IMG/VR virus record: IMGVR_UViG_3300030085_002431 | Span: 1-64,000 of that record | DNA length: 64,000 nt | Strand: one strand, 5' to 3' | In this document: positions 1-64,000 of the stretch, one piece after another | How the letters are laid out: each line of letters opens with the position of its first letter | How positions within the stretch are numbered: the first letter of the stretch is position 1 | Made by a program: the position numbers and the translations under genes | The notes under the pieces: model-generated | Databases searched by the model: none | The model's input: only the letters and a program-made list of their open reading frames with translations | What the model was told of the DNA's origin: nothing

Positions 1-1
1 G

Positions 2-169
2 AACCTAATTGAGGCACATATGCGTCCAAATCCTGATTTTAGGCATGGAAATGTCGTTGCAATCCCAAATTGGGGTGATATTAGTCAGTATAGAGAGTGT
101 GAACTCAAGAAAGGGTACAATTATGTCGATGATCCTGACTATAAACGGAAGGGATTCTGGATAGATTAA
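2..169 (+). CDS. 3' end of a hypothetical phage protein (truncated by window edge)
   Basis: Frame 2 is open from position 2 (NLIEAHMRPNPDFRHGNVVAIPNW...GFWID) to TAA at 167-169; not in the ORF track. Confidence 0.6.
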   Translation, partial: NLIEAHMRPNPDFRHGNVVAIPNWGDISQYRECELKKGYNYVDDPDYKRKGFWID

Positions 170-172
170 ATA
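165..172 (+). promoter_or_regulatory. possible T4-type late promoter variant (ATTAAATA)
   Basis: Resembles the TATAAATA late box, overlaps the upstream stop codon and lies 4 nt before the structured leader at 177. Confidence 0.45.
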
Positions 173-176
173 ATAC

Positions 177-224
177 GGAGATAGAACCTCCCAAAAAGTT
201 CTGTTTAACCGATTGGAGAAACAG
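177..224 (+). promoter_or_regulatory. candidate structured 5' leader: H-type pseudoknot plus RBS-sequestering hairpin
   Basis: GGAG 177-180 pairs with CTCC 188-191; AGAAC 183-187 pairs with GTTCT 198-202; CTGTTT 201-206 pairs with AAACAG 219-224, enclosing GGAG 215-218. Confidence 0.5.
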
Positions 225-392
225 ATGGCTAAGTATCACGTAGACAGAGACCCTGAATACATGTATAAAATGTGGGGAACAACCTCTTTGATTACTGATT
301 ACTGGTGCAAACCTCACCCCACAACTGATAATGCAGAGGAATTTTCCGAAGCAGAAATTGATGCAATGGGGGATGAAAAAGAAAAGGGTTAA
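225..392 (+). CDS. small hypothetical protein (55 aa, MAKYHVDRDPEYMYKMWGTT...)
   Basis: ATG 225 with GGAG 7 nt upstream, stop TAA 390-392; fills the gap before gp25; below the ORF-track cutoff. Confidence 0.7.
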   Translation: MAKYHVDRDPEYMYKMWGTTSLITDYWCKPHPTTDNAEEFSEAEIDAMGDEKEKG

Positions 393-432
393 AAAACTAT
401 TATAGATAGTATATAATACTCTTGTTTTATAA

Positions 433-834
433 ATGGCAACACGGGTCTCTAGGGAATTTAGGGATATTAGTTTATCTTTTACTAAACACCCAGTAACAAA
501 TGATATTGTGGCACTTAAAAACGAAGATGCCATTAAGAGATCCGTTGTTAACTTAATACGGACACAACTTGGTGAAAGATTTTTTGAACCTATAATTGGA
601 ACTTCCTTAGAAGGTTCATTATTTGAACTATCTCATCCTGAAATTCGTATTTCATTAGAAGGTGAGATAAAAGTTTTACTTGAGAACTATGAACCACGTA
701 TTTCTACAAATAGTGTTCGAGTAGATCCATCACCAGATGACTATGAATTGAATGTAACTTTAACTTATGACATTGTTGGTCTGGCAATACCTAGACAAAA
801 CATCGAGTTTATTTTACAACCAGCTAGGATATAA
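433..834 (+). CDS. gp25: baseplate wedge protein, T4 gp25-like
   Basis: Motifs DISLSF..HPVTND, AIKRSVVNLIRT.LGERFF.P, LLENYEPRI; located directly before gp6. Confidence 0.93.
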   Translation: MATRVSREFRDISLSFTKHPVTNDIVALKNEDAIKRSVVNLIRTQLGERFFEPIIGTSLEGSLFELSHPEIRISLEGEIKVLLENYEPRISTNSVRVDPSPDDYELNVTLTYDIVGLAIPRQNIEFILQPARI

Positions 835-2723
835 TGTCGTTCAATCAATTCACAAACTTAGACTTTGACGATCTAAAGTCGCAAATTAAAGACTACCTTA
901 GGACAAACAGTAATTTTACTGATTTTGACTTTGAGGGGTCTAATTTTTCAGTATTGATTGATATTTTAGCATATAACTCTTATATTACTGCCTTCAACAC
1001 GAACATGGCAGTAAATGAGTCCTTTTTGGACAGTGCTACATTAAGAGAGAATGTGGTATCACTTGCTAGAAATATTGGATATGTTCCACGTTCAAAGAGA
1101 GCATCAAAGGCAAGAGTTAGTTTTACCGTTGACACTGCTGGATTCTTAGATGTTAGGTCAGTAACTCTAAAAGCAGGTGTAGTTGCACTTGGTGCAATGG
1201 TTTCTGGCAGTTATGTATTTTCAATTCCAGAAGATATCACGGTCCCTGTTGATGCTAATGGAATTGGAACGTTTGAAAATATTGATATTCTTGAGGGAAC
1301 ATACCTCACTAAAAACTTCACCATGGATGACTCTCAACCAACTCAGAGATTTATCATTCCAAACGATAATGTAGATTCCACAACAATTCGTACATTTGTT
1401 AGTGACTTGAGAAACGAAGAGTATACATTATACTCAAATATTTTAAACCTAGACGAAACATCAAAAATTTTCCTCATCCAAGAGGTTGAAGATGAGCAAT
1501 ATGAACTTGTTTTTGGTGATAATGTCTTTGGTAAAAAACCAACTACAGGAAGTTCTATATTTGTAAGTTATATTATAACTAATGGTAAAGATGGCAATGG
1601 TGTTGCCAACTTTACTTTCTCTGGAATCATAGAAGATAATAATCAGAATAGAATTACTACTGGTATTTCTAGAGTTTCAACAATTCAGTCATCTGAAAAT
1701 GGTGATGATATTGAAAAAATTGATAGTATTAAGTACCTTGCACCTAGGGTTTATTCCTCCCAGTACAGGGCAGTAACAGCAAATGACTATAAGGGTCTAA
1801 TACCCACGATTTTCCCCAATGTAGAGGCAGTGAGTGCCTATGGAGGAGATGAATTAGACCCACCAGAATATGGAAAAGTATTCATTTCAATCAAACCTAG
1901 ACAAGGTAAGTTCTTATCTAGAGTTACAAAAGAACAAATCAAAAAAGACTTGAAACAATATACAATCGCAGGAATTAAACCAGAGATTGTTGACTTGAAA
2001 TACTTGTTTGTTGAACTTAATACTAGTGTTTATTACAACAGAAGTTCTATAGCAGATGTTACTGCACTTAGGAATCAAGTAATTTCTACTTTAGATTCTT
2101 ATGGAAAGTCATTTGACCTTAATAACTTTGGTGGAAGATTTAAGTATAGTAAAGTAGTTGCATTGATTGATGATATTAATCCAGCAATTACATCAAACAT
2201 CACCACATTAAAAATTAGACGTGATTTAGCACCAGCTTTTAATTCTGCTGCTACTTATGAAATTTGTTTTGGTAATGCATTCCATGTTAAGAAGAAAAAT
2301 GATGCAGATAACCGTGGATATAACATAAAATCGACTGGATTTAGAATTAATGGAGTCGATGGAATAGTTTACATGAGTGATGTTCCAATCGATTCGGAAA
2401 AAGGTTCTATTTTCTTCTTTACTCTAGTCGATAATGTTCCATTTATTATTAAAAACAATGCAGGTGTTGTATATTACAGAAAAGGTGAAATCTTATTAGA
2501 TACCGTTACTATCATATCTACACAAAGTCCTAATGGAATTGAAATTGAGGCAATACCTGACTCAAATGATGTCATTGCGTTGAAAGATATATACTTAGAC
2601 CTAAGTATGGAGAAACTAGTCGTCAACATGGTTGAGGATAAGATTTCTTCTGGAGAAAATACTTCCGCAACAGAGTACATTGTAACTTCAAGCTACGCAA
2701 ACGGAACAGTATATACAAGATAA
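834..2723 (+). CDS. gp6: baseplate wedge subunit, T4 gp6-like
   Basis: N-terminal LDFDDLKSQIKDYLR..NFTDFDFEGSNFSVLIDILAYN, ESFLDSATLRENVVSLARNIGYVPRS, QYRAVTANDY. Confidence 0.95.
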   Translation: MSFNQFTNLDFDDLKSQIKDYLRTNSNFTDFDFEGSNFSVLIDILAYNSYITAFNTNMAVNESFLDSATLRENVVSLARNIGYVPRSKRASKARVSFTVDTAGFLDVRSVTLKAGVVALGAMVSGSYVFSIPEDITVPVDANGIGTFENIDILEGTYLTKNFTMDDSQPTQRFIIPNDNVDSTTIRTFVSDLRNEEYTLYSNILNLDETSKIFLIQEVEDEQYELVFGDNVFGKKPTTGSSIFVSYIITNGKDGNGVANFTFSGIIEDNNQNRITTGISRVSTIQSSENGDDIEKIDSIKYLAPRVYSSQYRAVTANDYKGLIPTIFPNVEAVSAYGGDELDPPEYGKVFISIKPRQGKFLSRVTKEQIKKDLKQYTIAGIKPEIVDLKYLFVELNTSVYYNRSSIADVTALRNQVISTLDSYGKSFDLNNFGGRFKYSKVVALIDDINPAITSNITTLKIRRDLAPAFNSAATYEICFGNAFHVKKKNDADNRGYNIKSTGFRINGVDGIVYMSDVPIDSEKGSIFFFTLVDNVPFIIKNNAGVVYYRKGEILLDTVTIISTQSPNGIEIEAIPDSNDVIALKDIYLDLSMEKLVVNMVEDKISSGENTSATEYIVTSSYANGTVYTR

Positions 2724-2724
2724 A

Positions 2725-5700
2725 ATGTCAGATACTAGAGTAACGATTCAAAATATTATTCAGACTCAAATTCCTGAGTTTCTGAATGAAGAATCCCCAC
2801 TGTTTAAAGAGTTCTTAGATGCATACTATGTATCTCAAGAACATAAAACTGGTACAGTAGAACTTGCTAGTGATTTAAGTTCTTTAAAGGACCTTAAAAA
2901 ATACAATAATGAGTTATTTGCATCAGCTTTTGTACCAACACTTCTTGTAGCAGATGTAACTGCGTTTGACACTGATATAGCAGTTAGTCATACTATTGGT
3001 TTTCCTGATAGGGATGGTCTCATCAAAATTGATAATGAAATCATCTATTATAAGAATAAATCATCGCAAGGATTTAGTGGTTGCTCTAGAGCATTTAGTG
3101 CTATCACCTCAATTTTAGAAAATACTACTTCAAATTATACCGAGACTGAGATTGCTCCACACTCTGCAGGAGCTCGAGTTGCTAATCTTTCTTTAGTTTT
3201 TTACGGTGAGTTATTTAAAAAATTCAAATCACAATTTTTACCTGGATTTGAAGAAAGACAATTTATCCCACAGGTTGAAATAACAAATGTTCTGTCTAGA
3301 GCAGTTGATTTCTATACTTCAAAAGGAACAGATACATCTTTTAAACTTTTATTCAGAGCATTATATGGTGAACCAGTAGAAGTTATTAAACCTCAAGAAT
3401 ATCTTTTAAGACCATCAGACGATAGTTTCTTTGTAACAAAAAATATTCTTGTAGAAAAAATTTCTGGTTCAGATCCATTAAAGTTGAATGGGGAAACTGT
3501 CTTTCAAGAAACGGGTAATGTTGAGGAATCATCTGCAGCAATTTATCTTGTAGAGTATAGACCTGTTGATGGAAAAGACTTATATGAGATTTCTTTTGAT
3601 AGTTCTTCTTTCCTGTATAGTTTCAATACTACGAAGAAATCAAATGTTTCTAAGAAAGTAATATCTGGGTCTACAACAATTAATGTTGATTCTACAGTTG
3701 GATTTGCAAATAGTGGAACTTTAAAAGTTTCTAATGGTTCCGTATTATATGATGTAACTTATACTGAAAGAACAAATACACAATTTTTAGGTTGTTCTGG
3801 GATTGTAACTGATATTGAATTTGGAAGTGAGGTATTAGAATCAAATTTTGCTTATGCATATGATAAGGATGGGGAAAAAGTAGAGTTTCGTATAATTAAT
3901 GTTATTGGAAATATTGATTTTTCTAATACATCTAATTTATTGGAAGAGGATAAAATTACACTATCTTCTTTTGGTGCAGAATTATCTGAAAAATCTGAGT
4001 TTAATAGTTGGATTTACAATAATGTAACCAATCACCAAATCAAATCCATAGTCCTTGGAAATGACCCAAATGGTACTAGATATAGAATTGAATTTTTTGA
4101 TAATATTAATTTCTTTCTTGACCAGGAAGTCACCCTTAAGAATTTAAAAATAGCTTCAGATAGTGGATTATCTGCCACGGTAGAAAACTTGATTTCTGAT
4201 ACTATTATTGAAGTTCAATGCAATCAAAATTGTCTTGATAAAGATACTCTAACCACAGATTTGATGACTGGTAAGAGTGATCAAAATAAAACACCATCTG
4301 TTTCTGACATTCCAATTTCTATTCAGAATACCTATATTGATGATAAGTATGAAAACTTCTATGTCGCAGCATCTGGCCTTCCAAACTATCCCCTGTATGC
4401 AAAAGAACAAATCATCAATACTTCTACTCAAGTTAGTGTGGGTAATACTAATACCCTAGATACTGATGTTGTTCATAAGTTTTTCACAGGTGAGAAGATA
4501 TACTACAGCCCATCTACAAATTCTGGCATCGGCACTGGAATTTACTATGTCACTACAGTTGGTGATATCAAAGATAGTAAGAAAATAAAGTTATCTTTAA
4601 GTAAGAGTGATTTATTCTCAAAAAAATACATAACTTTTAAGAATATTTCTGGTGATTCTTTTGTAAAATTAGATTATGAGAATAAAGTAGTTGAGAATCA
4701 AAAACTCTTTAAGAAATTTAATTATATCAAAGGTGATTCTTCACTGAGGGAAGTTGCAGATAGAACAACTAACAATAGACAAATTGGATTACTTGCAAAT
4801 GGTATAGAACTTTATTCACCATCTCTTTTTGATGAAAATATTTACTATGGAAAGTTACAGTCAATTCTAGTAACTAATCCTGGAAAAAATTATGATGTAA
4901 TCAATCCACCAGAACTTGAAATTAAAGATGTCTCTGGTAGTGGTGCATCTGGTTATTTGAATATTAGTGGTGGACTAAGACAAGTTAAAATTATTACTCC
5001 AGGAATTGGATACCAAACAAAACCAAAAATTACTCTTATTGGTGGTAATGGTCGTGGTGCTGTTGTTGAACCAAACTTAGTTAAATCTCAAATTACTTCT
5101 GGTTTCCAGGGTGATGGAAATGGAGTTAATCCAACCACCGATATAATTACATTCATCAATAAGCATAACTTTGATAATGGTGAGCAAGTTTCATATATCA
5201 CTAATGGTAATTCAGAATTAAAACCATTTAAAGAAGATTCTGTATATTTTGTTGGAGTTGAAGATTCAAAATCAATTAAGTTGTATGATAAAGAGTCTGA
5301 TGCTCTTCAAAAAGTCAACCCAGTAAATATTGTTGGCATTAGTTCTGGATTCCATTCATTTAAAACTTTGGAATCCAAGAATACAATTACAAGACTGTAT
5401 GTAAATAGCACTGGTTCTGGATATTCAAATAAACTTATTAAGATTCCATCTCTGATTGCATATGATGGAACTAATAATGGTGTTAATACTTGGGATTACT
5501 ATATCTATGCAGCAGACCACCAATTTAATAATAGGGATATTGTAAGGTATCGTACTACTGGTTCGGAAATTGCTGGATTATCTACAACAAAAGAATATGT
5601 TGTAACTGTTCTTGATAACAATAAATTTAAATTATCCGATATAGGTGGTGAGGATGAAACATTCGATAAAAACTATCGACTAAAAAAATATATTGATTTA

Positions 5701-8700
5701 TCTAGTGTTGGAGTTGGAACGCATACATTTGCATATCCACCAATTAGATTGAAAGTAGAAACATTATCTGGTATTGGTGCTACAACTGTTATTGAACCAG
5801 AATTTGAACCAATTGTTCTTGGTTCTATTGATAGTGTGTTTGTTGAATCTCCTGGAGTTGGATATGGAGTTTCTGATGTTATTAACTTCCACAGAAGACC
5901 TGATATTCAAATTAAAGATATAAAATCGGAGGCACTATTAAGACCAATTGTAGTAAATGGTGCTATTGTTGATGTACAGTTTTTAACATTTGGTTCTGGA
6001 TACGAAAAAGGTATTGATTTAATAGTAACTGGAGAAGGAACCTTTGCTGACCTAAGACCTACTGTAGACGATAATGGAAGAATAGTTGCTGTAAACATAG
6101 CAAATGGTGGTATTGGATATAAACCAGAATCTACTGAAATTACCGTATCTAGAAGAGGAGTAGATGCAAAATTCTTAGGTGATGTATATGAATGGAAAAT
6201 TAATCAGGCAGAAAAGCATAAGGAACTTTTATCTGACAATAGGGATGAGGCAATTATTGTTCCAAGTAAAGTAAAGGAATTTGGTTTACATCCAGTAAAT
6301 TTCTATACTCCAAAACTTCTTAGAAGAACATTAAAAGACCATATTGATGATGCGAATAGAGAAGTAGCAGATAATAGTCACTCACCAATCGTTGGATGGG
6401 CATATGATGGAAATCCAATTTATGGTCCTTATGGTTTAGTTGGATCATCAATTCAGAAAATTAGGTCTAGTTATGGAAAACAAGCAGAACCAAATTCTGC
6501 ATTAAGACCATCTACATTCCCAGAAGGATTTTTCCTAAATGATTTTTACTTTGACCGAGCAATCGGTGATTTGGATGAATTTAATGGAAGATTCTGCGTA
6601 ACTCCAGAATATCCTGATGGCATTTATGCTTACTTTACAACAATTGATAATAGTGCAATTTCTAAACCAGAGTATCCATATGTTGTTGGTCAATTTTTCA
6701 GAGATTTTGTAATTCCTAGAAACTATGAACCTAATTTTAATCAAACTATTGACATTAGTAGATTAAATTTAATTAGAAATACTTCACCATATTACTTAAA
6801 TTCAAATACATCAACATATGATTTGATATTAAAGTCTGATGAAAAATATAAGCAAGAGTTCACTGTATCTAAAACTTTAAAGTCAGGAATTGACAATATT
6901 GGAGTATATGCTTCTGGAGAAGGTTATAAAGTTGGTGATAATGTTGTATTTAATAATGTAGGAACTGATGGTACAGGTGTTTCTGCAGCCGTTTCTAGAA
7001 TCAAAGGCAAGAGTATTAATACAATTAAAGTTGGTGTAACTACTCAAACTGATGTTCAACTGTTTTCTAAGGGAAATAATATAATTGGTATTACAAGAGA
7101 ACCTCATGGATATGTTACAGGTGAAGTTATTAATGTAAGTTCGATTTCAGATGCAAAATACTCCGAGTTAGAGGGTTCTAGAGAAATATTTGTACAACAA
7201 AAAACTTCTAATCTCATTGAAGACATTGATGTTGTATCTGCAACAGGTTTAACAACAGCAATCACAGTTGGGGATACATTTGGATTTAAAGTAAGTGATT
7301 ATATTCAAATTGGAGACACAGAGAGGGCACAAATTGTAAGGATTGATGAAACAAATTCTCAGTTTATTGTAAATAGACTCACAAATACTGGTATCCATAC
7401 TGTGGGTATATCCAGCATTAAGCTCTTGCCTACAGAGTTTAGATATGGAGTTGACAAAATATCATCTCAGATAACAGTCAATGAGCAGTATTATTTTGAT
7501 TCAAAGACACTTATTGGATTTGGAACAAATATTAATAATTACACCCTTTCAGATAATAGTAATTTATCTGTTCCTGCTGGTGGTATTTACATTCCAAATC
7601 ATAATATAAGGACAGGTCAAAAATTGAAGTACCACACTGGTTTTGGTGGAACTTCAATTTATGTTGGTCAAACTGTAAGTTCTACTTTGCCTTTAGCAGA
7701 TGGATCGGATGTTTATGCAGTAAATCTTGGTGTTAATTTTATTGGTCTATCTACTTCACCATCAGTAGTAACTCCTCTAGTTATTGTAGACCAAGCAACA
7801 GTAACTGGGTCTGCACATTCATTGTCAGTCAATTTTTCTGATGTTACTGCAGTAGTAGAGCAGTTTGGTCTTGATGTTGTTACAAATAAACCACATAATT
7901 TAAAAAATACAGAGAAAGTTAAATTCAACTTATTACCAAGATTGACAGATAACTTTGTGATTAGATATGACACAAAACTTAGAAAATTAACTTCTGAAAA
8001 AATTAGTTTTGATGCATCTCAAGTAGGTGTAAATGTTTCAACAAATGAAATTCACTTACCAGATAATACTTTAAACACTGGTGATAAAGTTGTTTATTAT
8101 GTTGGTTCTGGTACTACTATTGGTGGTTTAATTGATAATGAAACATATTTTGTAATCAAAGAAAAACCTGATTTTATTAGACTTTCCGAATTCTTAGTAA
8201 ATGCAAATGAAGGTGTTGGAATTGCCATAACTTCACAAGGAAGTGGAACTCAACATATTGCAAGAATCAATCCACCATTAACAGGAACACAGCAAAATAT
8301 TGTTAAGTTTGACTTATCTGATCCTAGTCTGACTGGAATGGATATGAGAGTATTTAAGGACAGCAGTCTTTCAATTGAGCTTGAATCTTACAGATATAGA
8401 AGAAATTCTATTGAAGCAGGTCTTCCTGATGCAGAACTACAGATAGATACTTCCGAAGAATTTATTGGAAATACACTATTCTATAACATTATACCACTCG
8501 CACCAAATGTTGTTGAGAAAAAACAATCATCAGTTGACACTGAAGTTGTTGGTAATAATAAGATAATCCTTAAACCAAGTATTTTTAATCAACAGTATTC
8601 TATTGTTTCTATTGGAACGACAACATTTAAGTTTAATTTAAAGTCCAAACCAGAATACTTTGACTACAGTGTTAATAGTGGAGTTAGTACAATTTTCTAT

Positions 8701-10509
8701 GATACTGACTCTACCACTACAGATGGTCCAATCTCCGAAGTTAAGATTAACTTTGATGGAAGAGGATATAGCAAACTTCCAAAAATTGAACGAATTGATA
8801 GTGAATATGGTACAGATGCTGTTCTTAAAGCATCATCAGAAACAATCGGTAAAATTGATTCTATTGATAGAGTTAAGGATGGTTTTGACTATCCAACTGA
8901 TCCAACTTTAAGACCTGTTCTTAGTGTTCCTTCAGTATGCCAGATAAAAGACATAGCAAGAGTTGATAGTATTGGCATTACTACTGGAGGTAAAGGATAC
9001 CATGTTGCACCAACACTAAAAGTCATTGGAAATGATGATATTGAACTTCTAGCTTTTATTCAAGGTGGTTCTGTTGTAGATGTTTCTGTAGTTGAAAATA
9101 CTCAAAATCTCAATGGACCTTTAAAGATAGTTGCTACAAGAAACTCTAATGGATATGATATTGATGACATCGTATATAATTCTGGCACAAATGAAGTTAC
9201 CTTAGAACTTGTAAATGCAGATAGTCAAATATATCCATTAAGTGGAGAGTTTCCATTCAAGGTTGGTGATAGTATTTTTGTTGAGAATACAAGAATTTCT
9301 GATGCTGATACAAAGAATGGTTACAATTCTGAGGATTATAACTATAGATTCTTTACTGTAACTGGAATTAATGAAACTAATTTTACAGTTACATACAGCA
9401 TGGATGGATTTGGAACAAATCTTGGCGAGTATAATACTGATATCAACTATGGTTACGTAATCAACAAAAATGATATTGCAACATTCAAAATGAATATTGC
9501 AGATGACCTTGGTTATTTTTCTAATGAGAACGTTATTGGATATAACTCACTTAACCAGCAAGTGTTTAGTGCTAAGGTTATGGAGAGTGGTTGGAATAAT
9601 GATGTAAACCAATTAAGACTTATTGATAGTGAAGGTGAATTGAGTGTTGGTGATAAGTTACTTGGAACAAGGTCAAGACTTTTTGGTACTATCGAAAATG
9701 TATCTCAATTTAATCTAATTTCATCTCTCCACACTACAAGAGAGAAAATTAATTACCTTAATGACAATGCAGGTTATCTAAATGACTATCAGCAAAGAAT
9801 TGCCGATAATAATTATTATCAAAAATTCTCGTACTCTCTAAAATCAAAACTTTCATATGATAATTGGAAAGAATCTGTAAGGTCTCTTGTTCATCCAGCA
9901 GGATTTAAGGAGTTCTCGGATTTAGATATCATTTCTAATACAGTATCCACCAATCAAAATATGAAGGTTGGTGTTGGTGATTCCTCTTTAAATATTTTAA
10001 TTAATGTAGATAATGTCAGTTCAATGTATGGAAGATTCAACTTCTCTATGGTAACTGAAGATGAACTTCTTCCAAATGGTACTATTGAAAGAATCTTCTT
10101 CCCAGATGGTGTTAATTTAAGACCATATATTCTTAATAAAACTAATAAAGTTCTTAAGATTGACGATATTAGTAGTAATTTCACAGGATTTACTACAACC
10201 ACAGGAGGACAAATTGTTGGTCTAACTACATTCTCTCTTAAAAACAAGGGATTCCCACTATTCTATAGAGAGTTTGACAGTACAGTAGAGAAAAATTTTA
10301 CATTATCTGATGATAGGTTTACTTTTGAGAACCATAACTTCCAGTCTGGACAGCAACTTGAATACAAGATTAGGGAATCTATTAAACCAGCATCTGGAGC
10401 AGCAACCACAGTAGTTGAAAATAATTTTTCATATCCTACAGTTTCTACTACACTTGATAGTCCAATTGATGGTTTTGATTCTATTGCTAGAACCTTCGAT
10501 GCAAATTAA
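2725..10509 (+). CDS. gp7: large baseplate wedge initiator, gp7-like, with YHYH-like domain and repeated HxFxxGxxVxY beta-modules
   Basis: Follows gp6. N-terminal QTQIPEFLNEESPLFKEFLDAYY, FYTSKGTDTSFKLLFRALYG; internal HSPIVGWAYDGNPIYGPYG...DLDEFNGRFCVTPEYPDG; C-terminal YYQKFSYSLKS...VHPAGFKEF. Confidence 0.85.
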   Translation: MSDTRVTIQNIIQTQIPEFLNEESPLFKEFLDAYYVSQEHKTGTVELASDLSSLKDLKKYNNELFASAFVPTLLVADVTAFDTDIAVSHTIGFPDRDGLIKIDNEIIYYKNKSSQGFSGCSRAFSAITSILENTTSNYTETEIAPHSAGARVANLSLVFYGELFKKFKSQFLPGFEERQFIPQVEITNVLSRAVDFYTSKGTDTSFKLLFRALYGEPVEVIKPQEYLLRPSDDSFFVTKNILVEKISGSDPLKLNGETVFQETGNVEESSAAIYLVEYRPVDGKDLYEISFDSSSFLYSFNTTKKSNVSKKVISGSTTINVDSTVGFANSGTLKVSNGSVLYDVTYTERTNTQFLGCSGIVTDIEFGSEVLESNFAYAYDKDGEKVEFRIINVIGNIDFSNTSNLLEEDKITLSSFGAELSEKSEFNSWIYNNVTNHQIKSIVLGNDPNGTRYRIEFFDNINFFLDQEVTLKNLKIASDSGLSATVENLISDTIIEVQCNQNCLDKDTLTTDLMTGKSDQNKTPSVSDIPISIQNTYIDDKYENFYVAASGLPNYPLYAKEQIINTSTQVSVGNTNTLDTDVVHKFFTGEKIYYSPSTNSGIGTGIYYVTTVGDIKDSKKIKLSLSKSDLFSKKYITFKNISGDSFVKLDYENKVVENQKLFKKFNYIKGDSSLREVADRTTNNRQIGLLANGIELYSPSLFDENIYYGKLQSILVTNPGKNYDVINPPELEIKDVSGSGASGYLNISGGLRQVKIITPGIGYQTKPKITLIGGNGRGAVVEPNLVKSQITSGFQGDGNGVNPTTDIITFINKHNFDNGEQVSYITNGNSELKPFKEDSVYFVGVEDSKSIKLYDKESDALQKVNPVNIVGISSGFHSFKTLESKNTITRLYVNSTGSGYSNKLIKIPSLIAYDGTNNGVNTWDYYIYAADHQFNNRDIVRYRTTGSEIAGLSTTKEYVVTVLDNNKFKLSDIGGEDETFDKNYRLKKYIDLSSVGVGTHTFAYPPIRLKVETLSGIGATTVIEPEFEPIVLGSIDSVFVESPGVGYGVSDVINFHRRPDIQIKDIKSEALLRPIVVNGAIVDVQFLTFGSGYEKGIDLIVTGEGTFADLRPTVDDNGRIVAVNIANGGIGYKPESTEITVSRRGVDAKFLGDVYEWKINQAEKHKELLSDNRDEAIIVPSKVKEFGLHPVNFYTPKLLRRTLKDHIDDANREVADNSHSPIVGWAYDGNPIYGPYGLVGSSIQKIRSSYGKQAEPNSALRPSTFPEGFFLNDFYFDRAIGDLDEFNGRFCVTPEYPDGIYAYFTTIDNSAISKPEYPYVVGQFFRDFVIPRNYEPNFNQTIDISRLNLIRNTSPYYLNSNTSTYDLILKSDEKYKQEFTVSKTLKSGIDNIGVYASGEGYKVGDNVVFNNVGTDGTGVSAAVSRIKGKSINTIKVGVTTQTDVQLFSKGNNIIGITREPHGYVTGEVINVSSISDAKYSELEGSREIFVQQKTSNLIEDIDVVSATGLTTAITVGDTFGFKVSDYIQIGDTERAQIVRIDETNSQFIVNRLTNTGIHTVGISSIKLLPTEFRYGVDKISSQITVNEQYYFDSKTLIGFGTNINNYTLSDNSNLSVPAGGIYIPNHNIRTGQKLKYHTGFGGTSIYVGQTVSSTLPLADGSDVYAVNLGVNFIGLSTSPSVVTPLVIVDQATVTGSAHSLSVNFSDVTAVVEQFGLDVVTNKPHNLKNTEKVKFNLLPRLTDNFVIRYDTKLRKLTSEKISFDASQVGVNVSTNEIHLPDNTLNTGDKVVYYVGSGTTIGGLIDNETYFVIKEKPDFIRLSEFLVNANEGVGIAITSQGSGTQHIARINPPLTGTQQNIVKFDLSDPSLTGMDMRVFKDSSLSIELESYRYRRNSIEAGLPDAELQIDTSEEFIGNTLFYNIIPLAPNVVEKKQSSVDTEVVGNNKIILKPSIFNQQYSIVSIGTTTFKFNLKSKPEYFDYSVNSGVSTIFYDTDSTTTDGPISEVKINFDGRGYSKLPKIERIDSEYGTDAVLKASSETIGKIDSIDRVKDGFDYPTDPTLRPVLSVPSVCQIKDIARVDSIGITTGGKGYHVAPTLKVIGNDDIELLAFIQGGSVVDVSVVENTQNLNGPLKIVATRNSNGYDIDDIVYNSGTNEVTLELVNADSQIYPLSGEFPFKVGDSIFVENTRISDADTKNGYNSEDYNYRFFTVTGINETNFTVTYSMDGFGTNLGEYNTDINYGYVINKNDIATFKMNIADDLGYFSNENVIGYNSLNQQVFSAKVMESGWNNDVNQLRLIDSEGELSVGDKLLGTRSRLFGTIENVSQFNLISSLHTTREKINYLNDNAGYLNDYQQRIADNNYYQKFSYSLKSKLSYDNWKESVRSLVHPAGFKEFSDLDIISNTVSTNQNMKVGVGDSSLNILINVDNVSSMYGRFNFSMVTEDELLPNGTIERIFFPDGVNLRPYILNKTNKVLKIDDISSNFTGFTTTTGGQIVGLTTFSLKNKGFPLFYREFDSTVEKNFTLSDDRFTFENHNFQSGQQLEYKIRESIKPASGAATTVVENNFSYPTVSTTLDSPIDGFDSIARTFDAN

Positions 10510-10511
10510 CA

Positions 10512-10519
10512 GATAAATA
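10512..10519 (+). promoter_or_regulatory. T4-type late promoter (GATAAATA)
   Basis: Intergenic, 21 nt upstream of ATG 10541. Confidence 0.75.
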
Positions 10520-10540
10520 AAAGAAAAAGTATCTTGTGCA

Positions 10541-13465
10541 ATGGCAAAGTTAGGGATAAATACTGGTTCCACTCCAAATGATGGTACTGGTGACTCATTA
10601 TTAAGTGGTGCTATTAAAGTTAATTCCAATTTTGATGAAATTTACTCCGCATTAGGAGATGGTTCTACCATAACCAACTCTATTGACTTTGCGGTTATTG
10701 CTGGTTATTCTACAGCATCTGGTATTGCTACCTACGCATCAAATGCTGGTATTGCAACTCTTGCTAATTATGCTACAAGTGCTGGTATTGCTACCAATGC
10801 TTCTACTGCAACTTATGCAGTAAATGCTGGGTTTTCGACTGGAGCAGCAACTGCTGATGGATTAGCAGGTACACCAAACATTACAGTTGGTTTTGTAACT
10901 GCGTCGTACCTTTCTGGAGATGGTGGGAATATAACTGGTATCGTAACTAATCTTACTGCTGGGAATGGTATCTCACTATCAAACAATGGTGGTACAGTTA
11001 ATGTAACTAATAATAAATCGGATGATTATCCATCAAAATGGGTTCAGACTGGCTCTGGAATCCATACAATGGCTAATGTTGGAATTGGAACCACAACTCC
11101 ACTAGCAGATCTACATATTAACAGTTCTCAAGTAAAACTAACTGATAGTAGTTCTATAAATTTAGATGATAATAATGCAATTCATTTTGGTTCAAGTGGT
11201 TCTGGTGACTCTTCACTGTTCTGGGATGGTACAGATTTAATACTAGAGGCATCAACAGGCAAATTTACTGTTAAAGACTCGACTAATAAGATATTTGAAG
11301 CAGTTGGTGGAGAAGGACCAATATTATATTATGACGGAGTTGAAAAACTTCAAGTACAATCAAATACTGTTTCATTTACTTCTGATGTTAATGTTACTGG
11401 TGACATCTATACATCTGGTGTTTGTACTGCAGTTTCTTTTTCTGGACATGGTTCTAATTTAACTGGTATTGTTACATCAATTGTTGCTGGAACAAATGTA
11501 ACTGTAACAAACAATTTTGGAACTTATACCATCAATTCTAGTGGTGGTGCTGTTAGTACTCTTACTGGTCTTACTGATGTAACTCTTACATCTCCTTCTA
11601 ATGGTGATGTTCTAAAATATGATGGTAATGGTTGGATTAACGATACTACTGCTGGTACTTATGGTGATTCTAATGTAGATACACATCTGAATGTTAGTGG
11701 CGCACTTACGGGGCAAATATTAAGTTGGAACGGTTCTGATTATGCCTGGGTAACAGACCAGACTGGTGGAGGTAGTTCATATGCAAACTCTGATGTTGAC
11801 ACACATCTAAATGTTAGTGGTGCTACTTCAGGTCAAATTTTAAGTTGGAATGGTTCGGATTATGCTTGGGTAGCAGACCAGACTGGTGGGGGAGGTTCTT
11901 CAACTCCAGAAATTACATGGACTTTGACAGCAAATGGTTCATCACATTATCAATTTGCTGGTGATGGATTTCCAACTGCTCAAAATGACCCTACATTATA
12001 TCTTGTAAGAGGACAAACTTATAAGTTTGTTAATAATACTGGTGCTCATCCATTTAGAATCCAATCTACTACTGCGGCAACAGGTGGTGGTACACAATAT
12101 AACAGTGGTGTAACAAATCAAGATGCGGGTAATGGGGTTACCTTAACATTTGTCGTGCCAATGGATGCACCTGATACATTGTATTATCAGTGTACATCAC
12201 ACACGTCGATGTTTGGAACAATTAATATTCTGTCAACTAGTAGTGGTGGTGGTTCATATGCAAACTCTGATGTTGACACACATCTGAATGTCAGTGGTGC
12301 ATCCACTGGTGAAATCCTTAGTTGGAATGGTTCTGATTATGCCTGGGTAGCAGACCAGACTGGTGCTTCCTATGCTAATTCGGATGTAGACACGCATTTG
12401 AATGTCAGTGGTGCTACATCAGGTCAAATCCTCATCTGGAATGGTTCTGATTATGATTGGGTATCAGAGGCTGGTATTACGACTTCAAGGATAAATGCTA
12501 ATACTCTGAATGTTACTGGTGTTGTTACTGCCACATCTTTCAATGGTAATCTAGATGCTTCCGATCTTGCTTCTGGAACTATACCTGATGCTAGATTCCC
12601 AGCAACACTTCCAACAGCATCTGGTGCTAATTTAACCAATCTCCCTTCATCACAATTAACAGGTGCCCTTCCTGCTATTGATGGTTCAGCACTTACTAAT
12701 TTACCATCATCTGGAACTCCATCTTACACTGATGTTCAGGTTGTATATGAGTTAACCAGTAATTCTAGTAGTTCAAATGGGTGGAGGATTAATGGAAACG
12801 CATTTACTAATACTACTGATAATCCAGACATATACTTAGTAAGAGGACAAAAATATCGATTCATCAATAATTCGGGTGGTTCGCATCCATTCCGTATACA
12901 AGACTCTGCGACATCAGCATACAACGCAGGTGTAACGAACAATGGAGCAACATCAGGTAACATTGATTTTATCCCCCAAAATGGTGCTCCAACACTATTA
13001 TACTATAATTGCACCAATCATAGTGGTATGCTTGGTAAAATTTATATTATTGGAGAACCAGGAAGAACAGTAAAAAATGCAGAAACTGCATCCATTGCAC
13101 AGGGAGCTTATGATGATATAACAATCCCAACAACAGGTAAAACATTTGCTTTACTTAAGATTCTGATCGGTGACCCTGCATGGGTAATATTGTATACAGA
13201 TGCGGCAAGTAGAACAGCTGATGCTGCAGGGACTGTAAATGGTAGAGCAGAGGGAACAGATCCAGCACCTGGTTCAGGTGTATTGGCAGAAGTGAGTAGC
13301 ACATCTTCGGGTTCGACTACATTTAAAATGACACCAGGATTGATTGGTTGGAATGATGACAGCACACCTGCTGCACAGGTTTATGCAAGAGTTTACAATA
13401 AGAGAGCAACAGCAGGTTCTAACACGGTTCTTGTAGCACTTACAACTGTTAATATAGAGGCATAA
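10541..13465 (+). CDS. mosaic tail-fibre/baseplate-attached fibre protein with two cupredoxin-like domains
   Basis: N-terminal GINTGSTPNDGTGDSLLSGAIKVNSNFDEIY anchor motif; GDGxxLTGIV fibre repeats; four 36-aa repeats; two HPF...CxxHxxM domains. Confidence 0.8.
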   Translation: MAKLGINTGSTPNDGTGDSLLSGAIKVNSNFDEIYSALGDGSTITNSIDFAVIAGYSTASGIATYASNAGIATLANYATSAGIATNASTATYAVNAGFSTGAATADGLAGTPNITVGFVTASYLSGDGGNITGIVTNLTAGNGISLSNNGGTVNVTNNKSDDYPSKWVQTGSGIHTMANVGIGTTTPLADLHINSSQVKLTDSSSINLDDNNAIHFGSSGSGDSSLFWDGTDLILEASTGKFTVKDSTNKIFEAVGGEGPILYYDGVEKLQVQSNTVSFTSDVNVTGDIYTSGVCTAVSFSGHGSNLTGIVTSIVAGTNVTVTNNFGTYTINSSGGAVSTLTGLTDVTLTSPSNGDVLKYDGNGWINDTTAGTYGDSNVDTHLNVSGALTGQILSWNGSDYAWVTDQTGGGSSYANSDVDTHLNVSGATSGQILSWNGSDYAWVADQTGGGGSSTPEITWTLTANGSSHYQFAGDGFPTAQNDPTLYLVRGQTYKFVNNTGAHPFRIQSTTAATGGGTQYNSGVTNQDAGNGVTLTFVVPMDAPDTLYYQCTSHTSMFGTINILSTSSGGGSYANSDVDTHLNVSGASTGEILSWNGSDYAWVADQTGASYANSDVDTHLNVSGATSGQILIWNGSDYDWVSEAGITTSRINANTLNVTGVVTATSFNGNLDASDLASGTIPDARFPATLPTASGANLTNLPSSQLTGALPAIDGSALTNLPSSGTPSYTDVQVVYELTSNSSSSNGWRINGNAFTNTTDNPDIYLVRGQKYRFINNSGGSHPFRIQDSATSAYNAGVTNNGATSGNIDFIPQNGAPTLLYYNCTNHSGMLGKIYIIGEPGRTVKNAETASIAQGAYDDITIPTTGKTFALLKILIGDPAWVILYTDAASRTADAAGTVNGRAEGTDPAPGSGVLAEVSSTSSGSTTFKMTPGLIGWNDDSTPAAQVYARVYNKRATAGSNTVLVALTTVNIEA
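11660..12475 (+). repeat. four coding repeats of about 108 nt (YxxSxVDTHLNVSGAxxGxILxWNGSDYxWV)
   Basis: Copies at 11660-11767, 11780-11887, 12257-12364 and 12371-12475. Confidence 0.92.
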
Positions 13466-16257
13466 TGGCAATTTTATTAGTTAACGTAAAACTAAGAGAC
13501 GGAGTTGACCAAAACTCATTTGTCAGTGAATTTGACTCCGTGTCAGAAGTAACTGTAAAAAATTTATTACCAAATATTCCAAATCTTGTTGTTTTTAATG
13601 TTGAGGAATCATATTTAAGTACACTTAAATCACACCCTTCTGTTGATTTCGCAGAAGAAGAAGAAACGTCATTTCCTGCCGTCACGTATCCATCTCTACC
13701 ATCTGTATATACAATATCTAATAAAACAGTATCTAGTAATAGTTTTATTGGAATAAATGGTAGTAAAGATGGAACAGATTATATTTCGTATCAACACTAT
13801 CTTGATACCGATATAATGCAGGAATTGGGCAACCTTAAAGTAGGTAATGCAGATTCTTCAATATATACAAAAATTGGTCTCAAGAGTTGGACTCATACAC
13901 ATAATGCACCAATACTGTTTACCCAAGCATTAGATGATTCCACAGGTAATTATAATCAACCACAGTGGTTACAAGATTACTATGATGATATTGTAGCAAT
14001 TCCATCTAATGCTACAGCAACTCTCACAACAGTTGCTACTGGTGGACACAATGCATTTGTAAATTCAAATGCAGATGGTGCTACCCTTCAGGCAGCAATT
14101 AGAAATTTTGTAGGTTCAACTAATCCATCTGGAACTATTACAAACAGTCAGATTGGTATTGCTCCTTCAGCAGGTCAAACTTATACTGTAGATGGTACAT
14201 CATATCCAGTTATGGGTAAATTATATGTGCCTACTGGTCTAGCATCCAGTCAAATTGATGTTGTAGTTGTATTTCATGGAACTCAATCTGATGGTGCATC
14301 TGGGGACACCATTGCAACTGCAGCATTTAATATGCTTGACAGATTTGTAGATAATACTGTCACAGACCTCAATATAAGAGATAAGATTGTTTTTTCTGTT
14401 GCATATCCTCAGGATAATATCTCTAACGCAAGAAATTTAAGTGTATCTGGTACTGGTACAGAGACATCAACATTCTTAATGGGAGATAACCTTCCGTATG
14501 CTAGAGCAGCAGTTGGTTGGGTCAAAAACTCTTTGAATAGTTTTATGTCGTCAAACAGCATTAGTAAAACTATTGGAGATGTTTATCTATTTGGTCACTC
14601 TCAAGGTGGTAAACTTGTCAGTAAAATTAACACCTTAGATACTGGCATTGCTGGTGTAATTGCAAATGCACCTGGTCCTATTGAGTTTGAACTAACTTGC
14701 TCAGTAGCAGGAGGATACAGCTGCAATAAAATTGCTGCAATTCATGGCACTGCTACCGCTATTGGTAGGTCTACTTATGATGAAATCACTTCATACCCAA
14801 GTCAAACTTATTCCAGTAGATATACGGGCAAATACGTAGACATTGTTACATTAGAGGGTGGAGGTGGTTTCACTGGAACTACATATCAAGGATATCAAGA
14901 TACTCACCCTGATTTTGATGACCCAGATAATACAGGAACTACAAGATGTGTTCCAATGGATTGGAATGGTTGCTCAGAGACATACAACACTCAAGTGACT
15001 CCCAATAACATGTTTGCTGCTCATGCTATAGGAACTTTGAGTACTGCTGGTGGATTGAATTCTGGATTTGCTAAAAAAGCAAAGCTTTATGCAGCGTATA
15101 CACAAGAAGGTTTAGCAACGGCATGTAATGCTATTATTCATTTTCACAATAATAAGAGTGTAAATTCAACAACAGGACTTAAAGACCCTACAATTGTAAT
15201 CGGTGAGTTTCAATATTTGCGAGATACATTTCAGGGTATAAAAGTTGATGAAATTGCCTCTATTACAGATCCTACTGGAGGGACAACAAATAGACCAGTT
15301 AGTGGATGGGGTTCTGATTTTACTCCATTTACAAGCAGAAATATTTTTCCATATCAAGTACAAGACCCCGATGATAGTTCATGGCACTGGATGGTTACCT
15401 TCCCTGACCAATCTCAATCTAGTGTCGTAAAAACTGCAATCGATTCTCTTTATGATAATGGAATTATTTTCATAACTGCTGCAGGTAACAATGGAGGAAC
15501 ATACGTTAAAGAGAGTGATTCTAGATGGAGTGGAACATATTGTACGACAGACTCAACTTACAAAAGCTATGGTATAACTTATAATAATGGTGTAGCATCT
15601 CCTACTAATGTTTCTGGTGCTAGTAATTGGTTTCCATTTAGAGCTTATGGTCCTCATGGTTTAGATAAGGGAATAGATGTTGCTGCAGGGCAAAATAGTG
15701 AAACTCTTGGTATGATTGAAGGATATAGTAATAGAGGACCAGGTATTGATATTGTTGGAAGAGGAGCAAATACATTTTCTGCCAAGCCAACCAACACCGA
15801 TACTAATGGAAAACAATGGGGAGACTTTTCTGGAACAAGTTGTGCTGCACCAACAGTTGCTGGTAAAGCAGCATGTATGATGGAGGAGTATTATACTCTT
15901 CATGGTGCTTGGCCTAACTTTGCACAAGTTAAAAACATGTTGCAAACTGAGGCAAGAAATGGAAATAATCGTATTATTGATCCAGAATCTACAACTTGGT
16001 CAAATGTTCCAGCAGCATCAAGTAGTAGTATTGAAATCAAGAGTCAATCGGAATATCCGAATGCTGATGCACTTCTTCGTATTCAATCATCAGGAACTAG
16101 TGGAAATGGTGGTTTCCAATTCGCAGAACTTGCGGGTACTCCCAAGTTTTTTGCTTTCTTGGATACAAGAGGGTATTCGAGAGAACAAACCAATGGTAGG
16201 AGACCTACATCAGGTGTGATGTATCCCAGACCAAGGAACGTTAGTGATGTGGAATAA
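13465..16257 (+). CDS. subtilisin-family (S8) protease with N-terminal prodomain and inserted alpha/beta-hydrolase
   Basis: Prodomain ending LKSHPSVDFAEEE; TGKYVDIVTLE; HAIGTLSTAGG (H520); AAGNNG; FSGTSCAAPTVAG (S792). The insert carries VVFHG and FGHSQGG. Confidence 0.85.
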   Translation: MAILLVNVKLRDGVDQNSFVSEFDSVSEVTVKNLLPNIPNLVVFNVEESYLSTLKSHPSVDFAEEEETSFPAVTYPSLPSVYTISNKTVSSNSFIGINGSKDGTDYISYQHYLDTDIMQELGNLKVGNADSSIYTKIGLKSWTHTHNAPILFTQALDDSTGNYNQPQWLQDYYDDIVAIPSNATATLTTVATGGHNAFVNSNADGATLQAAIRNFVGSTNPSGTITNSQIGIAPSAGQTYTVDGTSYPVMGKLYVPTGLASSQIDVVVVFHGTQSDGASGDTIATAAFNMLDRFVDNTVTDLNIRDKIVFSVAYPQDNISNARNLSVSGTGTETSTFLMGDNLPYARAAVGWVKNSLNSFMSSNSISKTIGDVYLFGHSQGGKLVSKINTLDTGIAGVIANAPGPIEFELTCSVAGGYSCNKIAAIHGTATAIGRSTYDEITSYPSQTYSSRYTGKYVDIVTLEGGGGFTGTTYQGYQDTHPDFDDPDNTGTTRCVPMDWNGCSETYNTQVTPNNMFAAHAIGTLSTAGGLNSGFAKKAKLYAAYTQEGLATACNAIIHFHNNKSVNSTTGLKDPTIVIGEFQYLRDTFQGIKVDEIASITDPTGGTTNRPVSGWGSDFTPFTSRNIFPYQVQDPDDSSWHWMVTFPDQSQSSVVKTAIDSLYDNGIIFITAAGNNGGTYVKESDSRWSGTYCTTDSTYKSYGITYNNGVASPTNVSGASNWFPFRAYGPHGLDKGIDVAAGQNSETLGMIEGYSNRGPGIDIVGRGANTFSAKPTNTDTNGKQWGDFSGTSCAAPTVAGKAACMMEEYYTLHGAWPNFAQVKNMLQTEARNGNNRIIDPESTTWSNVPAASSSSIEIKSQSEYPNADALLRIQSSGTSGNGGFQFAELAGTPKFFAFLDTRGYSREQTNGRRPTSGVMYPRPRNVSDVE

Positions 16258-16260
16258 ATA
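16253..16260 (+). promoter_or_regulatory. T4-type late promoter (AATAAATA)
   Basis: Overlaps the stop codon of the preceding gene, 38 nt before ATG 16299. Confidence 0.55.
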
Positions 16261-16298
16261 TTCCTTATGAGAGTACTAGTCAATAAAGAGCAAAATAA

Positions 16299-19200
16299 AT
16301 GAGAACAGTACCAGGTTCAGGAGCACAATTCACTCCAATCTTCAACTCTGACTATGGTGTAGAGTCCTTTACCATAGGGGCTGGTGGAACTGGTTATGAT
16401 TCAAATGACCCACCAAAAATAGAAGTTCAAGATACAAATCCACCTGTAACAGAAGGCGTCTTTTTCCCAATCATTAGAAGTGGAGAAATTGTAAGGATTG
16501 CTGTACTTGAAAGTGGATTTGGATATTCTCCATTGACAGTTAATGAAGGTACAAAGGTTGGTATTGCAACTACTTCTTTTGTAGAAAGTTCTTTACTAGT
16601 AAGAACTGGTGTTGGTTCAGAAGTTTCTGTTTCTGTAGCAGGTACAGAATCCCATATTATTATGGATGTCCAGGGAAGTGATGGCACTTCTATTTTAGAA
16701 AACGGTTATAATAAGACAATCACTCAAACTGGTTATGCTGGAACATCGGCTCCTGTTGTTCCAGATGGTAGTGGTAATCAGAATGCTTTCTATGGTTTTA
16801 CTCATCCATTTGAGGCATATAAGACTAGTGGTATAGGAACTGGGGCAAAATTCAACGTATTCATTGTGTATGCATCTCTAGGAGATGGTAGTGCTATTTC
16901 AACATCCATTGTCCTTCGTGAAGGTGGTAGAAACTATGCTGTGGGAGATACAGTTTCTATCGCTGGTACTTATATGGGAGGACAAACCCCATTAAATGAC
17001 CTTTCATTTACCGTAAATACTGTTGCAAATACAAGAATCCCAGCAGAAGCAAATGCAGTATATTCCAACTTAGAAGCAACAACAGAAGTTGGTTCTGGTA
17101 CTAGTGCAAGATTTGAAGTTGCAAGAGATGGTCTTGGTGATATTTCACGAATTGATGTTGAATATGGTGGTGTTGGGTATGCGTTAACCAGTTTACTTAA
17201 AATAGAAGGGACGCAAGTTGGTGGTTTATCTCCTGCAGATGATATATTTTTATCACCAAGAGAACTTGGTGCGGACACACTTCCATCTAAAGTCTATGTT
17301 CAGAAGTTAGATGATAACAATTTTACTGTTTCTGGATTATCCACATCAGCAAGATTAGATATCACTTCTGTTGGAACTGGAGTTCATTCATTTGAATATC
17401 CAGATTCTGATGAGAGCACTATAATTTCTATTGATAATATAGTTCAAAATTCTCTTTACAGAAGAGATTTAAATGTCGGTCTTGCACAAACAGTTGGATT
17501 TACCGACGATAAGATATATTTGACAGGTGTCTCATCTATTACAGTTGCTGATACTATTCAAATAGGAACAGAATACTTTAAAATCAATACCATGGGTATT
17601 GGTGCTACAAACGAGATTGGTGTTACTAGGGGATATCTGGGTACTAAAACGAATTACCACCCTGTTGGAACTGCTATAACTATCCATAGAGGGGATTATA
17701 ATGTCGTTAAAGACCAAATTCATTTCACAACTGCACCATATGGTCCGACTGGACCAGAAGGATTGAAAATTAATTCATCCTTTAGTGGTAGAGCATTTAG
17801 TAGAAGGTTTGATCCAGGAACACCTAATGATAAAAATGTTATATTCGATGATTTATCAACACAATTTGTTGGTTCTTCTTCTACGGAGTTTTTCTTAAGA
17901 TCCAATGAACAACCTGTGGTTGGAGTTTATACGAATACTAATACTGTTTTAGCAAGTGGTGTTGATGTAAATAACCATCCTTTAATTTTTATCAATAATA
18001 TCCCCCAAATTTCAGGAACAGACTTTACTGTTGATAGTGCTTCTGGGGAGAATAGACTTAGATTTTTAACGGGTTCACCTTCTGCTGGTAAGATAGTAAG
18101 AACTGGTATTACTAGTGGTATTGGATATGCTCCATTAATTGGTGCTGGTGCAACCGTATCTATTGCTGGTGGACAAGTTACAGGCATCACTCTTAGGGGT
18201 TTTGGTAGTGGATACAGACAACCACCATTAATTACATTAGATTCTTCTACAGGCACAGGTGCAGCATTTACATGTACTGTTGGTGCTGGTGGAACATTAA
18301 CTGGAATTAGTGTTTTATCTCCTGGCAGTGGATATCCTGAAAATCGTTATGCTAATATCTCAACATCAACTTACACTCCATCTACAGGTCTATTATCAAT
18401 TACCTCTCCAAATCATGGTGTAGAAACTGGAGATTCTGTAAAAATTGCAGACAACAGTATTATATTTACTTGCACCTCTGATGGAAATTCTTCACAAGTA
18501 ACATATCCACGTTCAACAGACCCTGCTTCTAATAAGTGGTTACCTGCAACTAAAGTTGATGATGATACGATTGAAGTTAATGTGGGTTCATCGAATTTTG
18601 TATACTTCACTCCTACTGGTGCAAATTACGATCCTGCAACAGGAGTGATGGAGTTGACTATTGGTAGTCATAGTTTAGCTGCTAATACAAAAATTAAACT
18701 AGCAAATAACTCACTCACATTTACATGTGATAAGGATGGTAATACAACTCAACATCAATATCCACGTTCAACTGACCCATATTATGATACTTCAATTGTT
18801 ATTGATTCAGTTACTGCAACCACAATTACGATTAACGTAGGTGCAGCAGCACCTTCAGATCAGTATGCTCATACGTTCGTATCTGCTCTTCCTTTTTCAG
18901 TTATATCTGGTGGCAATTATCCACATACATTTGTAAATGCATTACCAAATGCATTGGTTATAGAAGTTGAGACCGTAGATGTTAATATTGGAATCCCATC
19001 AAACTATTTCAAAGTCCCACTTGTTTATTCTGATGGTTCTACTGGAAACGGAGAGGGTGCAAGTGCAGATATAGTTGTTGGAAATAGTGGTGATATAATT
19101 TCATTCCAGATGTATGATCCTGGTGAATTTTATGCAGTTGGAGATATCCTAACCCCAGATACATCATCTAATGGTTTAGTTACTTCAACATCTGGGACAT

Positions 19201-21776
19201 TCACAGAGTTTTTAGTTGAAGTTGAAGAAATTTTGACTGACAAGTTTAGTGGTTTTTATCCAGGACAATTTATTCAATTTGATGATATTAGTAGATTCTT
19301 CAATGGTTCTAAGAGGAAGTTTACTTTAACTGTTACTCAAGCAGGAGAAACTGAGATTTTGAGTCTTAAAATAGACCCAACTAGTGATTTGGACCTTGCA
19401 CAGAACATGTTTGTTTATATTAATGATATTCTGCAAGCACCAAATGATGCATATGATTTTGATGGTTCAAGGATTGTATTTACTGAAGCACCTGTACCTA
19501 ATTCTAAATGTACAATATTGTACTATAGAGGTTCAGATTTAGATGTTGAGCAAGTAGACCCACCAAGAACCATTAAAGAAGGTGATTCAGTGCAAATTGC
19601 TGACAATGCTTTTGATGTTAAAGATAGACCACAATTCCCCCGTGTGGTGAAAAGAATTGTATCAGCAAATTCACTTGATACATTTACATATGATAGTATC
19701 GGAATTAACACGGACCCTGATGCAGAACGTCCTGTAAACTGGTATAAGCAGACTGAAGATAAGATTATAAATGGAGTTCTTTATTCCAAAGCTAGACCTG
19801 ATTTAAAATCTCGTGTAGAACCAACAGCAAAGTTAATTAAACCATTAACTGCTGGAGCACAAGAAATATACGTTGATAATGCATATCCATTATTTGTTGA
19901 TGTTGATCAGTTATCAGAAGATATCAATAATGTAAAGGTGGTTGATACTGGTGATGTTAGACCTGCAATTAGTTCTGCAACTGTTTCTGCAGCATCGACA
20001 GTATCTGGAATTTCTATTATTGATGGTGGACAGGGATTCTACAGAACTGCAAATCCAGTTGTTGCAATTTCATCAGCAATTATAAGTAAAAAAGACCCAA
20101 TTTATGGTTGGGTTGGAATTTCAACTAACTCTGGCATATCAACAACTAATACATTTAATGATATTGTTATTGGAGAACCAATAGTTGCAGTTGGTTCTAG
20201 TGGTGTTCTTGGAATTTCTACTAATGGATTTGAATGGGCAGAAGAATATATTGGATATGGAAATACAATCAATTTTAATTCCGTTGCAGTTGCAGCAACA
20301 TCAACATTCTTTGTTGCAGGTAATAATAAGAAACTAGTTGTAAATACTGGTATTAATACTGGATTTACTAGTGCTTGGACAGAACTTAGATTACTTAAGG
20401 AAACTCCTGTCATTGGTTTACCAGACCCTGTTATTTCATTCAGCACATATAATGGAAACTTCTTTAGTGTTGTTCACTCAGAATTCCACAATTCCACAGT
20501 TGTAGTTGGAGATTCTAATGGAATCTTTAGTGGTGTAGGTATTGGTACTACTTCATTCTTTGAAAGAACACCCCCAACTTTTGCCAATTACAGTGCTGTT
20601 GCAACAAATGGTCAAACATTTGTTGGGGTTGGTGACAATGCTACCATCATATACTCTACTGATGGTGGATTTATCTGGGCAGTCATCCCACCAATACCAT
20701 CAACAAGAGATTTTAACGATGTAATTTGGGCAGAAGATAAGTTCATTGCTGTAGGTGATAATGGAACTATTTTTACATCAACTTCTGGGTTCACAAATTG
20801 GAATAGAGTTATTCCAAATATAACTGACCACCTTATTAAAATTAAGTATGAATATGGTGTTTATGTTGCAATTAATCAGAGTGGTGAAATTTTATTCTCA
20901 CTAGACCTTGAATATTGGACTATTAGAGAAACAAATCAAACCGAAACAGTAAGTGATGTTGCATTTATTCCTGTTCCCGAACCTGCATACTCTAGACCCG
21001 CATCAGTGCAGGTTGTAAATGAAGACGGTAGATTTATTCTTGTTGGTGCTGCAGGGACAATTATGTATGCTGATCCTGTATACAACAGAGCAACAGCAGT
21101 TGCAACATTGACTAATGATGCTATTACAAGTGTAGATATTGTCAATCCAGGATTTGGATATTTAACACCACCACCTGTAATGATTGAGTCTGGATCACCT
21201 CTACAAGAAGAGATATTCTCAATCAAGGCAGAAGGTGATTTTGGTGAGATTGTTCATGTTGGAATAGGAAATACATTCATTGACTTCAAACTTAAGTCCG
21301 AAGAATATGATAATGCTACCTTGGGTATTGGATATTCATCATTAAACACTTTTGGAATTACAAATTCTCAAATTTCAGAAGGTGATTACTTTATAATTAC
21401 CAATAGTAATAGCACTATTGGTTCTGCATTGACAGGAATAACAACTAGTTCTGGTGGTTTAAATAACTATGCAGAATCTGTTGTTGGAACTGCATACACA
21501 ACATTGGATGGTGTGTATAGAGCAGAAAGAGTCAGTGCTCCTCATGCAGGAATTGTAACTGTAAGGTGTATGTTTGCTCTACAGAATGGTGGTGCAATTC
21601 AAGTTAACACAAGTAACAATACCGATGGAATACATGGAAAATATTCATGGGGTAAGATTTTTGGTTATCAAAACCGAGCAATATTCTCACCAAAACATTT
21701 CAATGTCAACACTATGAATGGTCTTACTGGTATTTCTACATCATCTGATGTATTCAGAACCAGAGGTCTAAAGTAA
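16299..21776 (+). CDS. large virion structural protein (baseplate-associated) with a BNR/Ycf48-like propeller region
   Basis: Lies between the gp7 block and gp8. GxGY beta-repeats as in gp7; repeated VAVGxxGxI and STDGGFIW units at about 20100-21100. Confidence 0.75.
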   Translation: MRTVPGSGAQFTPIFNSDYGVESFTIGAGGTGYDSNDPPKIEVQDTNPPVTEGVFFPIIRSGEIVRIAVLESGFGYSPLTVNEGTKVGIATTSFVESSLLVRTGVGSEVSVSVAGTESHIIMDVQGSDGTSILENGYNKTITQTGYAGTSAPVVPDGSGNQNAFYGFTHPFEAYKTSGIGTGAKFNVFIVYASLGDGSAISTSIVLREGGRNYAVGDTVSIAGTYMGGQTPLNDLSFTVNTVANTRIPAEANAVYSNLEATTEVGSGTSARFEVARDGLGDISRIDVEYGGVGYALTSLLKIEGTQVGGLSPADDIFLSPRELGADTLPSKVYVQKLDDNNFTVSGLSTSARLDITSVGTGVHSFEYPDSDESTIISIDNIVQNSLYRRDLNVGLAQTVGFTDDKIYLTGVSSITVADTIQIGTEYFKINTMGIGATNEIGVTRGYLGTKTNYHPVGTAITIHRGDYNVVKDQIHFTTAPYGPTGPEGLKINSSFSGRAFSRRFDPGTPNDKNVIFDDLSTQFVGSSSTEFFLRSNEQPVVGVYTNTNTVLASGVDVNNHPLIFINNIPQISGTDFTVDSASGENRLRFLTGSPSAGKIVRTGITSGIGYAPLIGAGATVSIAGGQVTGITLRGFGSGYRQPPLITLDSSTGTGAAFTCTVGAGGTLTGISVLSPGSGYPENRYANISTSTYTPSTGLLSITSPNHGVETGDSVKIADNSIIFTCTSDGNSSQVTYPRSTDPASNKWLPATKVDDDTIEVNVGSSNFVYFTPTGANYDPATGVMELTIGSHSLAANTKIKLANNSLTFTCDKDGNTTQHQYPRSTDPYYDTSIVIDSVTATTITINVGAAAPSDQYAHTFVSALPFSVISGGNYPHTFVNALPNALVIEVETVDVNIGIPSNYFKVPLVYSDGSTGNGEGASADIVVGNSGDIISFQMYDPGEFYAVGDILTPDTSSNGLVTSTSGTFTEFLVEVEEILTDKFSGFYPGQFIQFDDISRFFNGSKRKFTLTVTQAGETEILSLKIDPTSDLDLAQNMFVYINDILQAPNDAYDFDGSRIVFTEAPVPNSKCTILYYRGSDLDVEQVDPPRTIKEGDSVQIADNAFDVKDRPQFPRVVKRIVSANSLDTFTYDSIGINTDPDAERPVNWYKQTEDKIINGVLYSKARPDLKSRVEPTAKLIKPLTAGAQEIYVDNAYPLFVDVDQLSEDINNVKVVDTGDVRPAISSATVSAASTVSGISIIDGGQGFYRTANPVVAISSAIISKKDPIYGWVGISTNSGISTTNTFNDIVIGEPIVAVGSSGVLGISTNGFEWAEEYIGYGNTINFNSVAVAATSTFFVAGNNKKLVVNTGINTGFTSAWTELRLLKETPVIGLPDPVISFSTYNGNFFSVVHSEFHNSTVVVGDSNGIFSGVGIGTTSFFERTPPTFANYSAVATNGQTFVGVGDNATIIYSTDGGFIWAVIPPIPSTRDFNDVIWAEDKFIAVGDNGTIFTSTSGFTNWNRVIPNITDHLIKIKYEYGVYVAINQSGEILFSLDLEYWTIRETNQTETVSDVAFIPVPEPAYSRPASVQVVNEDGRFILVGAAGTIMYADPVYNRATAVATLTNDAITSVDIVNPGFGYLTPPPVMIESGSPLQEEIFSIKAEGDFGEIVHVGIGNTFIDFKLKSEEYDNATLGIGYSSLNTFGITNSQISEGDYFIITNSNSTIGSALTGITTSSGGLNNYAESVVGTAYTTLDGVYRAERVSAPHAGIVTVRCMFALQNGGAIQVNTSNNTDGIHGKYSWGKIFGYQNRAIFSPKHFNVNTMNGLTGISTSSDVFRTRGLK

Positions 21777-21791
21777 CTATAACATTTATCC

Positions 21792-21799
21792 ACTAAATA
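21792..21799 (+). promoter_or_regulatory. T4-type late promoter (ACTAAATA)
   Basis: Intergenic, 21 nt upstream of gp8 ATG 21821. Confidence 0.75.
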
Positions 21800-21820
21800 A
21801 AAGAAAAGTATCCAAGTAAA

Positions 21821-23386
21821 ATGCCTGCTATAATTACTGAGCAATTCAGAGTGATGAATGCCGAAACTTTTGTAAACAGTTTAGTTTCGGTGGGTAACAC
21901 TGCTAACATTTATTATACTTTTATTGGTCAACCAAATAGCTTGGATTCTCAAGCTGGTGGTTCTCCCAATTGGGGAACAGGACCTTCACCGTTAGACGGA
22001 TTTGAAGAGGAAAATGCTATAAAAGAAACTATTCTTGCAATGAAGAAGGTGACAAAGCAAGATGTTAGAAGAATGGTTCGTAAGGTAAGCTGGGTTTCTG
22101 GTTCTACCTATGAAATGTATCGTCATGACTACAACATCTATAGTCAGACTCCAGTAACAAATCAACCAAATCTTTATTCCTCAAATTTTTATGTCATTAA
22201 TGAGGATTTCCGAGTTTATGCTTGTTTGCAAAATGGTACTGACCCAGAGAATCCTAAGGGTAGACCATCTTTTGATCAACCAAGTTTTGTAGACTTAGAA
22301 CCAAGACCAGCAGGAACGAGTGGTGATGGTTATATTTGGAAGTACTTATTTACAGTAAAACCATCAGAGATTGTAAAATTTGACTCTATTGAATTTATTC
22401 CTGTTCCTGAAGATTGGGGAACGACAGGAGAATCCATCTCTACAAAAAATAATGCTGTAGATGGTAAGGTAGAAATTATTACTATTACCAGTAGAGGTAT
22501 TGGATATCAACCAATTTCAAAATCATTCACCAATATTCCTATTTTAGGTGATGGTGAGGGAGGAAAAGCAACCATTACTGTTGATTCTTTTGGTAAAGTT
22601 TCTGAAGTATTTGTTACTGATGGTGGTAAAGGATATACCAAAGGAATTATTGAATTCCAACCAGGTGCTCCTGGAATTCCATCTGAGCTATCAAACTCTG
22701 GTTCACTAGCAACGTTTGATGTAATTATTCCACCAAAAGGTGGTCATGGATATGATATTTACAGAGAACTTGGTGCATATAGGGTTCTAGTTTATTCTCG
22801 TTATCAAACAGATGAGTCAAATCCAGATATTATCTTAGGTAATGATTTTGCTAGAGTTGGAATTATAAAGAATCCAATGATTCTTGGTAGTGATACAGAG
22901 AAACTCACCACTGGTGAAGTAAGTGCTCTAAATTCTTTAAGATTGACAGGAGTTACCACACAAACAACTTACCCAGTAGATTCTATTATTACTCAAACTA
23001 CTGGTTTGGGTGTAACTGCTATTGGTTATGTTGCTTCTTGGGATGATGTTACTGGTGTATTGAAGTATTATCAACCAGTAGGATTAGCAACAGCTGGTGT
23101 AAATTATAAAATCAATAAGTTTACATCCACACCCTCTGGTGGTGGTTCTTTCAGTATAAATTGCCCTAAGATTGTAGGTCCAGCACTCAGCATAGATACT
23201 GACTTTACGGGTATTAGCACTGTAATAAATAATAGGACATATCAGTTGGGCAGCAACTTTGTGGCTGGAATTTCGTCAGCAGAGTATAACAAAAAATCTG
23301 GTGAAATAATCTATATCGATAATAGAAAAGCAATTCCAAGGTCCACAAGCCAAAAAGAAGATATTAAAATCGTACTGGAGTTCTAA
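21821..23386 (+). CDS. gp8: baseplate wedge subunit, T4 gp8-like
   Basis: MPAIITEQFRVMNAETFV, VRKVSWVSGSTYEMYRHDY, GDGYIWKYLFTVKP, SGEIIYIDNRKAIPRSTSQKEDIKIVLEF. Confidence 0.93.
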   Translation: MPAIITEQFRVMNAETFVNSLVSVGNTANIYYTFIGQPNSLDSQAGGSPNWGTGPSPLDGFEEENAIKETILAMKKVTKQDVRRMVRKVSWVSGSTYEMYRHDYNIYSQTPVTNQPNLYSSNFYVINEDFRVYACLQNGTDPENPKGRPSFDQPSFVDLEPRPAGTSGDGYIWKYLFTVKPSEIVKFDSIEFIPVPEDWGTTGESISTKNNAVDGKVEIITITSRGIGYQPISKSFTNIPILGDGEGGKATITVDSFGKVSEVFVTDGGKGYTKGIIEFQPGAPGIPSELSNSGSLATFDVIIPPKGGHGYDIYRELGAYRVLVYSRYQTDESNPDIILGNDFARVGIIKNPMILGSDTEKLTTGEVSALNSLRLTGVTTQTTYPVDSIITQTTGLGVTAIGYVASWDDVTGVLKYYQPVGLATAGVNYKINKFTSTPSGGGSFSINCPKIVGPALSIDTDFTGISTVINNRTYQLGSNFVAGISSAEYNKKSGEIIYIDNRKAIPRSTSQKEDIKIVLEF

Positions 23387-23392
23387 AGTCAA

Positions 23393-26300
23393 ATGCCACA
23401 AAATACTAATTTAAATGTATCTCCATACTTTGATGATTTTGATGCAGACAAAAATTATCAAAGGGTATTATTCAAACCAGCAACTCCTTTACAGGCAAGA
23501 GAATTAACGACTTTACAGTCTATTCTACAAAATCAAATTGAGAAATTTGGACAGCACTTTTTCAAAGAGGGTTCTGTTGTAATACCTGGACAGGTTTCTT
23601 ATGACTCACAATATACTTCTGTTCAAATTGATGAGTCTCACTTAGGTGTTCCAATATCACTTTATATTGAAAACTTAGTTGGAAAAACGATTAGAGGAGA
23701 AAATAGTGGTGTTACTGCAAAAGTAGAAAATTTTATCACTAAAACACAATCAGATAGAGACAATTTTACATTATATCTCAAATATCAGAGTTCAAGTGAA
23801 AATGACTTCTCTACAAATACATTTGTAGATGGTGAAAATCTGGTAGCAGAAGAGGATATTTTTTATGGGATATCCGCAATTAGAGAAGGTTCCACTTTTG
23901 CTACTACAATTATCCAAAATTCTACTTCAGTAGGATCTGCTGCAAAAATTGCTGCTGGAGTATATTTTATTAGGGGATTTTTTGTAGAGGTAACTCCACA
24001 AACTGTAATTTTAGACCAATACGATAACACACCATCTTATAGAGTTGGATTGCTAATCAATGAAGAGTTAGCAGTTGCATCTAACTCTTATAATGATTTA
24101 TTTGATAATGCACAGGGTTTTTCTAACTTTTCAGCACCTGGTGCAGATAGACTAAAATTTGGCCTTACTCTAATCAAAAAAGAGATAGACGATTTTAATG
24201 ACGAAAACTTTGTTGAACTCATAAGAATTGAAGAAGGAGTTTTACAAGAGTTTGTAAAAGATAGTTTCTATAACTTAATCAGAGATGAATTAGCAAGAAG
24301 AACTTATGATGAATCTGGTGATTATTATGTAAGACCATTCTCTCTTACTGTAAAAAACTCATTAAATGATAGAATTGGAAATGATGGTGTTTTCAATGAA
24401 ACTCAATCTACGAAATCTGGAAATACTCCAAGTGATGATTTAGGTTCATTATTAGTTTCTCCTGGTAAAGCAGTTGTTCGTGGTTATTCACTTGAAACTA
24501 TTGATACCACTATTGTTGATTTTGACAAGCCAAGAACCACAGCAAAAGCAGAAAATCAGGCAATTCCATTTAGTGTAGGAAGACAAATCTTTGTCAACAA
24601 TGTTAACGGTTCTGCACCAGTTGGATTTGGAACTACTTCACAAGTAAGTCTTTTTGATACTAGAACTGATTCAGCAGGAACATCCTCTGGTCAAAAAATT
24701 GGTGTTGCAAGATTATATGATCTAAAACTTAGAAATGCAGAGTATCAAGATGCATCAACTCAATTTGAAGCATCTTTGTATGATGTTCAAACATACACAG
24801 TCTTATTGCTGAATACATCCACTAATTTGGACAAATCAACTTATGTTGAAGGAAAATCTAGTGGTGCTAGTGGGTTTGTTGTTGAAGATGTAGTTGCTTC
24901 TAATCAAGTAAAACTTTATCAAGTATCAGGTACATTTAAAAAAGAGGAATCATTATCGTTTAATGGAATTGCTGATGGTAGAATAATTACAAATATTCGT
25001 GATTATTCATTATCAGATGTTCATCAAATTGTTGGTGACAACTACACTGCTGGTCTTGGAACATTTACTGCAGACCCAGTTTTATCACAATCGACTACTC
25101 TTACAGAACCTGGTGCTCAATTCACCATTAGTGCAGATACTTTAGGTGTCAGTACAGTAACAAGTTCAAGTCCAAATCCATTTGTTGGAATCAAGACTGG
25201 TGATATTGTTTCATATACAAAGCAGGGATTTACCATTCCTACTTTCAATAAAGTTACACAAGTAACAGCAAGTGCATTGCGAATTGGAGCAGTTAGTGAT
25301 TTATCCAATATTAATGATGGTGCTCTTCCCTCAGCTGCGATAACTTCTAGTGATTTTAAAAAGGTTTCTCTTGAAGTTTTGAATACTTCAAATGCCTTCT
25401 TATATGCTAAGTTAAACAATAAAAATGTTGAGAGTTTAGATTTAAGCACTTCTTCTATAATTGTTAGAAAATCATATAAGATTACAGTATCAGCAAATGC
25501 ATATTCTGCTACTTTAGAATCTGATATTGATTTAACATTAGAACCATTTGATGAAGAAGATTACACCCTTGCATTTACTGGTGGAACTGTAGAGTCATTA
25601 AACAACCAAAAAGTTGCAGTTTCTGGAAGAACAATTTCTCTTGCTGGTTTAAGTGGCAATGGTGATGCTATTTTAACAGTAACATATAAGAAGGTAAACA
25701 CTACAGAAAAAGCAAAAATTTATAACAGATGTGAAAGTTTGGTTATTGCTGGTTCAAACCAAACTTCATCTGGTATTGGAAGAACTACACTAAATGATGG
25801 TCTTCAAATCAACAATTACTATGGTTTGAGAGTACAGGATAAAATTATCTCACTGAATATTCCAGATGTAGTTGATGTTCTTGGAATTTATGAATCGGGA
25901 ACTACAAGTGATCCAGTTCTCCCAAGAATTCACTTTAGTGCATTAAATTCAAGCATTGGAAATCTAATTAAAGGTGAGAAAATAATTGGTTCTAATACTG
26001 GAGCAGTTGCAGCATTTGTGTCTTCTGATGGTATAAACAGTGTTGAAATTGTTTATCTGAACGAGAATAGATTTGCACTAAATGAAGAAGTAACTTTCCA
26101 GGAAACTAATATTGTCGGAACAATTAATGCCGTTGATGTTGGTGATAAAAATATCAAAGATAACTTTATTTTAGATAATGGGCAAAGACCAGAAATTTAC
26201 GATTATTCTAGATTAATTAGAAAATCTCAAGTATCTTCACCAACTAAGAAGATTAGAGTAATTTATAACTGCTATAGTATTTCTTCTTCATCTGAAGGTG

Positions 26301-29300
26301 ATTTTGTATCTGTAGATTCTTATGGAAGAGACAGATACGGAAATGACATCTCAACAATCAATGGTGTTAGAAACTCCGACATGATTGATTTGAGACCAAG
26401 AGTAACGTCTTTTAATCCAGACGCAGCAGATAAATCCCCATTTGAATTTAATGCAAGATTGTTTGCATTAAATGCCAACTCTTCAAATTCTATCGTAGCA
26501 AAAGATAGAACAATTAATTTATCATATAACTACTATCTACCTAGAATTGATAAATTATTCCTCACTAAAGAGGGAACATTTAGTCTCAATTCAGGTATAC
26601 CATCACTATCACCAAAAGCACCTAACAAGTTAGATTCTGCTCTTGAAGTTGCAACGATATATTATCCAGCATATCTTTACAATGTTAAAGATGTAAGAGT
26701 ATCACTATCTACACATAAGAGATATACCATGAAGGATATCTCTAGAATTGAAGATAGATTATCTAATGTTGAATTCTACAGTTCTCTATCATTGTTAGAG
26801 ACAGATACGAAAAATCTTACTATTAGAGACCCTAAAACTGGCCTTGATAAATTTAAGTCAGGTTTCTTTGTTGATAACTTTAAGTCATATGATGGTGGTG
26901 ATTTGTCAAACCCAGTCTACAGGGCATCTGTAGATACTGCTTATGGTTATCTGAGACCACAACACTATACAACTGCTGTTGACTTGGTTGTTGGTTCTGA
27001 GGCAATTATTGGTATTGGCACTACGTCAAATCCAGATGTTGATTTGCGATTTGCAACAGACTTAGGAAATAGCAACGTCAAGAGAATTAATGATGTTGTT
27101 ATGCTTGACTATACCGATAAGGTGTTTATTGAAAATAAGTTTGCAACTAGAGTAGAAAATGTCAACCCATTCAACACACCAAGTTGGATTGGTAGTATTG
27201 AACTCAATCCATCTACAGATACTTGGGTAGAAACAAGAAGAACTCAAAGAACTGATGATGTTGAAGGTAATTTTGAAGCAACAATGACTCAATTGGGTGT
27301 TGATTCTAATACTGGACTATCACCAGTTAATTGGAATGCATGGGAAACAAATTGGGTCGGTGTTAGTAATGTTGAGGGTCCAGTTCTCACCCAAATTCAA
27401 AATGGTTCTAGAATTGTTGATACTAGCACTACTACTGACTGGTGGAGTAGAACAACAACTACTACCTGGGAAGATTCATTTACTCAATTTAGAAACGATA
27501 CTTTTACAACTACAACTGAACAATCCAGACAAGGAATTCAATTTGGTGTAAGTGAAAGATTTGATACTGTAAACCTTGGTGACAGACTAGTTTCTAGAGT
27601 ACTCATTACTTTGATGAGATCCAGAAATGTTGAAGCAGTTGCAAGAAGACTGAAACCAGTTACAAGATTCTTTGGATTCTTTGATAATACGGATGTAACT
27701 TCACTCATGGTTCCTAAACTTCTAGAAGTTAGGATGACCAGTGGCACATTTGAAGAAGGAGAGACTGTAACTGGTATTATTCCAGCATCAGGTGCAAATA
27801 GATCAATTACTTTCCGTCTTGCCCAACAAAATCATAAGTATGGTCCATATAATAATCCTACTGAAACATATAAAGAAAATCCATACAATACAAACAGCAC
27901 ATTATCAAATTCATACTCATCGACCTCTTCTGTCTTAAACGTTGACACTGCAAGTTTAGAAAACCAAGCAGACTCTAGATTCTTTGGTTCAGTTGCAAAG
28001 GGTATGCAACTTGTTGGTGCAAATAGTAATGCTGTTGCAGTAGTTTCTGACCTTAGACTTATTTCAGATTCTGCAGGAACTCTTATTTCTTCACTATTCA
28101 TTCCAGACCCAACTGTTCCATCAAATCCAACATTTGAGACTGGAACAAAGACTCTTGTTCTCACAACTAGTAGCACAAATAGTCAGATTGCTGGAATTTC
28201 TGACAGTATGGCAGAGGCAAACTTCACTTCGAGTGGAAATATTGATAATATTGAAAATACTACTCTTAGAATTAGAAATGCCGAAGTTGAGAGAAATATC
28301 AGAAATGATAATAGAACTCTAACAGAAACAGAGGATAGATTAGTTGCCAATACGATAACAACTAATAGATTAGAAACATCCAGAGTAAGAATTAGATGGT
28401 CCGATCCTCTTGCACAGACTTTCCAAGTTCTTGATAATAATGGAATATTCGTTACCAAGTGTGATGTTTACTTCCAATCCAAAGACCCTGGAAATGTTCC
28501 AGTTACATTGGAAATAAGAACATCAAAACTGGGACAACCTACACAAGAAATTCTACCATTTGCTGAAGTTAGCTTAGAATCATCTGAGGTTTCAATTTCT
28601 GATGATGCTTCCGTAGCAACAACATTTACTTTCCCCGCACCAGTATTCTTAGAAGGTGGTAATGATTATGCTATAGTCTTGCTTACAAACTCAAATGAAT
28701 ATAATGTCTGGATTTCCAGAATGACTGAGGTTGATATCTCGACAAGTAATAAACCAGAAGCAGAAAAAATTATTGTTTCCCAGCAACCATCTCTTGGTTC
28801 ACTATTTAAATCCCAAAATGGTGCTATATGGGAACCATCTCAACTTGAAGACCTTAAGTTTAATCTGTATAGAGCAGAATTTACTTCACAAACTGGAAGT
28901 TTCCGTTTCTATAATCCAAATCTGGGTGTTGGAAACAGACAAATTGCTTCATTAAGGGCAAATCCAATTGTTTCTTATGCAAAGGAAGTCTTAGTTGGCA
29001 TGTCTGGAACACTAACATCGACAGATGTTACTAATCTCATTCCAGGCACTTCAGTTTTCCAACAAAATTATCCAAACTTCTCAGGAAAACTTAAGAGTAT
29101 TGTTGGTACAGTTGGTATTGGTAGTGAACTATCAATTACCAATGCTGGAGTAGGATATACAGGAGATGCAACTTACACTAATGCACCATTGAAGACTATC
29201 AATGGTAATGGATTTGGTGGTAAAGTTAACCTTACTATTCAGGGTGGTGTTGCAGTAGCAGCAACAGTATCTATTGGTGGTACTGGTTATGCTATGGGAG

Positions 29301-30928
29301 ATACATTAACAGTCGAACCACAATTTACTGGAGATTTTGGTAAGAATCTTATCATTTCTATACCAAATGAAGTTGGTGTTATCACCGCATTCAATTCTCT
29401 AATTGTAACTCAGGTTCAAGATGAATTGAATACATCTGGAGTTAGCAATGAGATTGCGTATGTGAATCCATCTAATGGAATATCAACTATTAGTAATGGA
29501 TATGTAACTTATACTGATGTTCTTTCTGATGGTTTACACTTCAAGGTTAATCATAGTAACCATGGAATGTACAAAGATAACAATAAAGTTACTCTATATG
29601 GTATTGAATCGGATGTATCACCAGTAAAACTAACTGCTGATTATAATCAATCTTCCACTGCAAATATTCAAGTTTCAAATGTTGGTATTTTCACCTCATT
29701 TGAAAATCTCCCAGTAAGTACCGACAATCCAGGTTTTATTAAAGTTAATCAGGAAATTATCAAGTATACATCTACCGATACTAACCAAAATGAATTGGGT
29801 GGAATTACAAGAGGTGTTGATAGTAATGTTCGTGATGTATACCCTTCTAATCTGGTTGGTTTGCATCCAACTGGTACACCTGTTTACAAATATGAATTCA
29901 ATGGTGTTTCTTTGAGAAGAATCAATAGAACACATTCATTCTCGCAAGTTGACCTCACTAAATATCCAATTGAAATGGATAGTTATCACCTCAAACTTGT
30001 TACTAATGAAAATGGTAAGGACAGACTGTTTGGACCACCAAAATTACATTTCTTTGAAAACAAAACAGGTGGTACTTACGATGGAAACATTACAGCAACT
30101 GCAGCAAACACTTTAGGTGGTCCAAAGGCAACACAAAATGTTCAATTCAATAGTCTCAGACCAAATCTCCAAACCCTTCTTCCAGAATCTACTCAGGTTG
30201 ATGCAAAAGTTAGAACAACAAGTGGAACTAGTGTAGATGGTCAGGAAATTTCATTCCGTAGTAGTGGATTTGAACCAATTTCACTCAATTCAAATAATCT
30301 ATTCAAGTCACCAAGAATTATTGCTTCTAGAGTAAATGAAATTACTCATCTGCAACAGTCAAATGGTTACAAGTCATTTGAAATGGAAATGAATCTTTCC
30401 ACGACTGATACTAAGGTATCTCCAGTTATTGACCTTGATAGAGTCAATATTATGACAACTATGAATAGAATTGATAAACCAATTGATAATATGTTGATTG
30501 ACAACAGAGTCAATAGTTTGTTTGACGATCCACACTCTGCTGTTTATGTTTCTAGAATAATTAGACTGGATAGGGGTTCCACTGGTCTTAAGGTTTATTT
30601 CGATGCATATAGAGATGCAACTAATGACATTAGAGTCATGTATAGATTGCTAAGGTCTGATACTCCAGATAATCAGGAATTATATGAATTTATGCCTGGT
30701 TATAATAATATTGACAGCAATGGAAACATTATTGATCCTAAAGATAACACTGGTTTACCAGATAGGAAAGTTAATCCATCATCTTCAGAATCAGATTTAA
30801 GTTCTTATGAATTTACATCAAAAGAGGTTCCACTATTTGATGGATTCCAAATCAAAATTATTATGACTGGAACAAATCAAGCATATGTTCCAAGAATCAA
30901 GGACTTGAGAGTAATTGCAACTATCTAA
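23393..30928 (+). CDS. vrlC: VrlC-like (DUF4815) large structural protein
   Basis: MPQNTNLNVSPYFDDFDADKNYQRVLFKP..PLQARELTTLQSILQNQIEKFG, FSAPGADRLK, KSGFFVDNF, WSDPLAQTF, SPVIDLDR. Confidence 0.88.
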   Translation: MPQNTNLNVSPYFDDFDADKNYQRVLFKPATPLQARELTTLQSILQNQIEKFGQHFFKEGSVVIPGQVSYDSQYTSVQIDESHLGVPISLYIENLVGKTIRGENSGVTAKVENFITKTQSDRDNFTLYLKYQSSSENDFSTNTFVDGENLVAEEDIFYGISAIREGSTFATTIIQNSTSVGSAAKIAAGVYFIRGFFVEVTPQTVILDQYDNTPSYRVGLLINEELAVASNSYNDLFDNAQGFSNFSAPGADRLKFGLTLIKKEIDDFNDENFVELIRIEEGVLQEFVKDSFYNLIRDELARRTYDESGDYYVRPFSLTVKNSLNDRIGNDGVFNETQSTKSGNTPSDDLGSLLVSPGKAVVRGYSLETIDTTIVDFDKPRTTAKAENQAIPFSVGRQIFVNNVNGSAPVGFGTTSQVSLFDTRTDSAGTSSGQKIGVARLYDLKLRNAEYQDASTQFEASLYDVQTYTVLLLNTSTNLDKSTYVEGKSSGASGFVVEDVVASNQVKLYQVSGTFKKEESLSFNGIADGRIITNIRDYSLSDVHQIVGDNYTAGLGTFTADPVLSQSTTLTEPGAQFTISADTLGVSTVTSSSPNPFVGIKTGDIVSYTKQGFTIPTFNKVTQVTASALRIGAVSDLSNINDGALPSAAITSSDFKKVSLEVLNTSNAFLYAKLNNKNVESLDLSTSSIIVRKSYKITVSANAYSATLESDIDLTLEPFDEEDYTLAFTGGTVESLNNQKVAVSGRTISLAGLSGNGDAILTVTYKKVNTTEKAKIYNRCESLVIAGSNQTSSGIGRTTLNDGLQINNYYGLRVQDKIISLNIPDVVDVLGIYESGTTSDPVLPRIHFSALNSSIGNLIKGEKIIGSNTGAVAAFVSSDGINSVEIVYLNENRFALNEEVTFQETNIVGTINAVDVGDKNIKDNFILDNGQRPEIYDYSRLIRKSQVSSPTKKIRVIYNCYSISSSSEGDFVSVDSYGRDRYGNDISTINGVRNSDMIDLRPRVTSFNPDAADKSPFEFNARLFALNANSSNSIVAKDRTINLSYNYYLPRIDKLFLTKEGTFSLNSGIPSLSPKAPNKLDSALEVATIYYPAYLYNVKDVRVSLSTHKRYTMKDISRIEDRLSNVEFYSSLSLLETDTKNLTIRDPKTGLDKFKSGFFVDNFKSYDGGDLSNPVYRASVDTAYGYLRPQHYTTAVDLVVGSEAIIGIGTTSNPDVDLRFATDLGNSNVKRINDVVMLDYTDKVFIENKFATRVENVNPFNTPSWIGSIELNPSTDTWVETRRTQRTDDVEGNFEATMTQLGVDSNTGLSPVNWNAWETNWVGVSNVEGPVLTQIQNGSRIVDTSTTTDWWSRTTTTTWEDSFTQFRNDTFTTTTEQSRQGIQFGVSERFDTVNLGDRLVSRVLITLMRSRNVEAVARRLKPVTRFFGFFDNTDVTSLMVPKLLEVRMTSGTFEEGETVTGIIPASGANRSITFRLAQQNHKYGPYNNPTETYKENPYNTNSTLSNSYSSTSSVLNVDTASLENQADSRFFGSVAKGMQLVGANSNAVAVVSDLRLISDSAGTLISSLFIPDPTVPSNPTFETGTKTLVLTTSSTNSQIAGISDSMAEANFTSSGNIDNIENTTLRIRNAEVERNIRNDNRTLTETEDRLVANTITTNRLETSRVRIRWSDPLAQTFQVLDNNGIFVTKCDVYFQSKDPGNVPVTLEIRTSKLGQPTQEILPFAEVSLESSEVSISDDASVATTFTFPAPVFLEGGNDYAIVLLTNSNEYNVWISRMTEVDISTSNKPEAEKIIVSQQPSLGSLFKSQNGAIWEPSQLEDLKFNLYRAEFTSQTGSFRFYNPNLGVGNRQIASLRANPIVSYAKEVLVGMSGTLTSTDVTNLIPGTSVFQQNYPNFSGKLKSIVGTVGIGSELSITNAGVGYTGDATYTNAPLKTINGNGFGGKVNLTIQGGVAVAATVSIGGTGYAMGDTLTVEPQFTGDFGKNLIISIPNEVGVITAFNSLIVTQVQDELNTSGVSNEIAYVNPSNGISTISNGYVTYTDVLSDGLHFKVNHSNHGMYKDNNKVTLYGIESDVSPVKLTADYNQSSTANIQVSNVGIFTSFENLPVSTDNPGFIKVNQEIIKYTSTDTNQNELGGITRGVDSNVRDVYPSNLVGLHPTGTPVYKYEFNGVSLRRINRTHSFSQVDLTKYPIEMDSYHLKLVTNENGKDRLFGPPKLHFFENKTGGTYDGNITATAANTLGGPKATQNVQFNSLRPNLQTLLPESTQVDAKVRTTSGTSVDGQEISFRSSGFEPISLNSNNLFKSPRIIASRVNEITHLQQSNGYKSFEMEMNLSTTDTKVSPVIDLDRVNIMTTMNRIDKPIDNMLIDNRVNSLFDDPHSAVYVSRIIRLDRGSTGLKVYFDAYRDATNDIRVMYRLLRSDTPDNQELYEFMPGYNNIDSNGNIIDPKDNTGLPDRKVNPSSSESDLSSYEFTSKEVPLFDGFQIKIIMTGTNQAYVPRIKDLRVIATI

Positions 30929-31131
30929 TGAAACCAATTAAAGATAATCATGGTCTTTTCCGAGATGAAAAGACCAATGCTGTCATCAATAGCAATTCTA
31001 CAGAATATGATGCATACATTGCAGAAAAAAATAGAATACTCTCTGAAAAAAGAGACATTGACAATATGAAGAAGGACATCGATGAGATTAAAGATGCTCT
31101 TCACATCATCCTTAACAAGCTAAATACATAA
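30928..31131 (+). CDS. small hypothetical protein with C-terminal coiled coil
   Basis: Start overlaps the vrlC stop; 67 aa; helical heptad tail (IDNMKKDIDEIKDALHIIL). Confidence 0.8.
   Translation: MKPIKDNHGLFRDEKTNAVINSNSTEYDAYIAEKNRILSEKRDIDNMKKDIDEIKDALHIILNKLNT
31119..31126 (+). promoter_or_regulatory. T4-type late promoter (GCTAAATA)
   Basis: 20 nt upstream of ATG 31147. Confidence 0.65.
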
Positions 31132-31146
31132 AAAGTACTTTTTGCT

Positions 31147-31482
31147 ATGGCAGCAAAGATAATTAACCTAGTTGTAGAGCAAAATGCTGATTTTCAGGCA
31201 ACTGTTACCATTTCAAATGATAATGGTACTAAATTGAACCTGACTAACTACACTGCGGCATGTTCGATTAAGAAAAGTCCATTATCCAGTGCTCCTACTG
31301 GAGCCATGACTGTATCATTTGTCGATAGAGTCAATGGAAAAATTATGCTGTCCATGGACTCCCTTACAACCGCAGCACTTCCTGGAGGTAGGCATGTTTA
31401 TGATGTAATCATCACATCTCCAACTAATTTTGTCACAAGAGTTATTCAAGGAAGTCTTCTTGTTAGCCCAGGAGTTACCTGA
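31147..31482 (+). CDS. small virion structural protein (Ig-like beta-sandwich)
   Basis: NLVVEQNADF...LNLTNYTAACSIKKS...GRHVYDVIITSP...RVIQGSLLVSPGVT; beta-rich; in the late operon. Confidence 0.8.
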   Translation: MAAKIINLVVEQNADFQATVTISNDNGTKLNLTNYTAACSIKKSPLSSAPTGAMTVSFVDRVNGKIMLSMDSLTTAALPGGRHVYDVIITSPTNFVTRVIQGSLLVSPGVT

Positions 31483-32192
31483 TGACTAATAACTATGAAG
31501 TTACAGTAACATCACCAGACTTAACAGTAAACGTTGATGATAGTGGTGCATTTAGTGCATCTATTAATTATGAAGCACCAACAAAAAGTATTCAGCATAC
31601 CAATTTAATCCTTGATAATTTTTCTGCTGGATTTGATGGTACTACAACAATATTTCCCCTGACTGTCAATGGTGTTCCTTATTCACCATCTAATGAACAA
31701 CAATTGATAATTCAGATTAATGGTGTTGTTCAAAGACCAACTATTGACTATACAATTTCTGGTTCAACCATAACATTTGTTGTTCCTCCAAGTGGTGGAC
31801 AAACATTTTCTGGTATTGCACTTCAAACAATTGCAGATTTAACCAGAACAGTTGTTTTCCATATTGATAATGGTTCACAGGACATTACAACTGGAAATAA
31901 GGGTGTTCTAACACTCGATGTTGCAGGAACAATTGAAGAGTGGAGAGTATTATCTGACCAAACAGGTGTTATTGCAGTTGATATTGAAAAATCAACCTTT
32001 GATAATTACCCAAATAACTTTTCATCTATTGTAGGTAGTGAATATCCTGTTCTTATAAATGAAAATAAACGCAAAGATGAAGAGTTAACAACTTGGACAA
32101 AAAACCTTGCATTAGGTGATGTTCTCAAATTTGTAGTTCTATCATGCACTGGGATACAAAAGTGTTCCGTGTTTTTGAAGTTGAGACTATAG
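31482..32192 (+). CDS. virion structural protein
   Basis: FDGTTTIFPLTVNG...QLIIQINGVVQRP..DYTISGSTITF module, also seen in the 1825-aa protein; start overlaps the previous stop. Confidence 0.8.
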   Translation: MTNNYEVTVTSPDLTVNVDDSGAFSASINYEAPTKSIQHTNLILDNFSAGFDGTTTIFPLTVNGVPYSPSNEQQLIIQINGVVQRPTIDYTISGSTITFVVPPSGGQTFSGIALQTIADLTRTVVFHIDNGSQDITTGNKGVLTLDVAGTIEEWRVLSDQTGVIAVDIEKSTFDNYPNNFSSIVGSEYPVLINENKRKDEELTTWTKNLALGDVLKFVVLSCTGIQKCSVFLKLRL

Positions 32193-32209
32193 CACCACTT
32201 ATTAAACAT

Positions 32210-32217
32210 TATAAATA
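32210..32217 (+). promoter_or_regulatory. T4 late promoter, perfect consensus TATAAATA
   Basis: Intergenic, upstream of GGAG RBS and ATG 32263. Confidence 0.85.
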
Positions 32218-32262
32218 AATCTAGAAAGCATTCCAATAAACGTAAGATAGGAGACTTTATCA

Positions 32263-33645
32263 ATGGCACTTTTAGTACCAGATTGTGGCGAACTTCAATC
32301 CCTAAGGTATCTCGTTAACAGTGATCACAGAATCCCTAGGAATCTGATTCTAAAACTATATTCTAGTTCAACGACACCTGCGGAAGGTGATGTTCCTTCA
32401 CAGACAACTTATTATGAACCATACGATGCATCGGGTTCACTTGGATATGGTGTTTCACCATCCAATGGATATCCTGGTGTAATTAACAACAGATGGGACC
32501 AGGATTATTCCAGACAGTTCGGTATTCTCCTCAATGGTAATCTTTGGAATGTAAGAACGATTACTACTGCAATCGCAACTCCTACTGGTTCTGGTACAGT
32601 TAACGAGTATACAATCACTGTTGATAGCACAACCAACATTGCTGTTGGTCACTATGTAAGTGGTGGTGGTGTTGGTTCCAACGCAACCGTTGCTGCAATC
32701 GATGGTAACACAATCGTCCTAACTGTTCCTAATACATCTACGTTTACCAACCAAGCACTAGAGTTCGGTGTTGGTACAACCACTGCATCCTATCCTGAGC
32801 AAACTTTCACCTTCTCCTCTGCTGCTAATAACCAGTTCGGTTACTACCTAGTAAGAGCAAACAACCTTCCTAAGGAAATCCACGGTGTTGAGAATGCTAC
32901 TTCCATTGCTGAAGCAGTTGCTATCGGTAAGACTCTGACCACTGGTACTATTGGTCAGTCATATGTAACTCTCTTCGATAAGAAGTACGAGCCAACCATT
33001 ACTGGTACAGCAGGAAACTACGAACTGGCAGTTAACGTCAATACTGGCATCACAACTAACCAGAGAGTTGTTGGAACAGGTATTCCAGCAGGAACCAGAG
33101 TTACAGGTGTAACTGGAACTACTATCTACCTAAACAAGGCACTATCAGGTGCTGCTTCTGGTGTCGGTACATTCTACGAAAACGTCGGTGAAGACATCTG
33201 CGTAGGTATGGCAGTTACCCACAGCAATGTACAGGGTGAAGTTAATGCGATTCCTGCAGGAACTAAAGTTACTGGTTTCGATGAAATTGAGAGAATTGTA
33301 TATCTCAACAAAGAACTAGTCAACAACGTACAGACTGCTACGGGTGACCAAGTAAACTTCGGATTCTCCCAAGTTACTGCTACTTCTCACGGTCTTGCTG
33401 AAGGTGATGTAATTTACATCGCATCTGGTGCAGGTAACACCACAACAGAATCTTCAACATACACTGTATTCAAGTCACTAGACGCAAATACGTTCTCAAC
33501 TGTTCCAGCATTGGCAGTTGGTGCAGGTGGAAGTTCTACACTCTACAGCAGCATCATGTTTGCTGAAAGATTTACAAACGGTCCATACAATATCCAAAAC
33601 AACGGTGACCAAATTAAGGTTACCCTGAACATCAGCCTCGACTGA
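32263..33645 (+). CDS. virion structural protein, probably abundant
   Basis: Own late promoter, RBS and terminator; Thr/Gly/Val-rich; C-ending codons (AAC, ATC, TTC, TAC) are visibly enriched. Confidence 0.8.
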   Translation: MALLVPDCGELQSLRYLVNSDHRIPRNLILKLYSSSTTPAEGDVPSQTTYYEPYDASGSLGYGVSPSNGYPGVINNRWDQDYSRQFGILLNGNLWNVRTITTAIATPTGSGTVNEYTITVDSTTNIAVGHYVSGGGVGSNATVAAIDGNTIVLTVPNTSTFTNQALEFGVGTTTASYPEQTFTFSSAANNQFGYYLVRANNLPKEIHGVENATSIAEAVAIGKTLTTGTIGQSYVTLFDKKYEPTITGTAGNYELAVNVNTGITTNQRVVGTGIPAGTRVTGVTGTTIYLNKALSGAASGVGTFYENVGEDICVGMAVTHSNVQGEVNAIPAGTKVTGFDEIERIVYLNKELVNNVQTATGDQVNFGFSQVTATSHGLAEGDVIYIASGAGNTTTESSTYTVFKSLDANTFSTVPALAVGAGGSSTLYSSIMFAERFTNGPYNIQNNGDQIKVTLNISLD

Positions 33646-33675
33646 TACATTTTACTTGATTTCATACTATATCAT

Positions 33676-33707
33676 GGAGGGGTTGCGGAATCGTGGCCCC
33701 TCCTTTT
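33676..33707 (+). terminator. Rho-independent terminator
   Basis: GGAGGGG 33676-33682 pairs with CCCCTCC 33697-33703, followed by TTTT, 30 nt after the stop codon. Confidence 0.85.
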
Positions 33708-33734
33708 CCTTGTTTTCAATAAAGAGAATGCGAG

Positions 33735-36011
33735 ATGCCAGCACTTAATGTAGGAATAAATTCAACATTTGAGCAGCAGAGAGTTGTCATTAATACTCTT
33801 GCTGTTGATGTAAACTCAATTTTAACTGGTAATGCAGGTTTATCAACCTACGCACCAGTTTCTGGAGTTTCTAGTGATACGGTACGCTTTAATGGGCAAT
33901 TACCTAGTTATTATTTAAATTATGCAAATTTAGGTAATAAACCAACAAGTTTATCCCAGTTTACCAATGATATAGGTTTTGTTACTAGTGGATATTTTGC
34001 CAGTTTAAGTGTTTTATCAATTGGCGGTACAATTACAGCACAGAATGTTGTTAGTTCATTAACTGGAACTGCATCTACTGCACTAAAAATTCCTATTGCA
34101 GAGTCTGGGGATAATGACGCAAACTATGATATTCCATTTATAAATGGTACGTATACATCAAATGGTGACCACGATTTACAGGTAGATAGTGGAGCCCTAA
34201 GATTTAATCCTGGAACAAATACATTATCAGCAAACGCAATCGTAGCAAATGTAATTTCTGGGCAACTAACAGGAAATGCGACGGGACTTAGTGGAAACCC
34301 ATCAATAACTGTTCAGAACGTAACTGCAGCTGGAAATGTTAATGGTACATTTATTGGAGATTTAACAGGTAATGTTACTGGCAACCTAACAGGTAATGTT
34401 ACTGGAAGTCTTACAGGCACTGCTTCTAGTGCAACAATAGCTCAATCAATTTATGAGCATTCTGATGTTATCACTAGTGGTATTGTTAGTGCAACATCAT
34501 ATTTTGGAGATGGTTCCAACTTAACTGGTATTGTTGCTTCTGGTACTGGACTAAGAGTTGAAGAAGAGGGTGCATATGTTGGTGCTGCAACCACTGTAAA
34601 TTTTGTTGGTTCTGCGGTAACAGCATCTCTTGTTGGGTCAATAATTGAAGTTGCAATTACCGATACCGACACTGTTCATTGGACAGAATCTACTAACAAT
34701 CAGTTATATCGTCTAAGTGAAGTTGCTATCGGAACTACACAAACCTTAAATGGTAGTCAAGCAACTATTGGTAATGTAGGAGCATCTGGAACAACACTAT
34801 TTGTACAAGGAAATACACAAACAACTGAGACATTTATTGGAAGAGATATAGAACTTGGTCCATATGGTGTTTCTCCAAATATATCTCTCGGTGGTAATGC
34901 AGGAAACGCATCATTTAGTGGTGATGTTTCAGGAAGAGATTTTACTGCATCTAGAAATTTAGTATCCACCTCAGGTCTACGTGTAGGAGTATCTGGTACA
35001 TCCATATATTCTATTGGTGGACAGACTGGATTCAATCTAATTTCACCATCGTATTTGGTTGATATCAATGGTGACCTTGGTGTTAGAGGTCCATCTTATT
35101 TTACAGACCACATACATCTTTCTGATAATAACCAAATCAGAATTGGTGATAATACCGATTTGAGGATTTATCATGATACCACCAATACGCACATTGCTGA
35201 ACAAGGCCAGGGAAGTCTGATTGTCCGTGGTTCAACTGTCGATATTAAAAACGACGCAGATACACAAAATATTGCTAAGTTTAGTAGTGGTGCTGGAGTT
35301 AAATTATATTATTCAAATTCAGAGAAATTTGAAACTCTTGGTACTGGTTCAACCACATATGGTGAACACTTTGCAACAAAGTTTATTGGAGACGGTTCTG
35401 GATTAACCAACATTACAGCATCTGCTACAGGTGGTGTAACCATCCAAAATAGTGGTTCTAATGTTGGAACTGCGGTAACACTTAACTTTACTGGAAGTAG
35501 TGTTAGTTCTTCTGTATCCAATGGAATTGCAAATATTACCGTATCTGGAGGTGGGGGAAGTGGAGTTGGGTACTTTGATAACAATCAAACACTCCCAGGT
35601 ATTCATACAACTGCAGCAAACGTAGGACTAGGAACAACAAATCCAAGAACTCCTTTACAGGTTGGAAAATCCTATGGTGTATGGAGTGAGTGTGGTTCAT
35701 TTGCTTCTAGTGCAGGAGTTGCTAAAACAACCATTGGTGGTTGGTCACTTTCTGATACAGACTTTAAAACTGCAGAATTTACCCTATACTTCAATTTTGA
35801 AGATGGTAGAATCCAAAGTCAAAAAGCATTAGCAATGAATGATGGTGTAAATGCGTACATCTCCCAATATGCAATTATGAATACTGGTTCAAACTTAATG
35901 ATTATTGATGCATCTATATCAAATAATGAATTCATACTTTCATTAACACCAGAAGCTGGAGTTACTGGTCTTATGACATACATAGTTACTAGGGAGACTA
36001 CGAAGTTATGA
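33735..36011 (+). CDS. tail-fibre-like protein
   Basis: MPALNVGINSTFEQQRVVINTLAVDV start; GNLTGNVTG repeats; GDGSxLTGI; NVGLGTTNPRTPLQV. Confidence 0.8.
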   Translation: MPALNVGINSTFEQQRVVINTLAVDVNSILTGNAGLSTYAPVSGVSSDTVRFNGQLPSYYLNYANLGNKPTSLSQFTNDIGFVTSGYFASLSVLSIGGTITAQNVVSSLTGTASTALKIPIAESGDNDANYDIPFINGTYTSNGDHDLQVDSGALRFNPGTNTLSANAIVANVISGQLTGNATGLSGNPSITVQNVTAAGNVNGTFIGDLTGNVTGNLTGNVTGSLTGTASSATIAQSIYEHSDVITSGIVSATSYFGDGSNLTGIVASGTGLRVEEEGAYVGAATTVNFVGSAVTASLVGSIIEVAITDTDTVHWTESTNNQLYRLSEVAIGTTQTLNGSQATIGNVGASGTTLFVQGNTQTTETFIGRDIELGPYGVSPNISLGGNAGNASFSGDVSGRDFTASRNLVSTSGLRVGVSGTSIYSIGGQTGFNLISPSYLVDINGDLGVRGPSYFTDHIHLSDNNQIRIGDNTDLRIYHDTTNTHIAEQGQGSLIVRGSTVDIKNDADTQNIAKFSSGAGVKLYYSNSEKFETLGTGSTTYGEHFATKFIGDGSGLTNITASATGGVTIQNSGSNVGTAVTLNFTGSSVSSSVSNGIANITVSGGGGSGVGYFDNNQTLPGIHTTAANVGLGTTNPRTPLQVGKSYGVWSECGSFASSAGVAKTTIGGWSLSDTDFKTAEFTLYFNFEDGRIQSQKALAMNDGVNAYISQYAIMNTGSNLMIIDASISNNEFILSLTPEAGVTGLMTYIVTRETTKL

Positions 36012-38539
36012 ATAACGAGGAGTTAACACACGAGCAGAAGAAGCAGAAAATTATTGATGCTTATGAAGCAGCTAGGGCAAATGGTGAGCAGGAACCAGAT
36101 GCAAGTCCTACTACTAAAAAGGAATTTATTGTTGGTTGCTATACCGCAGAGGATTGGGTAGAAATTCATGCTCTTTTGACCTCAGAGGATACATCCGAAG
36201 ACAATGTTCCTTCAGAGAGTATTCCATGCTGCAATGAGATATTGCATAGCCCTAAAAGAGGAATATATTCATTAACAGACCCAGAAGCAGAGGCATTGAG
36301 GGATCATCCAAAAGTAGAGTATGTAAATGTTAACGCAGCAAAATATCCTGGAACATTCGCAGTCAATCCACTTGAAGTTACTGAATTAAATCTTACAGAT
36401 GGAAGATTTTATCGTTATGACAATACCGTAAAGCACCAGAAAGCAATTTCTACTAGTGGCATCAGACCAACTAACCCTGGTGTAGACCTTTTAAATAGAG
36501 GAAGTTGGCAGTTACACAGACATACACAGGCTGTAGACCCATGGTTGAGTGCTTCAAGTACAAGTTCAATTATTGAAACTAGGCATCAACAACTTGGTGA
36601 CGGTAGTGATGTTGATATTATTGTGTGTGACCAAGATATGTGGTTTGGTCATATTGAATTTCAAAATAATTTAGAAACAGGTCCAACAAGATATAGAGGA
36701 GGAAATGTACTTCCAGGAAATGGAACGTGTGATATTCTCGATTTAATCCTTGATGCTCCGTATTACCTAGACCCTGATTTTTTTGATGCAGATCCAGCAC
36801 AGAGATTGATGACTCGTTGGGATGGGACAATAGTTCCAACAGAGACAGCAGCACATAATTGGTGGGAAAATAATAGTACTACATATCGTTCTTCAAAGTT
36901 TGTAAGTCAAAGCCAGGGTGGAAGTGCTAGTGGAGTTTTTGACTTTGGTCAAATAATGATTGAATCTGGTTACACCAGAGCAAATAGTAATGGTAGTAAT
37001 ACTTCATATCATACTGGATCTGGATACCATGGTACTCCATGTGCTTCTCAGTCATATGGTAGGCAATATGGATGGGCATTTAATGCTAATAAGTGGTTTT
37101 TGAATCTTTATGGTTCAAATTCCCATAGTTTTGAGGTTGGTTTCGATTTACAGAAAGTTTTCCATAATTGCAAACCAATTAATCCTACGTATGGAACAAA
37201 AGATCCAACAATTTCTAGTAATAGTTGGAGTAATAGATTCACACCAGCATCTAGTGGATATTATTGGCATAGACCTGCAACAATTGATGGTACTACTAAT
37301 GGAGTTTCATATTCCAGTAAACCAGCATTTATGAATAATTATAATTCTAATACTAGAGCAGCACCTTATGCTCCAAACTCCGTTCTTACTGCTGGAGAAG
37401 AGATGATTGATGCTGGAGTAATTTTTGTATGTGCTGCAGGTAACAGACATCAATTGAATGTTCCTAGTGACGATGTAGATTTCAACAACTATGATGGATC
37501 ATCATCCAATGTTTCATTAGAAAATTCCAAATCAACTTCTTATTATGGTAATGGAATGTATGGGTTAGAGTATTATAGAACTCATAATAGAATTGGATTC
37601 CCAGGACAAATTGGAGTTCAAACTTCCACAACACCATGGACTTACAGAACAATTAATGTTGGTGCTCTAGATGATTTACATAGTAATAACAAAGAAAGAT
37701 TAGTATATTATACCAATCGAGGTCCAGGAGTAGATGTATATGCTACGTCTGACTATTCTCTTGCTGCTAGTGATGACAATTATCCAGGAACAATAACAAA
37801 TCGTTATGATAAGTATTACACCATCGATGGCACTCAATCTGTAGAATCTAGAGATTGTTTGTTTAATGGTACAAGTTCTGCATGTCCAATCTTTGTTGGT
37901 CTTTTAGCAACTAAAGTTCAGTATAATAGAAGTTGGACTTATGCTGATTGTAAAACTTGGATTAATTCAATTACTCCACAGTCAACCAGTGATTTTAATT
38001 ACATAGCACGTCCAGACACACCAACTCATTCCAACTGGTCAGTACAGAATTCTGCTTGGGAACCTTCCAATACACTAATTGTGGCATGGGATAAACCAAC
38101 AGGAAACGAACCTGGGGTTACTTTTGAGCAAGACTTCCTGAATACACCAACACCAAATCTCCCCTCAGTTATTGAAGGAACTACCCTTAGTGTCAGTATT
38201 ACCACTGATGCTTCAGATGGAACTTATTATTACTCATGTGAAAAGGATGATTTTGGGTCAAATATTGAAGGAAATGATTTCCAAAGTCTATCATTGACTG
38301 GAAGTTTCACCATTTCATCTGGAACTGGAACAGTAAATATTCCCATCAAATCTGGAATTCTTAGCAATAACCAAACAGAATCTTTTAGATTCCGAATTCG
38401 CACAGGTTCTACTACTGGACCAGTTGTTGCGACATCTCAAGATTTCCAAATTACAGATGCACCAGAACCAAATCCATTTGTATTTGCAACAGGTGAAGGT
38501 TTGAGTTTCAGCGGAAGCATCAGTATTCGTTTTGAGTAA
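36008..38539 (+). CDS. subtilisin-family (S8) protease with prodomain and C-terminal beta-sandwich
   Basis: Complete triad: VDIIVCDQD (D at 36629), YHGTPCAS (H at 37028), AAGN, FNGTSSACP (S at 37874); prodomain ending LRDHPKVEYV. Confidence 0.88.
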   Translation: MNNEELTHEQKKQKIIDAYEAARANGEQEPDASPTTKKEFIVGCYTAEDWVEIHALLTSEDTSEDNVPSESIPCCNEILHSPKRGIYSLTDPEAEALRDHPKVEYVNVNAAKYPGTFAVNPLEVTELNLTDGRFYRYDNTVKHQKAISTSGIRPTNPGVDLLNRGSWQLHRHTQAVDPWLSASSTSSIIETRHQQLGDGSDVDIIVCDQDMWFGHIEFQNNLETGPTRYRGGNVLPGNGTCDILDLILDAPYYLDPDFFDADPAQRLMTRWDGTIVPTETAAHNWWENNSTTYRSSKFVSQSQGGSASGVFDFGQIMIESGYTRANSNGSNTSYHTGSGYHGTPCASQSYGRQYGWAFNANKWFLNLYGSNSHSFEVGFDLQKVFHNCKPINPTYGTKDPTISSNSWSNRFTPASSGYYWHRPATIDGTTNGVSYSSKPAFMNNYNSNTRAAPYAPNSVLTAGEEMIDAGVIFVCAAGNRHQLNVPSDDVDFNNYDGSSSNVSLENSKSTSYYGNGMYGLEYYRTHNRIGFPGQIGVQTSTTPWTYRTINVGALDDLHSNNKERLVYYTNRGPGVDVYATSDYSLAASDDNYPGTITNRYDKYYTIDGTQSVESRDCLFNGTSSACPIFVGLLATKVQYNRSWTYADCKTWINSITPQSTSDFNYIARPDTPTHSNWSVQNSAWEPSNTLIVAWDKPTGNEPGVTFEQDFLNTPTPNLPSVIEGTTLSVSITTDASDGTYYYSCEKDDFGSNIEGNDFQSLSLTGSFTISSGTGTVNIPIKSGILSNNQTESFRFRIRTGSTTGPVVATSQDFQITDAPEPNPFVFATGEGLSFSGSISIRFE

Positions 38540-38546
38540 ATAAATA
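38539..38546 (+). promoter_or_regulatory. T4-type late promoter (AATAAATA)
   Basis: 17 nt upstream of ATG 38564. Confidence 0.7.
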
Positions 38547-38563
38547 GTTAAAAAGTATCTCTG

Positions 38564-39913
38564 ATGGCTAATAAAGGATTCGGTATAAGAGAACTAACAC
38601 TTATTGAAGGTGCTGGAACTCCGAAATTATCAGTACCTCAAAATTTAGATATTGATGCAGTAGTTGTAGGTATCAGCACTGGACTGGTTGTTGGTGGTGC
38701 TGTGACTATTGCTGGACCTCTTGGAGTAGCAACTATAACATCAACGGGTCGAATCACTGCAACAGAAATTAATGCAGAGTATTATTTTACCGAGTCTGCT
38801 GATAATAATTCCGATTATAATATCCCATTCATGGGAGATGCTACTGGTGGTAATAGTTATTCAGCTCTTCAGGTTGACAATAGTGTATTACAATTCAATC
38901 CTGGCACTAATATACTTAAAACCAATAACCTAGAGGCTTTTGGGTATATTGATGCTGGTAATGGATACATAGGTGATGGTTCACAATTAACAGGAATTGT
39001 TACTTCTGTTGTTGCTGGTAGTGACGTTACAGTTTCACAAACAGGTGGAACAGTAACTATTAATTCAACATCTGGTGTTGGATCGGATGCAAGTGTTAAT
39101 ACAACAGGAATTATTACTGCAGCATCTTTTGATTCAACTGGATTTGGTGCTGCAACGATTCGTGTAGCAGTTGGAAATACACTAAACATTGAAGCTCCAA
39201 TTGTTGCTGTTTCTACTGATATGACAGTAGGTGGTTTAGCAACTATACCTAATTTAAGTGTACCAACACTTGCTGATTTGCCAGTAATTGGACCTGGATT
39301 AGGACAAACAACAAGACTTAATGCAAATCAGGTAGCAATTTCAACTAACTGTAGTATTGGTAATGACCTTACCATTGGAGGAAATATAGGTCTAACTGGA
39401 AATATCAATTCAAATGGTGGAACACTGAATATAAATGCCAATGATTTCCGTGTATTTAATAGTGCAGGAACTGTCAAGAAATTTGATGTCACTAATAGTA
39501 GTGGAATTGTTGCAGACGCAGATTTTGATATCAATGGTCAACTAACAGCCAATTCATATAGAACAGCAACTACGGTAGGTGATGGTCAAGATTTGAGTTA
39601 TGGAATAGTTTATAGCATTGCTGCAAATTCTGGTCAATATCGTATATCTGGTCCAGGTGTTGTAAATACTGTTGATGACCCAACATTATACTTACATAGA
39701 GGATTTACATATGTCTTCGTAAACACAGCTGGTGGTAGTCACCCATTCCGCATCCAGTATACAGGAACAAGCACTGGATATGGCAGTACCTATCTAAGTG
39801 GCAACCAAAGTGGCACACAGGTCTTTACAGTGCCCTTTGATGCTCCATCTACTCTTGAATATGAATGTGTATACCATAGCACCATGAAGGGTAGTCTAAT
39901 TATTCCTACTTGA
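38564..39913 (+). CDS. fibre-like protein with C-terminal cupredoxin-like domain
   Basis: GDGSQLTGIVTS and VNTTGIITA fibre motifs; C-terminal DPTLYLHRGFTYVF...SHPFRIQ...LEYECVYHSTMKG. Confidence 0.8.
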   Translation: MANKGFGIRELTLIEGAGTPKLSVPQNLDIDAVVVGISTGLVVGGAVTIAGPLGVATITSTGRITATEINAEYYFTESADNNSDYNIPFMGDATGGNSYSALQVDNSVLQFNPGTNILKTNNLEAFGYIDAGNGYIGDGSQLTGIVTSVVAGSDVTVSQTGGTVTINSTSGVGSDASVNTTGIITAASFDSTGFGAATIRVAVGNTLNIEAPIVAVSTDMTVGGLATIPNLSVPTLADLPVIGPGLGQTTRLNANQVAISTNCSIGNDLTIGGNIGLTGNINSNGGTLNINANDFRVFNSAGTVKKFDVTNSSGIVADADFDINGQLTANSYRTATTVGDGQDLSYGIVYSIAANSGQYRISGPGVVNTVDDPTLYLHRGFTYVFVNTAGGSHPFRIQYTGTSTGYGSTYLSGNQSGTQVFTVPFDAPSTLEYECVYHSTMKGSLIIPT

Positions 39914-39939
39914 CAAGACTATTTGAATACGTTTATAAT
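39910..39939 (+). promoter_or_regulatory. consensus sigma70-type promoter TTGACA-N18-TATAAT
   Basis: TTGACA 39910-39915 and TATAAT 39934-39939, at the start of a 211-nt intergenic region. Confidence 0.65.
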
Positions 39940-39994
39940 GAGTCTGTGGACGGTCAAAGGTGACTTATATCCTTAAAGACCAGATTCTAACTAA

Positions 39995-40002
39995 CCTAAA
40001 TA
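39995..40002 (+). promoter_or_regulatory. T4-type late promoter (CCTAAATA)
   Basis: Just upstream of the structured leader, 122 nt before ATG 40125. Confidence 0.65.
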
Positions 40003-40011
40003 GTCAAATAT

Positions 40012-40124
40012 GGAAGGTTTCTAGTGACTTATAAGGAAATAAAAGTTGCTGAGATTGGACAGAGTGTTGCGAGTATGCTCTGTTTAGAAACCTTTGTACG
40101 CATTAGAGAGAGGATGCGTTAAGT
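40012..40124 (+). promoter_or_regulatory. candidate structured cis-regulatory 5' leader (three-way junction plus RBS hairpin)
   Basis: AAGGTTTCTA 40014-40023 pairs with TAGAAACCTT 40085-40094; ACAGAG 40059-40064 pairs with CTCTGT 40078-40083; ACGCAT 40098-40103 pairs with ATGCGT 40114-40119 around the purine-rich RBS. Confidence 0.6.
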
Positions 40125-43100
40125 ATGGCTCTCTTTCAATACAACCAAAACAGCATAGTTCCGTTTAGTAGTATTGATTATGGATTTATTAGTGAAACAC
40201 ATACAACATCGGAAGACGAAGGAGATTTAGCAGTAGTTGCTCAGACTACTATTGCTCCAGATGATATTGTCTCCACATATAGTGGTAGTCTTAACATCGT
40301 AACTATTGCCAATACTGGCACTGGTGTTGGAGAGTATGGTGGATTTAATGTAGGAAGACATATTAAATTTACTGGAACAGGTACAAGGTCATTTAGTTTT
40401 GCATTTGATACGAGTAATCGTGAAGAGATAACATTCTCAGTTATTCGTGGTAATGATTCAAATGGTGGTGAACTTACTGATAGTGGTGAAGACCTTTTAT
40501 TTGAATATTCAACTAATGGTGGAAGCACTTGGACTGGAACTCAGACTTTAGTTGCATATAATGATACTACATTTGATACTTTAAATGATGTTACTGTAAC
40601 ACTACCTACAGCAGCAAGAGTATCTAATGCACAGTTTAGAATTAGACAAGCAAGTAATAGTGGTTCTAATTATGACCAATGGGGTGTAACTGCGGTTACT
40701 ATTGGTGGTGAGATACTTACTACTGAAGATTATGGATTCTTAACACCTAATAGTGGTCCTGCGAATCCATACGGTAGACTTAAGATTGTTACAGAGTTTG
40801 CAAACGAAAGACTTGCAAGAACAAGTGTCGGTGGATTTGGATTCCTCCTTCATGGAGATACAAGAATTTTCGTCTTGCCGATTCACGTCGGTTCTGGTTA
40901 TCTCCGACCTGTTGGTCGTGTTGTGGACAGAAGGACAGCCAGACAACTTGGATCTGGCTCCTTCTCAGCCTTCATTGGTTCTGCAGAGGTAAGAAGCAAT
41001 GCAGAGGAAAGTAGAGGTCTATTCAGAATTAGTGGCTCTGCCACAGATAAGCATTTAGAAAATTACGTTGGTGTTGGTAAGCTCAAATTCGCACCAACTA
41101 ATCGTCAACAACCAGGATTCCCAGATTCTTCTGCTGAAGTTAAATTCTCACCAGCAACGAGACCTGCACAGGGACTATTCCCAATCAGGGGTGAGGCTAA
41201 TGTTAATGTTCAGTATCATCAGACGGTTGAAGGTATATTACCTATCGTCAGTGGATCTGCACAAGCAGATAGAGTTGCATATGATTATAACGAATCTTCT
41301 GTAGTCAATGTAGAGACCATTGATTATGGTTTAGTTACTGATGTAACTGCTGACCAGAAGATTAGTGATTATGCTAACGTACAAATTAGTACATTAGCAA
41401 ATGAAGTAGTTGCCAACTTTGGTGAGCATCCAAATTCAGAGAATTACGGCAGTATTTCTCTTGATCCAGAGCAGTCTATTAACACTGTTGGATATAATCA
41501 TATTGATTATGGTTCTATTGCCGATGATGAAAATAGATTCCCATTCGGTAAGTTCCAGTTTGAAGATGAGGGTGACCCAAGATTTGAGTCTGCCAGAATT
41601 GGTATTAGAGTTAGACCTGTTACACCTGGTCCAACATTTAGACTTGCTGGTGAAGCAGGTGTCTTTACTCTACCAATTCACTTTGGTGAAGGATTTACCA
41701 GACTTGGTGGTACTGCAACCACAAGAATTAGAGCAGTCTACTATGGTTCTGGTACATTCTCCAAGTTTGGTGGATCTGCAGAATCTACAGGTGTTGCAGA
41801 AAGAAGAACTGTTCTCTTCAATGTTAAGGGTGATGCACACGCAGTTGTTCGTTTCGTATATATTGGTTCTGGTACACTATTCTCAATTGTCAGCAAGTCT
41901 GAGTCTACAGCAATTGTAGAAAAATCTTCTGCACTATTCAAGTTTACTGGTGCTGGTGTCGAGAAGAATACCGAAGCATATTCAGGAAAAGGTTCTCTCT
42001 TTGGATTTGTATCCAGTTCCGAATCGAAAGTTGTTCAGAGCACTTCCTCTGGACTGTTCAAGTTTACTGGTTCTGGTGTCGAGAAGAATACAGAGAACTA
42101 CGTTGGTCAAGGTTCACTATTCGCAGTTGTCAGCAAAACAGAATCCACAGTTGTTCAGAGCACTGCACAGGCACTGTTCAGATTTACTGGTGCAATTACA
42201 AACGAGCATGTCAGATACCATCAGTTTGGTACTGGTTCACTCTTTGGTCTTTCAAGTACTTCTTATGCAGAGAAGGTTGCATACGATTACAACGAAGATT
42301 CGATTGTCAATGTAGAGCATGAAAATTATGGATTTATTACTGATGCGACTGCTGACCAGAAGATTAGTGATTATGCTAATGAGCAGATTAGCACCTATGC
42401 AAATGAGGTAGTCTTTAACTTTGGTCAGCATCCAAATTCTGAAGACTTTGGTCACATCTCTATTGACCCAGAGCAATCTATTCATACTCATGGTTATAAC
42501 CATGTTGATTATGGATTCATTAATACCACTAATAGATTCCCATTTGGTGGATTTACCTTCGACGATGGCAGTGTTACCTCTGCAACTTCCAAGTTCCAGG
42601 TCAGACTACCTGTTCAAGGTCCTGTATTCCAGGTTAAAGGTGCTGCTGATGTTTATGTACTTCCAGTACATATTGGTGGTGGAGTTACCAGACTTGGTGG
42701 AAATGCCAGAATCAGAATCAGAGCAGTCTACTATGGATCTGGTACTGCATTCTCCTTCGTCAGTGGTGCGGAAGTTACTTGTTCTGTTCCACCAACAGAG
42801 GCACCACTTCTCGACTTCAATGGTACTGCAAGAGAGAGATTTGGAAAGGGCAATTACGATGGCACTGGCACATTCTCTGCATTTACTGGTGCTGCAGAAT
42901 CTACTGTTATCAACAGTGCAGCATCGGGTCTCTTCAAGTTTGTCGGTACTGCTACAGAGAAGAATACCGAAAATTATGTTGGAAATGGTTCTCTCTTTGG
43001 ATTTGTTACAAAGACAGAATCTACTGTTATCAACAGTGCAGCATCTGGACTCTTCAAATTCCTTGGTGGAGCAGTCGAGAAGAACACCGAAAATTATGTT

Positions 43101-46022
43101 GGTTCTGGTACTCTATTTGGATTCGACAGTTCTACAGAAGCAACAGAAGTCACCAGCAAAGCAGACGGTCTCTTCAAGATTTCTGGAGCAGCAACAGACA
43201 TACAAGTTGTATTCAGTCATCGTGGTTCTGGTTCACTCTTCGGAATTGTTGGTCATGCCGAGGCAGTCACATTTGATTATAACTGTCATTCCTCAATTGT
43301 TAATATTGGGGCAGATAATTATGGATTCATCACTGAATCTATATCTGACCAGACAATTTCCGATTATGCTAATGAGCAGATTAGCACCTATGCAAATGAG
43401 GTAGTTTCTGACTTTGGTATTGATCAAAGAACTGAGTCCTTTGGTCATATCTCTATTGACCCTGAACAGTCTATCAATACTCATGGTTATAACCATGAAA
43501 ATTATGGACTTATTACTGAACCAGAAGGTGGTAATAAGTTCCCATGTGTCCACATCCATATTGGTGGAGAAAGACTTACAGAATCCAGAGCACGAGGTTA
43601 TGCTGGTTCTGGTACATTCTCTGCATTCATTGGTGCTGCAGAAGTTGTTGCTCAAACCGACGATACCTTTGGACTATTCAAAGTTCATGGTTCTGCTGGT
43701 GTTGTTGCTTCCCTATCCCATGTTGGTTCTGGTGAAATCAATATTGGTGACTCTGGAATTGATAAGTTTGTTAAGGTCCAGTTCTCCCCACCAACCACTG
43801 GTGTTCTATTCAAGTTCTCTGGTGGACTGGATGTCAGTGGTGTCAAGGAGAGACCATCCGACCTCAAGGCAACATTTGTGGAAGTTGGACATGCAAAACT
43901 CCGCATTGCTGGAGATGCATTTACTACCTTCCATCTTGGACATATTGGAAGTGGTCAATTCGATATCAATGGCAATGCTATCGAGAAGCATACCGAAGCA
44001 TACCTTGGTTCTGGTTCTCTCTTCGCATTCACTGGTGGAGCAGAAAGTCTCACTGTCGATCTTCCAGAATTTGCAACTCTATTCAGATTTGCAGGCAACG
44101 GTATCGAGAAGAATACCGAAAATTATGTTGGTCGTGGTGCTCTGTTTGGATTCGTTTCCAAGACAGAATCTACAACTTCTGCGGAACAACCAAAAGTACT
44201 CTTCAATATCGAAGGTGCTTCTGTCAACAAAATCCTATTCCACTATCCTGGTTCTGGTACATTCTCCAAGTTTGGTGGTGCGGCAGAAGCAAGAGCAGTT
44301 GTCAAGAAAGCAGGTGGTCTGTTCACATTCAGTGGCAACGCACCAGAATCTATCACTCCTGCACCAGAAATTGGTTCTGGTTCTCTATTCACATTTGTTG
44401 GAAAGACAGAAGCATTTGCTGCAAGCGACGACTTTGCACCACCACTATTCAAGATTGGTGGAGATGCAATCATTGGATTCTCTCTTGGTATTATTGGTCG
44501 TGGTGGACTCGATGTTCTTCAGAAAGTCACCAAACTCGACGTTGAAGGCAAAAACAGATTTGTCGGTGCTCAAGAAAGAAGAGCAGTCAACAATCCTGCT
44601 TCTGTACTATTCAGCATCGACGGAAACGTCAAAATCTTCTTTGTCTTCCAAGAAGTTGGTGGTGGATTCACCAGAATTGGTGGAGAAGCATTCACCGAAG
44701 TTACACCTAGACATACTGGTCGTGGTAAGACTTCTCTACATGGTGATGTCACCATGTCTGCTTCCCTATCTCATATTGGATCGGGAACAATCTTCGGATT
44801 TATTGGTGGAGCAGAATCTCGTGCAATAGACCTACCACCACAAAAGGGACTACTCAGATTTGCTGGTACTTCATCAGAAGCATTCCAACGTGGACCAGAA
44901 ATTGGTACTGCTTCTCTACAAATCAAGTCTTCCGACGTATTTGTCAGATTCAAACTCAGTCATATTTCAGATGGTTCCAGAATCCATGTCGATGGAGATG
45001 GAGCAGAAGCAAGAGTCAGACTCTACGAAGGTTCTGGTACACTCTTCGGATTCAGTGGTGCAACAGAATCTCGCACAATCGATCTTCCTCCACAGATTCC
45101 AACACTCTTCGAGTTCAGTGGAAACTCTGGAGAAAGAGAAACCAATGCACATCAAGGTACTGGTTCACTCTTCGGATTCGATTCTGCGACAGAAGTCAGA
45201 ACTGTTTCACCAGAACTTTCTGGTCTCTTCAAGGTTCAGGGTACTGGTGCGGAAGCAAAAACCAAGGTATTTACTGGTTCTGGTACATTCGACCTCAACA
45301 CCAAGACCGATGGTCTCGATGTTTCTGGCAAGCAAGTTTATATCAGTGCTCCAGAAAGAACAACTGTCAATCCACCAGAAGAGACTCAAGTATTCTCCTT
45401 CAATGGTGCCGCAGTTGCAAAAGAACTCAGGTCTCACGCAGGAAAGGGTTCACTCTTCGGATTTACAGGAGCAGCAGAATCCAGAGCAGTTGCACCAGAT
45501 TCTACGGGACTCTTCAAAGTTCAGGGTTCTGGAGAAGAATCCAGAAGTAGAATTTACTCTGGAACAGGAAGAGTATTTGGATTTACTGGTGGAGCAGAAG
45601 CAACTGCTGTTACAGAAAACGTACCAGGTTCTCTCTTCAAATTTACTGGTACTGTTACTGTTATATTTGAAAGAGCACCATTTATTGGTTCTGGTACACT
45701 CTTTGGATTCAGTGGGGCAACAGAAACTACAGCAGTTGCACCACCAGTTGCAACACTCTTCGAGTTCAATGGAAGTGGTGCGGAATCCAGAACAAGAACA
45801 TACCAAGGTTCTGGTACACTTGTCGCATTCAAGTCCGCAACTATTTCCAGACGTGTACCATACAATGCTACACAAGGACTTTTCAAACTTGCTGGAGCAC
45901 TCAAAGAATCTTTTGTTCCTTCTGGATACGTTGGTACGACTGGGGTTCAGTTCATCGGAGCATCTGCAGATAGACGAATTGAATTTGAATCACCGAAACC
46001 AACTCAGATATACATCGTTTAA
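40125..46022 (+). CDS. 1965-aa repetitive virion structural protein with an N-terminal reelin-like beta-sandwich
   Basis: Dozens of roughly 40-aa GSGxLFxFxGxxE repeats; three long (Y/F)DYNxxSIVN modules; LFEYSTNGGSTW...QFRIRQ...DQWGV domain. Confidence 0.8.
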   Translation: MALFQYNQNSIVPFSSIDYGFISETHTTSEDEGDLAVVAQTTIAPDDIVSTYSGSLNIVTIANTGTGVGEYGGFNVGRHIKFTGTGTRSFSFAFDTSNREEITFSVIRGNDSNGGELTDSGEDLLFEYSTNGGSTWTGTQTLVAYNDTTFDTLNDVTVTLPTAARVSNAQFRIRQASNSGSNYDQWGVTAVTIGGEILTTEDYGFLTPNSGPANPYGRLKIVTEFANERLARTSVGGFGFLLHGDTRIFVLPIHVGSGYLRPVGRVVDRRTARQLGSGSFSAFIGSAEVRSNAEESRGLFRISGSATDKHLENYVGVGKLKFAPTNRQQPGFPDSSAEVKFSPATRPAQGLFPIRGEANVNVQYHQTVEGILPIVSGSAQADRVAYDYNESSVVNVETIDYGLVTDVTADQKISDYANVQISTLANEVVANFGEHPNSENYGSISLDPEQSINTVGYNHIDYGSIADDENRFPFGKFQFEDEGDPRFESARIGIRVRPVTPGPTFRLAGEAGVFTLPIHFGEGFTRLGGTATTRIRAVYYGSGTFSKFGGSAESTGVAERRTVLFNVKGDAHAVVRFVYIGSGTLFSIVSKSESTAIVEKSSALFKFTGAGVEKNTEAYSGKGSLFGFVSSSESKVVQSTSSGLFKFTGSGVEKNTENYVGQGSLFAVVSKTESTVVQSTAQALFRFTGAITNEHVRYHQFGTGSLFGLSSTSYAEKVAYDYNEDSIVNVEHENYGFITDATADQKISDYANEQISTYANEVVFNFGQHPNSEDFGHISIDPEQSIHTHGYNHVDYGFINTTNRFPFGGFTFDDGSVTSATSKFQVRLPVQGPVFQVKGAADVYVLPVHIGGGVTRLGGNARIRIRAVYYGSGTAFSFVSGAEVTCSVPPTEAPLLDFNGTARERFGKGNYDGTGTFSAFTGAAESTVINSAASGLFKFVGTATEKNTENYVGNGSLFGFVTKTESTVINSAASGLFKFLGGAVEKNTENYVGSGTLFGFDSSTEATEVTSKADGLFKISGAATDIQVVFSHRGSGSLFGIVGHAEAVTFDYNCHSSIVNIGADNYGFITESISDQTISDYANEQISTYANEVVSDFGIDQRTESFGHISIDPEQSINTHGYNHENYGLITEPEGGNKFPCVHIHIGGERLTESRARGYAGSGTFSAFIGAAEVVAQTDDTFGLFKVHGSAGVVASLSHVGSGEINIGDSGIDKFVKVQFSPPTTGVLFKFSGGLDVSGVKERPSDLKATFVEVGHAKLRIAGDAFTTFHLGHIGSGQFDINGNAIEKHTEAYLGSGSLFAFTGGAESLTVDLPEFATLFRFAGNGIEKNTENYVGRGALFGFVSKTESTTSAEQPKVLFNIEGASVNKILFHYPGSGTFSKFGGAAEARAVVKKAGGLFTFSGNAPESITPAPEIGSGSLFTFVGKTEAFAASDDFAPPLFKIGGDAIIGFSLGIIGRGGLDVLQKVTKLDVEGKNRFVGAQERRAVNNPASVLFSIDGNVKIFFVFQEVGGGFTRIGGEAFTEVTPRHTGRGKTSLHGDVTMSASLSHIGSGTIFGFIGGAESRAIDLPPQKGLLRFAGTSSEAFQRGPEIGTASLQIKSSDVFVRFKLSHISDGSRIHVDGDGAEARVRLYEGSGTLFGFSGATESRTIDLPPQIPTLFEFSGNSGERETNAHQGTGSLFGFDSATEVRTVSPELSGLFKVQGTGAEAKTKVFTGSGTFDLNTKTDGLDVSGKQVYISAPERTTVNPPEETQVFSFNGAAVAKELRSHAGKGSLFGFTGAAESRAVAPDSTGLFKVQGSGEESRSRIYSGTGRVFGFTGGAEATAVTENVPGSLFKFTGTVTVIFERAPFIGSGTLFGFSGATETTAVAPPVATLFEFNGSGAESRTRTYQGSGTLVAFKSATISRRVPYNATQGLFKLAGALKESFVPSGYVGTTGVQFIGASADRRIEFESPKPTQIYIV
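41280..46022 (+). repeat. hierarchical coding repeats: ~1-kb modules starting 41280, 42282, 43272 plus ~120-nt units
   Basis: 44 nt identical at 42369-42412 and 43362-43405; 31 nt identical at 42895-42925 and 43015-43045. Confidence 0.85.
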
Positions 46023-46026
46023 GGCT

Positions 46027-46034
46027 GCTAAATA
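46027..46034 (+). promoter_or_regulatory. T4-type late promoter (GCTAAATA)
   Basis: Intergenic, 22 nt upstream of ATG 46057. Confidence 0.7.
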
Positions 46035-46056
46035 GTTTTATAGAATTCCCATATTA

Positions 46057-46506
46057 ATGGCAAATACTAAACGTGTTCAGATCCGTAAGGGTTCTGAGCC
46101 CGAACATCAGGCTTTTACTGGTGCTCTGGCAGAAATCACTTACGATACTACTAAAAAGTCCATCAGAATGCATGATGGAACAACTTTGGGTGGTTTTGAC
46201 GTACAAAAATCTAGGTACGATTTTTTAAATGGAGCAACCACTCTCGTCACCAATGTTAAGTACTTTGCCGACACCGTAAACGGAGCATACTCCGTTACCT
46301 TGCCTACCTTTAAGGCAATTGGTGACACTATTATTATAGTTGATGCCGAGGCATATTGGGATATAAATAATCTCACGGTGCTAACTCAAAATAATGAAAC
46401 ATTTAAGGATTATACAGGACTAATTGAATCCCCTTTGGTGTGTGACGTTGCTGGTGCGGCAATAGAACTTATTTGGGAAGGCAGTTACTGGAGATTAATC
46501 GCATGA
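46057..46506 (+). CDS. fibre-associated protein with Mtd_N/hyaluronidase-like N-terminal motif
   Basis: KRVQIRKGSEPEHQAFTGALAEITYDTTKKSIRMHDGTTLGG; C-terminal AYSVTLP...IIIVDAEAYW..NNLTV. Confidence 0.75.
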   Translation: MANTKRVQIRKGSEPEHQAFTGALAEITYDTTKKSIRMHDGTTLGGFDVQKSRYDFLNGATTLVTNVKYFADTVNGAYSVTLPTFKAIGDTIIIVDAEAYWDINNLTVLTQNNETFKDYTGLIESPLVCDVAGAAIELIWEGSYWRLIA

Positions 46507-46886
46507 CAATGTTTCTAAGCGGGAGTATGCTCTCTGGATCTGGTGGTGGAGGCGGTGGAGGAAAATTATTTTCACAGCAAAATGATTTTTACATCCATGC
46601 TCTACGCAGAGACTCAGATGGAATGCTTCGTTACACAAAAATAAAAACCACCGATTCAGAAGTTGGTGATTTCCATAGATTAGATGGAACCCCTTATCCT
46701 GACTTCCTTGACGGAGCAGATTACGTAGAAGAGACGACTGAAGAGAAAACGTATACAAATCACCCACAGGATAAATACCAACAGTATAGGTTTGACTTTA
46801 GACGCATCACTTATTTTATTGATGACGATGGATATCTTGTTGCAAGATTTGGAAGTTATGATTACAACACCGAAGGACCTAAGTAA
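46503..46886 (+). CDS. hypothetical protein (probable start 46503 rather than 46473)
   Basis: ATG 46503 forms an ATGA overlap with the previous stop; Gly-run N-terminus; acidic/aromatic core. Confidence 0.7.
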   Translation: MTMFLSGSMLSGSGGGGGGGKLFSQQNDFYIHALRRDSDGMLRYTKIKTTDSEVGDFHRLDGTPYPDFLDGADYVEETTEEKTYTNHPQDKYQQYRFDFRRITYFIDDDGYLVARFGSYDYNTEGPK

Positions 46887-46901
46887 GGAATTTAGCAAAA
46901 A

Positions 46902-49900
46902 ATGGCAGACTTTAGACTTGGAAGACTAAAATTCAACTGGAGAGGTGACTGGGTAGCAGGAACCGCTTACGTCATCGATGACATCGTAAAGTTTGGTGCA
47001 AATACTTACGTCTGTACCACCAATCATACTTCCGTCACTGATGAAACTACCTGGTATACCACTGACCTAACAAAGTGGTCACTCCACACTGAAGGTATAA
47101 GAGATCGTGGCACTTGGTCAAGTGGTGTTTTTTACAAAATCAATGACCTTGTTACCTATGGAAATACTTCCTATCGTGTAACAACCGCATTTACCTCAAC
47201 AGCACCATTCTCAACAACTTATCTTGTTGAGTATCTCAGAGGATTTGAGTATGAAGATTCTTGGAATAGTTCAACTGAGTATCAGCAAGGTGATGTTGTA
47301 AACTATGGTGGTTATTCATACATTGCTACCAGCATTAATACAAATAAACCACCATCAGATTATCTCTCAGCAGATTGGGATGTAATTACAACAGGTTTTG
47401 ACGTAGTTGGTGCTTATAGTACTACTACAAACTACAAACCAGGTGATGTTGTTCAACGTGGTGGTTATGCTTACGTTGCAATCACAACTTCAATAAATGT
47501 AGAACCAACTCAAACTGGAAGTTGGGACCTTATTGTTAAGGGTATTGATTGGAAAGGTGCTTTCAGCACATCTACCACTTATCAATTGGGTGACGCAGTA
47601 AGTAGAAATAGTAATTCTTATATTAGTGTTGCATCAACTAACACTGGTAATGACCCAGCAACTGATGCTACTGGTGAATACTGGAATCCTCTAACTCAGG
47701 GTTCTGAAACCAATGTCATGACCACTGGTGGTGACATCATTTATCAGTCTGGTGCTGGTCCTACAAGATTACCAGTTGGTGCTGGTGGTTCAGTTCTTAC
47801 TGTTTCTAGTGCTGGATATCCACAATGGGAATCAAATAATGTAACTGATCCTGTTTATTATGTTGCAGAAGAGGGTAGTGATACCAATACTGGTGAAAAT
47901 ATTTCAAATGCATTTGCATCACTAGGTAAAGCACTATCGGTTGCAACTGGAAATGCAACAATTTATGTAAAAGCAGGTGATTACAACGAGACACTACCAC
48001 TAGTAGTGCCTTCTTCTGTAACTGTTGTTGGTGATAACATCAGAACAACAAAAATTAAAGCAGCTAGTGGAAGTGGAAACCACTGGGATATTGGATTAAA
48101 TATCGCAATTACTGATATTACTTTTGGTTCAGTTATTACCTTCTCAAATGGTGCTAGAGGAACATATATTGATTCCGATGCCCATGATAAAAATATTGAG
48201 ATTATCCGTAATATCAATTATCCAGCACCTTCACCATCAACAACAATAACCCACGTTGATAACGTACCATATAATACTAACGTTGTTACTGTAACAACAG
48301 CAGCAAATAGAACAAATGCACAATCCAAGATGTTCTTGGTTAGTGATAAGACAATGCTTAAAGACCTCCAGATGGAAGGTCTAACTGGATATCAAGTAGC
48401 AGGTACTGCATATTCGGCATCTGGTTCTATTAGTGGAACTACTCTAACTTCATCAAATCTAATTTCGGATTTGATTGGAACAACAGTTACTGGTTCTGGT
48501 GTTTCTGCAGCAACTAAAATTGTTAATGTTCTCAATTCAACCACTGCAGAAGTAAGTGTTTCCCAGACCGTTGGTTCTACTACACTTACATTTACTGCAC
48601 CTCCTCAGGACATTAATAATGCAACAGTTAGGGGTATCTTTGTTTCATTGAACCCTTCTACACCAATCACTAAGTCTCCTTACATCTCACAGTGTTCGGC
48701 ATTCTCAACTGCTGGCATGGGTGCGAAAGTTGATGGAAGAGTCCATAGAGCATTCCCACCAGGTAGTTCAACTCCTTCTAATAAGTCAATTGTTTTTGAC
48801 TCATTCACCAACATTCACGATGAGGGTGTTTCTTTCTGGGTTACTAACAATGGTGCTGCAGAATTCGTTTCTTGCTTCAGTTACTATGCTCATATTTCTT
48901 ATGCAGCAACTCGTGGTGGAAGAATCCGTTCACTCGCAGGTAACTCTTCTTGGGGAACTTATGGACTTGTAAGTTCTGGTTACAACGCAGATGAAGCTCC
49001 AGTAAATGGAGTTGTTGAAGGTCTTCAACTTAAGTTTGCTGCTTCTACAGTTACTGGTACAGGATTTGTTGAAGGTGGTAGAATTATTGGTAGTACTTCA
49101 GGTGCTCAAGGACATATTAATTCCTCACAATCTGAAAAACTAATCTATTCATTGATTTCTGCTGGACCTCTTGGTGTTGGTACTGGATTTGCAATGGGTG
49201 AAACCATTACTGCATCTAACGGAACAACAGCAACACTTCTTTCTAATACTGATGCTAACACTGGTATTAATGGATTTACATTCCCAATGTCTGGATTGCC
49301 ATCTACTTTAGAAGAAGGTGGTAGTGTTGAATTCATTACTGGTTCTGGTAATGGTGGTATTAATAATCAAACAGTTACTGGTGCTGACCAATTCACTTAT
49401 GTTGTTTCAAATGTAAGTTACAACGCACCAGATGGTAGAGGGGATTTAGCAGTTACTAGAGGAGCATTGGGTTCTGTTGCTGCTGGTCACACTGGTGGTA
49501 CAACATTCATCACTTCATATCCAGAAACTGGTACTACAGAAACACTATTGACTGCTGCTGCACCAAGTGATACAACAATTTTCGTTTCTAGTTCTTCTGG
49601 ATTCGTACAAAATGGATTTGCAAAAGTTGGTGATGAACTAATGCAAGTCACTAATATTCTTTCTAGTACTTCACTTGAAGTTACTAGAGCTGCACAAGGT
49701 TCTGGTTCTGCTGGTTCTTATAATTCAGGTGCTCCTGTTGTTTCTATTGGTCAATCTGTAGCAGTTTCTTCTGAGTTGTTTAAGGATACTGTAAGTGGTG
49801 ATACAACTCTTCGTGTAAAACCAACTACTGGATTTACAACATCAATGTACATCAAGATTGATTCTGAGTTTATTGATGTTAACTCAGTAACTGCAGATAG

Positions 49901-50432
49901 TCTTGGTCAATCTATCGTTGTTCTTGCTGAAGAAAAAGCAGCAAAGGCATATGATGGACAAGCAGTTAAGATTAGATTCCTGTATTCACAGGGAAGATTC
50001 ACAGGTCACGACTTCTTACAAGTTGGTACTGGTGGAACTTCAACAACAAATTGGCCTGGTATTCCTACACAGGATCCAGTACAAACACAGGAAGTTGTTG
50101 AAGATTTCCCAGGTCGTGTTTTCTACGTATCTGCTGACTCTAACGGTAACTTCCGTGTTGGTAAGTACTTTAAGGTTAATCAGGCAACTGGTTCTGCAAC
50201 CTTGAATGCTTCCGCATTCGACCTATCTGGTCTGACCTCCTTGAGACTTGGTTCAATTGGTGCTCAGTTGGGTGCTCAAATTAATGAGTTCTCAACAGAT
50301 ACTACACTTTCTCAGAACAGTAATGAGAAGGTTCCTACTCAGGCAGCAGTTAAGGCATACATCGACAATGCTGACGCATCTACCAAGAAGACCGCACAGA
50401 GTGAGGGTTACTTCTTCGGTAATAGCCTCTGA
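46902..50432 (+). CDS. long tail-fibre/tailspike-like protein
   Basis: MADFRLGRLKFNWRGDW start; about five WxxxxxYxxxDxVxYxG modules; pectin-lyase-like start (GSDTNTGENISNAFASL...IYVKAGDYNE.LPLVVP); C-terminal INEFSTDTTLSQNSNEKVPTQAAVKAYID. Confidence 0.82.
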   Translation: MADFRLGRLKFNWRGDWVAGTAYVIDDIVKFGANTYVCTTNHTSVTDETTWYTTDLTKWSLHTEGIRDRGTWSSGVFYKINDLVTYGNTSYRVTTAFTSTAPFSTTYLVEYLRGFEYEDSWNSSTEYQQGDVVNYGGYSYIATSINTNKPPSDYLSADWDVITTGFDVVGAYSTTTNYKPGDVVQRGGYAYVAITTSINVEPTQTGSWDLIVKGIDWKGAFSTSTTYQLGDAVSRNSNSYISVASTNTGNDPATDATGEYWNPLTQGSETNVMTTGGDIIYQSGAGPTRLPVGAGGSVLTVSSAGYPQWESNNVTDPVYYVAEEGSDTNTGENISNAFASLGKALSVATGNATIYVKAGDYNETLPLVVPSSVTVVGDNIRTTKIKAASGSGNHWDIGLNIAITDITFGSVITFSNGARGTYIDSDAHDKNIEIIRNINYPAPSPSTTITHVDNVPYNTNVVTVTTAANRTNAQSKMFLVSDKTMLKDLQMEGLTGYQVAGTAYSASGSISGTTLTSSNLISDLIGTTVTGSGVSAATKIVNVLNSTTAEVSVSQTVGSTTLTFTAPPQDINNATVRGIFVSLNPSTPITKSPYISQCSAFSTAGMGAKVDGRVHRAFPPGSSTPSNKSIVFDSFTNIHDEGVSFWVTNNGAAEFVSCFSYYAHISYAATRGGRIRSLAGNSSWGTYGLVSSGYNADEAPVNGVVEGLQLKFAASTVTGTGFVEGGRIIGSTSGAQGHINSSQSEKLIYSLISAGPLGVGTGFAMGETITASNGTTATLLSNTDANTGINGFTFPMSGLPSTLEEGGSVEFITGSGNGGINNQTVTGADQFTYVVSNVSYNAPDGRGDLAVTRGALGSVAAGHTGGTTFITSYPETGTTETLLTAAAPSDTTIFVSSSSGFVQNGFAKVGDELMQVTNILSSTSLEVTRAAQGSGSAGSYNSGAPVVSIGQSVAVSSELFKDTVSGDTTLRVKPTTGFTTSMYIKIDSEFIDVNSVTADSLGQSIVVLAEEKAAKAYDGQAVKIRFLYSQGRFTGHDFLQVGTGGTSTTNWPGIPTQDPVQTQEVVEDFPGRVFYVSADSNGNFRVGKYFKVNQATGSATLNASAFDLSGLTSLRLGSIGAQLGAQINEFSTDTTLSQNSNEKVPTQAAVKAYIDNADASTKKTAQSEGYFFGNSL

Positions 50433-50457
50433 ACTAAATAATATTATCAAATAAATA
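50433..50457 (+). promoter_or_regulatory. tandem T4-type late promoters (ACTAAATA 50433-50440; AATAAATA 50450-50457)
   Basis: Intergenic, upstream of ATG 50483. Confidence 0.65.
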
Positions 50458-50482
50458 CTAGTATAGGAAAGAGTATTGTAAA

Positions 50483-50803
50483 ATGGCTTCTGGAATTTTA
50501 GGACAATCCGCCCCTTCGGCAACTACTTTGACAACTGTTTATACAGTACCAAGTAGCACTCATTCTGTTGCGAACATTAACGTTCTTAATCGTAGTGCAT
50601 CAGCACCTGTAGATGTGAGAATTGCTTTATCTGCAACTGGAACACCTACATCAGCAGAGTACATCGAATATGATGTTTCTATTCCTGCTAAGGGTGTTAT
50701 GGAAAGAACTGCAATTTCATTGCAAGCAGGAAAGAACATTGTCGTTTATTGCTCTACTGGAGACACTTCTATCAGTGTCTACGGATTAGAGCAATCTGCT
50801 TGA
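50483..50803 (+). CDS. small beta-rich virion/fibre-associated protein
   Basis: TTVYTVP...ANINVLNRS...VRIAL...EYIEYDVSIP; a similar domain occurs twice in the 62717 ORF. Confidence 0.78.
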   Translation: MASGILGQSAPSATTLTTVYTVPSSTHSVANINVLNRSASAPVDVRIALSATGTPTSAEYIEYDVSIPAKGVMERTAISLQAGKNIVVYCSTGDTSISVYGLEQSA

Positions 50804-50815
50804 TAGGAGGGACCA

Positions 50816-51085
50816 ATGGGAAGATTCGTAGGTTTATCCATCAATAAAGGTGGAGGCGGTGGTGGTAGGCCACTTAATGAGGAGTTTACAAGAGCAACGG
50901 GTATCACTACCGACTCTAGTAACAATGTTACAGCAGTTACATTAGGTGATGTTTCCTATACTAATGTTGGTTATAGCACTGTTGGACTAATCACAGGATT
51001 CACTGAAAATGTCGGTGGTGTCACTAAGGTTTATCAACTGACTTATAATAGTGATAACTATGTTACAAATATTACGGAGGTATAA
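50816..51085 (+). CDS. small hypothetical protein (89 aa)
   Basis: GGAGG RBS at 50806; Gly run then Thr/Val beta-strands. Confidence 0.72.
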   Translation: MGRFVGLSINKGGGGGGRPLNEEFTRATGITTDSSNNVTAVTLGDVSYTNVGYSTVGLITGFTENVGGVTKVYQLTYNSDNYVTNITEV

Positions 51086-51088
51086 TTC

Positions 51089-52147
51089 GTGGCAGACGTA
51101 TTACTCTATAACTCATTAAACGATTCAAATAATGAGTATGCTAAAAGGTTGGATGACATTGATACCAACATGGCAGCAGAACAAGCTCGTGTTACTGCGG
51201 CTCAAACAAAATTAGATGTTGCTAATGCACAACTTGCTTCTGGTGGTGTAACTGGTAACTTCAGTCTTTGGTGTCTAATTCCAGAAGAGCCAGCAGATGG
51301 TTCTACATGGACTAGTGGAACAAGTTGTGGTTCTCTTAAGGTTTGTGATCAAACTGGATACTACCGTTGTGGTGCATCCTGTTCCTGGACAGTTCCAGCT
51401 GGTGCATCTTGTGCCAGATTCCAACTTTGGGGTGCTGGTGCTCCATCAGGAAGTAGTTGCTGTTGCGGTTTCTCTCCAATTGGTGGCAATGGTGCATATG
51501 CTTCTGTCATTATGTCAGTTACACCTGGAGACACATACACTCTATGTGCTGGTTGTGCATATTGTTGCTATGCAACAAGAAGTACATCAAATCAGGATGG
51601 ATGTCCTTCATACGTTCAGGGAAATGGACTTACTAACTTCTGTGCAGAAGGTGGTGAAGGAAATATCCAATGTGAAATGAAGACAAGGATGCAGGAAGGT
51701 AACCTCAATTCAGATTACTGTATGTACTTAGGTGCATGTATCTGTAATGGTGGTTCCGATACTTGCTATACGGGTGGACATACTTGCCAGATTGGTTGTA
51801 ACGATAACCAATGGTCTAATAAGTATGGATTCTTCCGTTCATGCAAAACATATTATGGAACATCAACTAGTGGAACTGTTTTTGGTATTAATGGTATGTT
51901 TAGTGCTATTTCTGCTGGTCACCGTGCATGTGTATATTATTGGTCAGCACCAGTTTATGGTTACCCAACTAACTCATGCTGCACAGGAGTATGGACTAGT
52001 GGTTGTGGTGGATGCGAACGTTCCGCACAGAGAGGATATCGTCAGATTCCAGGAGCAGGTGGATGGGGTAGCATGACAGACGGTGGTTGTAATACCGTTT
52101 GTGGTGATGCTGGAAGAATGGGCATGGTCTGTGTCACTTGGAAGTGA
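51089..52147 (+). CDS. Cys-rich, Gly-rich adhesin-like protein A (GTG start)
   Basis: GGAGG 8 nt before GTG; N-terminal coiled coil; WTVPAGxxCARFQLWGAG; about 31 Cys by manual count. Confidence 0.8.
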   Translation: MADVLLYNSLNDSNNEYAKRLDDIDTNMAAEQARVTAAQTKLDVANAQLASGGVTGNFSLWCLIPEEPADGSTWTSGTSCGSLKVCDQTGYYRCGASCSWTVPAGASCARFQLWGAGAPSGSSCCCGFSPIGGNGAYASVIMSVTPGDTYTLCAGCAYCCYATRSTSNQDGCPSYVQGNGLTNFCAEGGEGNIQCEMKTRMQEGNLNSDYCMYLGACICNGGSDTCYTGGHTCQIGCNDNQWSNKYGFFRSCKTYYGTSTSGTVFGINGMFSAISAGHRACVYYWSAPVYGYPTNSCCTGVWTSGCGGCERSAQRGYRQIPGAGGWGSMTDGGCNTVCGDAGRMGMVCVTWK

Positions 52148-52163
52148 TTTAATAGATATAGTT

Positions 52164-52171
52164 TATAAATA
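52164..52171 (+). promoter_or_regulatory. T4 late promoter, perfect consensus TATAAATA
   Basis: Intergenic, upstream of GGGGA RBS and ATG 52215. Confidence 0.85.
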
Positions 52172-52214
52172 ATCATACACAGAAGAATTTAGTTCAACAC
52201 AGGGGAAACTAACA

Positions 52215-52898
52215 ATGATAACGGAAAGTTTAACATATGCTGTTCCAGATGTTGCTTTTGTAGCAGGCATTTCTGGCAGTGTTACTCAAGACTTCCCATA
52301 TAATGGCCCAGAAAGCTTTTATGTGGAAATTGATGATGAGGGAGAAATCGTAAATATCGATGTTCCCTCAACACATAAAAATGCAATAGAGGTTACCTGG
52401 GCAGATAACCCAGAAATCTGTGCATTAGTTGGTCATTATTTTGTTGAAGATTGGAATGTAACACCTACTTTCGTCTCTGCTGATCTTGATGATGGATTTA
52501 CTCTTCCATCTGGTACTCCAACTACTTATCAAAAGAGAACTAATTATGAACTTGGTGACCTCTTCGAGGCCAAATATGATAGAGCAGCAGGAACCTGGTC
52601 AATGGAACAGATTGTCAAGCTAAAGGGTAGTCCTCTAATTGAAGAAGCAAAGAGAAGAAAGAGATATGTCAAGCAATATACTGACATGTTTGACTTTGCT
52701 GGTGATACTGGAACAGCAATTACTGCATTCCAAACAGCAATAGATAACTATCTTGCTGCTGCAGTATCAGTCCCTGTGTGGAACTATCTTCCTGAGCATT
52801 TTGCTCCTTACTTTGCTGATATCCCTAAAGTTCCTGCTCTTGCAGCAGCAGCATTTAAAGAACTTCCTGCAGATGAATCATTGGAGGCACTTAGCTGA
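52215..52898 (+). CDS. hypothetical protein between the two Cys-rich paralogues
   Basis: 227 aa, acidic, one Cys; TGA overlaps the next ATG. Confidence 0.8.
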   Translation: MITESLTYAVPDVAFVAGISGSVTQDFPYNGPESFYVEIDDEGEIVNIDVPSTHKNAIEVTWADNPEICALVGHYFVEDWNVTPTFVSADLDDGFTLPSGTPTTYQKRTNYELGDLFEAKYDRAAGTWSMEQIVKLKGSPLIEEAKRRKRYVKQYTDMFDFAGDTGTAITAFQTAIDNYLAAAVSVPVWNYLPEHFAPYFADIPKVPALAAAAFKELPADESLEALS

Positions 52899-53941
52899 TG
52901 GACGTATTAGCATATAGCGCATTTAATAGAAGGGCAGAACTTGATGCCCAAGTAACAGCTAAAGAGGTTCAACTAGAAGCTCTTAGGCAGTGTGTCAGAG
53001 ACATTGATGCCCAAGTAACATCTAGAGAGGCAGCAGCAAGCTGGTTATCGAGTGGTGAGTATTCAATGCTCTGCTGTCCTCATAAATTTTCAGATTATGA
53101 AACTTTAATTGAAAATTACGAACTTTCTACTGAAAATAATGGATTTAAAGTTTGTAATACACAATCTCAATTTAACTGTGGTAATAGCTGTACTTGGACA
53201 GTTCCAGCTGGTGTAACTTGTGCCAGATTCCAACTTTGGGGTGCTGGTGGTGGTTCTGGATCTGGATGCTGCTGTGGTGGTTCACCATTTGGTTCATCTG
53301 CAGCATATGCAACAGTTTCTTTACCAGTCGTAGAAGGTTGTCAATATACAATTTGTTCTGGTTGTTCATATTGTTGCTTCCCCACTACTGGAACTTGTGG
53401 AAGACTTCCTGGTTGCCCATCCTACGTTCAGGGACACGGATTAACTAATTTCTGTGCAGATGGTGGTCAAGGAAGAATTGGAACCATGTTTGCAATGTAT
53501 GGTCACCGTTGCAGGTGCAGAATGCAGAACATTCAGTGTAATGATTCTGGTGGTTGTATCTGCAGTTTCGGTGCAGATTATTGCTTCGATAATTCCTGTG
53601 CATCTTGCGGTAAGATTGGATGCTTTATCCCTGGTGCTATGTACTTTGGTGCAGCACACTGTGGATCAGTTGTTAGGGGTGTCCGTGGCATGTGGCCTGA
53701 GATTTGCTACGATACAAACCACTACGGTTACGAAATGAGACCACCAATGTACGGTCTTCACTGCTGCCTCTGGTGTTTCCCTTATAGTAGTGGTTATTGC
53801 TGTGGTTGCGAGTGCTCAGCATCCCGTGGATGCCACCGATATCCAGGAATGGGTGGTTGGGCATCTCACACAATGAGTGGTGCTACTGGTATCTGTGGTG
53901 ATATGGGTAGAATGGGTATGGTTTGCATTACCTATTGCTGA
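52898..53941 (+). CDS. Cys-rich, Gly-rich adhesin-like protein B (paralogue of 51089-52147)
   Basis: Same WTVPAG..CARFQLWGAG, GCPSYVQG.GLTNFCA.GG and CGD.GRMGMVC blocks; about 40 Cys by manual count. Confidence 0.8.
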   Translation: MDVLAYSAFNRRAELDAQVTAKEVQLEALRQCVRDIDAQVTSREAAASWLSSGEYSMLCCPHKFSDYETLIENYELSTENNGFKVCNTQSQFNCGNSCTWTVPAGVTCARFQLWGAGGGSGSGCCCGGSPFGSSAAYATVSLPVVEGCQYTICSGCSYCCFPTTGTCGRLPGCPSYVQGHGLTNFCADGGQGRIGTMFAMYGHRCRCRMQNIQCNDSGGCICSFGADYCFDNSCASCGKIGCFIPGAMYFGAAHCGSVVRGVRGMWPEICYDTNHYGYEMRPPMYGLHCCLWCFPYSSGYCCGCECSASRGCHRYPGMGGWASHTMSGATGICGDMGRMGMVCITYC

Positions 53942-53962
53942 TAATCACCTTTGACTTTCTGG

Positions 53963-53970
53963 TATAAATA
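53963..53970 (+). promoter_or_regulatory. T4 late promoter, perfect consensus TATAAATA
   Basis: Heads the glycosyltransferase-carbamoyltransferase-heptose operon. Confidence 0.85.
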
Positions 53971-54012
53971 GGAGTATCAGAAATTTATATTACTTGATTG
54001 GAGTATTTGTTC

Positions 54013-55107
54013 ATGGAGAAAGCATTTTTCATCAATGGTGGAGCAGGGAGAGTTCTCTGCTCCATTCCTGCGCTTGAGCATTATGCGGAAACACATGATG
54101 ACTTTGTAATTGTTGCAGAGTCATGGGGAGAGTTTTATGCAATGAGTCCAAAGCTCAGAGAAAAAGCATTTCCAATTCATCATAAGGGACTATTTAAGGA
54201 CCACCTTAGGGATAAAGAAATCATATCACCAGAACCATATCGTTTGAATGCTTATTTCAATCAAAAAGCAAATTTGATTCAAGCATTTGATATTCTCATA
54301 AATGGTGAAACTGAAGTTCCACCTACAAAAAAATTATCATTAGATATTAATAAAAAAGACCAAATTGTTGGTCATAATATGATTCAGGAAGTCAAAGAGA
54401 CCTTAAAGAAAGATAAAGTAATTGTATTTCAACCTTTTGGAAGCACTGTAGAGGTGCAAGGTAATTTTATAATTGACAGTAGTGGAAGAAGTTTTGAACT
54501 TTCTAATGTAGTTGAAATAATTAAAGAACTACAAAAAGATTATGGTATAATTATTATGTCTCAAGTTCCTATTCCAGGATGGGAACAAATGGGAGTTGCA
54601 TACCCTAAAGATGTAAGTCTTCTTCAGTGGGCAGGAATTATTAATGCTGCTGATTATTTTCTTGGATGTGACAGTGTTGGTCAACACTTGGCACATGCTG
54701 TAGGGAAACCAGCAACAGTTGTTATTGGGTCAACATTTCCAGAAAACATAACATATCCTGATAATAAGGATTTCAATGTTATCGATTTGGGGTTAAACAA
54801 AAGGTTATATAGTCCAATTAGAATGGTCTTTGATGATACTTCAGACAGAGTAAATGAATCCCTAATGGTAATGAATGAATCTGTTCTTAAAAAAATTAAA
54901 AAAGCAATTAAGGATAAGATTGGAGTAAGTAAAAAAACGGTGATTCCGCAACTTTCTCCTAATACTGATAATACACCATTACCCGTCCTTCCTGGAAAAA
55001 AAGCATCAGTAAAATCATCAACGAACGGATTTTCCCTTCCAGGAAAGCAAATAAATAAAAAGAAACCAATTGATGAAATTCTGGAATTAAACGAAATTAA
55101 AAATTGA
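54013..55107 (+). CDS. GT9-like (ADP-heptose:heptosyltransferase-type) glycosyltransferase
   Basis: INAADYFLGCDSVGQHLAHAVGKPATVVIGST matches the GT9 signature; KVIVFQPFGS. ATG 54013 is preferred over TTG 53998 because GGAG lies at 54000-54003. Confidence 0.72.
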   Translation: MEKAFFINGGAGRVLCSIPALEHYAETHDDFVIVAESWGEFYAMSPKLREKAFPIHHKGLFKDHLRDKEIISPEPYRLNAYFNQKANLIQAFDILINGETEVPPTKKLSLDINKKDQIVGHNMIQEVKETLKKDKVIVFQPFGSTVEVQGNFIIDSSGRSFELSNVVEIIKELQKDYGIIIMSQVPIPGWEQMGVAYPKDVSLLQWAGIINAADYFLGCDSVGQHLAHAVGKPATVVIGSTFPENITYPDNKDFNVIDLGLNKRLYSPIRMVFDDTSDRVNESLMVMNESVLKKIKKAIKDKIGVSKKTVIPQLSPNTDNTPLPVLPGKKASVKSSTNGFSLPGKQINKKKPIDEILELNEIKN

Positions 55108-55118
55108 GGTGAATTTTA

Positions 55119-56822
55119 ATGAGTACTATTGTTGCGTGTAATCGTGGGCATAACTCCGCCACGACGTTAGTTATTGATGGGGAAGTAAAGTTTTATATCG
55201 AAGAAGAACGTCTAACCAGAAGGAAGTATGATGGTGCTCCTTTGGCAGGACTATTGAAGGTATTTGATTATGTTGATGAAGTAGACCATCTTATTGTTTG
55301 TCATACGCATAGAGACGGTCCAAAACTGGACTGGACTAGGGAAGATGTATATGTTGGATTCATCCGAAAGATGATGAAAAACAAACCTTTCCAAGTTCAT
55401 TATGTTGATGAAATTCACCATGAGTTACATGCTGCTTGTGCATTTATTAACTCTGGATTTGAAACTGCTGCATGTTTAAGTGTTGATGGTGCTGGTAGTT
55501 TCCTTAAGAGTGATGCTTTTTCAGAGACAGGATATGAATTTGAAACAATTTTCAGAGCATCATATCCATTACAATTTGAGCAAGTTTATCAACATATCGG
55601 AACTCACTCTCGTGTTGGAATGTTACGTTTGGAGGATACTGAAAATAATTCAACTACAGTAGTAACTGAATATCCAGGTATCACAAAAGCATACGAAGCA
55701 ATCACTGATTACTGCGGTTTTACTTCTATTGAAGCAGGTAAAACCATGGGTCTTTCCCCTTATGGAAGAGAGAATCCTGATATTCCACCTTTTATTACTC
55801 ATGATGGGTGGGTAGATAGGTCAGTATTTACACCAACTTTCCCTAATGGTTCAGTGGTCAATAAAGAAAGATTTGATGCTATTAGAGAGGATTCCAATAT
55901 TCATGAAAAGGGTTCATATACTCAGTTCCAAAAAGATATGGCATATAAAATTCAGAGAGAATCTGAAAAGTATATGTTTAATTTAATCAGAAAAGCACAT
56001 GAGTTGACTGGTGAAACAAACTTTTGTATTGCTGGTGGATTTGGTCTAAATTGTGTTGCAAACTATAAGTATTGGAAAGAATTTCCCGATTTTAACATTT
56101 ATTGTGAACCAATTTCTCATGATGGGGGAACTCCTCTTGGTGCAGCAAAAATGTTGCATCTTAGAGAGATTGATTCATATGAACCACCTGCACCTACTAC
56201 TTCTATATACTATGGTCCACAATACGATCCAGCAACTTATGAGAGTGATTTAGTTGGTCTTGATGTTAAAGATACTTCATATGATGATGTTGCAAAATTA
56301 ATTCGTGAAGGTAATATCGTAACCATTTTTCAAGGCAGGTCTGAGGGTGGTCCTAGAGCACTTGGGAATCGTTCTATCCTATTTGACCCAACTATTCCTG
56401 ATGGAAAAGACATTGTTAATCGTGTGAAAAGGAGAGAATTCTTTAGACCATTTGCTTGCTCTATTAAGAAAGAAGCAGCTTGTGATTGGTTTGACCTTGC
56501 TGGTCGTGAGGAAACACCACATATGATGTATGCTGTAGATGCCCTCCCTGGTGTTGCAGAGAAAGTTCCTTCCGTCATCCATGTGGATGGAACATGTAGA
56601 ATTCAAACTGTTACTCCAGAACAGAATGAGCACTACTATAATCTCATTGATGCTTTTGAAAAATTAAGTGAAGTTCCTATTCTCTTCAATACTTCTTTCA
56701 ATCTTGGTGGTGACCCTCTAGTAGAAACAATTGAAGATGCAGTAAACACATTAAACAAGAGTGATATTGAGTATCTTTATCTCCCAGAAATTCAAAAACT
56801 TGTATACATTCCCAACATTTGA
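55119..56822 (+). CDS. NodU/CmcH/TobZ-family carbamoyltransferase 1 (motifs intact)
   Basis: EEERLTR.K, HHELHA, VDGAG, GKTMGL, GGFGLNCVAN, DGG, QGRSEGGPRALGNRSIL, KRREFFRPFA, HVDGTCRIQTV, NTSFN. Confidence 0.92.
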   Translation: MSTIVACNRGHNSATTLVIDGEVKFYIEEERLTRRKYDGAPLAGLLKVFDYVDEVDHLIVCHTHRDGPKLDWTREDVYVGFIRKMMKNKPFQVHYVDEIHHELHAACAFINSGFETAACLSVDGAGSFLKSDAFSETGYEFETIFRASYPLQFEQVYQHIGTHSRVGMLRLEDTENNSTTVVTEYPGITKAYEAITDYCGFTSIEAGKTMGLSPYGRENPDIPPFITHDGWVDRSVFTPTFPNGSVVNKERFDAIREDSNIHEKGSYTQFQKDMAYKIQRESEKYMFNLIRKAHELTGETNFCIAGGFGLNCVANYKYWKEFPDFNIYCEPISHDGGTPLGAAKMLHLREIDSYEPPAPTTSIYYGPQYDPATYESDLVGLDVKDTSYDDVAKLIREGNIVTIFQGRSEGGPRALGNRSILFDPTIPDGKDIVNRVKRREFFRPFACSIKKEAACDWFDLAGREETPHMMYAVDALPGVAEKVPSVIHVDGTCRIQTVTPEQNEHYYNLIDAFEKLSEVPILFNTSFNLGGDPLVETIEDAVNTLNKSDIEYLYLPEIQKLVYIPNI

Positions 56823-56834
56823 TTTTAAAAAATT

Positions 56835-58499
56835 ATGGATAACGAAAAATTCTATCAATTGACATATAATACTAGTGGAACTGCTTCTGCAGTTTTAACT
56901 AAAAATGATACTGTAGACAAGGTTTATATTGAAGAGAGATTTACAAACATGAAGGATAATATTCCTTTAATTTGTCTCAAAGATATTGCTCATGGAAAAT
57001 GCATTTCTCATATGGGAATAACATCAAACGATGATTATTCTGGAAACGAGTGGGCAGTACTAACTAAATTCTTCTCAATTTATAGTGGAAGTACTAGTAA
57101 AGAAAACAGCCAAATTGTAACTCATCAGGAATCTCATTATCTACAATCTCTATCTGCATCACTAAATTCTGGTTTTACAGAACCCCATGTTTTTTGCTTT
57201 ACTAAACCAGGAGCACAGTCTGAGTATGGTAAACCCCATGAAAGTATCTTTTTGATGAATCCAAAAAGAGGAGTTTGTCAACTTGCATTTCGACAAGTTT
57301 TAGGTCCAAATGTTCGAGTTAAGAGAGAAGAAGGCGTTCCAGAAGCATATTACAACAGAAAAACATTTTCTATTTGCAATGCATTTGAATCTATTAAAGA
57401 ATTTACAAATTGTTCAACACTTAAGGAGATGTATGCTGTTGGGCAGTTAGGAACTGATGATAAGATGATTCCTAGCATTCTATCCAAGTGTGGTGCTCAG
57501 ACTTCTCAATTTAAATTAGATGGGAAAAAGCAAATATTCAATGAATATGAATATATTAAGGAAGTAAGTGATGGTAAAAAGAAAAGAGATATTTCTTTAA
57601 ATCTAGTATATCGAATTCAAAAGGATTATGAACGTTATTTGATTGATGCTGTTAATGAATATTTCAGCAGCCAGACTAGAGATGTAGCATCAACGTCAAG
57701 GGAATTAATCATTACTGGAACACTTAACGATAATGTAAGAGCAAATTACTTATTGCTAAAATCTTTAGATGATGATTTTACTCTATATGTTGATCCGATT
57801 TCTAATGAAGTTAGTAATAGTATGGGACTCGCATATGAACTTATAGGTTCTTGTGAGATGGCACCTAAAGGAGTTGATAATTTTTATCTTGGTAGAGAAC
57901 TAGATCCAACTGATTACAATCTACTTGAGCAAGAAGATGAAAAAACTGTAACACCAAAAGAAGTTGCTGAGTTAATTGCAGACGGAAATGTTGTTGCTAT
58001 TGCTCAGGGACGTTCTGAAATAACAGACCATGCTCTTGGAAATCGTTCTATTGTTGCAGACCCAAGAACTATTGAATCTAAACAAATCTTAAGTAGGTCT
58101 AAGTATCAACCAGATCATATTCCATGTATTACATCCGTCCTGGAAGAAAGTGCTAGTGATTGGTTTGACATGGATAAATTGAAGAGTAGTCCAGAAGCAA
58201 TGTATGCAGTTGATGCTCTGGATGTTACTAAAGAACAAGCACAGGGTGCAGTCTATACCGATGGATCAACTAGAGTACAAACTGTTAATGAAGGATATAA
58301 TCAGAATTACTACAATTTAATTAAAGAATTTGGTGATTTGACTGGTGTTCCAATGCTTCTTAATACGTCTCTTAATATGCATACATATCCAATGTGTGAT
58401 AATATGGAAAATATTATGTCATTTATGAGATGCTCTGGAGTAAACTATTTGTATCTTCCAGAAACTGGAAAACTATTGTTTGTGCCTACTGATTCTTAA
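56835..58499 (+). CDS. carbamoyltransferase paralogue 2, full length but with degenerate catalytic motifs
   Basis: Retains QGRSE...ALGNRSI, DGSTRVQTV and LNTSLN but has lost most signature residues (see findings). Confidence 0.82.
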   Translation: MDNEKFYQLTYNTSGTASAVLTKNDTVDKVYIEERFTNMKDNIPLICLKDIAHGKCISHMGITSNDDYSGNEWAVLTKFFSIYSGSTSKENSQIVTHQESHYLQSLSASLNSGFTEPHVFCFTKPGAQSEYGKPHESIFLMNPKRGVCQLAFRQVLGPNVRVKREEGVPEAYYNRKTFSICNAFESIKEFTNCSTLKEMYAVGQLGTDDKMIPSILSKCGAQTSQFKLDGKKQIFNEYEYIKEVSDGKKKRDISLNLVYRIQKDYERYLIDAVNEYFSSQTRDVASTSRELIITGTLNDNVRANYLLLKSLDDDFTLYVDPISNEVSNSMGLAYELIGSCEMAPKGVDNFYLGRELDPTDYNLLEQEDEKTVTPKEVAELIADGNVVAIAQGRSEITDHALGNRSIVADPRTIESKQILSRSKYQPDHIPCITSVLEESASDWFDMDKLKSSPEAMYAVDALDVTKEQAQGAVYTDGSTRVQTVNEGYNQNYYNLIKEFGDLTGVPMLLNTSLNMHTYPMCDNMENIMSFMRCSGVNYLYLPETGKLLFVPTDS

Positions 58500-58501
58500 T
58501 A

Positions 58502-60124
58502 ATGTATATCTTATCCATACATGAATCTCATGATGCAAGTATGGCTCTTATTAAAGATGGGGAGGTTTTAATTAACCTCTCCCATGAAAGATTAAGTCAT
58601 ATAAAGCATGATAGGAGAATTAATTTATTTGCTTCAAAAATAAAACAGTATACAAATTATGTTGATAAGGTTGTTGTAAGTTGTCTTCATAATTCTATAA
58701 AAGAAGTTGATTTTCCACTTTATGCAAACTATTGTGGAATTGATTTTGGTGAGATAGTTGACTATTCTCCGTTTCATCACATATCACATTCATATTTGGC
58801 ATTCAAACATTCAAATTTTGAGAATGCTATTAGTGTTGTTCTTGATGGTGCAGGTTCTGAAAAACCAGAAGTACAGTATCATGGTGTTGCACTCAAAGAA
58901 TGCGAGTCCGCCTATCAAATAAATCCACATATGACTGCTTGCATTTATAAATCATATGTTGGTCAAAGATCTGAAAATTTTGAATTTCCATATGAAGTTG
59001 GTGGAATTGACAGAAGAATTGGTATTGGAATGGCATATAGTGGAATCACAGAGGCTCTTGGATATGGAGAAAATGAAGATGGTAAGACTATGGGATTATC
59101 TGCATATGCATCAGAAGAGCAAATAAATTCTATTCCAAAATTGGTAGAGTTAAGTCATGGTGCTGATGGAAATAAATTTAAGTTATTTCGTGGTGGTGTT
59201 TTAGGATATTGTTCAGCACTTATTGATATACCAAAAGAATTACATGTTGAATATGCTGGAAGAATTCAAAGGGACTTTGAGGAGTATGTTATTCAGTTAG
59301 TTCATGGTATTGTTCAAAAAACAGGGTGTAGGAATATTGTTTTATCTGGTGGTTGTTTCCTTAATTGTGTAGCAAATTTTAAACTAAGAAAATCACTACC
59401 CCCCGAATTTAATATATTTGTCGAACCAATGTCTGGTGATGATGGTATTGCACTAGCTAATGCTTTCATGGTTGATGATATGATCAACCCAAAGAATAGA
59501 AAACTGAATACATTATATCTTGGTAGTCAGTTGGAATATGAGTATACTTTAAGTGATGGAGAGTCTGAAGTAGTAACTACACCAAAAGAAGTAGCACAAT
59601 TAATTTCTGAAGGAAATTGTATTGCTATTGCTCAGGGACGTTCTGAGAGTGGTCCTAGAGCATTGGGTAATCGATCTATATTGTTTGACCCAAGAGATAA
59701 AGATGGTAAGGATAAGGTAAATAAAATTAAAAAGAGAGAATACTTCAGACCCTTTGCTGCTACAGTTCTTCATGAGAATAGTCAACAGTGGTTTGACATG
59801 GATAGTCTTGATGAAAGTCCATACATGACTTATGCTGTAGATGTACTACCAGACAAATCTAAGACAATACCTGCTGTAACACATGTCAATAATACATGTA
59901 GAATACAAACTCTTAAACAGGAACAAAATAAAAACTATTACGAATTAATAAATGAGTTTTATAAGTTGACAGATGTTCCTATGGTATTAAACACTTCATT
60001 CAATCTTGCTGGTGATACTATGGTTGAAACAATAGAGGATGCTTTAAAAACACTAAGACTTAGTGAATTGGAGTATCTTTACTTACCAGAAACTAAAAAA
60101 CTTATTCATGTCCCCAACAAATGA
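58502..60124 (+). CDS. NodU/CmcH/TobZ-family carbamoyltransferase 3 (motifs intact)
   Basis: HESHDAS, HHISH, LDGAG, DGKTMGL, SGGCFLNCVAN, DDG, QGRSESGPRALGNRSIL, KKREYFRPFA, NTSFN. Confidence 0.92.
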   Translation: MYILSIHESHDASMALIKDGEVLINLSHERLSHIKHDRRINLFASKIKQYTNYVDKVVVSCLHNSIKEVDFPLYANYCGIDFGEIVDYSPFHHISHSYLAFKHSNFENAISVVLDGAGSEKPEVQYHGVALKECESAYQINPHMTACIYKSYVGQRSENFEFPYEVGGIDRRIGIGMAYSGITEALGYGENEDGKTMGLSAYASEEQINSIPKLVELSHGADGNKFKLFRGGVLGYCSALIDIPKELHVEYAGRIQRDFEEYVIQLVHGIVQKTGCRNIVLSGGCFLNCVANFKLRKSLPPEFNIFVEPMSGDDGIALANAFMVDDMINPKNRKLNTLYLGSQLEYEYTLSDGESEVVTTPKEVAQLISEGNCIAIAQGRSESGPRALGNRSILFDPRDKDGKDKVNKIKKREYFRPFAATVLHENSQQWFDMDSLDESPYMTYAVDVLPDKSKTIPAVTHVNNTCRIQTLKQEQNKNYYELINEFYKLTDVPMVLNTSFNLAGDTMVETIEDALKTLRLSELEYLYLPETKKLIHVPNK

Positions 60125-60519
60125 AAATATCTTTTGTCAATGGTTGTTTTGATGTATTACATCCAGGACACGTTGAACTTTTAAATTATGCTAGTTCTTT
60201 TGGTGATTACTTAATTGTTGCTATTGACTCAGATAGAAAAGTGGCAGAGATGAAAGGTCCAGACAGACCGATATTCTCTCAATCTGATAGGGCATATATG
60301 CTAAAAGAAATAAGATGTGTTGATGTAGTACATATTTTTGATACTAGACAAGAACTAGAGTCTTTGCTAGATTCATTGAGACCTGATACAATGGTCGTAG
60401 GTTCAGACTGGAAAGGAAAAGAAGTAGTAGGTTCACAGTATGCCAAATCAGTCAAATTCTTCGACAGAATCGGAGACTACTCAACAACAAAAACAATTCA
60501 AGGTTCTTCTTATCGGTGA
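60121..60519 (+). CDS. HldE/RfaE-type heptose-1-phosphate nucleotidyltransferase (stand-alone domain)
   Basis: NGCFDVLHPGH (HxGH), LIVAIDSD..V...KG..RP, VVGSDW, YSTT. Confidence 0.9.
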   Translation: MKISFVNGCFDVLHPGHVELLNYASSFGDYLIVAIDSDRKVAEMKGPDRPIFSQSDRAYMLKEIRCVDVVHIFDTRQELESLLDSLRPDTMVVGSDWKGKEVVGSQYAKSVKFFDRIGDYSTTKTIQGSSYR

Positions 60520-61237
60520 TAGTTGCGAAGACGAGTACATTTATGGTACTTGTAAACGTATAAGTCCAGAAGCACCAGTTCCTATTATGGACTATTCCAG
60601 ACTGGAAACAAAATCTGGAATGGCAGGTAACGTATGTTTGAACTTACAGTCATTTGAAATGGACATAACGTTCTTAACTAACTCTGAGAAATTGGTTAAG
60701 ACACGATTTATTGATGAAAAGTCAAATCAGCAAATTCTTAGAGTTGATAATGAAGAGACTGTAAAACCGTTATTACTTCCAATTAGCACCGAAGGTTTTG
60801 ATGCAGTTGTAATTTCAGATTATAACAAAGGATATCTAAGTTATTCTAAAATTGAAGAAATAGTTTCTGGTTCCACATGCCCAGTGTTTATTGACAGTAA
60901 AAAAAGATTTTTACCTAACAAAGAAAATTGTTTTGTAAAAATAAATGACTTAGAGTATAGTCAATTGGATGAAAAGTGTCATATTGATAACTTAATTGTC
61001 ACTAAGGGTGCTGAGGGATGTTATTATAGAAATACTTTGTATCCAGCACAGAAAGTAAATGTTTATGATGTTGTCGGTGCAGGAGATACCTTTTTGGCAG
61101 CACTAGTTTTTAGTTATCTTGCTAGAGGTGATATGAGTGAATCAATTCGTTTTGCAAATAAAGCAGCAGCAGTTGTTGTTGGTCAACCAGGTACATATGT
61201 TTTACAGGAGGAAGATATAAATGAGATATGTAGTTGA
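60440..61237 (+). CDS. HldE/RfaE-type PfkB sugar kinase (heptose-7-phosphate kinase-like, stand-alone)
   Basis: LIGDSCEDEYIYG...RISPEAPVP, GMAGNV, ISDYNKG, VYDVVGAGDTFLAAL. Start codon uncertain. Confidence 0.88.
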   Translation: MPNQSNSSTESETTQQQKQFKVLLIGDSCEDEYIYGTCKRISPEAPVPIMDYSRLETKSGMAGNVCLNLQSFEMDITFLTNSEKLVKTRFIDEKSNQQILRVDNEETVKPLLLPISTEGFDAVVISDYNKGYLSYSKIEEIVSGSTCPVFIDSKKRFLPNKENCFVKINDLEYSQLDEKCHIDNLIVTKGAEGCYYRNTLYPAQKVNVYDVVGAGDTFLAALVFSYLARGDMSESIRFANKAAAVVVGQPGTYVLQEEDINEICS

Positions 61238-61550
61238 TATTGATGCAACCATTTGTACCCCAGGTACATGTGAAGCATGTAGATATGAAGGTTCCACACC
61301 AATTCAAGATAGGATTGATAAAATAAATAAGTTGTATGATGATGGGCATATCATCAAATACTTTACTGCCCGAGGCATGGGAAGGTATAATGATGATGCG
61401 GAAAAGGCACGGGAAAAATTTTACGGACTAACCAAAATGCAATTAGATATTTGGGGATGTAAGTATCATGAACTTATTCTCGGAAAACCATCAGCAGACT
61501 ATTACATAGATGACAAAGCTGTAAATTCAGATGACTTCTTCAAGACCTAG
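61221..61550 (+). CDS. minimal capless HAD-superfamily phosphatase
   Basis: VDIDATIC (motif I DxDxT), FTARG (II), GKPSADYYIDDK (III/IV). Confidence 0.82.
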   Translation: MRYVVDIDATICTPGTCEACRYEGSTPIQDRIDKINKLYDDGHIIKYFTARGMGRYNDDAEKAREKFYGLTKMQLDIWGCKYHELILGKPSADYYIDDKAVNSDDFFKT

Positions 61551-61911
61551 AGCAGGACAGGACATCAAATTCGTACCTAAGGGGTGGGGATTTGAAAAAT
61601 GGATTGTAAACTGTGAGCAATACTGCGGAAAACTTTTGTATATTGCTAAGGGAAAAAAGTGTTCATGGCACTACCACAATAAAAAAGATGAAGTTTTTTA
61701 TGTTCAAAGTGGTAAGATTAAAATTAAGTATGGTTGGTCAGACAATCAAGAATTAGGTTCCATAGCAATTTTGGAACGTGGTGATAAGTTTCACGTTCCA
61801 ATTGGTATGAGACATCAGATGTATGGTATGGAAGACACCGAACTGTTTGAGTTCAGTACAGAGCACTTTGACTCTGATAGTATTCGTGTCATCCCAGGAG
61901 ATACTCTTTGA
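61531..61911 (+). CDS. cupin-fold protein, sugar-isomerase-like
   Basis: VPKGWGFEKWI, CSWHYHNKKDEVFYV, FHVPIGMRHQM, EFSTEHFDSDSIR. Confidence 0.82.
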   Translation: MTSSRPRAGQDIKFVPKGWGFEKWIVNCEQYCGKLLYIAKGKKCSWHYHNKKDEVFYVQSGKIKIKYGWSDNQELGSIAILERGDKFHVPIGMRHQMYGMEDTELFEFSTEHFDSDSIRVIPGDTL

Positions 61912-62680
61912 CAGTTTTAAACTTACGGTTGCCCCATTCTTTTTGGGCACAAGTATAAATTTGATATTTACCTTTTAAATGGTCGGGGAATGGAATGTAT
62001 TCTATATCTCCACCATATTTTTTTATGCAGCATTCCGCTACGTGCTGGAAACTTACTGGGGCACTAGTTCCAAGGTCATAGATTCCTGAACCTTTTTTAT
62101 TATCCAGGACAACTTTAACAATGTCATCAACACAAATAAAGTCCCTTAGGAAGTCTTGAGAACCTTCAAATAATTTTAGTTTTCCAGTCTCTTCTATTTC
62201 TTTAGCAAATTTACTTACTGGACTTGCTTGGTTTCCTTTATCATTCTCACCATCACCATAGACATTGAAGTAACGGAATCCTTGAATTAATGGAAATCTA
62301 TCCATATTATCTTGAACCCAATAATCTGTTGTTACTTTGGATAATGCGTAGTAATTGAGTGGGTTGATAATTCCTTGTTCATTACCATAAACAGAAGCAG
62401 ATGAAGCATACTTAACTGGAATTTCATGTTTTGCTGCTTGCTCAAACAACCACTCACTAAATTCAATATTGAATGTAAATATTTGCTTTAAGTTTGTATT
62501 TGTAGTAGAGGACATGGCACCTTGGTGGATAATGCATTCTACTTCTTTCCACCTATAGAAATTTTTTCTCCAATGCCAACTATTGTTCTTCTCTACTTCT
62601 ATTACTTCTTTACCTTTTTTCTTTAGGGCGGCAAGAAATTTCTTTCCAATGAATCCCTTAGAACCAGTTAATATAATCAT
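61889..62680 (-). CDS. hldD: ADP-L-glycero-D-manno-heptose 6-epimerase-like extended SDR
   Basis: MIILTGSKGFIG (GxxGxxG), IIHQGAMSSTT, YASSASVYG, YALSK (YxxxK), GFRYFNVYG, RDFICVDD, YQIYTCA. Confidence 0.85.
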   Translation of the reverse strand: MIILTGSKGFIGKKFLAALKKKGKEVIEVEKNNSWHWRKNFYRWKEVECIIHQGAMSSTTNTNLKQIFTFNIEFSEWLFEQAAKHEIPVKYASSASVYGNEQGIINPLNYYALSKVTTDYWVQDNMDRFPLIQGFRYFNVYGDGENDKGNQASPVSKFAKEIEETGKLKLFEGSQDFLRDFICVDDIVKVVLDNKKGSGIYDLGTSAPVSFQHVAECCIKKYGGDIEYIPFPDHLKGKYQIYTCAQKEWGNRKFKTVKEYLLG

Positions 62681-62687
62681 ATAAATA
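62680..62687 (+). promoter_or_regulatory. T4 late promoter, perfect consensus TATAAATA
   Basis: 29 nt upstream of ATG 62717; its first base overlaps the start codon of the minus-strand epimerase. Confidence 0.8.
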
Positions 62688-62716
62688 CTAAAAATAGCTG
62701 TATATTGGGGTATAAA

Positions 62717-64000
62717 ATGGCCTTTGGCTTACTACAATCAATTATACCAGAAGTTGATAAGAACACAACCTTATATGGTGCTCCAAGTCAGACATTGGCG
62801 CAAGGAAAGATTTCAATTTCTAGTAAAAATTATAATCCAGTACGAGTACGTGTTTGCTTATCAACCACATCTGCGTATGATGATGTTGAGTATTTAGAAT
62901 ATGATAGGTATATCAATTATGGTGAAACCTATGAGACTGGAATTATTAGTGTTGGAAACGGCCAACGAATTGTAGTACGAGCTGACCATACAAAAGTAAA
63001 TTTTGTATTTACTGGAGAAGAATTTAATGAAGGTTCTGGAATACTCAATGGAAATTATTCTGGATTATTGGGTAATGTAATATCTACTAATTCTGATGAT
63101 AAGTTACTATACTCTGTTCCTACTGGATTAAAGGCCAATACAGCAACATTAAACATCGTTAATTTAAAATCATTCCCAGCAAAAGCAAGGATTGGTTTAT
63201 TAAAATCCGTAGATGCAATTACAGATTTTAGTTCTGAGGATTATATTGAATATGATGTAGAAATTGGACCAAATGATACTTATGTAAGGTCTGACTTAAA
63301 ATTAGATGAATCACAAAAAATTGTTGTATCATCATCTAATGATTCTAGGCTACAGTTTTTAGTTCATGGAAGACTTAGATCTACTCTTTCAGGAGGACAA
63401 GATGACTTTGATGTAGATGGAAGATTATATGTTGCTGGTCCTGCAGGTATTGGAACTGTCCCAAGAGCAAAACTGGATGTAATTGGTGGTGCTCTTATTT
63501 CTGGTCAGGCAAAAGTTGGTCTAGGAATGACCATCGGTAATGAACTATTTGTTGGTCAAAACTTATCAGTTGGTGGGACAATTACTGGAACATTTGACCC
63601 AACAGATATAAGCAATGCAATTTTCACACAAGGTTCATTACCTGCTGTTGATGGTTCTGCACTGACTGGAGTTACCGCACAGGGTACTGGTGTTGTAATT
63701 CAAGATGACACAGTGCCTCAAGGTACTGCCACTACTTTAAACTTTAATGGTGGTATTGCAGCAGTAACTAATGGTAGTACTGCTACTGTTAGTTTGGCAA
63801 ATCAAGTTAATGTTCTTCAAACATTGACTGTTAATAGTAATAAATTTATTGTGGAAGGTGCAACTGGAAATACTACAGTTGCTGGAAATGTCAATGTTCA
63901 ATCAAATCTCACAGTTTCTGGTCATATTGATGTACTAAATAGTCATATCGTGAATGTTGGGTATCCAACATCAGATCATCATGCGGTGTCAAGGTCATAT
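62717..64000 (+). CDS. fibre-like virion protein, 5' part (runs off the window)
   Basis: Open from ATG 62717 to the window end (428 codons, MAFGLLQSIIPEVDKNTTLYGAP...); two EYIEYD-type domains, then GSLPAVDGSALTG and GVVIQDD..PQGTATTLNF fibre motifs. Absent from the ORF track because there is no stop. Confidence 0.82.
   Translation, partial: MAFGLLQSIIPEVDKNTTLYGAPSQTLAQGKISISSKNYNPVRVRVCLSTTSAYDDVEYLEYDRYINYGETYETGIISVGNGQRIVVRADHTKVNFVFTGEEFNEGSGILNGNYSGLLGNVISTNSDDKLLYSVPTGLKANTATLNIVNLKSFPAKARIGLLKSVDAITDFSSEDYIEYDVEIGPNDTYVRSDLKLDESQKIVVSSSNDSRLQFLVHGRLRSTLSGGQDDFDVDGRLYVAGPAGIGTVPRAKLDVIGGALISGQAKVGLGMTIGNELFVGQNLSVGGTITGTFDPTDISNAIFTQGSLPAVDGSALTGVTAQGTGVVIQDDTVPQGTATTLNFNGGIAAVTNGSTATVSLANQVNVLQTLTVNSNKFIVEGATGNTTVAGNVNVQSNLTVSGHIDVLNSHIVNVGYPTSDHHAVSRSY

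What the first reader, a model, noticed from the sequence alone, without database searches (positions are those of the whole stretch)
40012..40137. Structured ~115-nt leader (three-way junction plus RBS hairpin) ahead of the 1965-aa repeat protein
Seen: a perfect 10-bp closing stem (40014-23/40085-94) encloses an imperfect hairpin GTGACTTAT/ATAAAAGTTGC with an AAGGAA loop (40024-40049) and a hairpin ACAGAGTGT/ATGCTCTGT (40059-40083). A further stem ACGCAT/ATGCGT holds the AGAGAGAGG RBS in its loop, and that RBS can instead pair with CTCTCT at 40129-40134. The fold starts about 10 nt after a late promoter, while most other leaders here are under 55 nt. Inference: a cis-regulatory RNA controlling translation of a very large structural protein, such as an assembly feedback or riboswitch-like element. 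I do not recognise it as a known family.
Basis: partly seen in the sequence, partly recalled or inferred. Interest (0 to 1): 0.65.

Follow-up and report, generated by a model that had tools for sequence, protein, structure and literature searches.

The report
Structured leader RNA before cyanophage baseplate gene
The long untranslated leader in front of a giant baseplate/tail-fibre gene of an uncultured marine cyanophage folds into a three-armed RNA structure, kept by compensating mutations in related phages, followed by a hairpin that buries the ribosome-binding site; this looks like a new phage RNA control element, but what it responds to is unknown.

Summary
The window is the first 64 kb of a 250.6-kb T4-like cyanomyovirus. 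The element lies in a 211-nt spacer between a gp9-like gene and a 1965-aa baseplate/fibre protein.

I recovered 10 distinct homologous leaders (13 distinct spacers) from metagenomes.
- **Same fold:** all 10 fold on their own into the three-way junction plus a hairpin pairing AGAGAGAG (ribosome-binding site) with CUCUCU (codons 2-4).
- **Pairing kept:** 98.8% of pair cells are canonical, and 5 pairs carry double compensatory changes.
- **Strand:** G·U pairs and the energies (-40.3 against -22 kcal/mol) place the structure on the + strand RNA.
- **Rates:** the junction sequence drifts at about the synonymous rate (0.126 against 0.10). The 30 nt around the ribosome-binding site are nearly frozen (0.007).

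There is no Rfam match, the element is single-copy in its genome, and it is absent from more distant homologues of the gene. The spacer also holds an invariant sigma70-type promoter, and the whole cassette recombines as a unit.

The variable junction argues against a metabolite riboswitch. An invariant arm 1 stem and arm 2 loop fit better with a protein contact or a tertiary contact. The 32-codon upstream ORF shows no purifying selection. No expression data were found.

Verdict: a real, new cis-acting leader RNA whose mechanism is only inferred.

The parts
39910..39939 (+). Sigma70-type (early) promoter, TTGACA-N18-TATAAT. The -35 hexamer overlaps the TGA stop of the gp9-like gene.
   Evidence: It matches 12 of 12 consensus positions. 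Both hexamers are invariant in 13 spacer variants while the 18-nt spacer varies.
39940..39951 (+). Invariant block GAGTCTGTGGAC directly after the -10 hexamer, where transcription would start.
   Evidence: It is invariant in all 13 variants. The promoter plus this block recurs at G000:89279-89323(-) and in 8 other viral contigs in different gene contexts.
39952..39995 (+). Hypervariable segment present only in a transcript from the early promoter. It holds a degenerate direct repeat (39960-69) of the 5' arm of hairpin 1.
   Evidence: Mean pairwise divergence is 0.214 against 0.10 at four-fold sites. The repeat could pair with the 3' arm of hairpin 1 in 88% of cells, but with no double changes.
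39996..40002 (+). T4-type late promoter motif CTAAATA. The inferred late start is near 40008.
   Evidence: The motif is present in all variants. Five of the 7 + strand copies in the window sit just upstream of genes. NATAAATA is the published cyanomyovirus late promoter (PMC2984593). The start site is inferred, not measured.
40013..40095 (+). Three-way junction. The closing stem is 40013-21/40087-95. Arm 1 is 40022-51 (core 40024-49). The variable junction strand is about 40052-59. Arm 2 is 40060-82, with an invariant loop UGCGAGU at 40068-74.
   Evidence: It appears in the MFE of the window and of all 9 other homologues and in the RNAalifold consensus. Double compensatory changes occur at 2 closing-stem pairs and 3 arm 2 pairs.
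40096..40125 (+). Near-invariant linker plus ribosome-binding site. It contains AGAGAGAGG (40105-13), the weak 'open' hairpin 40098-103/40114-119, and a TAA at 40120-22 that ends the upstream ORF 2 nt before the ATG.
   Evidence: Divergence is 0.007 against 0.10 at four-fold sites among 9 lineages. The open hairpin is worth -4.9 kcal/mol. Its pairs are counted.
40105..40136 (+). 'Closed' hairpin: AGAGAGAG pairs with CUCUCUUU (codons 2-4). An inner 4-bp helix covers the A and U of the start codon.
   Evidence: It is worth -12.3 kcal/mol at 37 C and -17.5 at 20 C. The ribosome-binding site and the A and U of the start codon are at least 92% paired in the ensemble. It is predicted in 10 of 10 homologues; in L025 the inner helix is rebuilt from different sequence.
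40024..40122 (+). Upstream ORF of 32 codons with a GTG start. It is probably not a conserved peptide.
   Evidence: It is listed and is open in 10 of 10 homologues. It carries 6 synonymous and 23 non-synonymous changes, spread 9/9/11 over codon positions, and chance alone keeps it open with P about 0.22.
40125..46022 (+). Gene served by the leader: a 1965-aa virion baseplate/fibre-type protein.
   Evidence: It matches Pfam Reelin_subrepeat-B at residues 75-194 and phrog_11522. Relatives are annotated 'baseplate wedge subunit'. It is followed by Mtd_N and CBM_5_12 tail-fibre genes.
38564..39913 (+). Upstream gp9-like baseplate wedge/tail-fibre connector gene. It is not part of the cassette.
   Evidence: It matches phrog_677 and gp9 by tblastn. 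Relatives carry different genes at this position.

Best explanation
The element is the cis-acting 5' leader of the mRNA for a giant baseplate/fibre protein of an uncultured T4-like cyanophage.

Transcription from the late promoter (CTAAATA, 39996-40002) would start near 40008. After about 5 free nucleotides the RNA folds into an 83-nt three-way junction (40013-95). A frozen 9-nt linker follows. Then comes a hairpin that pairs the ribosome-binding site with codons 2-4 and covers the start codon.

I propose two linked jobs:
1. The junction caps the 5' end of a message that is at least 6 kb long. It presents a fixed surface (the invariant arm 1 stem and arm 2 loop) for a tertiary contact or a protein.
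2. The initiation region is closed by default. Translation of this low-copy, costly protein is therefore throttled. It may be opened only briefly during transcription, through the weaker hairpin that shows the ribosome-binding site in its loop, or by a bound factor.

Shown here: the fold, its conservation by compensating changes, its strand, its linkage to the gene, and the predicted burial of the ribosome-binding site. Inferred: the transcript start, any stabilising effect, any switching, and any trans-acting factor.
For: - **Same fold everywhere:** each of the 10 distinct homologous leaders folds alone into the same architecture, and RNAalifold gives the same consensus.
- **Pairing kept:** 98.8% of pair cells are canonical, against 38-54% when partners are slid. 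Five pairs have changes on both sides (1 of 500 shuffles reach this). No shuffle in 500 reaches the observed covariation score.
- **Drift with pairing preserved:** the junction drifts at 0.126, about the four-fold-site rate of 0.10, yet stays paired. The linker plus ribosome-binding site diverges only 0.007.
- **Strand:** many G·U pairs, and -40.3 against -22 kcal/mol for the two strands.
- **Closed state dominates:** -12.3 against -4.9 kcal/mol for closed and open hairpins. The ribosome-binding site and the A and U of the start codon are at least 92% paired.
- **Linkage:** the leader always sits before this gene, whatever gene lies upstream, and is single-copy in its genome.
- **Precedent:** structures that bury T4 initiation regions are established for genes e, soc, 49 and I-TevI (PMC3014915).
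Against: - No RNA data exist. No listed metatranscriptome holds the stretch, so the start site and even inclusion of the junction in the mRNA are inferred from a promoter motif.
- Stability is not exceptional within this genome (rank 134 of 3194).
- Diversity is low. By my count from the pair tables there are about 5-6 independent compensatory events, 3 of them in the single divergent sequence L025.
- Both arms of the closed hairpin are invariant, so that hairpin has no covariation. One arm is coding sequence.
- More distant homologues of the gene manage with 14-78-nt spacers and no junction. The element is therefore not essential to this gene family.
Confidence: 0.6

Rival explanations
1. Protein-binding translational operator. 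The junction would be the binding site of a phage or host protein: the encoded structural protein itself when unassembled, the phage RegA homologue, or another RNA-binding protein. That protein would lock or release the adjacent initiation region.
For: The arm 1 stem and the arm 2 loop UGCGAGU are invariant in all 10 leaders, while the other stems covary freely. This fits sequence-specific recognition. The 30 nt around the ribosome-binding site are frozen. The genome encodes a RegA-family repressor at 96845-97207. T4 gp32, gp43 and RegA operators are precedents (PMC3014915).
Against: Nothing links any protein to this RNA. The invariance could equally reflect an RNA-RNA tertiary contact, or constraint from two alternative folds. 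I did not find any example of a tailed-phage baseplate protein repressing its own translation.
Confidence: 0.25
2. Small-molecule riboswitch. The three-way junction would be an aptamer and the open/closed ribosome-binding-site hairpins its expression platform.
For: A three-way junction lies directly upstream of two mutually exclusive hairpins at the ribosome-binding site. The fold is supported by covariation.
Against: The junction strand between the arms varies in sequence and length (8-15 nt) and there is no strand between the closing stem and arm 1. The arm 1 loop also varies, for example AAGGAA against AATAAA. No Rfam riboswitch matches even at E up to 10. The distribution is narrow and single-gene, ahead of a structural protein with no metabolic link.
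Confidence: 0.08
3. Leader-peptide (upstream ORF) coupling. Ribosomes would translate the 32-codon ORF 40024-40122, melt the closed hairpin, terminate 2 nt before the main ATG and re-initiate.
For: The ORF is open in 10 of 10 leaders, including L025, where the lengths differ by a net 12 nt yet the frame holds and the stop overlaps the ATG as ATGA. The other two frames carry 2-5 stops. The ORF reads through AGAGAGAGG, so translating it would open the closed hairpin.
Against: There are 6 synonymous and 23 non-synonymous changes, as expected at random, spread evenly over codon positions. Chance alone keeps the ORF open in the 9 close lineages with P about 0.22. Its GTG and its GGAAGG ribosome-binding site lie inside the junction stems. 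In L035 and L037 the compensatory change weakens that site to GAAAGA while keeping the base pair. The conserved 3' part shows no synonymous change either, so the constraint is on nucleotides, not the peptide.
Confidence: 0.1
4. The spacer matters mainly as DNA. It would be a portable promoter cassette and recombination site of the PeSL type, with the RNA fold a passenger.
For: The homology block starts exactly at TTGACA and ends about 625 nt into the gene. Upstream genes differ between relatives. Sub-segments have conflicting divergences: L036 against L035 is 0.03 in the coding sequence but 0.18 in the junction. The promoter block recurs elsewhere in the genome and in other contigs. PeSL shuffling is documented in T4-type phages (PMC2839356, PMC4122927).
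Against: This does not explain compensatory, strand-specific (G·U) base-pair conservation. No G/C stem-loop terminator is present. The two readings are compatible: a cassette can carry a functional leader.
Confidence: 0.1
5. An independent small RNA, transcribed from the early or late promoter and ending after the junction, acting in trans.
For: It has its own promoters and a compact, stable fold.
Against: No terminator follows. The scan finds none, and the closing stem is followed by only UUUGU, with no U run at all in L025. Spacing to the ribosome-binding site is fixed and the element is strictly linked to one gene. It is single-copy.
Confidence: 0.05

Closest known systems
T4 initiation-region hairpins of genes e, soc, 49 and I-TevI (reviewed in PMC3014915)
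   Same: The ribosome-binding site and start codon of a T4-type phage gene are buried in a local helix. Early and late promoters sit in tandem upstream.
   Different: In T4 the late promoter lies inside the 5' arm, so late transcripts escape the hairpin. Here both arms lie about 100 nt downstream of the late promoter, so late mRNA carries the closed hairpin. A covarying three-way junction precedes it.
PeSL mobile regulatory cassettes of T4-type phages (PMC2839356, PMC4122927)
   Same: A near-perfect sigma70 promoter in a conserved intergenic block. It is repeated in the genome, ends in a ribosome-binding site plus ATG, and marks recombination boundaries.
   Different: PeSLs are roughly 100-bp conserved intergenic blocks with a G/C-run stem-loop that terminates transcription, and they flank small orphan genes. 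This spacer is 211 nt, has no terminator-like hairpin, adds a late promoter and a three-way junction, and serves a 5.9-kb structural gene.
Three-way-junction riboswitches (purine class and similar)
   Same: A closing stem with two hairpin arms, placed directly upstream of a switchable ribosome-binding-site hairpin.
   Different: The junction strands and one loop are variable here. No Rfam model matches, and there is no metabolic gene context.
5'-terminal stabiliser stem-loops (ompA-type leaders; from my own knowledge of Emory, Bouvet and Belasco 1992)
   Same: A stable structure lies within about 5 nt of the inferred 5' end of a long mRNA.
   Different: A simple hairpin is enough for that role. 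Here a specific multi-arm fold with invariant parts is conserved, and the 5' end has not been measured.
Cyanophage-associated RNA motifs in Rfam (PhotoRC-II, manA, wcaG; Weinberg 2010, PMC2864571)
   Same: Candidate structured RNAs in intergenic regions of marine cyanophages.
   Different: None matches this region at gathering threshold over the whole window, or at E up to 10 over 39700-40400.

Membership tests
Any Rfam 15 family | A covariance-model score at or above the family's gathering threshold. | tested here: not met
   There were no matches over the 64 kb at gathering threshold. At E up to 10 over 39700-40400 there were only 4 chance-level hits, none a riboswitch, ribozyme or phage motif.
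Three-way-junction riboswitch (purine-like) | Conserved junction nucleotides that form the ligand pocket. | tested here: not met
   The strand between the arms varies in sequence and length, and there is no strand between the closing stem and arm 1.
Three-way-junction riboswitch (purine-like) | A conserved loop-loop contact between the two arms. | tested here: not met
   The arm 1 loop varies (AAGGAA, AAAGGA, AATAAA, AAGGTA). Only the arm 2 loop is invariant.
Three-way-junction riboswitch (purine-like) | Ligand-dependent switching of an expression platform. | not testable with these tools
   Two exclusive hairpins exist, at -4.9 and -12.3 kcal/mol.
T4 gene e / soc / I-TevI type of ribosome-binding-site burial | Ribosome-binding site and/or AUG held in a helix. 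| tested here: met
   The ribosome-binding site and the A and U of the start codon are at least 92% paired in the predicted ensemble, and the hairpin is predicted in 10 of 10 homologues. This is a prediction only.
T4 gene e / soc / I-TevI type of ribosome-binding-site burial | The late promoter lies within the 5' arm, so late transcripts lack the inhibitory helix. | tested here: not met
   CTAAATA at 39996-40002 lies 103 nt upstream of the 5' arm (40105-12).
PeSL cassette | A strong sigma70-like promoter in a conserved intergenic block. | tested here: met
   12 of 12 consensus positions match, and the hexamers are invariant in 13 variants.
PeSL cassette | A G/C-rich stem-loop acting as terminator. 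| tested here: not met
   There are no terminator-like sites in 38400-41000.
PeSL cassette | Many copies per genome, at boundaries of shuffled genes. | tested here: inconclusive
   Only 2 exact copies of the promoter block occur in the 250-kb genome. The block does mark the 5' edge of the shared module.
Hammerhead ribozyme (also a three-way junction) | Conserved core CUGANGA and GAAA in the junction. | tested here: not met
   The window has CUGAGAU and relatives have CUAAGAA or CUAAUAA, so the core is not conserved. There is no Rfam hit.
Leader-peptide regulatory ORF | An upstream ORF kept open, ending at or near the main start. | tested here: met
   It is open in 10 of 10 leaders. The stop lies 2 nt before the ATG, or overlaps it as ATGA in L025.
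Leader-peptide regulatory ORF | Purifying selection on the peptide, or an accessible start. | tested here: not met
   There are 6 synonymous and 23 non-synonymous changes, equal to the random expectation. The start and its ribosome-binding site lie inside the junction stems.
5'-terminal mRNA stabiliser | A structure within a few nt of the real 5' end that lengthens mRNA half-life. | not testable with these tools
   The 5' end is inferred from the promoter position only, and no RNA reads were found.

The most novel reading that the evidence does not exclude
The junction plus the two-state ribosome-binding-site hairpins form a true RNA switch of a new class. It would sense a phage or host factor (a protein, or less likely a small molecule) and so time or dose the translation of a fast-evolving baseplate/fibre protein. 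It would move between phages together with that protein's N-terminal module as one portable unit of promoter, switch and domain.
Probability: 0.15. Interest if true: 0.75.

Novelty: new variant of a known kind. Interest (0 to 1): 0.47.

Why it matters
Post-transcriptional control in marine cyanophages is almost unexplored. I know of no covariation-supported leader RNA described for a structural gene of a T4-like cyanophage, and none turned up in Rfam or in my paper searches.

If the element works as proposed, it would show how these phages set the dose of very large, low-copy baseplate/fibre proteins. These proteins are likely to matter for host range.

It would also show that regulatory RNA is exchanged between phages together with a protein module. 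The element gives a compact, testable RNA of about 130 nt, with natural compensatory variants already in hand.

Tried and rejected
- **Rfam:** no family matched, either at gathering threshold or with permissive E-values. No tRNA or tmRNA was found.
- **Cultured phages:** blastn of the region against 50,697 phage records matched only the gp9 coding part, not the leader.
- **Upstream gene as bait:** the gp9-like protein found nothing in viral contigs.
- **Exact-pattern scans:** these gave mostly known loci or chance hits. L006, L007, L026 and two Streptococcus contigs are rejected as coincidences.
- **More distant homologues of the gene** (P0014, P0015, P0017; S-IOM18, ACG-2014b, S-SCSM1): spacers are only 5-78 nt, and the covariance model hits nothing in the loci I searched (S-IOM18, ACG-2014b, S-SCSM1, P0014, P0015, P0017 and others).
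- **Paralogous copies:** the covariance model finds only the element itself in its own genome.
- **Expression:** no listed RNA run holds the stretch. Laying three metatranscriptomes gave one unrelated 35-nt fragment. This is no evidence of silence.
- **Early-transcript alternative fold:** the decoy repeat at 39960-69 can pair with the 3' arm of arm 1, but only through one-sided changes against an invariant partner. The segment around it is hypervariable. Not supported.
- **T4 lysozyme-type escape by the late promoter:** rejected on geometry.
- **Hammerhead core:** rejected, because the junction sequence is not conserved.
- **Loop-to-linker contact:** a 4-bp complementarity between the arm 2 loop (UGCG) and the linker (CGCA) is lost in L025 and is expected by chance. 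Not pursued.
- **Energy as evidence:** the genome-wide scan shows the fold is not an outlier.
Full report
**1. Setting**

The window is the first 64 kb of a 250,613-bp IMG/VR virus record. Its genes are those of a T4-like cyanomyovirus baseplate and tail-fibre region:
- a gp9-like connector at 38564-39913 (phrog_677);
- a 1965-aa protein at 40125-46022, with Reelin_subrepeat-B at residues 75-194 and phrog_11522; its relatives are annotated 'baseplate wedge subunit';
- an Mtd_N tail protein and a 1176-aa CBM_5_12 tail fibre downstream.

The nearest cultured phages, P-SSM2 and P-SSM5, are only about 67% identical in a neighbouring segment. The finding lies in the 211-nt spacer 39914-40124. Other apparent long spacers in the window in fact hold small ORFs.

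**2. The observation**

RNAfold of 40005-40140 gives the three-way junction. The closing stem is 40013-21/40087-95, arm 1 is 40022-51 and arm 2 is 40056-86. After it comes a hairpin that pairs AGAGAGAG (40105-12) with CUCUCUUU (40129-36). The MFE is -40.3 kcal/mol, z = -3.57, and 0 of 200 shuffles fold as well.

The reverse strand folds to only -22 kcal/mol.

CTAAATA, the cyanomyovirus form of the T4 late promoter (NATAAATA; PMC2984593), ends 10 nt before the stem. Elsewhere in the window the + strand copies that precede genes sit 27-49 nt before their ATGs; here the distance is 129 nt.

One caution applies. In a composition-corrected scan of 3194 overlapping windows, this one ranks only 134th. 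Energy alone would not single it out.

**3. Homologues**

Cultured phage genomes do not contain the leader. I collected homologues from several sources:
- IMG/VR contigs;
- one metagenome scan seeded with the protein's N-terminus;
- the word search of the protein collection, followed by contig look-ups;
- one scan of bacterial and archaeal genome assemblies (genome contigs), which found one phage contig apparently mis-binned in a Flavobacteriaceae MAG.

This gave 13 distinct spacers and 10 distinct leaders: window, L024, L003, L051, L049, L039, L036, L035, L037 and the most divergent, L025.

All homologues whose N-terminal 210 residues are at least 76% identical carry a spacer of about 211-220 nt; L025, whose contig matches only residues 1-37, carries the longest of these. 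Relatives at 36-45% identity have spacers of 14-78 nt. Classical cyanophages place gp9 and the wedge gene 5-8 nt apart. The covariance model finds nothing in the loci of these that I searched.

**4. Comparative evidence for the fold**

- **Independent folding:** each of the 10 leaders, folded alone, gives the same architecture.
- **Consensus:** RNAalifold returns the junction plus the closed ribosome-binding-site hairpin, 40 pairs in all.
- **Pair counts on that structure:**
  - 98.8% of 400 pair cells are canonical, against 38-54% when partners are slid by 1-3 columns.
  - Five pairs carry changes on both sides, against 1.8 expected; 1 of 500 shuffles reach this.
  - No shuffle in 500 reaches the observed covariation score.
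- **Where the double changes lie:** in the closing stem, G-C becomes A-U at 40017/40091 in L035 and L037, and U-A becomes A-U in L025. In arm 2, 40063/40079 alternates between A-U, G-C and G·U, and two further pairs change.
- **What does not vary:** the arm 1 stem changes only between G·U and A-U, and the arm 2 loop UGCGAGU is invariant. The arm 1 loop and the junction strand between the arms vary freely.

By my count there are about 5-6 independent compensatory events, and three of them are in L025. The support is real but modest.

Substitution rates point the same way:

| Segment | Window coordinates | Mean pairwise divergence |
|---|---|---|
| Four-fold synonymous sites, first 180 codons | from 40125 | 0.10 |
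| Three-way junction | 40012-40095 | 0.126 |
| Linker, ribosome-binding site and start | 40096-40125 | 0.007 |
| Early-transcript-only segment | 39952-39995 | 0.214 |

The junction sequence therefore drifts at about the neutral rate while its pairing is kept. The initiation region is under strong constraint at the nucleotide level. The segment present only in early transcripts is unconstrained.

The many G·U pairs, together with the strand asymmetry in energy, place the selected structure on the + strand RNA rather than on DNA or the antisense strand.

**5. The initiation region**

Two exclusive hairpins are possible.

40098-103/40114-119, with the ribosome-binding site shown in its loop. It is worth -4.9 kcal/mol.
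- **'Closed' hairpin:** 40105-12/40129-36 plus an inner helix over the A and U of the start codon. It is worth -12.3 kcal/mol at 37 C and -17.5 at 20 C.

In the ensemble the ribosome-binding site and the A and U of the start codon are at least 92% paired.

The closed hairpin is predicted in all 10 leaders. In L025 its inner helix is rebuilt from different sequence. Its outer arms never vary, so covariation cannot speak for it.

The open hairpin is invariant in eight of the ten leaders, takes a C-A mismatch in L036 and is half broken in L025. Constraint from two competing folds would explain the frozen sequence. So would recognition by a factor.

**6. Other contents of the spacer**

*An early promoter.* A perfect sigma70-type promoter, TTGACA-N18-TATAAT, lies at 39910-39939 and overlaps the gp9 stop.
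- Its hexamers and the next 12 nt (GAGTCTGTGGAC) are invariant in all 13 spacers, while the 18-nt spacer varies.
- The same promoter block recurs once more in the genome, at 89279-89323 on the minus strand, and in eight other viral contigs in unrelated contexts.
- Tandem early and late promoters are the proposed 'middle-mode' design in RB49, S-PM2 and Syn9 (PMC2984593).

*A mosaic cassette.* Against L003, the block of 86-100% identity runs from exactly 39900 to about 40750, flanked by 30-70% identity.
- Across relatives the upstream gene differs. It encodes proteins of 153, 241, 274, 449, 532, 536 and more than 1000 aa.
- Sub-segments give conflicting distances: L036 against L035 is 0.03 in the coding sequence but 0.18 in the junction.
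- The promoters, the leader and the N-terminal domain therefore recombine as a module. This recalls PeSL cassettes (PMC2839356, PMC4122927), but there is no terminator stem-loop.

*An upstream ORF.* A 32-codon ORF (GTG at 40024, TAA at 40120-22) is open in 10 of 10 leaders.
- It shows 6 synonymous and 23 non-synonymous changes, spread evenly over codon positions.
- Chance alone would keep it open in the nine close lineages with P about 0.22.
- Its start and its ribosome-binding site lie inside the junction stems.

**7. Mechanism**

Most likely this is a cis-acting leader. The junction sits about 5 nt from the inferred late 5' end, and the initiation region behind it is closed by default.

I favour a combined role: protection or organisation of the 5' end, plus throttled and possibly factor-dependent translation of a costly, low-copy protein.

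The invariant arm 1 stem and arm 2 loop suggest a tertiary contact or a protein contact. From memory only, the loop can be read as a GCGA tetraloop closed by U·G, and arm 1 contains a CU:AG step of the kind that receives such loops. This is a lead, not a test.

The genome encodes a RegA-family translational repressor, but nothing links it to this RNA.

A metabolite riboswitch is unlikely, because the junction strand is variable. The T4 lysozyme-type escape does not apply, because the late promoter lies upstream of both arms of the closed hairpin.

**8. Limits**

- No transcript data were found.
- The start sites are inferred from promoter motifs.
- The alignment is shallow.
- Function is untested.

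Noticed in passing
window 39910-39951; G000:C1:89279-89323(-); L027-L034: A conserved early-promoter block (TTGACA-N18-TATAAT plus GAGTCTGTGGAC) recurs in at least three gene contexts across cyanophage contigs. At the second site in this genome it fires antisense into the 3' end of a convergent gene. In L027 and L030 an ORF of about 57 codons starts at the GTG inside the conserved block, which could be a leaderless mRNA.
   Followed up: partly
window 38564-39913 (C-terminal third, about 39500-39913): The C-terminal domain of the gp9-like baseplate connector matches DNA annotated 'PetE' (plastocyanin) in Synechococcus phage S-SCSM2R. It ends in a Cys...His...Met pattern (YECVYHSTMKG) that recalls a cupredoxin copper site. 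Pfam gives no hit.
   Followed up: partly
window 40125-40750: In the first 180 codons of the 1965-aa protein, amino-acid divergence between lineages (0.146) exceeds four-fold synonymous divergence (0.10). The high-identity block with L003 stops abruptly near 40750. This suggests diversifying selection or domain shuffling in a likely host-interaction module.
   Followed up: partly
L040:1128-1200; L042:1123-1200: More distant homologues of the gene carry, in place of the junction, a 73-78-nt spacer with a G-run/C-run hairpin followed by T's. This looks like a terminator, and it sits directly before the ribosome-binding site.
   Followed up: no
L056 (NZAX01000054.1, 7969-nt contig of a Flavobacteriaceae MAG): This contig carries the complete cyanophage spacer and gene start, so it is probably a phage contig mis-binned into a bacterial MAG. 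Its spacer combines the L049-type upstream half with the L039-type junction, which is a natural recombinant.
   Followed up: partly
window 39960-39969 and 40024-40033: There is a direct repeat GTGACTTATA. The upstream copy lies in the hypervariable segment found only in early transcripts. It could compete for the 3' arm of arm 1 (88% of cells pairable, no double changes).
   Followed up: yes
window 30929-31135 and 50817-51086: Two apparent long spacers each hold an unlisted small ORF, the first of 68 codons and the second roughly 90 by my reading. The window therefore has few truly non-coding stretches as long as 39914-40124.
   Followed up: partly
window 41641-41776, 44661-44796, 45481-45616, 50661-50796: These are the strongest composition-corrected folding windows in the 64 kb (residual z about -3.4 to -3.55). 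Three of them lie inside the 1965-aa gene. They were not examined further.
   Followed up: no
G000:C1:96845-97207: The phage encodes a full-length RegA-family translational repressor (PF01818, 148 bits).
   Followed up: no

What the first reader, a model, noticed from the sequence alone, without database searches (positions are those of the whole stretch)
51089..53941. Pair of extremely Cys-rich adhesin-like paralogues with an intervening partner gene
Seen: two ~350-aa proteins with about 31 and 40 Cys (9-12%), CC and CCC motifs, N-terminal coiled coils, shared conserved blocks and divergent loops. They sit directly after the long fibre gene and before the sugar-modification operon, separated by a Cys-poor 227-aa gene. 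Established: T-even gp38-type adhesins are Gly-rich distal tip proteins with hypervariable loops, and phage proteins folded in the reducing cytoplasm are normally Cys-poor. Inference: disulfide-locked or metal-stapled receptor-binding tips, possibly a heteromer, with the 227-aa protein as chaperone or adaptor. No thiol oxidase is visible in this window.
Basis: partly seen in the sequence, partly recalled or inferred. Interest (0 to 1): 0.65.

Follow-up and report, generated by a model that had tools for sequence, protein, structure and literature searches.

The report
Cysteine-rich cyanophage tail-fibre pair with partner gene
Two very cysteine-rich genes in this Prochlorococcus-type phage encode short tail-fibre proteins of a known fold, the TNF-like plus glycine-rich fold of cyanophage Pam3 gp24, in which a conserved set of about 20 cysteines replaces part of the glycine lattice; the gene between them is their constant partner, probably an assembly factor.

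Summary
A (51089-52147) is 352 aa with 31 Cys. C (52898-53941) is 347 aa with 40 Cys. B (52215-52898) is 227 aa with 1 Cys. The phage's median Cys content is 1.2%.

The window belongs to a complete 250.6-kb P-SSM2-like cyanomyovirus. The A-B-C cassette occupies the same position in P-SSM2 and in 15 metagenomic loci.

A folds confidently (pLDDT 85): a 50-residue N-terminal helix followed by a beta domain. The best structural match is the Pam3 tail fibre gp24 (Z 13.9), then a Bxb1 tail-tip chain and the ALK TNF-like/glycine-rich domain. A profile of the family also hits true Gly_rich_2 repeats (i-E down to 3e-15), so A and C are Cys-rich derivatives of a known receptor-binding fibre fold.

About 23 Cys columns are at least 80% conserved. 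The family has 559 representative clusters, nearly all with 6-15% Cys.

B orthologues always lie next to Cys-rich genes, even in distant loci. B has a beta N-domain and a helical C-domain, but no significant match to known fibre chaperones.

Disulfide versus metal stapling is unresolved. Cys counts show no bias to even numbers, the genome encodes no thiol oxidase, and Pam3 virions are a precedent for functional disulfides. I rate it a new variant of a known kind, of moderate interest.

The parts
46902..50432 (+). 1176-aa tail-fibre gene (context) with N-terminal CBM_5_12 repeats; it heads the conserved fibre module
   Evidence: phrog_9851 tail fiber protein, E 0; CBM_5_12 E 4e-17. Orthologues of 1174-1552 aa precede the cassette in all loci whose upstream flank was recovered.
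50483..50803 (+). 106-aa conserved small protein similar to N-terminal parts of tail-fibre PHROGs
   Evidence: phrog_11338 E 8e-10 and phrog_693 E 3e-7. Orthologues at 63-70% identity are present in most loci.
50816..51085 (+). 89-aa Gly-rich small ORF, present in only some related loci
   Evidence: Orthologues in P-SSM2, L009, L010 and L016; absent elsewhere. No family match.
51089..52147 (+). Cys-rich fibre protein A (352 aa, 31 Cys), the upstream paralogue
   Evidence: phrog_35878 E 5e-90. AF2 pLDDT 85.3, pTM 0.84. Pam3 gp24 Z 13.9, Bxb1 tail tip Z 12.4, ALK TG domain Z 9.2.
51092..51238 (+). N-terminal long alpha-helix of A (residues 2-50); presumed trimerisation and docking stalk
   Evidence: DSSP on the AF2 model. 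Residues 3-10 are at least 90% conserved in the family. The analogous helix of gp24 docks the fibre to the baseplate (PMC9608196, PMC9942802).
51305..52144 (+). TNF-like / modified glycine-rich domain of A (residues 73-352); carries all Cys except C62
   Evidence: This is the range aligned to 7ypx_A, 9d93_Qa and ALK. Profile positions 86-213 align to Gly_rich_2 repeats of P0210.
52164..52171 (+). TATAAATA, a T4-type late-promoter-like motif 44 nt upstream of B
   Evidence: Four of the five copies in the window lie just upstream of gene starts on the coding strand.
52215..52898 (+). Protein B (227 aa, 1 Cys): constant partner of the Cys-rich genes and candidate fibre assembly factor
   Evidence: AF2 pLDDT 89.5: beta domain 1-132 and helical domain 140-215. 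Orthologues lie between or after Cys-rich genes in all loci, including distant ones (A3 profile E 3e-42, 2e-38 and 5e-19). Its stop overlaps the start of C.
52898..53941 (+). Cys-rich fibre protein C (347 aa, 40 Cys), the downstream paralogue
   Evidence: phrog_35878 E 2e-84 and a sub-threshold PF21722 Gly_rich_2 match at residues 96-155 (18.7 bits against a 24.3 cut-off). 39% identical to A.
53963..53970 (+). TATAAATA late-promoter-like motif upstream of the GT9-like gene
53998..55107 (+). 369-aa GT9-like (heptosyltransferase-like) gene that always follows the cassette (context)
   Evidence: phrog_8954 E 1e-145. Weak matches to Glyco_transf_9 and heptosyltransferase III. Orthologues at 54-64% identity in every locus.

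Best explanation
A and C are two anciently duplicated short tail-fibre (receptor-binding) proteins of a P-SSM2-like T4-type cyanophage. Each has the three-part plan of the Pam3 fibre gp24. A long N-terminal helix would bundle three chains and dock the fibre on the tail. It is followed by a TNF-like beta-sandwich. Last comes the loop lattice that is glycine-rich in canonical relatives. In this family part of that lattice carries a conserved scaffold of about 20 cysteines (CCC in the first loop, CxxCxxCC in the second, and others), with variable segments between them that would form the receptor-contacting distal surface. The cysteines most likely staple the thin loop lattice covalently. They would do so mainly as disulfides formed once the particle meets oxic seawater, because the phage has no thiol oxidase of its own. 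This would give a rigid, long-lived adhesin. B is a dedicated accessory protein made with them from a late promoter, most likely a fibre assembly chaperone comparable to gp25 of Pam3. Shown here: the genes, the Cys conservation, the fold, the homology to Gly_rich_2, the synteny and the ancient duplication. Inferred: the trimer, virion location, receptor binding, the disulfide chemistry and B's chaperone role.
For: Fold of A: AF2 pLDDT 85.3, pTM 0.84. VIA-align gives Pam3 gp24 (7ypx_A) Z 13.9, 192 residues, rmsd 3.1; Bxb1 tail tip Z 12.4; ALK TNF-like/Gly-rich domain Z 9.2. Foldseek E 1e-8 and 1e-6 for the first two. BFVD is dominated by 'glycine-rich domain-containing' phage proteins.
Sequence link: the family profile hits all 7 PF21722 repeats of P0210, with i-E down to 2.7e-15.
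Domain fusions: relatives P0255 and P0268 carry the same CBM_5_12 repeats as the neighbouring long fibre.
Cys conservation: 23 columns at 80% or more in 119 sequences. 559 representative clusters, nearly all 6-15% Cys.
Synteny: the fibre - 106 aa - Cys-rich - B - Cys-rich - GT9-like order holds in P-SSM2 and 15 other loci. The Cys-rich / B-family / Cys-rich order recurs in distant loci L024 and L026, and L023 has three fibre-plus-small-protein pairs, the first small protein being B-family.
Duplication: the upstream copies form a clade with 100/99 support and the downstream copies one with 99/97.
B: beta N-domain plus helical C-domain, the same layout as gp25 (PMC9608196). Weak leads point to Phage_tail_APC / tail assembly chaperone clusters.
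Late-promoter motif upstream of B.
Precedent: Pam3 fibres are held by disulfides and released by DTT (PMC9942802). 86 of 119 family members have a Cys in the N-terminal helix region.
Against: There are no virion proteomics for any phage carrying the family. Sullivan 2010 analysed S-SM1, Syn9 and S-PM2, not P-SSM2.
Neither A nor C reaches the PF21722 gathering score, and no PDB chain is found by sequence.
Cys counts are even in 122 and odd in 119 of 241 members, which is not what a fully paired intrachain disulfide network predicts.
The phage encodes no Erv, DsbA, VKOR or thioredoxin, only a glutaredoxin.
I could not read model coordinates, so no S-S distances were measured.
B has no significant structural or HMM match to gp25, Mu Tfa, PF16778 or PF02413.
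Gly content is about 15%, against 39% in the gp24 glycine-rich domain, so the lattice may be substantially remodelled. The model places two short helices at 193-208.
Confidence: 0.6

Rival explanations
1. Same fibre proteins, but the cysteines hold metal ions (Zn, Fe or Cu thiolate sites, possibly on the three-fold axis) rather than disulfides. The proteins would then fold fully in the reducing cytoplasm without any oxidase.
For: No thiol oxidase in the genome. Cys counts show no bias to even numbers. Motifs of the CxxCxxCC, CCC and CxC type are invariant. Co-varying Cys columns include a triplet (A residues 94/159/160) rather than clean pairs. The short-type relatives in Sf-FS3 have CxCxxC followed by His in two of three copies. 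From general knowledge: T4 gp37 and gp12 tips bind Fe and Zn on the trimer axis.
Against: There are few conserved His, Asp or Glu partners (A has only 2 His). Dozens of metal-binding thiols per fibre would be costly in metal-poor oligotrophic water, and thiolate clusters are exposed to oxidation there (inference). The closest characterised virion, Pam3, uses disulfides. Some variable Cys do appear or disappear as pairs (A 195/252 and 86/348).
Confidence: 0.25
2. B is not a chaperone but a structural adaptor that stays in the particle. It would join A and C into one heteromeric fibre or link them to the baseplate or the long fibre.
For: B sits between the two paralogues and is translationally coupled to C by a stop/start overlap. 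Both paralogues are retained everywhere. B's N-domain gave faint Foldseek hits to the TssK baseplate protein (probability 0.3).
Against: In L023 each of three Cys-rich fibre genes is followed by its own small Cys-free protein, which is the classic fibre-then-chaperone order. In Sf-FS3 one B-like gene follows three Cys-rich genes. The weak look-alike leads point to tail assembly chaperones. B diverges faster (24-33% identity) than A and C (41-49%) across the same loci, as tip-binding chaperones do.
Confidence: 0.25
3. A and C are not virion parts at all. They would be intracellular or released Cys-rich proteins, for example metal-sequestering or host-surface-modifying factors working with the neighbouring sugar-modification genes.
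For: No proteomic evidence for virion location. The cassette always abuts the GT9-like and carbamoyltransferase cluster. Among isolates it occurs only in the large cyanomyoviruses that carry such clusters.
Against: The best fold matches are a tail fibre and a tail-tip protein. The genes lie inside a run of fibre genes with late-promoter motifs. The conserved N-terminal docking-type helix and the fusions to fibre-type CBM_5_12 N-termini also argue against it.
Confidence: 0.07

Closest known systems
Pam3 tail fibre gp24 with its chaperone gp25 (freshwater myocyanophage; PDB 7YPX/7YFW; PMC9608196, PMC9942802)
   Same: The three-part plan is the same: long N-terminal helix, TNF-like sandwich, distal loop lattice (Z 13.9 over 192 residues). 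Size is similar (250-350 aa). A small gene directly downstream has a beta N-domain and a helical C-domain. The host is also a cyanobacterium. Pam3 virions use disulfides functionally, including a Cys in the fibre helix.
   Different: Sequence identity is 19% and there is no HMMER hit. The gp24 distal domain is 39% Gly and is not described as cysteine-rich, whereas A and C have about 15% Gly and 9-12% Cys. There are two paralogous fibres flanking one partner gene instead of one fibre plus one chaperone. B shows no detectable similarity to gp25. The phage is a 250-kb T4-like virus, not a minimal myophage.
Pfam PF21722 Gly_rich_2 (glycine-rich domain of phage and giant-virus fibre proteins)
   Same: The motif block WTVPAGV...FQ.WG.G.G...GG.GAY...V..G..Y is shared. 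The family profile aligns to all 7 true repeats in P0210 (i-E down to 2.7e-15). BFVD fold hits are mostly proteins with this annotation.
   Different: A does not match the Pfam model, and C matches below the cut-off (18.7 against 24.3 bits). Cys occupy positions that are Gly, Ala, Gln or Ile in the canonical repeat, and there is a 4-residue Cys-bearing insertion (CxxCxxCC).
ALK/LTK TNF-like + glycine-rich (TG) ligand-binding domain (PDB 7NX3, 7LIR, 7LS0)
   Same: Same supradomain fold (Z 7.4-9.2 over about 150 residues).
   Different: It is an animal receptor ectodomain that binds a cytokine. Nothing suggests functional equivalence, and it has no N-terminal trimerising helix.
T-even / S16 gp38 adhesin
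   Same: It is a distal receptor-binding module built from glycine-rich motifs with variable distal loops. The Pam3 authors align gp24 to gp38 (RMSD 2.7 A over 52 CA, PMC9608196).
   Different: gp38 (6F45) was not among the listed matches of either PDB fold search here. gp38 caps gp37 through a small N-domain, whereas A and C carry a 50-residue helix like a self-standing fibre.
PHROG 35878 / 4205; P-SSM2 PSSM2_304 and PSSM2_306; S-SSM7, S-SSM6a and Sf-FS3 short forms
   Same: These are direct family members (E 5e-90; 45% identity to PSSM2_304). The synteny is the same.
   Different: All are annotated as hypothetical or of unknown function, and I found no published description of them as fibres or as Cys-rich proteins.

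Membership tests
Pam3 gp24-type fibre (N-helix + TNF-like + glycine-rich domain) | Long N-terminal alpha-helix preceding the beta domains | tested here: met
   The AF2 model of A has a helix at 2-50 and a short helix at 58-63. C aligns over the same region.
Pam3 gp24-type fibre (N-helix + TNF-like + glycine-rich domain) | TNF-like sandwich plus distal loop-lattice fold | tested here: met
   7ypx_A Z 13.9, rmsd 3.1, 192 of 250 residues, model range 73-352. It stands well above the unrelated rows. Foldseek E 1e-8.
Pam3 gp24-type fibre (N-helix + TNF-like + glycine-rich domain) | Distal domain very rich in glycine (39% in gp24) forming GRM layers | tested here: not met
   A is 14.8% Gly and C 13.8% Gly overall, with 8.8% and 11.5% Cys. 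Gly runs are only partly kept. The layer geometry could not be inspected because no coordinates were available.
Pam3 gp24-type fibre (N-helix + TNF-like + glycine-rich domain) | Homotrimer located on the baseplate of the virion | not testable with these tools
   There are no proteomic or structural data for any phage carrying the family.
Pfam PF21722 Gly_rich_2 | Score above the curated gathering cut-off (24.3 bits) | tested here: not met
   C scores 18.7 bits (E 0.0019) and A has no hit. The only match in the genome is C, at 17.2 bits.
Pfam PF21722 Gly_rich_2 | Detectable homology to bona fide members | tested here: met
   The profile of 82 family members hits all 7 PF21722 repeats of P0210 (repeats confirmed at E 2e-86) with i-E from 2.7e-15 to 5e-5.
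T-even gp38 adhesin | gp38 fold and a small N-domain that caps the gp37 tip | tested here: not met
   6F45 is absent from the listed Foldseek and VIA matches. A has a 50-residue helix instead. The resemblance is only the one reported for gp24 in PMC9608196.
Tail-fibre assembly chaperone (Pam3 gp25 / Mu Tfa / PF16778 / PF02413), tested for protein B | Gene adjacent to, and usually downstream of, the fibre gene it serves | tested here: met
   B or a B-family gene follows a Cys-rich gene in every locus examined, including the distant L023, L024 and L026.
Tail-fibre assembly chaperone (Pam3 gp25 / Mu Tfa / PF16778 / PF02413), tested for protein B | N-terminal beta domain plus C-terminal helical oligomerisation domain | tested here: met
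   AF2 model with pLDDT 89.5: strands within residues 2-132 and helices at 140-156, 163-182, 197-202 and 208-215.
Tail-fibre assembly chaperone (Pam3 gp25 / Mu Tfa / PF16778 / PF02413), tested for protein B | Sequence or fold similarity to a known chaperone | tested here: not met
   No Pfam or NCBIfam hit. PF16778 finds nothing in the genome at E up to 10. No PDB match of significance. The only leads are weak: an atlas fold row at TM 0.29 and feature scores of 0.85 to Phage_tail_APC clusters.
Fully intrachain disulfide-bonded extracellular domain | Even number of cysteines per chain | tested here: not met
   65 even against 54 odd in 119 members, and 122 even against 119 odd in 241 members. 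This does not exclude interchain bonds or a few free or metal-bound Cys.
Fully intrachain disulfide-bonded extracellular domain | Cys positions conserved across homologues | tested here: met
   23 columns at 80% Cys or more in 119 sequences. 11 columns at 80% or more and 19 at 60% or more in 241 more diverse members.
Fully intrachain disulfide-bonded extracellular domain | A phage- or host-supplied oxidation route in the assembly compartment | tested here: not met
   No Erv/ALR, DsbA, VKOR or thioredoxin in the 250.6-kb genome. There is one glutaredoxin at 165200-165376. Host factors and oxidation after lysis were not testable.

The most novel reading that the evidence does not exclude
The Cys lattice is a maturation or redox switch. 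The fibres would fold with free thiols in the reducing cell, with B shielding them. They would become covalently locked by a dozen or more disulfides per chain only after lysis into oxic seawater, perhaps including a disulfide from the helix Cys to the tail, as in Pam3. The two anciently separated paralogues would occupy two non-equivalent sites on the baseplate, like the up and down gp24 fibres of Pam3, giving two receptor specificities. That would make extracellular oxidative maturation of the adsorption apparatus a widespread trait of ocean cyanophages.
Probability: 0.2. Interest if true: 0.75.

Novelty: new variant of a known kind. Interest (0 to 1): 0.5.

Why it matters
Receptor-binding proteins of marine cyanomyoviruses are largely unassigned, although they set host range for the viruses that control Prochlorococcus and Synechococcus. 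This work gives a fold and a likely role to a large unannotated family: PHROGs 35878 and 4205, and 559 representative clusters. It also names a testable isolate, P-SSM2 with genes 304-306. A fibre fold that normally depends on glycine packing has here acquired about 20 conserved cysteines in a protein made in a reducing cytoplasm. This raises a concrete question about how ocean phage particles are stabilised, by disulfides formed after release or by bound metals. It also bears on whether redox conditions affect adsorption, as reduction does for Pam3.

Tried and rejected
1. Complex prediction of A (residues 60-352) with B returned 'no answer' (score 0.00, controls not run). It is evidence neither for nor against binding.
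2. Sequence searches of the A family profile and the B family profile against PDB gave nothing meaningful.
3. Fold searches for B found no significant match in Foldseek PDB. The VIA searches returned only generic helical-bundle hits, for example the DnaK lid at Z 8.1 over 70 residues, which is below the level that means anything for helical bundles. Pam3 gp25 and Mu Tfa did not appear.
4. B has no Pfam, NCBIfam or PF16778 match. The third homologue search, with the B profile, added no annotated relatives.
5. Cys presence/absence co-variation, meant to separate pairs (disulfides) from larger groups (metal sites), gave a mixed picture: some reciprocal pairs (A 86/348, 195/252) and one triplet (94/159/160). 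It is confounded by phylogeny and alignment quality, so I treat it as inconclusive.
6. Model coordinates are not exposed to the Python box, so S-S distances, the position of the CCC motif relative to the trimer axis, and the mapping of variable segments to the distal tip could not be measured.
7. Literature: no virion proteome for P-SSM2, and no paper describing Cys-rich cyanophage fibres. The Bxb1 structure paper is not held, so the Bxb1 chain is cited only by its PDB entry title.
8. The CxxCxxC...CP pattern in A (153-173) resembles a ferredoxin 4Fe-4S motif. I rejected it as a lead because the Pro is ancestral in Cys-free Gly_rich_2 repeats and an Fe-S cluster on an extracellular particle in oxic water is implausible.
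9. The reads tools (look-up of sequencing runs, read laying) were not used. No alternative genetic code was used.
Full report
**What is in the sequence**

- A, 51089-52147, has a GTG start and is 352 aa with 31 Cys (8.8%).
- B, 52215-52898, is 227 aa with a single Cys.
- C, 52898-53941, is 347 aa with 40 Cys (11.5%).

A and C both carry CCC at residues 124-126 and CxxCxxCC at 153-160. They are 39% identical (E 1e-62) and share 23 aligned Cys positions. The window is the first 64 kb of a complete 250,613-bp viral record. In a crude gene call of that genome the median Cys content is 1.2%. C ranks first and A fourth, and the only other ORFs at or above A's level are under 100 aa. Two details differ from the finding. 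Two small ORFs (106 and 89 aa) separate the 1176-aa fibre gene from A. B's stop codon overlaps C's start codon.

**Whose genome**

The region is syntenic with Prochlorococcus phage P-SSM2 genes PSSM2_301-308, all annotated as hypothetical apart from the fibre-like protein and the carbamoyltransferase. The module order is:
1. long fibre (1174-1552 aa, CBM_5_12 repeats)
2. 106-aa protein
3. an optional protein of about 90 aa
4. Cys-rich gene
5. B-type gene (219-229 aa, 0-3 Cys)
6. Cys-rich gene
7. GT9-like gene

This order recurs in P-SSM2 and in 15 metagenomic or IMG/VR loci. In a maximum-likelihood tree the upstream copies of ten loci form one clade (100/99 support) and the downstream copies another (99/97). 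The duplication is therefore old, and both copies have been kept everywhere.

**The family and its cysteines**

A has 630 homologues in the 90%-clustered collection. An exhaustive profile search found 559 representative clusters at E up to 1e-3, of which 117 are at E up to 1e-30. Nearly all listed representatives are 6-15% Cys.

In 119 near-full-length members, 23 alignment columns are at least 80% Cys. In 241 more diverse members, 11 columns are at least 80% Cys and 19 at least 60%.

Conservation is blocky. Residues 75-200 are highly conserved. Residues 36-50, 203-209, 228-247, 275-283 and 302-304 are variable.

**Fold of A**

AlphaFold2 with an 82-sequence alignment gives mean pLDDT 85.3 and pTM 0.84. 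The model has a helix at 2-50, a short helix at 58-63, and a beta-rich domain to the C-terminus.

| Search | Match | Score |
|---|---|---|
| Foldseek PDB | Pam3 fibre 7ypx_A | E 1e-8 |
| Foldseek PDB | Bxb1 tail tip 9d93 | E 1e-6 |
| Foldseek PDB | ALK glycine-rich / TG domain | E 2e-4 |
| VIA-align, independent | Pam3 gp24 | Z 13.9, 192 residues, rmsd 3.1 |
| VIA-align | Bxb1 tail tip | Z 12.4 |
| VIA-align | ALK | Z 9.2 |

Below these rows the VIA list holds only generic coiled-coil matches to the N-terminal helix. In BFVD, after the P-SSM2 and S-CAM3 relatives, the list is dominated by 'glycine-rich domain-containing' phage proteins and giant-virus fibre proteins.

Pam3 gp24 is a trimeric fibre. 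[quoted passage not shown] It needs the downstream chaperone gp25 (PMC9608196).

**Homology, not only resemblance**

Neither A nor C passes the PF21722 (Gly_rich_2) cut-off; C reaches 18.7 of 24.3 bits. However, the family profile hits a 5418-aa, Cys-poor protein (P0210) seven times, with i-E down to 2.7e-15. Those seven stretches are bona fide PF21722 repeats (E 2e-86).

The alignments show which canonical positions have become Cys:
- the tip of the first loop, where SGT-AQ becomes SSCCCG;
- the second loop, where VGAG--GS becomes CAGCAYCC, with a four-residue insertion;
- single sites in the strands.

The family is therefore a Cys-rich derivative of the glycine-rich fibre domain. Some relatives (P0255, P0268) carry N-terminal CBM_5_12 repeats like the adjacent long fibre. 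This ties the domain to fibre proteins again.

**Protein B**

Word-based search finds only close relatives. Positional orthologues at 24-33% identity are nonetheless present in every locus. A profile of them finds B-family genes between Cys-rich pairs in distant loci: L024 at E 3e-42 and L026 at E 2e-38. It also finds one after the first of three CBM-Cys-rich genes in L023 (E 5e-19). The other two L023 genes are each followed by a different small Cys-free protein. In Synechococcus phage Sf-FS3, three tandem 260-aa Cys-rich genes are followed by a 258-aa protein with weak profile similarity to B's N-domain (hhalign probability 56%).

B's AF2 model (pLDDT 89.5) has a beta N-domain (1-132) and a helical C-domain (140-215). 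This is the layout described for gp25 and Mu Tfa. No significant structural or HMM match to any chaperone was obtained. Two weak, independent leads point the same way: an atlas fold row (TM 0.29) and language-model feature hits (0.85), both to clusters carrying Phage_tail_APC, plus a Caudo_TAP cluster. These are leads only. A TATAAATA motif lies 44 nt upstream of B and another upstream of the GT9-like gene. Four of the window's five copies lie just upstream of gene starts on the coding strand, which is consistent with T4-type late expression. That reading rests on established knowledge of the T4 late-promoter consensus.

**Disulfides or metals**

This could not be settled.

For disulfides:
- the conserved Cys lie in a thin extracellular loop lattice;
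- some variable Cys come and go as pairs: A 195/252, which are both present in A and both absent in C, and A 86/348;
- Pam3 virions contain functional disulfides, including one from a Cys in the gp24 helix to the wedge, and DTT strips the fibres (PMC9942802);
- 86 of 119 family members have a Cys within the first 55 residues, including C (C32) but not A.

Against a fully paired intrachain network, and so leaving room for metal sites:
- the parity of Cys counts is random, 122 even to 119 odd;
- one co-varying group is a triplet;
- the genome encodes no Erv, DsbA, VKOR or thioredoxin, only one glutaredoxin.

My estimate is about 50% for mainly disulfide, probably formed after release into oxic water, and 25% for mainly metal. 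The remainder covers a mixture or something else.

**Mechanism proposed**

A and C are short trimeric receptor-binding fibres that dock through a conserved N-terminus; residues 3-10 are at least 90% conserved. They present variable distal segments held on a Cys-stapled version of the glycine-rich lattice. B assists their folding or assembly. The trimer, the virion location, receptor binding, the stapling chemistry and B's role are all inferences.

**Comparison with the known, and novelty**

The fold and the fibre-plus-accessory logic are known from Pam3 gp24/gp25, from Gly_rich_2, and more distantly from gp38. New here:
- the assignment of a large unannotated marine family (PHROGs 35878 and 4205) to that fold;
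- the conserved Cys scaffold;
- the ancient paralogue pair flanking one partner gene.

I rate this a new variant of a known kind, with interest 0.5.

**Limits**

There is no experimental evidence of virion association.

Noticed in passing
window 32210, 46362, 52164, 53963, 62680 (+ strand): The T4 late-promoter consensus TATAAATA occurs 5 times, all on the coding strand. Four copies lie 18-46 nt upstream of gene starts (ORFs at 32263, 52215, 53998 and 62705). The total count is no higher than chance (5 against 5.9 expected), but the placement is striking.
   Followed up: partly
window 53998-62680: Directly after the cassette comes a sugar-modification block. It holds a GT9-like gene, three tandem carbamoyltransferase paralogues (55119-56822, 56835-58499 with only the C-domain detected, and 58502-60124), a cytidylyltransferase, a PfkB kinase, a cupin and an epimerase. 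The GT9-like gene has its own late-promoter motif, so it may act on virion proteins rather than on host LPS. That idea is untested.
   Followed up: partly
phage records P-SSM2, P-SSM5, S-SSM7, S-SSM6a, Sf-FS3 (L001, L002): Among phage isolates, Cys-rich fibre genes were found only in the unusually large cyanomyoviruses that carry LPS-type gene clusters. The long form is in P-SSM2 and P-SSM5. A short 260-aa form without the long helix occurs at three places in each of S-SSM7, S-SSM6a and Sf-FS3.
   Followed up: partly
L023 47-6632 (contig of GCA_029935995.1): Three consecutive proteins (565, 515 and 532 aa) have CBM_5_12 N-termini and 6-7% Cys; the first two hit the Cys-rich family profile. Each is followed by a small Cys-free protein (220, 148 and 168 aa), and only the first of these is B-family. 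It looks like a swap-in array of fibre and chaperone pairs.
   Followed up: partly
window 36008-38539: An 843-aa ORF inside the tail/fibre gene run carries a subtilase (Peptidase_S8) domain (E 2e-11). This is unusual for a virion module.
   Followed up: no
window 40125-46022 and 46057-46506: A 1965-aa protein has an N-terminal Reelin subrepeat-B domain and long internal repeats. It is followed by a 149-aa protein with an Mtd_N (major tropism determinant N-terminal) domain.
   Followed up: no
protein P0210 (metagenomic, 5418 aa): A giant Cys-poor protein with at least 7 tandem Gly_rich_2 domains spaced about 330 residues apart. It served as the sequence bridge between the Cys-rich family and the canonical domain.
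   Followed up: partly
G000 165200-165376: The only thiol-redox gene detected in the 250.6-kb genome is a glutaredoxin (38.4 bits). No thioredoxin, DsbA, VKOR or Erv was found.
   Followed up: yes

What the first reader, a model, noticed from the sequence alone, without database searches (positions are those of the whole stretch)
53963..62680. Late-expressed heptose, glycosyltransferase and triple carbamoyltransferase cluster: candidate virion-decoration system
Seen: a perfect late promoter (53963) heads a gap-free run of GT9-like transferase, three carbamoyltransferases, HldE-type nucleotidyltransferase, HldE-type kinase, HAD phosphatase and cupin, ending at an HldD-like epimerase. The run is embedded between fibre/adhesin genes. 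Established: kinase, phosphatase, nucleotidyltransferase and HldD make ADP-L-glycero-D-manno-heptose; GT9 enzymes use ADP-heptose; bacterial AAH/TibC enzymes heptosylate adhesins; NodU/TobZ/CmcH enzymes O-carbamoylate sugar hydroxyls using carbamoyl phosphate and ATP. LPS-type genes are known in some cyanomyoviruses, but I know of no defined product. Inference: the phage builds a carbamoylated heptose glycan at assembly time, on its own fibres (shielding, adsorption) or on the host envelope (superinfection exclusion).
Basis: partly seen in the sequence, partly recalled or inferred. Interest (0 to 1): 0.8.

Follow-up and report, generated by a model that had tools for sequence, protein, structure and literature searches.

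The report
Cyanophage tail-fibre heptose-carbamoyl sugar cassette
A marine cyanophage carries, inside its tail-fibre genes, a set of enzymes that probably makes the sugar ADP-heptose, attaches it to something and adds carbamoyl groups; the gene set is already known from phage P-SSM2, but its target, most likely the cysteine- and glycine-rich fibre proteins encoded next door, has never been tested.

Summary
A TATAAATA late-promoter motif at 53963 lies 50 nt before a tightly packed run: a GT9-like transferase, three NodU/TobZ-type carbamoyltransferases, an HldE-type nucleotidyltransferase and kinase, a small HAD phosphatase and a cupin.

Corrections:
- The HldD-like epimerase is on the opposite strand, with its own extended -10 motif, so it is not in the late unit.
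- The middle carbamoyltransferase has lost its metal and catalytic motifs and is probably a pseudoenzyme.
- No GmhA is present. The metal-binding cupin, which travels with the kinase, is the candidate isomerase.

The cassette is not new. Orthologous clusters exist in P-SSM2 (genes 307-313), S-SSM7, S-CAM1/3 and Sf-FS3, called "LPS genes" since 2005-2010 with no known product. Three carbamoyltransferases are rare.

New here:
- The transferase belongs to a distinct GT9-like clade in which the catalytic Asp is replaced by Arg, and it is not TibC-like.
- In 80 viral contigs it sits beside a carbamoyltransferase (76/80) and just after Cys/Gly-rich fibre proteins (63/66). Heptose genes follow in only 29/45.

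The best reading is carbamoyl-heptose decoration of fibre-tip proteins. This is inferred, not shown. Host-envelope or DNA modification remain possible.

The parts
53963..53970 (+). T4-type late promoter motif TATAAATA, 50 nt before the GT start
   Evidence: An identical motif sits at -50 in relative L007. ATAAATA lies 36-50 nt upstream of the GT in L008, L011 and S-CAM1, with near matches in P-SSM2 and Sf-FS3.
54013..55107 (+). GT9-like glycosyltransferase (364 aa): GT-B core, disordered linker (residues 311-353) and a conserved C-terminal KKKPIDEILEL helix
   Evidence: phrog_8954, E 1e-145. PF01075 18 bits. Model pLDDT 80. Foldseek best hits WaaF, WaaC and TibC. Donor motif D220..H225 aligns with WaaC D261..H266. 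WaaC Asp13 aligns with a conserved Arg13.
55119..56822 (+). Carbamoyltransferase CT1, ortholog of the cluster carbamoyltransferase of P-SSM2 (PSSM2_308) and S-CAM1; predicted active
   Evidence: Carbam_trans_N 84 bits and Carbam_trans_C 193 bits. Matches solved carbamoyltransferases 7xb6, GdmN and TobZ (E 1e-46 to 1e-52), with H11, HHxxH, DG and D motifs conserved. Tree. dN/dS 0.09.
56835..58499 (+). Carbamoyltransferase paralog CT2, degenerate (probable pseudoenzyme)
   Evidence: No Carbam_trans_N hit. The catalytic His, HHxxH, DG, D and KRExFRPF positions are all substituted. Branch length 2.97 in the tree. Intact and under weaker purifying selection (dN/dS 0.30), with an ortholog in L007.
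58502..60124 (+). Carbamoyltransferase CT3, second predicted active copy, from a different lineage than CT1
   Evidence: Carbam_trans_N 71 bits and Carbam_trans_C 203 bits. Motifs conserved. Groups with the second CT of L011 (support 81/77); placement relative to PSSM2_177 is unresolved. Best isolate match is PSSM2_177 at 43%.
60121..60519 (+). HldE domain II-type heptose-1-phosphate nucleotidyltransferase (132 aa)
   Evidence: TIGR02199, 120 bits. HxGH (FDVLHPGH) and STT motifs present.
60440..61237 (+). HldE domain I-type (PfkB) heptose-7-phosphate kinase; overlaps the nucleotidyltransferase gene by 80 nt
   Evidence: TIGR02198, 156 bits. phrog_8133.
61221..61550 (+). Small capless HAD phosphatase (109 aa). 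Public phage records call its orthologs 'phosphoheptose isomerase', which is probably a misnomer
   Evidence: TIGR01689 EcbF-BcbF. Motif DIDAT and the later HAD motifs are present. Matches PDB 9iqw 'capsule biosynthesis protein' and 1xpj. No SIS domain.
61531..61911 (+). Metal-binding cupin (126 aa); candidate sedoheptulose-7-P isomerase replacing GmhA, or a nucleotide-heptose epimerase
   Evidence: Cupin_2 hit. HxH..E..H motif. Model pLDDT 88. Foldseek best hits are the CapF cupin domain, D-lyxose/mannose isomerases and phosphomannose isomerase. Atlas neighbours carry Lyx_isomer and MannoseP_isomer families. Co-occurs with the kinase in 26 of 29 contigs.
61889..62680 (-). HldD-like ADP-heptose 6-epimerase (263 aa) on the opposite strand, overlapping the end of the cupin gene by 23 nt
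   Evidence: TIGR02197, 211 bits. 38% identity to E. coli RfaD, with GxxGxxG, SSA and YxxxK conserved. Minus-strand orientation is conserved in P-SSM2, S-SSM7, S-CAM1, Sf-FS3 and many contigs.
62741..62749 (-). Extended -10 motif TGGTATAAT, about 60 nt upstream of the epimerase start; candidate sigma-70-type promoter
   Evidence: TGnTA(T/A)A(A/C)T is also found upstream of the epimerase in L007, L008, L012, L014, S-CAM1 and L011, at different distances.
51089..52147 (+). Cys/Gly-rich fibre-like protein, paralog 1 (8.8% Cys, 14.7% Gly); candidate acceptor
   Evidence: phrog_35878. Composition.
52215..52898 (+). 227-aa acidic protein between the two paralogs, headed by TATAAATA at 52164; function unknown
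   Evidence: Conserved in the same position in most related contigs.
52898..53941 (+). Cys/Gly-rich fibre-like protein, paralog 2 (11.5% Cys, 13.8% Gly), N-terminus rich in heptad-like charged residues; candidate acceptor
   Evidence: phrog_35878. Weak PF21722 Gly_rich_2 hit. Atlas neighbours are Gly_rich_2 and ALK/LTK glycine-rich domain proteins.
46902..50432 (+). Tail fibre protein (1176 aa) upstream of the cassette
   Evidence: phrog_9851, 1377 bits.
62717..64000 (+). Downstream tail-fibre gene (runs off the window), headed by TATAAATA at 62680
   Evidence: phrog_11338, E 1e-39..

Best explanation
This is a late-expressed sugar-decoration cassette in the tail-fibre module of a T4-like cyanophage (Kyanoviridae).

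Inferred pathway:
1. Host sedoheptulose-7-phosphate is isomerised, probably by the metal-binding cupin, because no GmhA is present.
2. The PfkB kinase phosphorylates the product at C1.
3. The small HAD phosphatase removes the 7-phosphate.
4. The HldE-type nucleotidyltransferase activates the sugar to ADP-D,D-heptose.
5. The separately transcribed HldD homologue epimerises it to ADP-L,D-heptose.
6. A soluble GT9-like transferase of a phage-specific clade puts the heptose on an acceptor. This is most likely the Cys/Gly-rich fibre-tip proteins encoded directly upstream, modified in the cytoplasm during assembly.
7. CT1 and CT3 O-carbamoylate the heptose using carbamoyl phosphate and ATP, as happens on HepII of the Pseudomonas LPS core. 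CT2 is catalytically dead and may act as a partner subunit.

What is shown and what is inferred:
- Shown: gene content, motifs, fold, synteny and co-occurrence.
- Inferred: every substrate, the acceptor and the timing.

My rough sub-confidences are: the cassette makes a nucleotide-heptose, 0.7; the carbamoyl group goes on that sugar, 0.5; the acceptor is a virion fibre protein, 0.4.
For: - Enzyme identities.
- GT fold and donor motif.
- The whole 64-kb window is baseplate and fibre genes on one strand; this is its only enzyme island.
- A late-promoter motif lies at -50 and is partly conserved in relatives.
- One 265-nt metatranscriptome contig spans the GT/CT1 junction.
- The same position, between fibre genes and gp13, is kept in P-SSM2, S-SSM7, S-CAM1, Sf-FS3 and a T4-like phage whose gp14 is only 45% identical to cyanophage gp14 (L022).
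- In 80 IMG/VR loci, GT and CT are adjacent in 76/80. A Cys/Gly-rich protein lies within 4 kb upstream in 63/66 (128 such proteins, Cys 5.9-11.4%).
- A distant GT homologue sits between tail-fibre genes in Vibrio Schitoviridae, with no heptose genes in the 18.6-kb stretch read.
- Tailoring content varies between relatives: 1-3 carbamoyltransferases, a sulfotransferase, an Asp/Arg hydroxylase, P4H-like oxygenases.
- Host LPS lacks heptose and Kdo (PMC4515613).
- The GT acceptor lobe is neutral to acidic, against +6/+7 in WaaF/WaaC, and no enzyme has a membrane segment.
- Cupin and kinase co-occur in 26 of 29 contigs, and a transketolase-like gene sits beside the kinase in P-TIM68.
- 7-O-carbamoyl heptose is a known natural structure (PMC8005017).
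Against: - No direct evidence exists for any product, acceptor or timing.
- The RNA evidence is a single short contig that could be DNA carry-over.
- 16 of 45 contigs with enough downstream sequence have GT-CT but no heptose genes nearby, so the donor sugar may not always be heptose, or it is supplied from elsewhere.
- Carbamoyltransferases of the same families also sit in non-fibre contexts: beside purM in P-SSM2 and beside nrd/talC in S-MbCM6.
- The GT lacks the catalytic Asp of GT9 enzymes, scores below the Pfam threshold, and fails all TibC/AAH-specific features.
- Gene adjacency to fibre genes also fits a host-recognition island that alters the host surface, which is the view taken in the literature (PMC7029224, PMC12801897).
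- The cupin fold search cannot separate an isomerase from a CapF-like epimerase.
- All HldE/HldD family scores are below the NCBIfam cut-offs.
Confidence: 0.4

Rival explanations
1. Host-envelope remodelling. The cassette makes carbamoyl-heptose that is added to a host glycolipid, LPS or other envelope glycan during infection. This would change the cell surface to block superinfection, stop progeny sticking to debris or deter grazers. It is the standard reading of cyanophage and pelagiphage 'LPS genes'.
For: - The GT's nearest solved structures are LPS heptosyltransferases.
- The literature interprets LPS-type genes in the fibre 'host recognition cluster' this way (PMC7029224, PMC3037559, PMC12801897).
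- The same five heptose genes also occur in clusters with other glycosyltransferases near hli genes in S-T4 and P-TIM68 (S-SM2 also carries the kinase, but its context was not read).
Against: - Marine Synechococcus LPS has no heptose or Kdo, so the canonical acceptor is missing (PMC4515613).
- The GT lacks the basic acceptor lobe and the catalytic Asp of WaaC/WaaF.
- The cassette has no flippase, ligase, polyprenyl-phosphate transferase or membrane protein.
- A late promoter in a lytic phage leaves little time for surface turnover.
- The tight GT-CT link to Cys/Gly-rich fibre proteins (63/66) is not predicted by this model.
Confidence: 0.22
2. DNA hypermodification. The heptose is transferred to a modified base in phage DNA to evade restriction, as shown for metavirome clusters that place heptose on 5-hydroxymethylcytosine.
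For: - Phage clusters with a HAD/kinase, a nucleotidyltransferase and a GT-B enzyme do place mono- and di-heptose on 5hmC (bioRxiv 10.1101/2023.12.21.572611).
- 1xpj-like small HAD phosphatases are predicted to serve in arabinosyl-hydroxycytosine DNA pathways (PMC13326640).
- 2OG oxygenase genes often lie near the cluster in relatives.
Against: - The GT folds like GT9 enzymes, and T4 beta-glucosyltransferase is not among the 50 matches listed.
- No hydroxymethylase, C5-methyltransferase or Tet/JBP-type enzyme was seen in the window or in the flanks examined. The nearby oxygenases are P4H, PhyH or Asp/Arg-hydroxylase types.
- The cassette sits in the late structural module, not the replication module.
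- The acceptor lobe is neutral to acidic.
- The GT tail does not resemble the clamp-binding tail of gp43.
Confidence: 0.07
3. The carbamoyltransferases act directly on the neighbouring Cys-rich proteins or on another non-heptose substrate, for example S- or O-carbamoylation of protein side chains, as HypF carbamoylates the HypE cysteine. In that case the heptose pathway is a frequent but separable add-on.
For: - GT-CT with Cys/Gly-rich proteins is the invariant core, while heptose genes are missing in 16/45 contigs.
- P-RSM4 has a CT of the cluster-associated clade beside fibre genes and 2OG oxygenases without any heptose gene.
- CT3 gives weak HypF hits.
Against: - All solved relatives found here (TobZ, GdmN, the novobiocin carbamoyltransferase, 7xb6) act on small-molecule hydroxyls, as NodU is reported to do.
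- The HypF similarity is only the shared Kae1/YrdC scaffold.
- GT-CT adjacency is most simply explained by sequential action on one glycan.
Confidence: 0.08
4. Non-functional cargo: 'stuffer' DNA or decaying host-derived genes with no role in infection.
For: Raised as a possibility for cyanophage LPS genes by Sullivan et al. 2010 (PMC3037559).
Against: - Strong purifying selection: dN/dS 0.03-0.14 for the nucleotidyltransferase, HAD, cupin, epimerase, CT1 and GT against a relative with dS 0.3-1.3.
- Synteny is conserved across genera and hundreds of metagenomic contigs.
- Catalytic motifs are intact in all but CT2.
Confidence: 0.02

Closest known systems
P-SSM2 genes PSSM2_307-313 (T4-GC 302-308) and the orthologous clusters of P-SSM5, S-SSM7/S-SSM6a, S-CAM1, S-CAM3 and Sf-FS3
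   Same: Same gene families in the same order at the same place (after the fibre and Cys/Gly-rich genes, before the next fibre or gp13), with the epimerase on the opposite strand. GT identity to the window is 45-61% in tblastn.
   Different: Those clusters have one full-length carbamoyltransferase (S-SSM7 and Sf-FS3 add a truncated one). The window has three, one of them degenerate. Relatives carry other inserts instead: 2OG oxygenases, halogenase, methyltransferase, sulfotransferase. Their function is equally unknown, and their records label the HAD 'phosphoheptose isomerase' and the cupin 'cysteine dioxygenase'.
Pseudomonas LPS inner core: WaaC/WaaF heptosyltransferases plus the putative carbamoyltransferase WapO (PA5005), giving 7-O-carbamoyl-L,D-heptose
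   Same: Same combination of chemistry: ADP-L,D-heptose, a GT9-type transferase and a NodU-family carbamoyltransferase. It shows that carbamoyl-heptose exists in nature (PMC8005017).
   Different: The acceptor there is Kdo2-lipid A at the membrane. The phage host lacks Kdo and heptose in its LPS, the phage GT lacks the catalytic Asp and the basic lobe, and the phage genes are embedded in virion genes. Similarity of CT1 to WapO was not tested because no WapO sequence was at hand.
TibC/AAH bacterial autotransporter heptosyltransferases (BAHT)
   Same: A GT-B heptosyltransferase encoded next to the adhesin it modifies in the cytoplasm. TibC is among the top structural matches (E 3e-8).
   Different: The phage GT has no N-terminal beta-barrel, no four-Cys iron finger (two Cys in total) and an Arg where the catalytic Asp110 equivalent should be (PMC4358343). 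It works perhaps like a BAHT but is not a member.
ADP-heptose pathway GmhA-HldE-GmhB-HldD of Gram-negative bacteria
   Same: Kinase, nucleotidyltransferase and epimerase are clear homologues. The phosphatase step is covered by a HAD enzyme.
   Different: HldE is split into two genes. GmhB is replaced by a 109-aa capless HAD of the TIGR01689/1xpj type. GmhA (SIS fold) is absent, with a cupin in its place. HldD lacks about 40 residues of the NADP domain.
Phage DNA-glycosylation gene clusters that add heptose to 5hmC (Burke et al., bioRxiv 10.1101/2023.12.21.572611)
   Same: Phage-encoded HAD/kinase, nucleotidyltransferase and GT-B enzymes that use a heptose donor.
   Different: Those clusters pair with a C5-methyltransferase and a 5mYOX/TET enzyme, and their GT resembles T4 beta-GT. 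Neither is seen here.
Virion protein glycosylation in other viruses (mycobacteriophage capsid and tail glycosylation; chlorovirus PBCV-1 capsid). Apart from a mention of a PBCV-1 capsid-protein glycosyltransferase in the paper read, this is recalled from my own knowledge and was not checked here
   Same: Virus-encoded glycosyltransferases located in or near structural genes that decorate virion proteins.
   Different: Different sugars and transferase families. No heptose or carbamoyl group has been reported on those virions, as far as I know.

Membership tests
GT9 heptosyltransferases (Pfam PF01075; WaaC/WaaF type) | GT-B fold closest to solved GT9 enzymes | tested here: met
   Foldseek against the PDB: WaaF 1psw E 9e-11; WaaC 6dfe, 2gt1, 2h1h about 1e-9; GT9 3tov 8e-9. 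Model pLDDT 80.
GT9 heptosyltransferases (Pfam PF01075; WaaC/WaaF type) | Score above the Pfam gathering threshold | tested here: not met
   18 bits against a cut-off of 22; only residues 206-257 align. A few metagenomic relatives do carry a precomputed PF01075 hit.
GT9 heptosyltransferases (Pfam PF01075; WaaC/WaaF type) | ADP-heptose-binding motif of the C-lobe (WaaC D261...H266) | tested here: met
   CDSVGQH aligns with VDTGLSH of WaaC. D220 and H225 are invariant in 52 family members down to 25% identity.
GT9 heptosyltransferases (Pfam PF01075; WaaC/WaaF type) | Catalytic Asp at the end of the first strand (WaaC Asp13; TibC Asp110) | tested here: not met
   WaaC SSMGDVLHTLPAL aligns with GGAGRVLCSIPAL. 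The Arg is conserved in at least 90% of family members, including the Vibrio and Aeromonas phage homologues.
BAHT family (TibC/AAH adhesin heptosyltransferases) | N-terminal beta-barrel domain (about 97 residues) | tested here: not met
   The model starts with the first Rossmann strand at residue 3. Family definition from PMC4358343.
BAHT family (TibC/AAH adhesin heptosyltransferases) | Four-cysteine iron-finger insertion | tested here: not met
   The window GT has only two Cys, C16 and C219.
BAHT family (TibC/AAH adhesin heptosyltransferases) | Heptosylates a neighbouring adhesin on Ser residues | not testable with these tools
   Only adjacency to Cys/Gly-rich fibre proteins is shown.
NodU/TobZ/CmcH O-carbamoyltransferases | Two-domain architecture: Kae1-like N domain (PF02543) and YrdC-like C domain (PF16861) | tested here: met
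   CT1 scores 84 and 193 bits, CT3 71 and 203 bits. CT2 has only the C domain, at 131 bits.
NodU/TobZ/CmcH O-carbamoyltransferases | Conserved catalytic His and metal ligands (H, HHxxH, DG, D) and the KRExFRPF / GPRALGNRS motifs | tested here: met
   Met for CT1 and CT3. Not met for CT2, where the positions read G, HY-Q, K, E, YQPDHIPC and TDHALGNRS.
NodU/TobZ/CmcH O-carbamoyltransferases | O-carbamoylation of a sugar hydroxyl using carbamoyl phosphate and ATP | not testable with these tools
   Inferred from homology only.
HldE (bifunctional heptose kinase / adenylyltransferase) | Best family match to rfaE domain I and domain II models, with catalytic motifs | tested here: inconclusive
   TIGR02198 scores 156 bits (cut-off 345) and TIGR02199 120 bits (cut-off 181.5). 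These are the best hits by far and the HxGH and STT motifs are present, but both are below the equivalog cut-offs and the protein is split into two genes. A fused form exists in L022.
HldD (ADP-glycero-manno-heptose 6-epimerase) | Full-length homology with the GxxGxxG, SSA and YxxxK residues | tested here: met
   38% identity to E. coli RfaD over 263 aa, E 9e-49, motifs conserved. TIGR02197 scores 211 bits, below the 274.6 cut-off, partly because about 40 residues are deleted.
GmhA (sedoheptulose-7-phosphate isomerase, SIS fold) | A SIS-domain protein in the cluster | tested here: not met
   No ORF of the cluster hits a SIS or GmhA model in Pfam or NCBIfam. The ORF that public records call 'phosphoheptose isomerase' is a HAD phosphatase.
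GmhB (heptose-1,7-bisphosphate 7-phosphatase, HAD) | HAD catalytic motifs; membership of the GmhB subfamily | tested here: inconclusive
   DxDxT and the later HAD motifs are present. The family is the 110-130 aa TIGR01689/1xpj/9iqw type, not GmhB itself.
T4-type late transcription unit | TATAAATA at a suitable distance upstream of the first gene | tested here: met
   Motif at -50. Four of the five motifs in the window lie 37-53 nt before gene starts.
T4-type late transcription unit | Late (gp55/gp33-dependent) timing of the transcripts | not testable with these tools
   Only one 265-nt metatranscriptome contig lies across the GT/CT1 junction. The P-SSM2 time course (Lin et al. 2016) is not in the library.

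The most novel reading that the evidence does not exclude
Marine T4-like cyanophages post-translationally decorate their receptor-binding fibre-tip proteins (Cys/Gly-rich, Gly_rich_2-like) with heptose, using a phage-specific GT9-like transferase. The phage brings its own ADP-heptose pathway, because cyanobacterial hosts make no heptose for LPS, and that pathway includes a cupin acting as a non-orthologous sedoheptulose-7-P isomerase. Lineage-variable tailoring enzymes (one or two active carbamoyltransferases, a sulfotransferase, protein hydroxylases) then write a variable 'glycan code' on the adhesins that tunes adsorption or shields them. This would finally explain the 'LPS genes' that have sat in cyanophage genomes since 2005.
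Probability: 0.35. Interest if true: 0.8.

Novelty: new variant of a known kind. Interest (0 to 1): 0.55.

Why it matters
Cyanomyoviruses are among the most abundant viruses in the ocean, and their 'LPS genes' have lacked a product or role for twenty years.

If the cassette glycosylates fibre-tip adhesins, that would be:
- the first chemical modification known on a marine phage's receptor-binding proteins;
- a new source of host-range variation that fibre sequences alone do not reveal;
- a new use of ADP-heptose outside LPS and autotransporters.

The analysis also makes the question cheap to test. Cultured carriers exist (P-SSM2, S-CAM1, S-SSM7). E. coli supplies the donor sugar for co-expression. 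A gmhA mutant can test the cupin.

Independently of the acceptor, three points may be useful to annotators and enzymologists:
- a GT9-like clade with Arg in place of the catalytic Asp;
- a cupin that may replace GmhA;
- a conserved pseudo-carbamoyltransferase.

Two widely propagated annotations, 'phosphoheptose isomerase' and 'cysteine dioxygenase', look wrong.

Tried and rejected
1. **GT tail as a sliding-clamp peptide.** This would have pointed to DNA as the acceptor. P-SSM2 gp43 ends in NLDSFFS, unlike KKKPIDEILEL, so the idea was dropped.
2. **Profile comparison of the GT family with WaaC/WaaF.** hhalign aligned only the donor motif. The N-terminal Asp-to-Arg correspondence rests on a MAFFT alignment and visual agreement.
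3. **RNA evidence for timing.** Metatranscriptomes from samples that hold the phage gave one 265-nt contig. That is too little to say anything about timing or transcript ends.
4. **Sigma-70 promoter and terminator scans.** They were at chance level. The extended -10 motif before the epimerase was found by eye and by comparison across loci.
5. **Cupin function by sequence and fold.** Sugar isomerases and the CapF epimerase domain score alike, so the function is unresolved.
6. **Cellular origin of the epimerase.** The genome scan found nothing closer than 36% identity. The method matches patterns only, so it does not show that hosts lack the pathway.
7. **Three carbamoyltransferases as a recent tandem triplication.** Rejected: they fall in separate clades.
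9. **Viral-contig scan with the broad alignment A5.** It failed for lack of conserved stretches; A1 was used instead.
10. **tblastn of a Cys/Gly-rich paralog against isolate phages.** It found only the P-SSM2 lineage, which is too insensitive to test co-occurrence among isolates.

Full report
**What the window is.** All large ORFs of the 64-kb window match baseplate, tail-fibre or virion proteins of T4-like phages, and all lie on the + strand. The nearest isolates are cyanomyoviruses (Kyanoviridae). No isolate genome matches at more than about 77% nucleotide identity, but the same sequence is present at 99% of sampled words in marine metagenome runs from several studies. The region 53963-62680 is the only enzyme-coding island in this structural block.

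**Checking the observation.** TATAAATA lies at 53963-53970, 50 nt before an ATG at 54013. Alignment with 30 relatives shows this ATG, not the TTG at 53998, to be the start of the first gene. The motif count in the window is not above chance (5 found, 5.9 expected). However, all five copies are on the + strand, and four lie 37-53 nt before gene starts (32263, 52215, 54013, 62717), in intergenic gaps that I estimate from the ORF list at roughly 1.6% of the window. The ORFs that follow are packed with gaps of at most 12 nt or overlaps of 4-80 nt.

- a weak GT9 hit for the first protein;
- three carbamoyltransferases;
- an HldE domain II-type nucleotidyltransferase (TIGR02199, 120 bits);
- an HldE domain I-type PfkB kinase (TIGR02198, 156 bits);
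- a small HAD (TIGR01689);
- a cupin;
- an HldD-type epimerase (TIGR02197, 211 bits; 38% identical to E. coli RfaD over its whole length).

Motifs are intact: HxGH and STT in the nucleotidyltransferase, DIDAT in the HAD, HxH..E..H in the cupin, and GxxGxxG/YxxxK in the epimerase.

Four corrections are needed:
1. The epimerase is on the minus strand, convergent with the run.
2. The GT start moves to 54013.
3. One carbamoyltransferase is degenerate.
4. The first pathway enzyme, GmhA, is missing.

**The transferase.** An AlphaFold model built on 36 relatives (pLDDT 80, pTM 0.79) shows a GT-B core, a disordered linker and a short conserved C-terminal helix. Its best PDB matches are all GT9-type: WaaF, WaaC, a Veillonella GT9 and TibC (E 9e-11 to 3e-8). 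T4 beta-glucosyltransferase is not among the 50 matches listed. The C-lobe motif CDSVGQH aligns with the ADP-heptose-binding VDTGLSH of WaaC, and D220 and H225 are invariant across 52 family members down to 25% identity.

The N-terminal strand aligns GGAGRVLCSIPAL with WaaC SSMGDVLHTLPAL. The Asp regarded as the catalytic base in WaaC (my recollection of the WaaC literature), and equivalent to Asp110 of TibC (PMC4358343), is therefore a conserved Arg here. An EPY motif (E74) is the best conserved acidic candidate.

The protein has none of the features that define TibC/AAH: no N-terminal beta-barrel and no four-Cys iron finger. Its acceptor lobe is neutral to acidic (net -6 to +4 in seven family members), against +7 and +6 in WaaC and WaaF. 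No enzyme of the cluster has a membrane segment. It is therefore a separate, phage-centred GT9-like clade: 3511 relatives in the 90% clusters, 539 representatives at 50%.

**The carbamoyltransferases.** CT1 and CT3 have both Pfam domains and keep the catalytic His, the HHxxH/DG/D metal site and the C-domain motifs seen in the solved enzymes 7xb6, GdmN and TobZ. CT2 has lost all of these. The positions read G, HY-Q, K and E, and KRExFRPF has become YQPDHIPC.

In a maximum-likelihood tree the three are not recent duplicates:
- CT1 is the ortholog of the single cluster enzyme of P-SSM2, S-CAM1 and many contigs.
- CT3 groups with the second enzyme of a two-CT contig. Its best isolate match (43%) is PSSM2_177, which lies beside purM in the replication module.
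- CT2 sits on a branch of length 2.97.

CT2 is nevertheless intact in the window and in a relative with 84% GT identity (L007), with dN/dS 0.30 against 0.09 for CT1. It is a maintained, probably non-catalytic paralog. 'Triple carbamoylation' is therefore at most double.

**The sugar pathway.** Kinase, phosphatase, nucleotidyltransferase and epimerase cover four of the five steps from sedoheptulose-7-P to ADP-L,D-heptose. No SIS-type GmhA is present. The ORF that public phage records and PHROGs call 'phosphoheptose isomerase' is the HAD phosphatase.

The cupin (called 'cysteine dioxygenase' in those records) is metal-binding. Its model (pLDDT 88) matches D-lyxose/mannose isomerases, phosphomannose isomerase and the CapF cupin domain about equally well. 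Its Atlas neighbours carry Lyx_isomer and MannoseP_isomer families.

The cupin travels with the kinase in every arrangement seen:
- in the fibre cassette;
- in the separate glycosyltransferase clusters of S-T4 and P-TIM68, where a transketolase-like gene sits beside the kinase in P-TIM68;
- in a divergent T4-like phage with a fused HldE and no HAD.

In the viral contigs, kinase and cupin co-occur in 26 of 29 cases, while the HAD is present in only 14. Making the manno-configured heptose-7-P from sedoheptulose-7-P is the same aldose-ketose chemistry as fructose-6-P to mannose-6-P. A cupin isomerase replacing GmhA is therefore my preferred reading. A CapF-like epimerase role cannot be excluded.

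**The epimerase is regulated apart.** It is on the minus strand in P-SSM2, S-SSM7, S-CAM1, Sf-FS3 and the P-SSM2-like contigs, while other arrangements occur in more distant contigs. On its own strand an extended -10 motif, TGGTATAAT, lies at 62741-62749. TGnTA(T/A)A(A/C)T is also found upstream of the gene in six other loci at differing distances. This suggests host-type rather than late transcription. It is an inference from motifs only.

**Comparative context.** The cassette is not new. P-SSM2 genes 307-313, S-SSM7 120-133, S-CAM1 216-222, S-CAM3 and Sf-FS3 have the same families in the same order at the same place. Sullivan et al. 2010 list four of them among co-occurring 'LPS genes' of unknown function (PMC3037559). 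Zaragoza-Solas et al. 2020 describe LPS-type genes in the fibre 'host recognition cluster' and propose host-surface modification (PMC7029224).

What varies is the tailoring content:
- one carbamoyltransferase (most loci), two (L011) or three (the window and L007);
- a sulfotransferase between cupin and epimerase, plus an Asp/Arg hydroxylase before the GT (L008, L010, L025, L029);
- P4H-like 2OG oxygenases, a halogenase and a methyltransferase (S-SSM7, Sf-FS3).

In 80 IMG/VR loci with a GT at least 52% identical:
- a carbamoyltransferase lies within 200 nt of the GT in 76;
- a Cys/Gly-rich protein lies within 4 kb upstream in 63 of the 66 loci with enough sequence (128 proteins; Cys 5.9-11.4%, Gly about 16%);
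- heptose genes lie within 10 kb downstream in only 29 of 45.

The conserved core is thus Cys/Gly-rich protein(s) followed by GT and CT, with the heptose pathway a frequent companion. These Cys/Gly-rich proteins resemble the Gly_rich_2 (PF21722) and ALK/LTK glycine-rich domains, and they occur as two to four paralogs in P-SSM2, S-CAM1 and S-SSM7. A 244-aa homologue of the GT lies between two tail-fibre genes in Vibrio N4-like phages, with no heptose genes in the 18.6-kb stretch read.

**Mechanism and rivals.** Marine Synechococcus LPS contains neither heptose nor Kdo (PMC4515613), so the canonical GT9 acceptor is absent and the phage must supply the donor itself. Carbamoyl-heptose has a natural precedent in the Pseudomonas inner core, where HepII is 7-O-carbamoylated, attributed to the putative carbamoyltransferase WapO (PMC8005017).

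The following points together make decoration of fibre-tip proteins during assembly the best-supported reading (about 0.4):
- the late-promoter motif;
- the position inside a purely structural block;
- the soluble enzymes;
- the non-basic acceptor lobe;
- the tight linkage to Cys/Gly-rich fibre proteins.

Host-envelope remodelling remains a serious rival (about 0.2). DNA heptosylation has a real precedent (bioRxiv 10.1101/2023.12.21.572611), but the fold, the context and the lack of any base-hydroxymethylating enzyme nearby speak against it (about 0.07). Direct action of the carbamoyltransferases on the Cys-rich proteins is a long shot (about 0.08). Stuffer DNA is excluded by strong purifying selection.

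**Limits.** No product, acceptor or timing has been observed. Family scores for the HldE and HldD homologues are below the curated cut-offs. The one RNA contig across the GT/CT1 junction could be DNA carry-over. Contigs without heptose genes may carry them elsewhere. The Asp-to-Arg correspondence rests on sequence alignment, not on a superposed structure.

**Verdict.** The finding is real but mostly already annotated. It is a rare three-carbamoyltransferase variant of a known cyanophage cassette. Its interest lies in the still-open function, which the comparative results now focus on a specific and cheap experiment.

Noticed in passing
window 61221-61550 and 61531-61911; orthologs PSSM2_311/312, SXBG_00218/00217, SSSM7_130/131: Public records and PHROGs name the HAD phosphatase 'phosphoheptose isomerase' (phrog_1238) and the cupin 'cysteine dioxygenase' (phrog_7851). 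The first has DxDxT HAD motifs and no SIS domain. The second looks like a sugar isomerase or epimerase cupin. Both names appear to be propagated errors.
   Followed up: yes
window 62741-62749 (minus strand); L007, L008, L012, L014, L001, L011: An extended -10 motif (TGGTATAAT or a close variant) is conserved upstream of the minus-strand epimerase. In the window it lies inside the first codons of the downstream fibre gene. The late motif TATAAATA at 62680-62687 begins at the first base of the epimerase start codon on the other strand, so two divergent promoters share about 70 nt.
   Followed up: partly
window 51089-52147 and 52898-53941: Two paralogous proteins with 9-11% Cys and about 14% Gly. 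Their N-termini are rich in heptad-like charged residues, and they are separated by an acidic 227-aa protein. It is unexplained how such Cys-rich proteins fold in the cytoplasm, and whether the cysteines bind metal or form disulfides after release.
   Followed up: partly
window 54943-55107 (GT residues 311-364): The GT ends in a disordered, length-variable linker followed by a conserved basic-acidic peptide (KKKPIDEILELxE). The tail is present in P-SSM2- and S-SSM7-like members and absent in S-CAM1, L022 and the Vibrio homologues. It may be a docking peptide. It does not resemble the clamp-binding tail of gp43.
   Followed up: partly
window 60440-60519: The kinase ORF overlaps the nucleotidyltransferase ORF by 80 nt in another frame. 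The same overlap is annotated in S-CAM1 and P-SSM2, while one gene caller (L007) starts the kinase later. In the divergent phage L022 the two are fused into one HldE-like protein.
   Followed up: no
L008 14551-15339, L010 6295-7083; also L025 and L029: A sulfotransferase (PF00685) is inserted between cupin and epimerase, and an Asp/Arg hydroxylase (PF05118) sits just before the GT, in relatives that have one or two carbamoyltransferases. This suggests interchangeable tailoring of one product.
   Followed up: partly
L021 (P-TIM68) 6847-7992: A transketolase-like gene lies directly before the heptose kinase in P-TIM68. This fits sedoheptulose-7-phosphate as the precursor.
   Followed up: no
L061 (IMG/VR contig 3300020198_000018): One viral contig appears to carry two GT-carbamoyltransferase pairs in tandem, plus a third carbamoyltransferase on the other strand.
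   Followed up: no
L017 (P-RSM4) 4251-5915 and flanks: P-RSM4 has a carbamoyltransferase of the cluster-associated clade beside its fibre genes and four 2OG oxygenase genes, with no GT9-like or heptose gene. Its neighbours are Gly-rich but not Cys-rich.
   Followed up: partly
window 46362-46369: The fifth TATAAATA lies inside the 149-aa tail protein gene (46057-46506), about 140 nt before the next gene. It may be an internal late promoter or a chance match.
   Followed up: no
window 55041-55305: A single 265-nt contig from a marine metatranscriptome (run X25) matches with one mismatch across the GT stop and the CT1 start. This is consistent with co-transcription, but DNA carry-over cannot be excluded.
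   Followed up: partly
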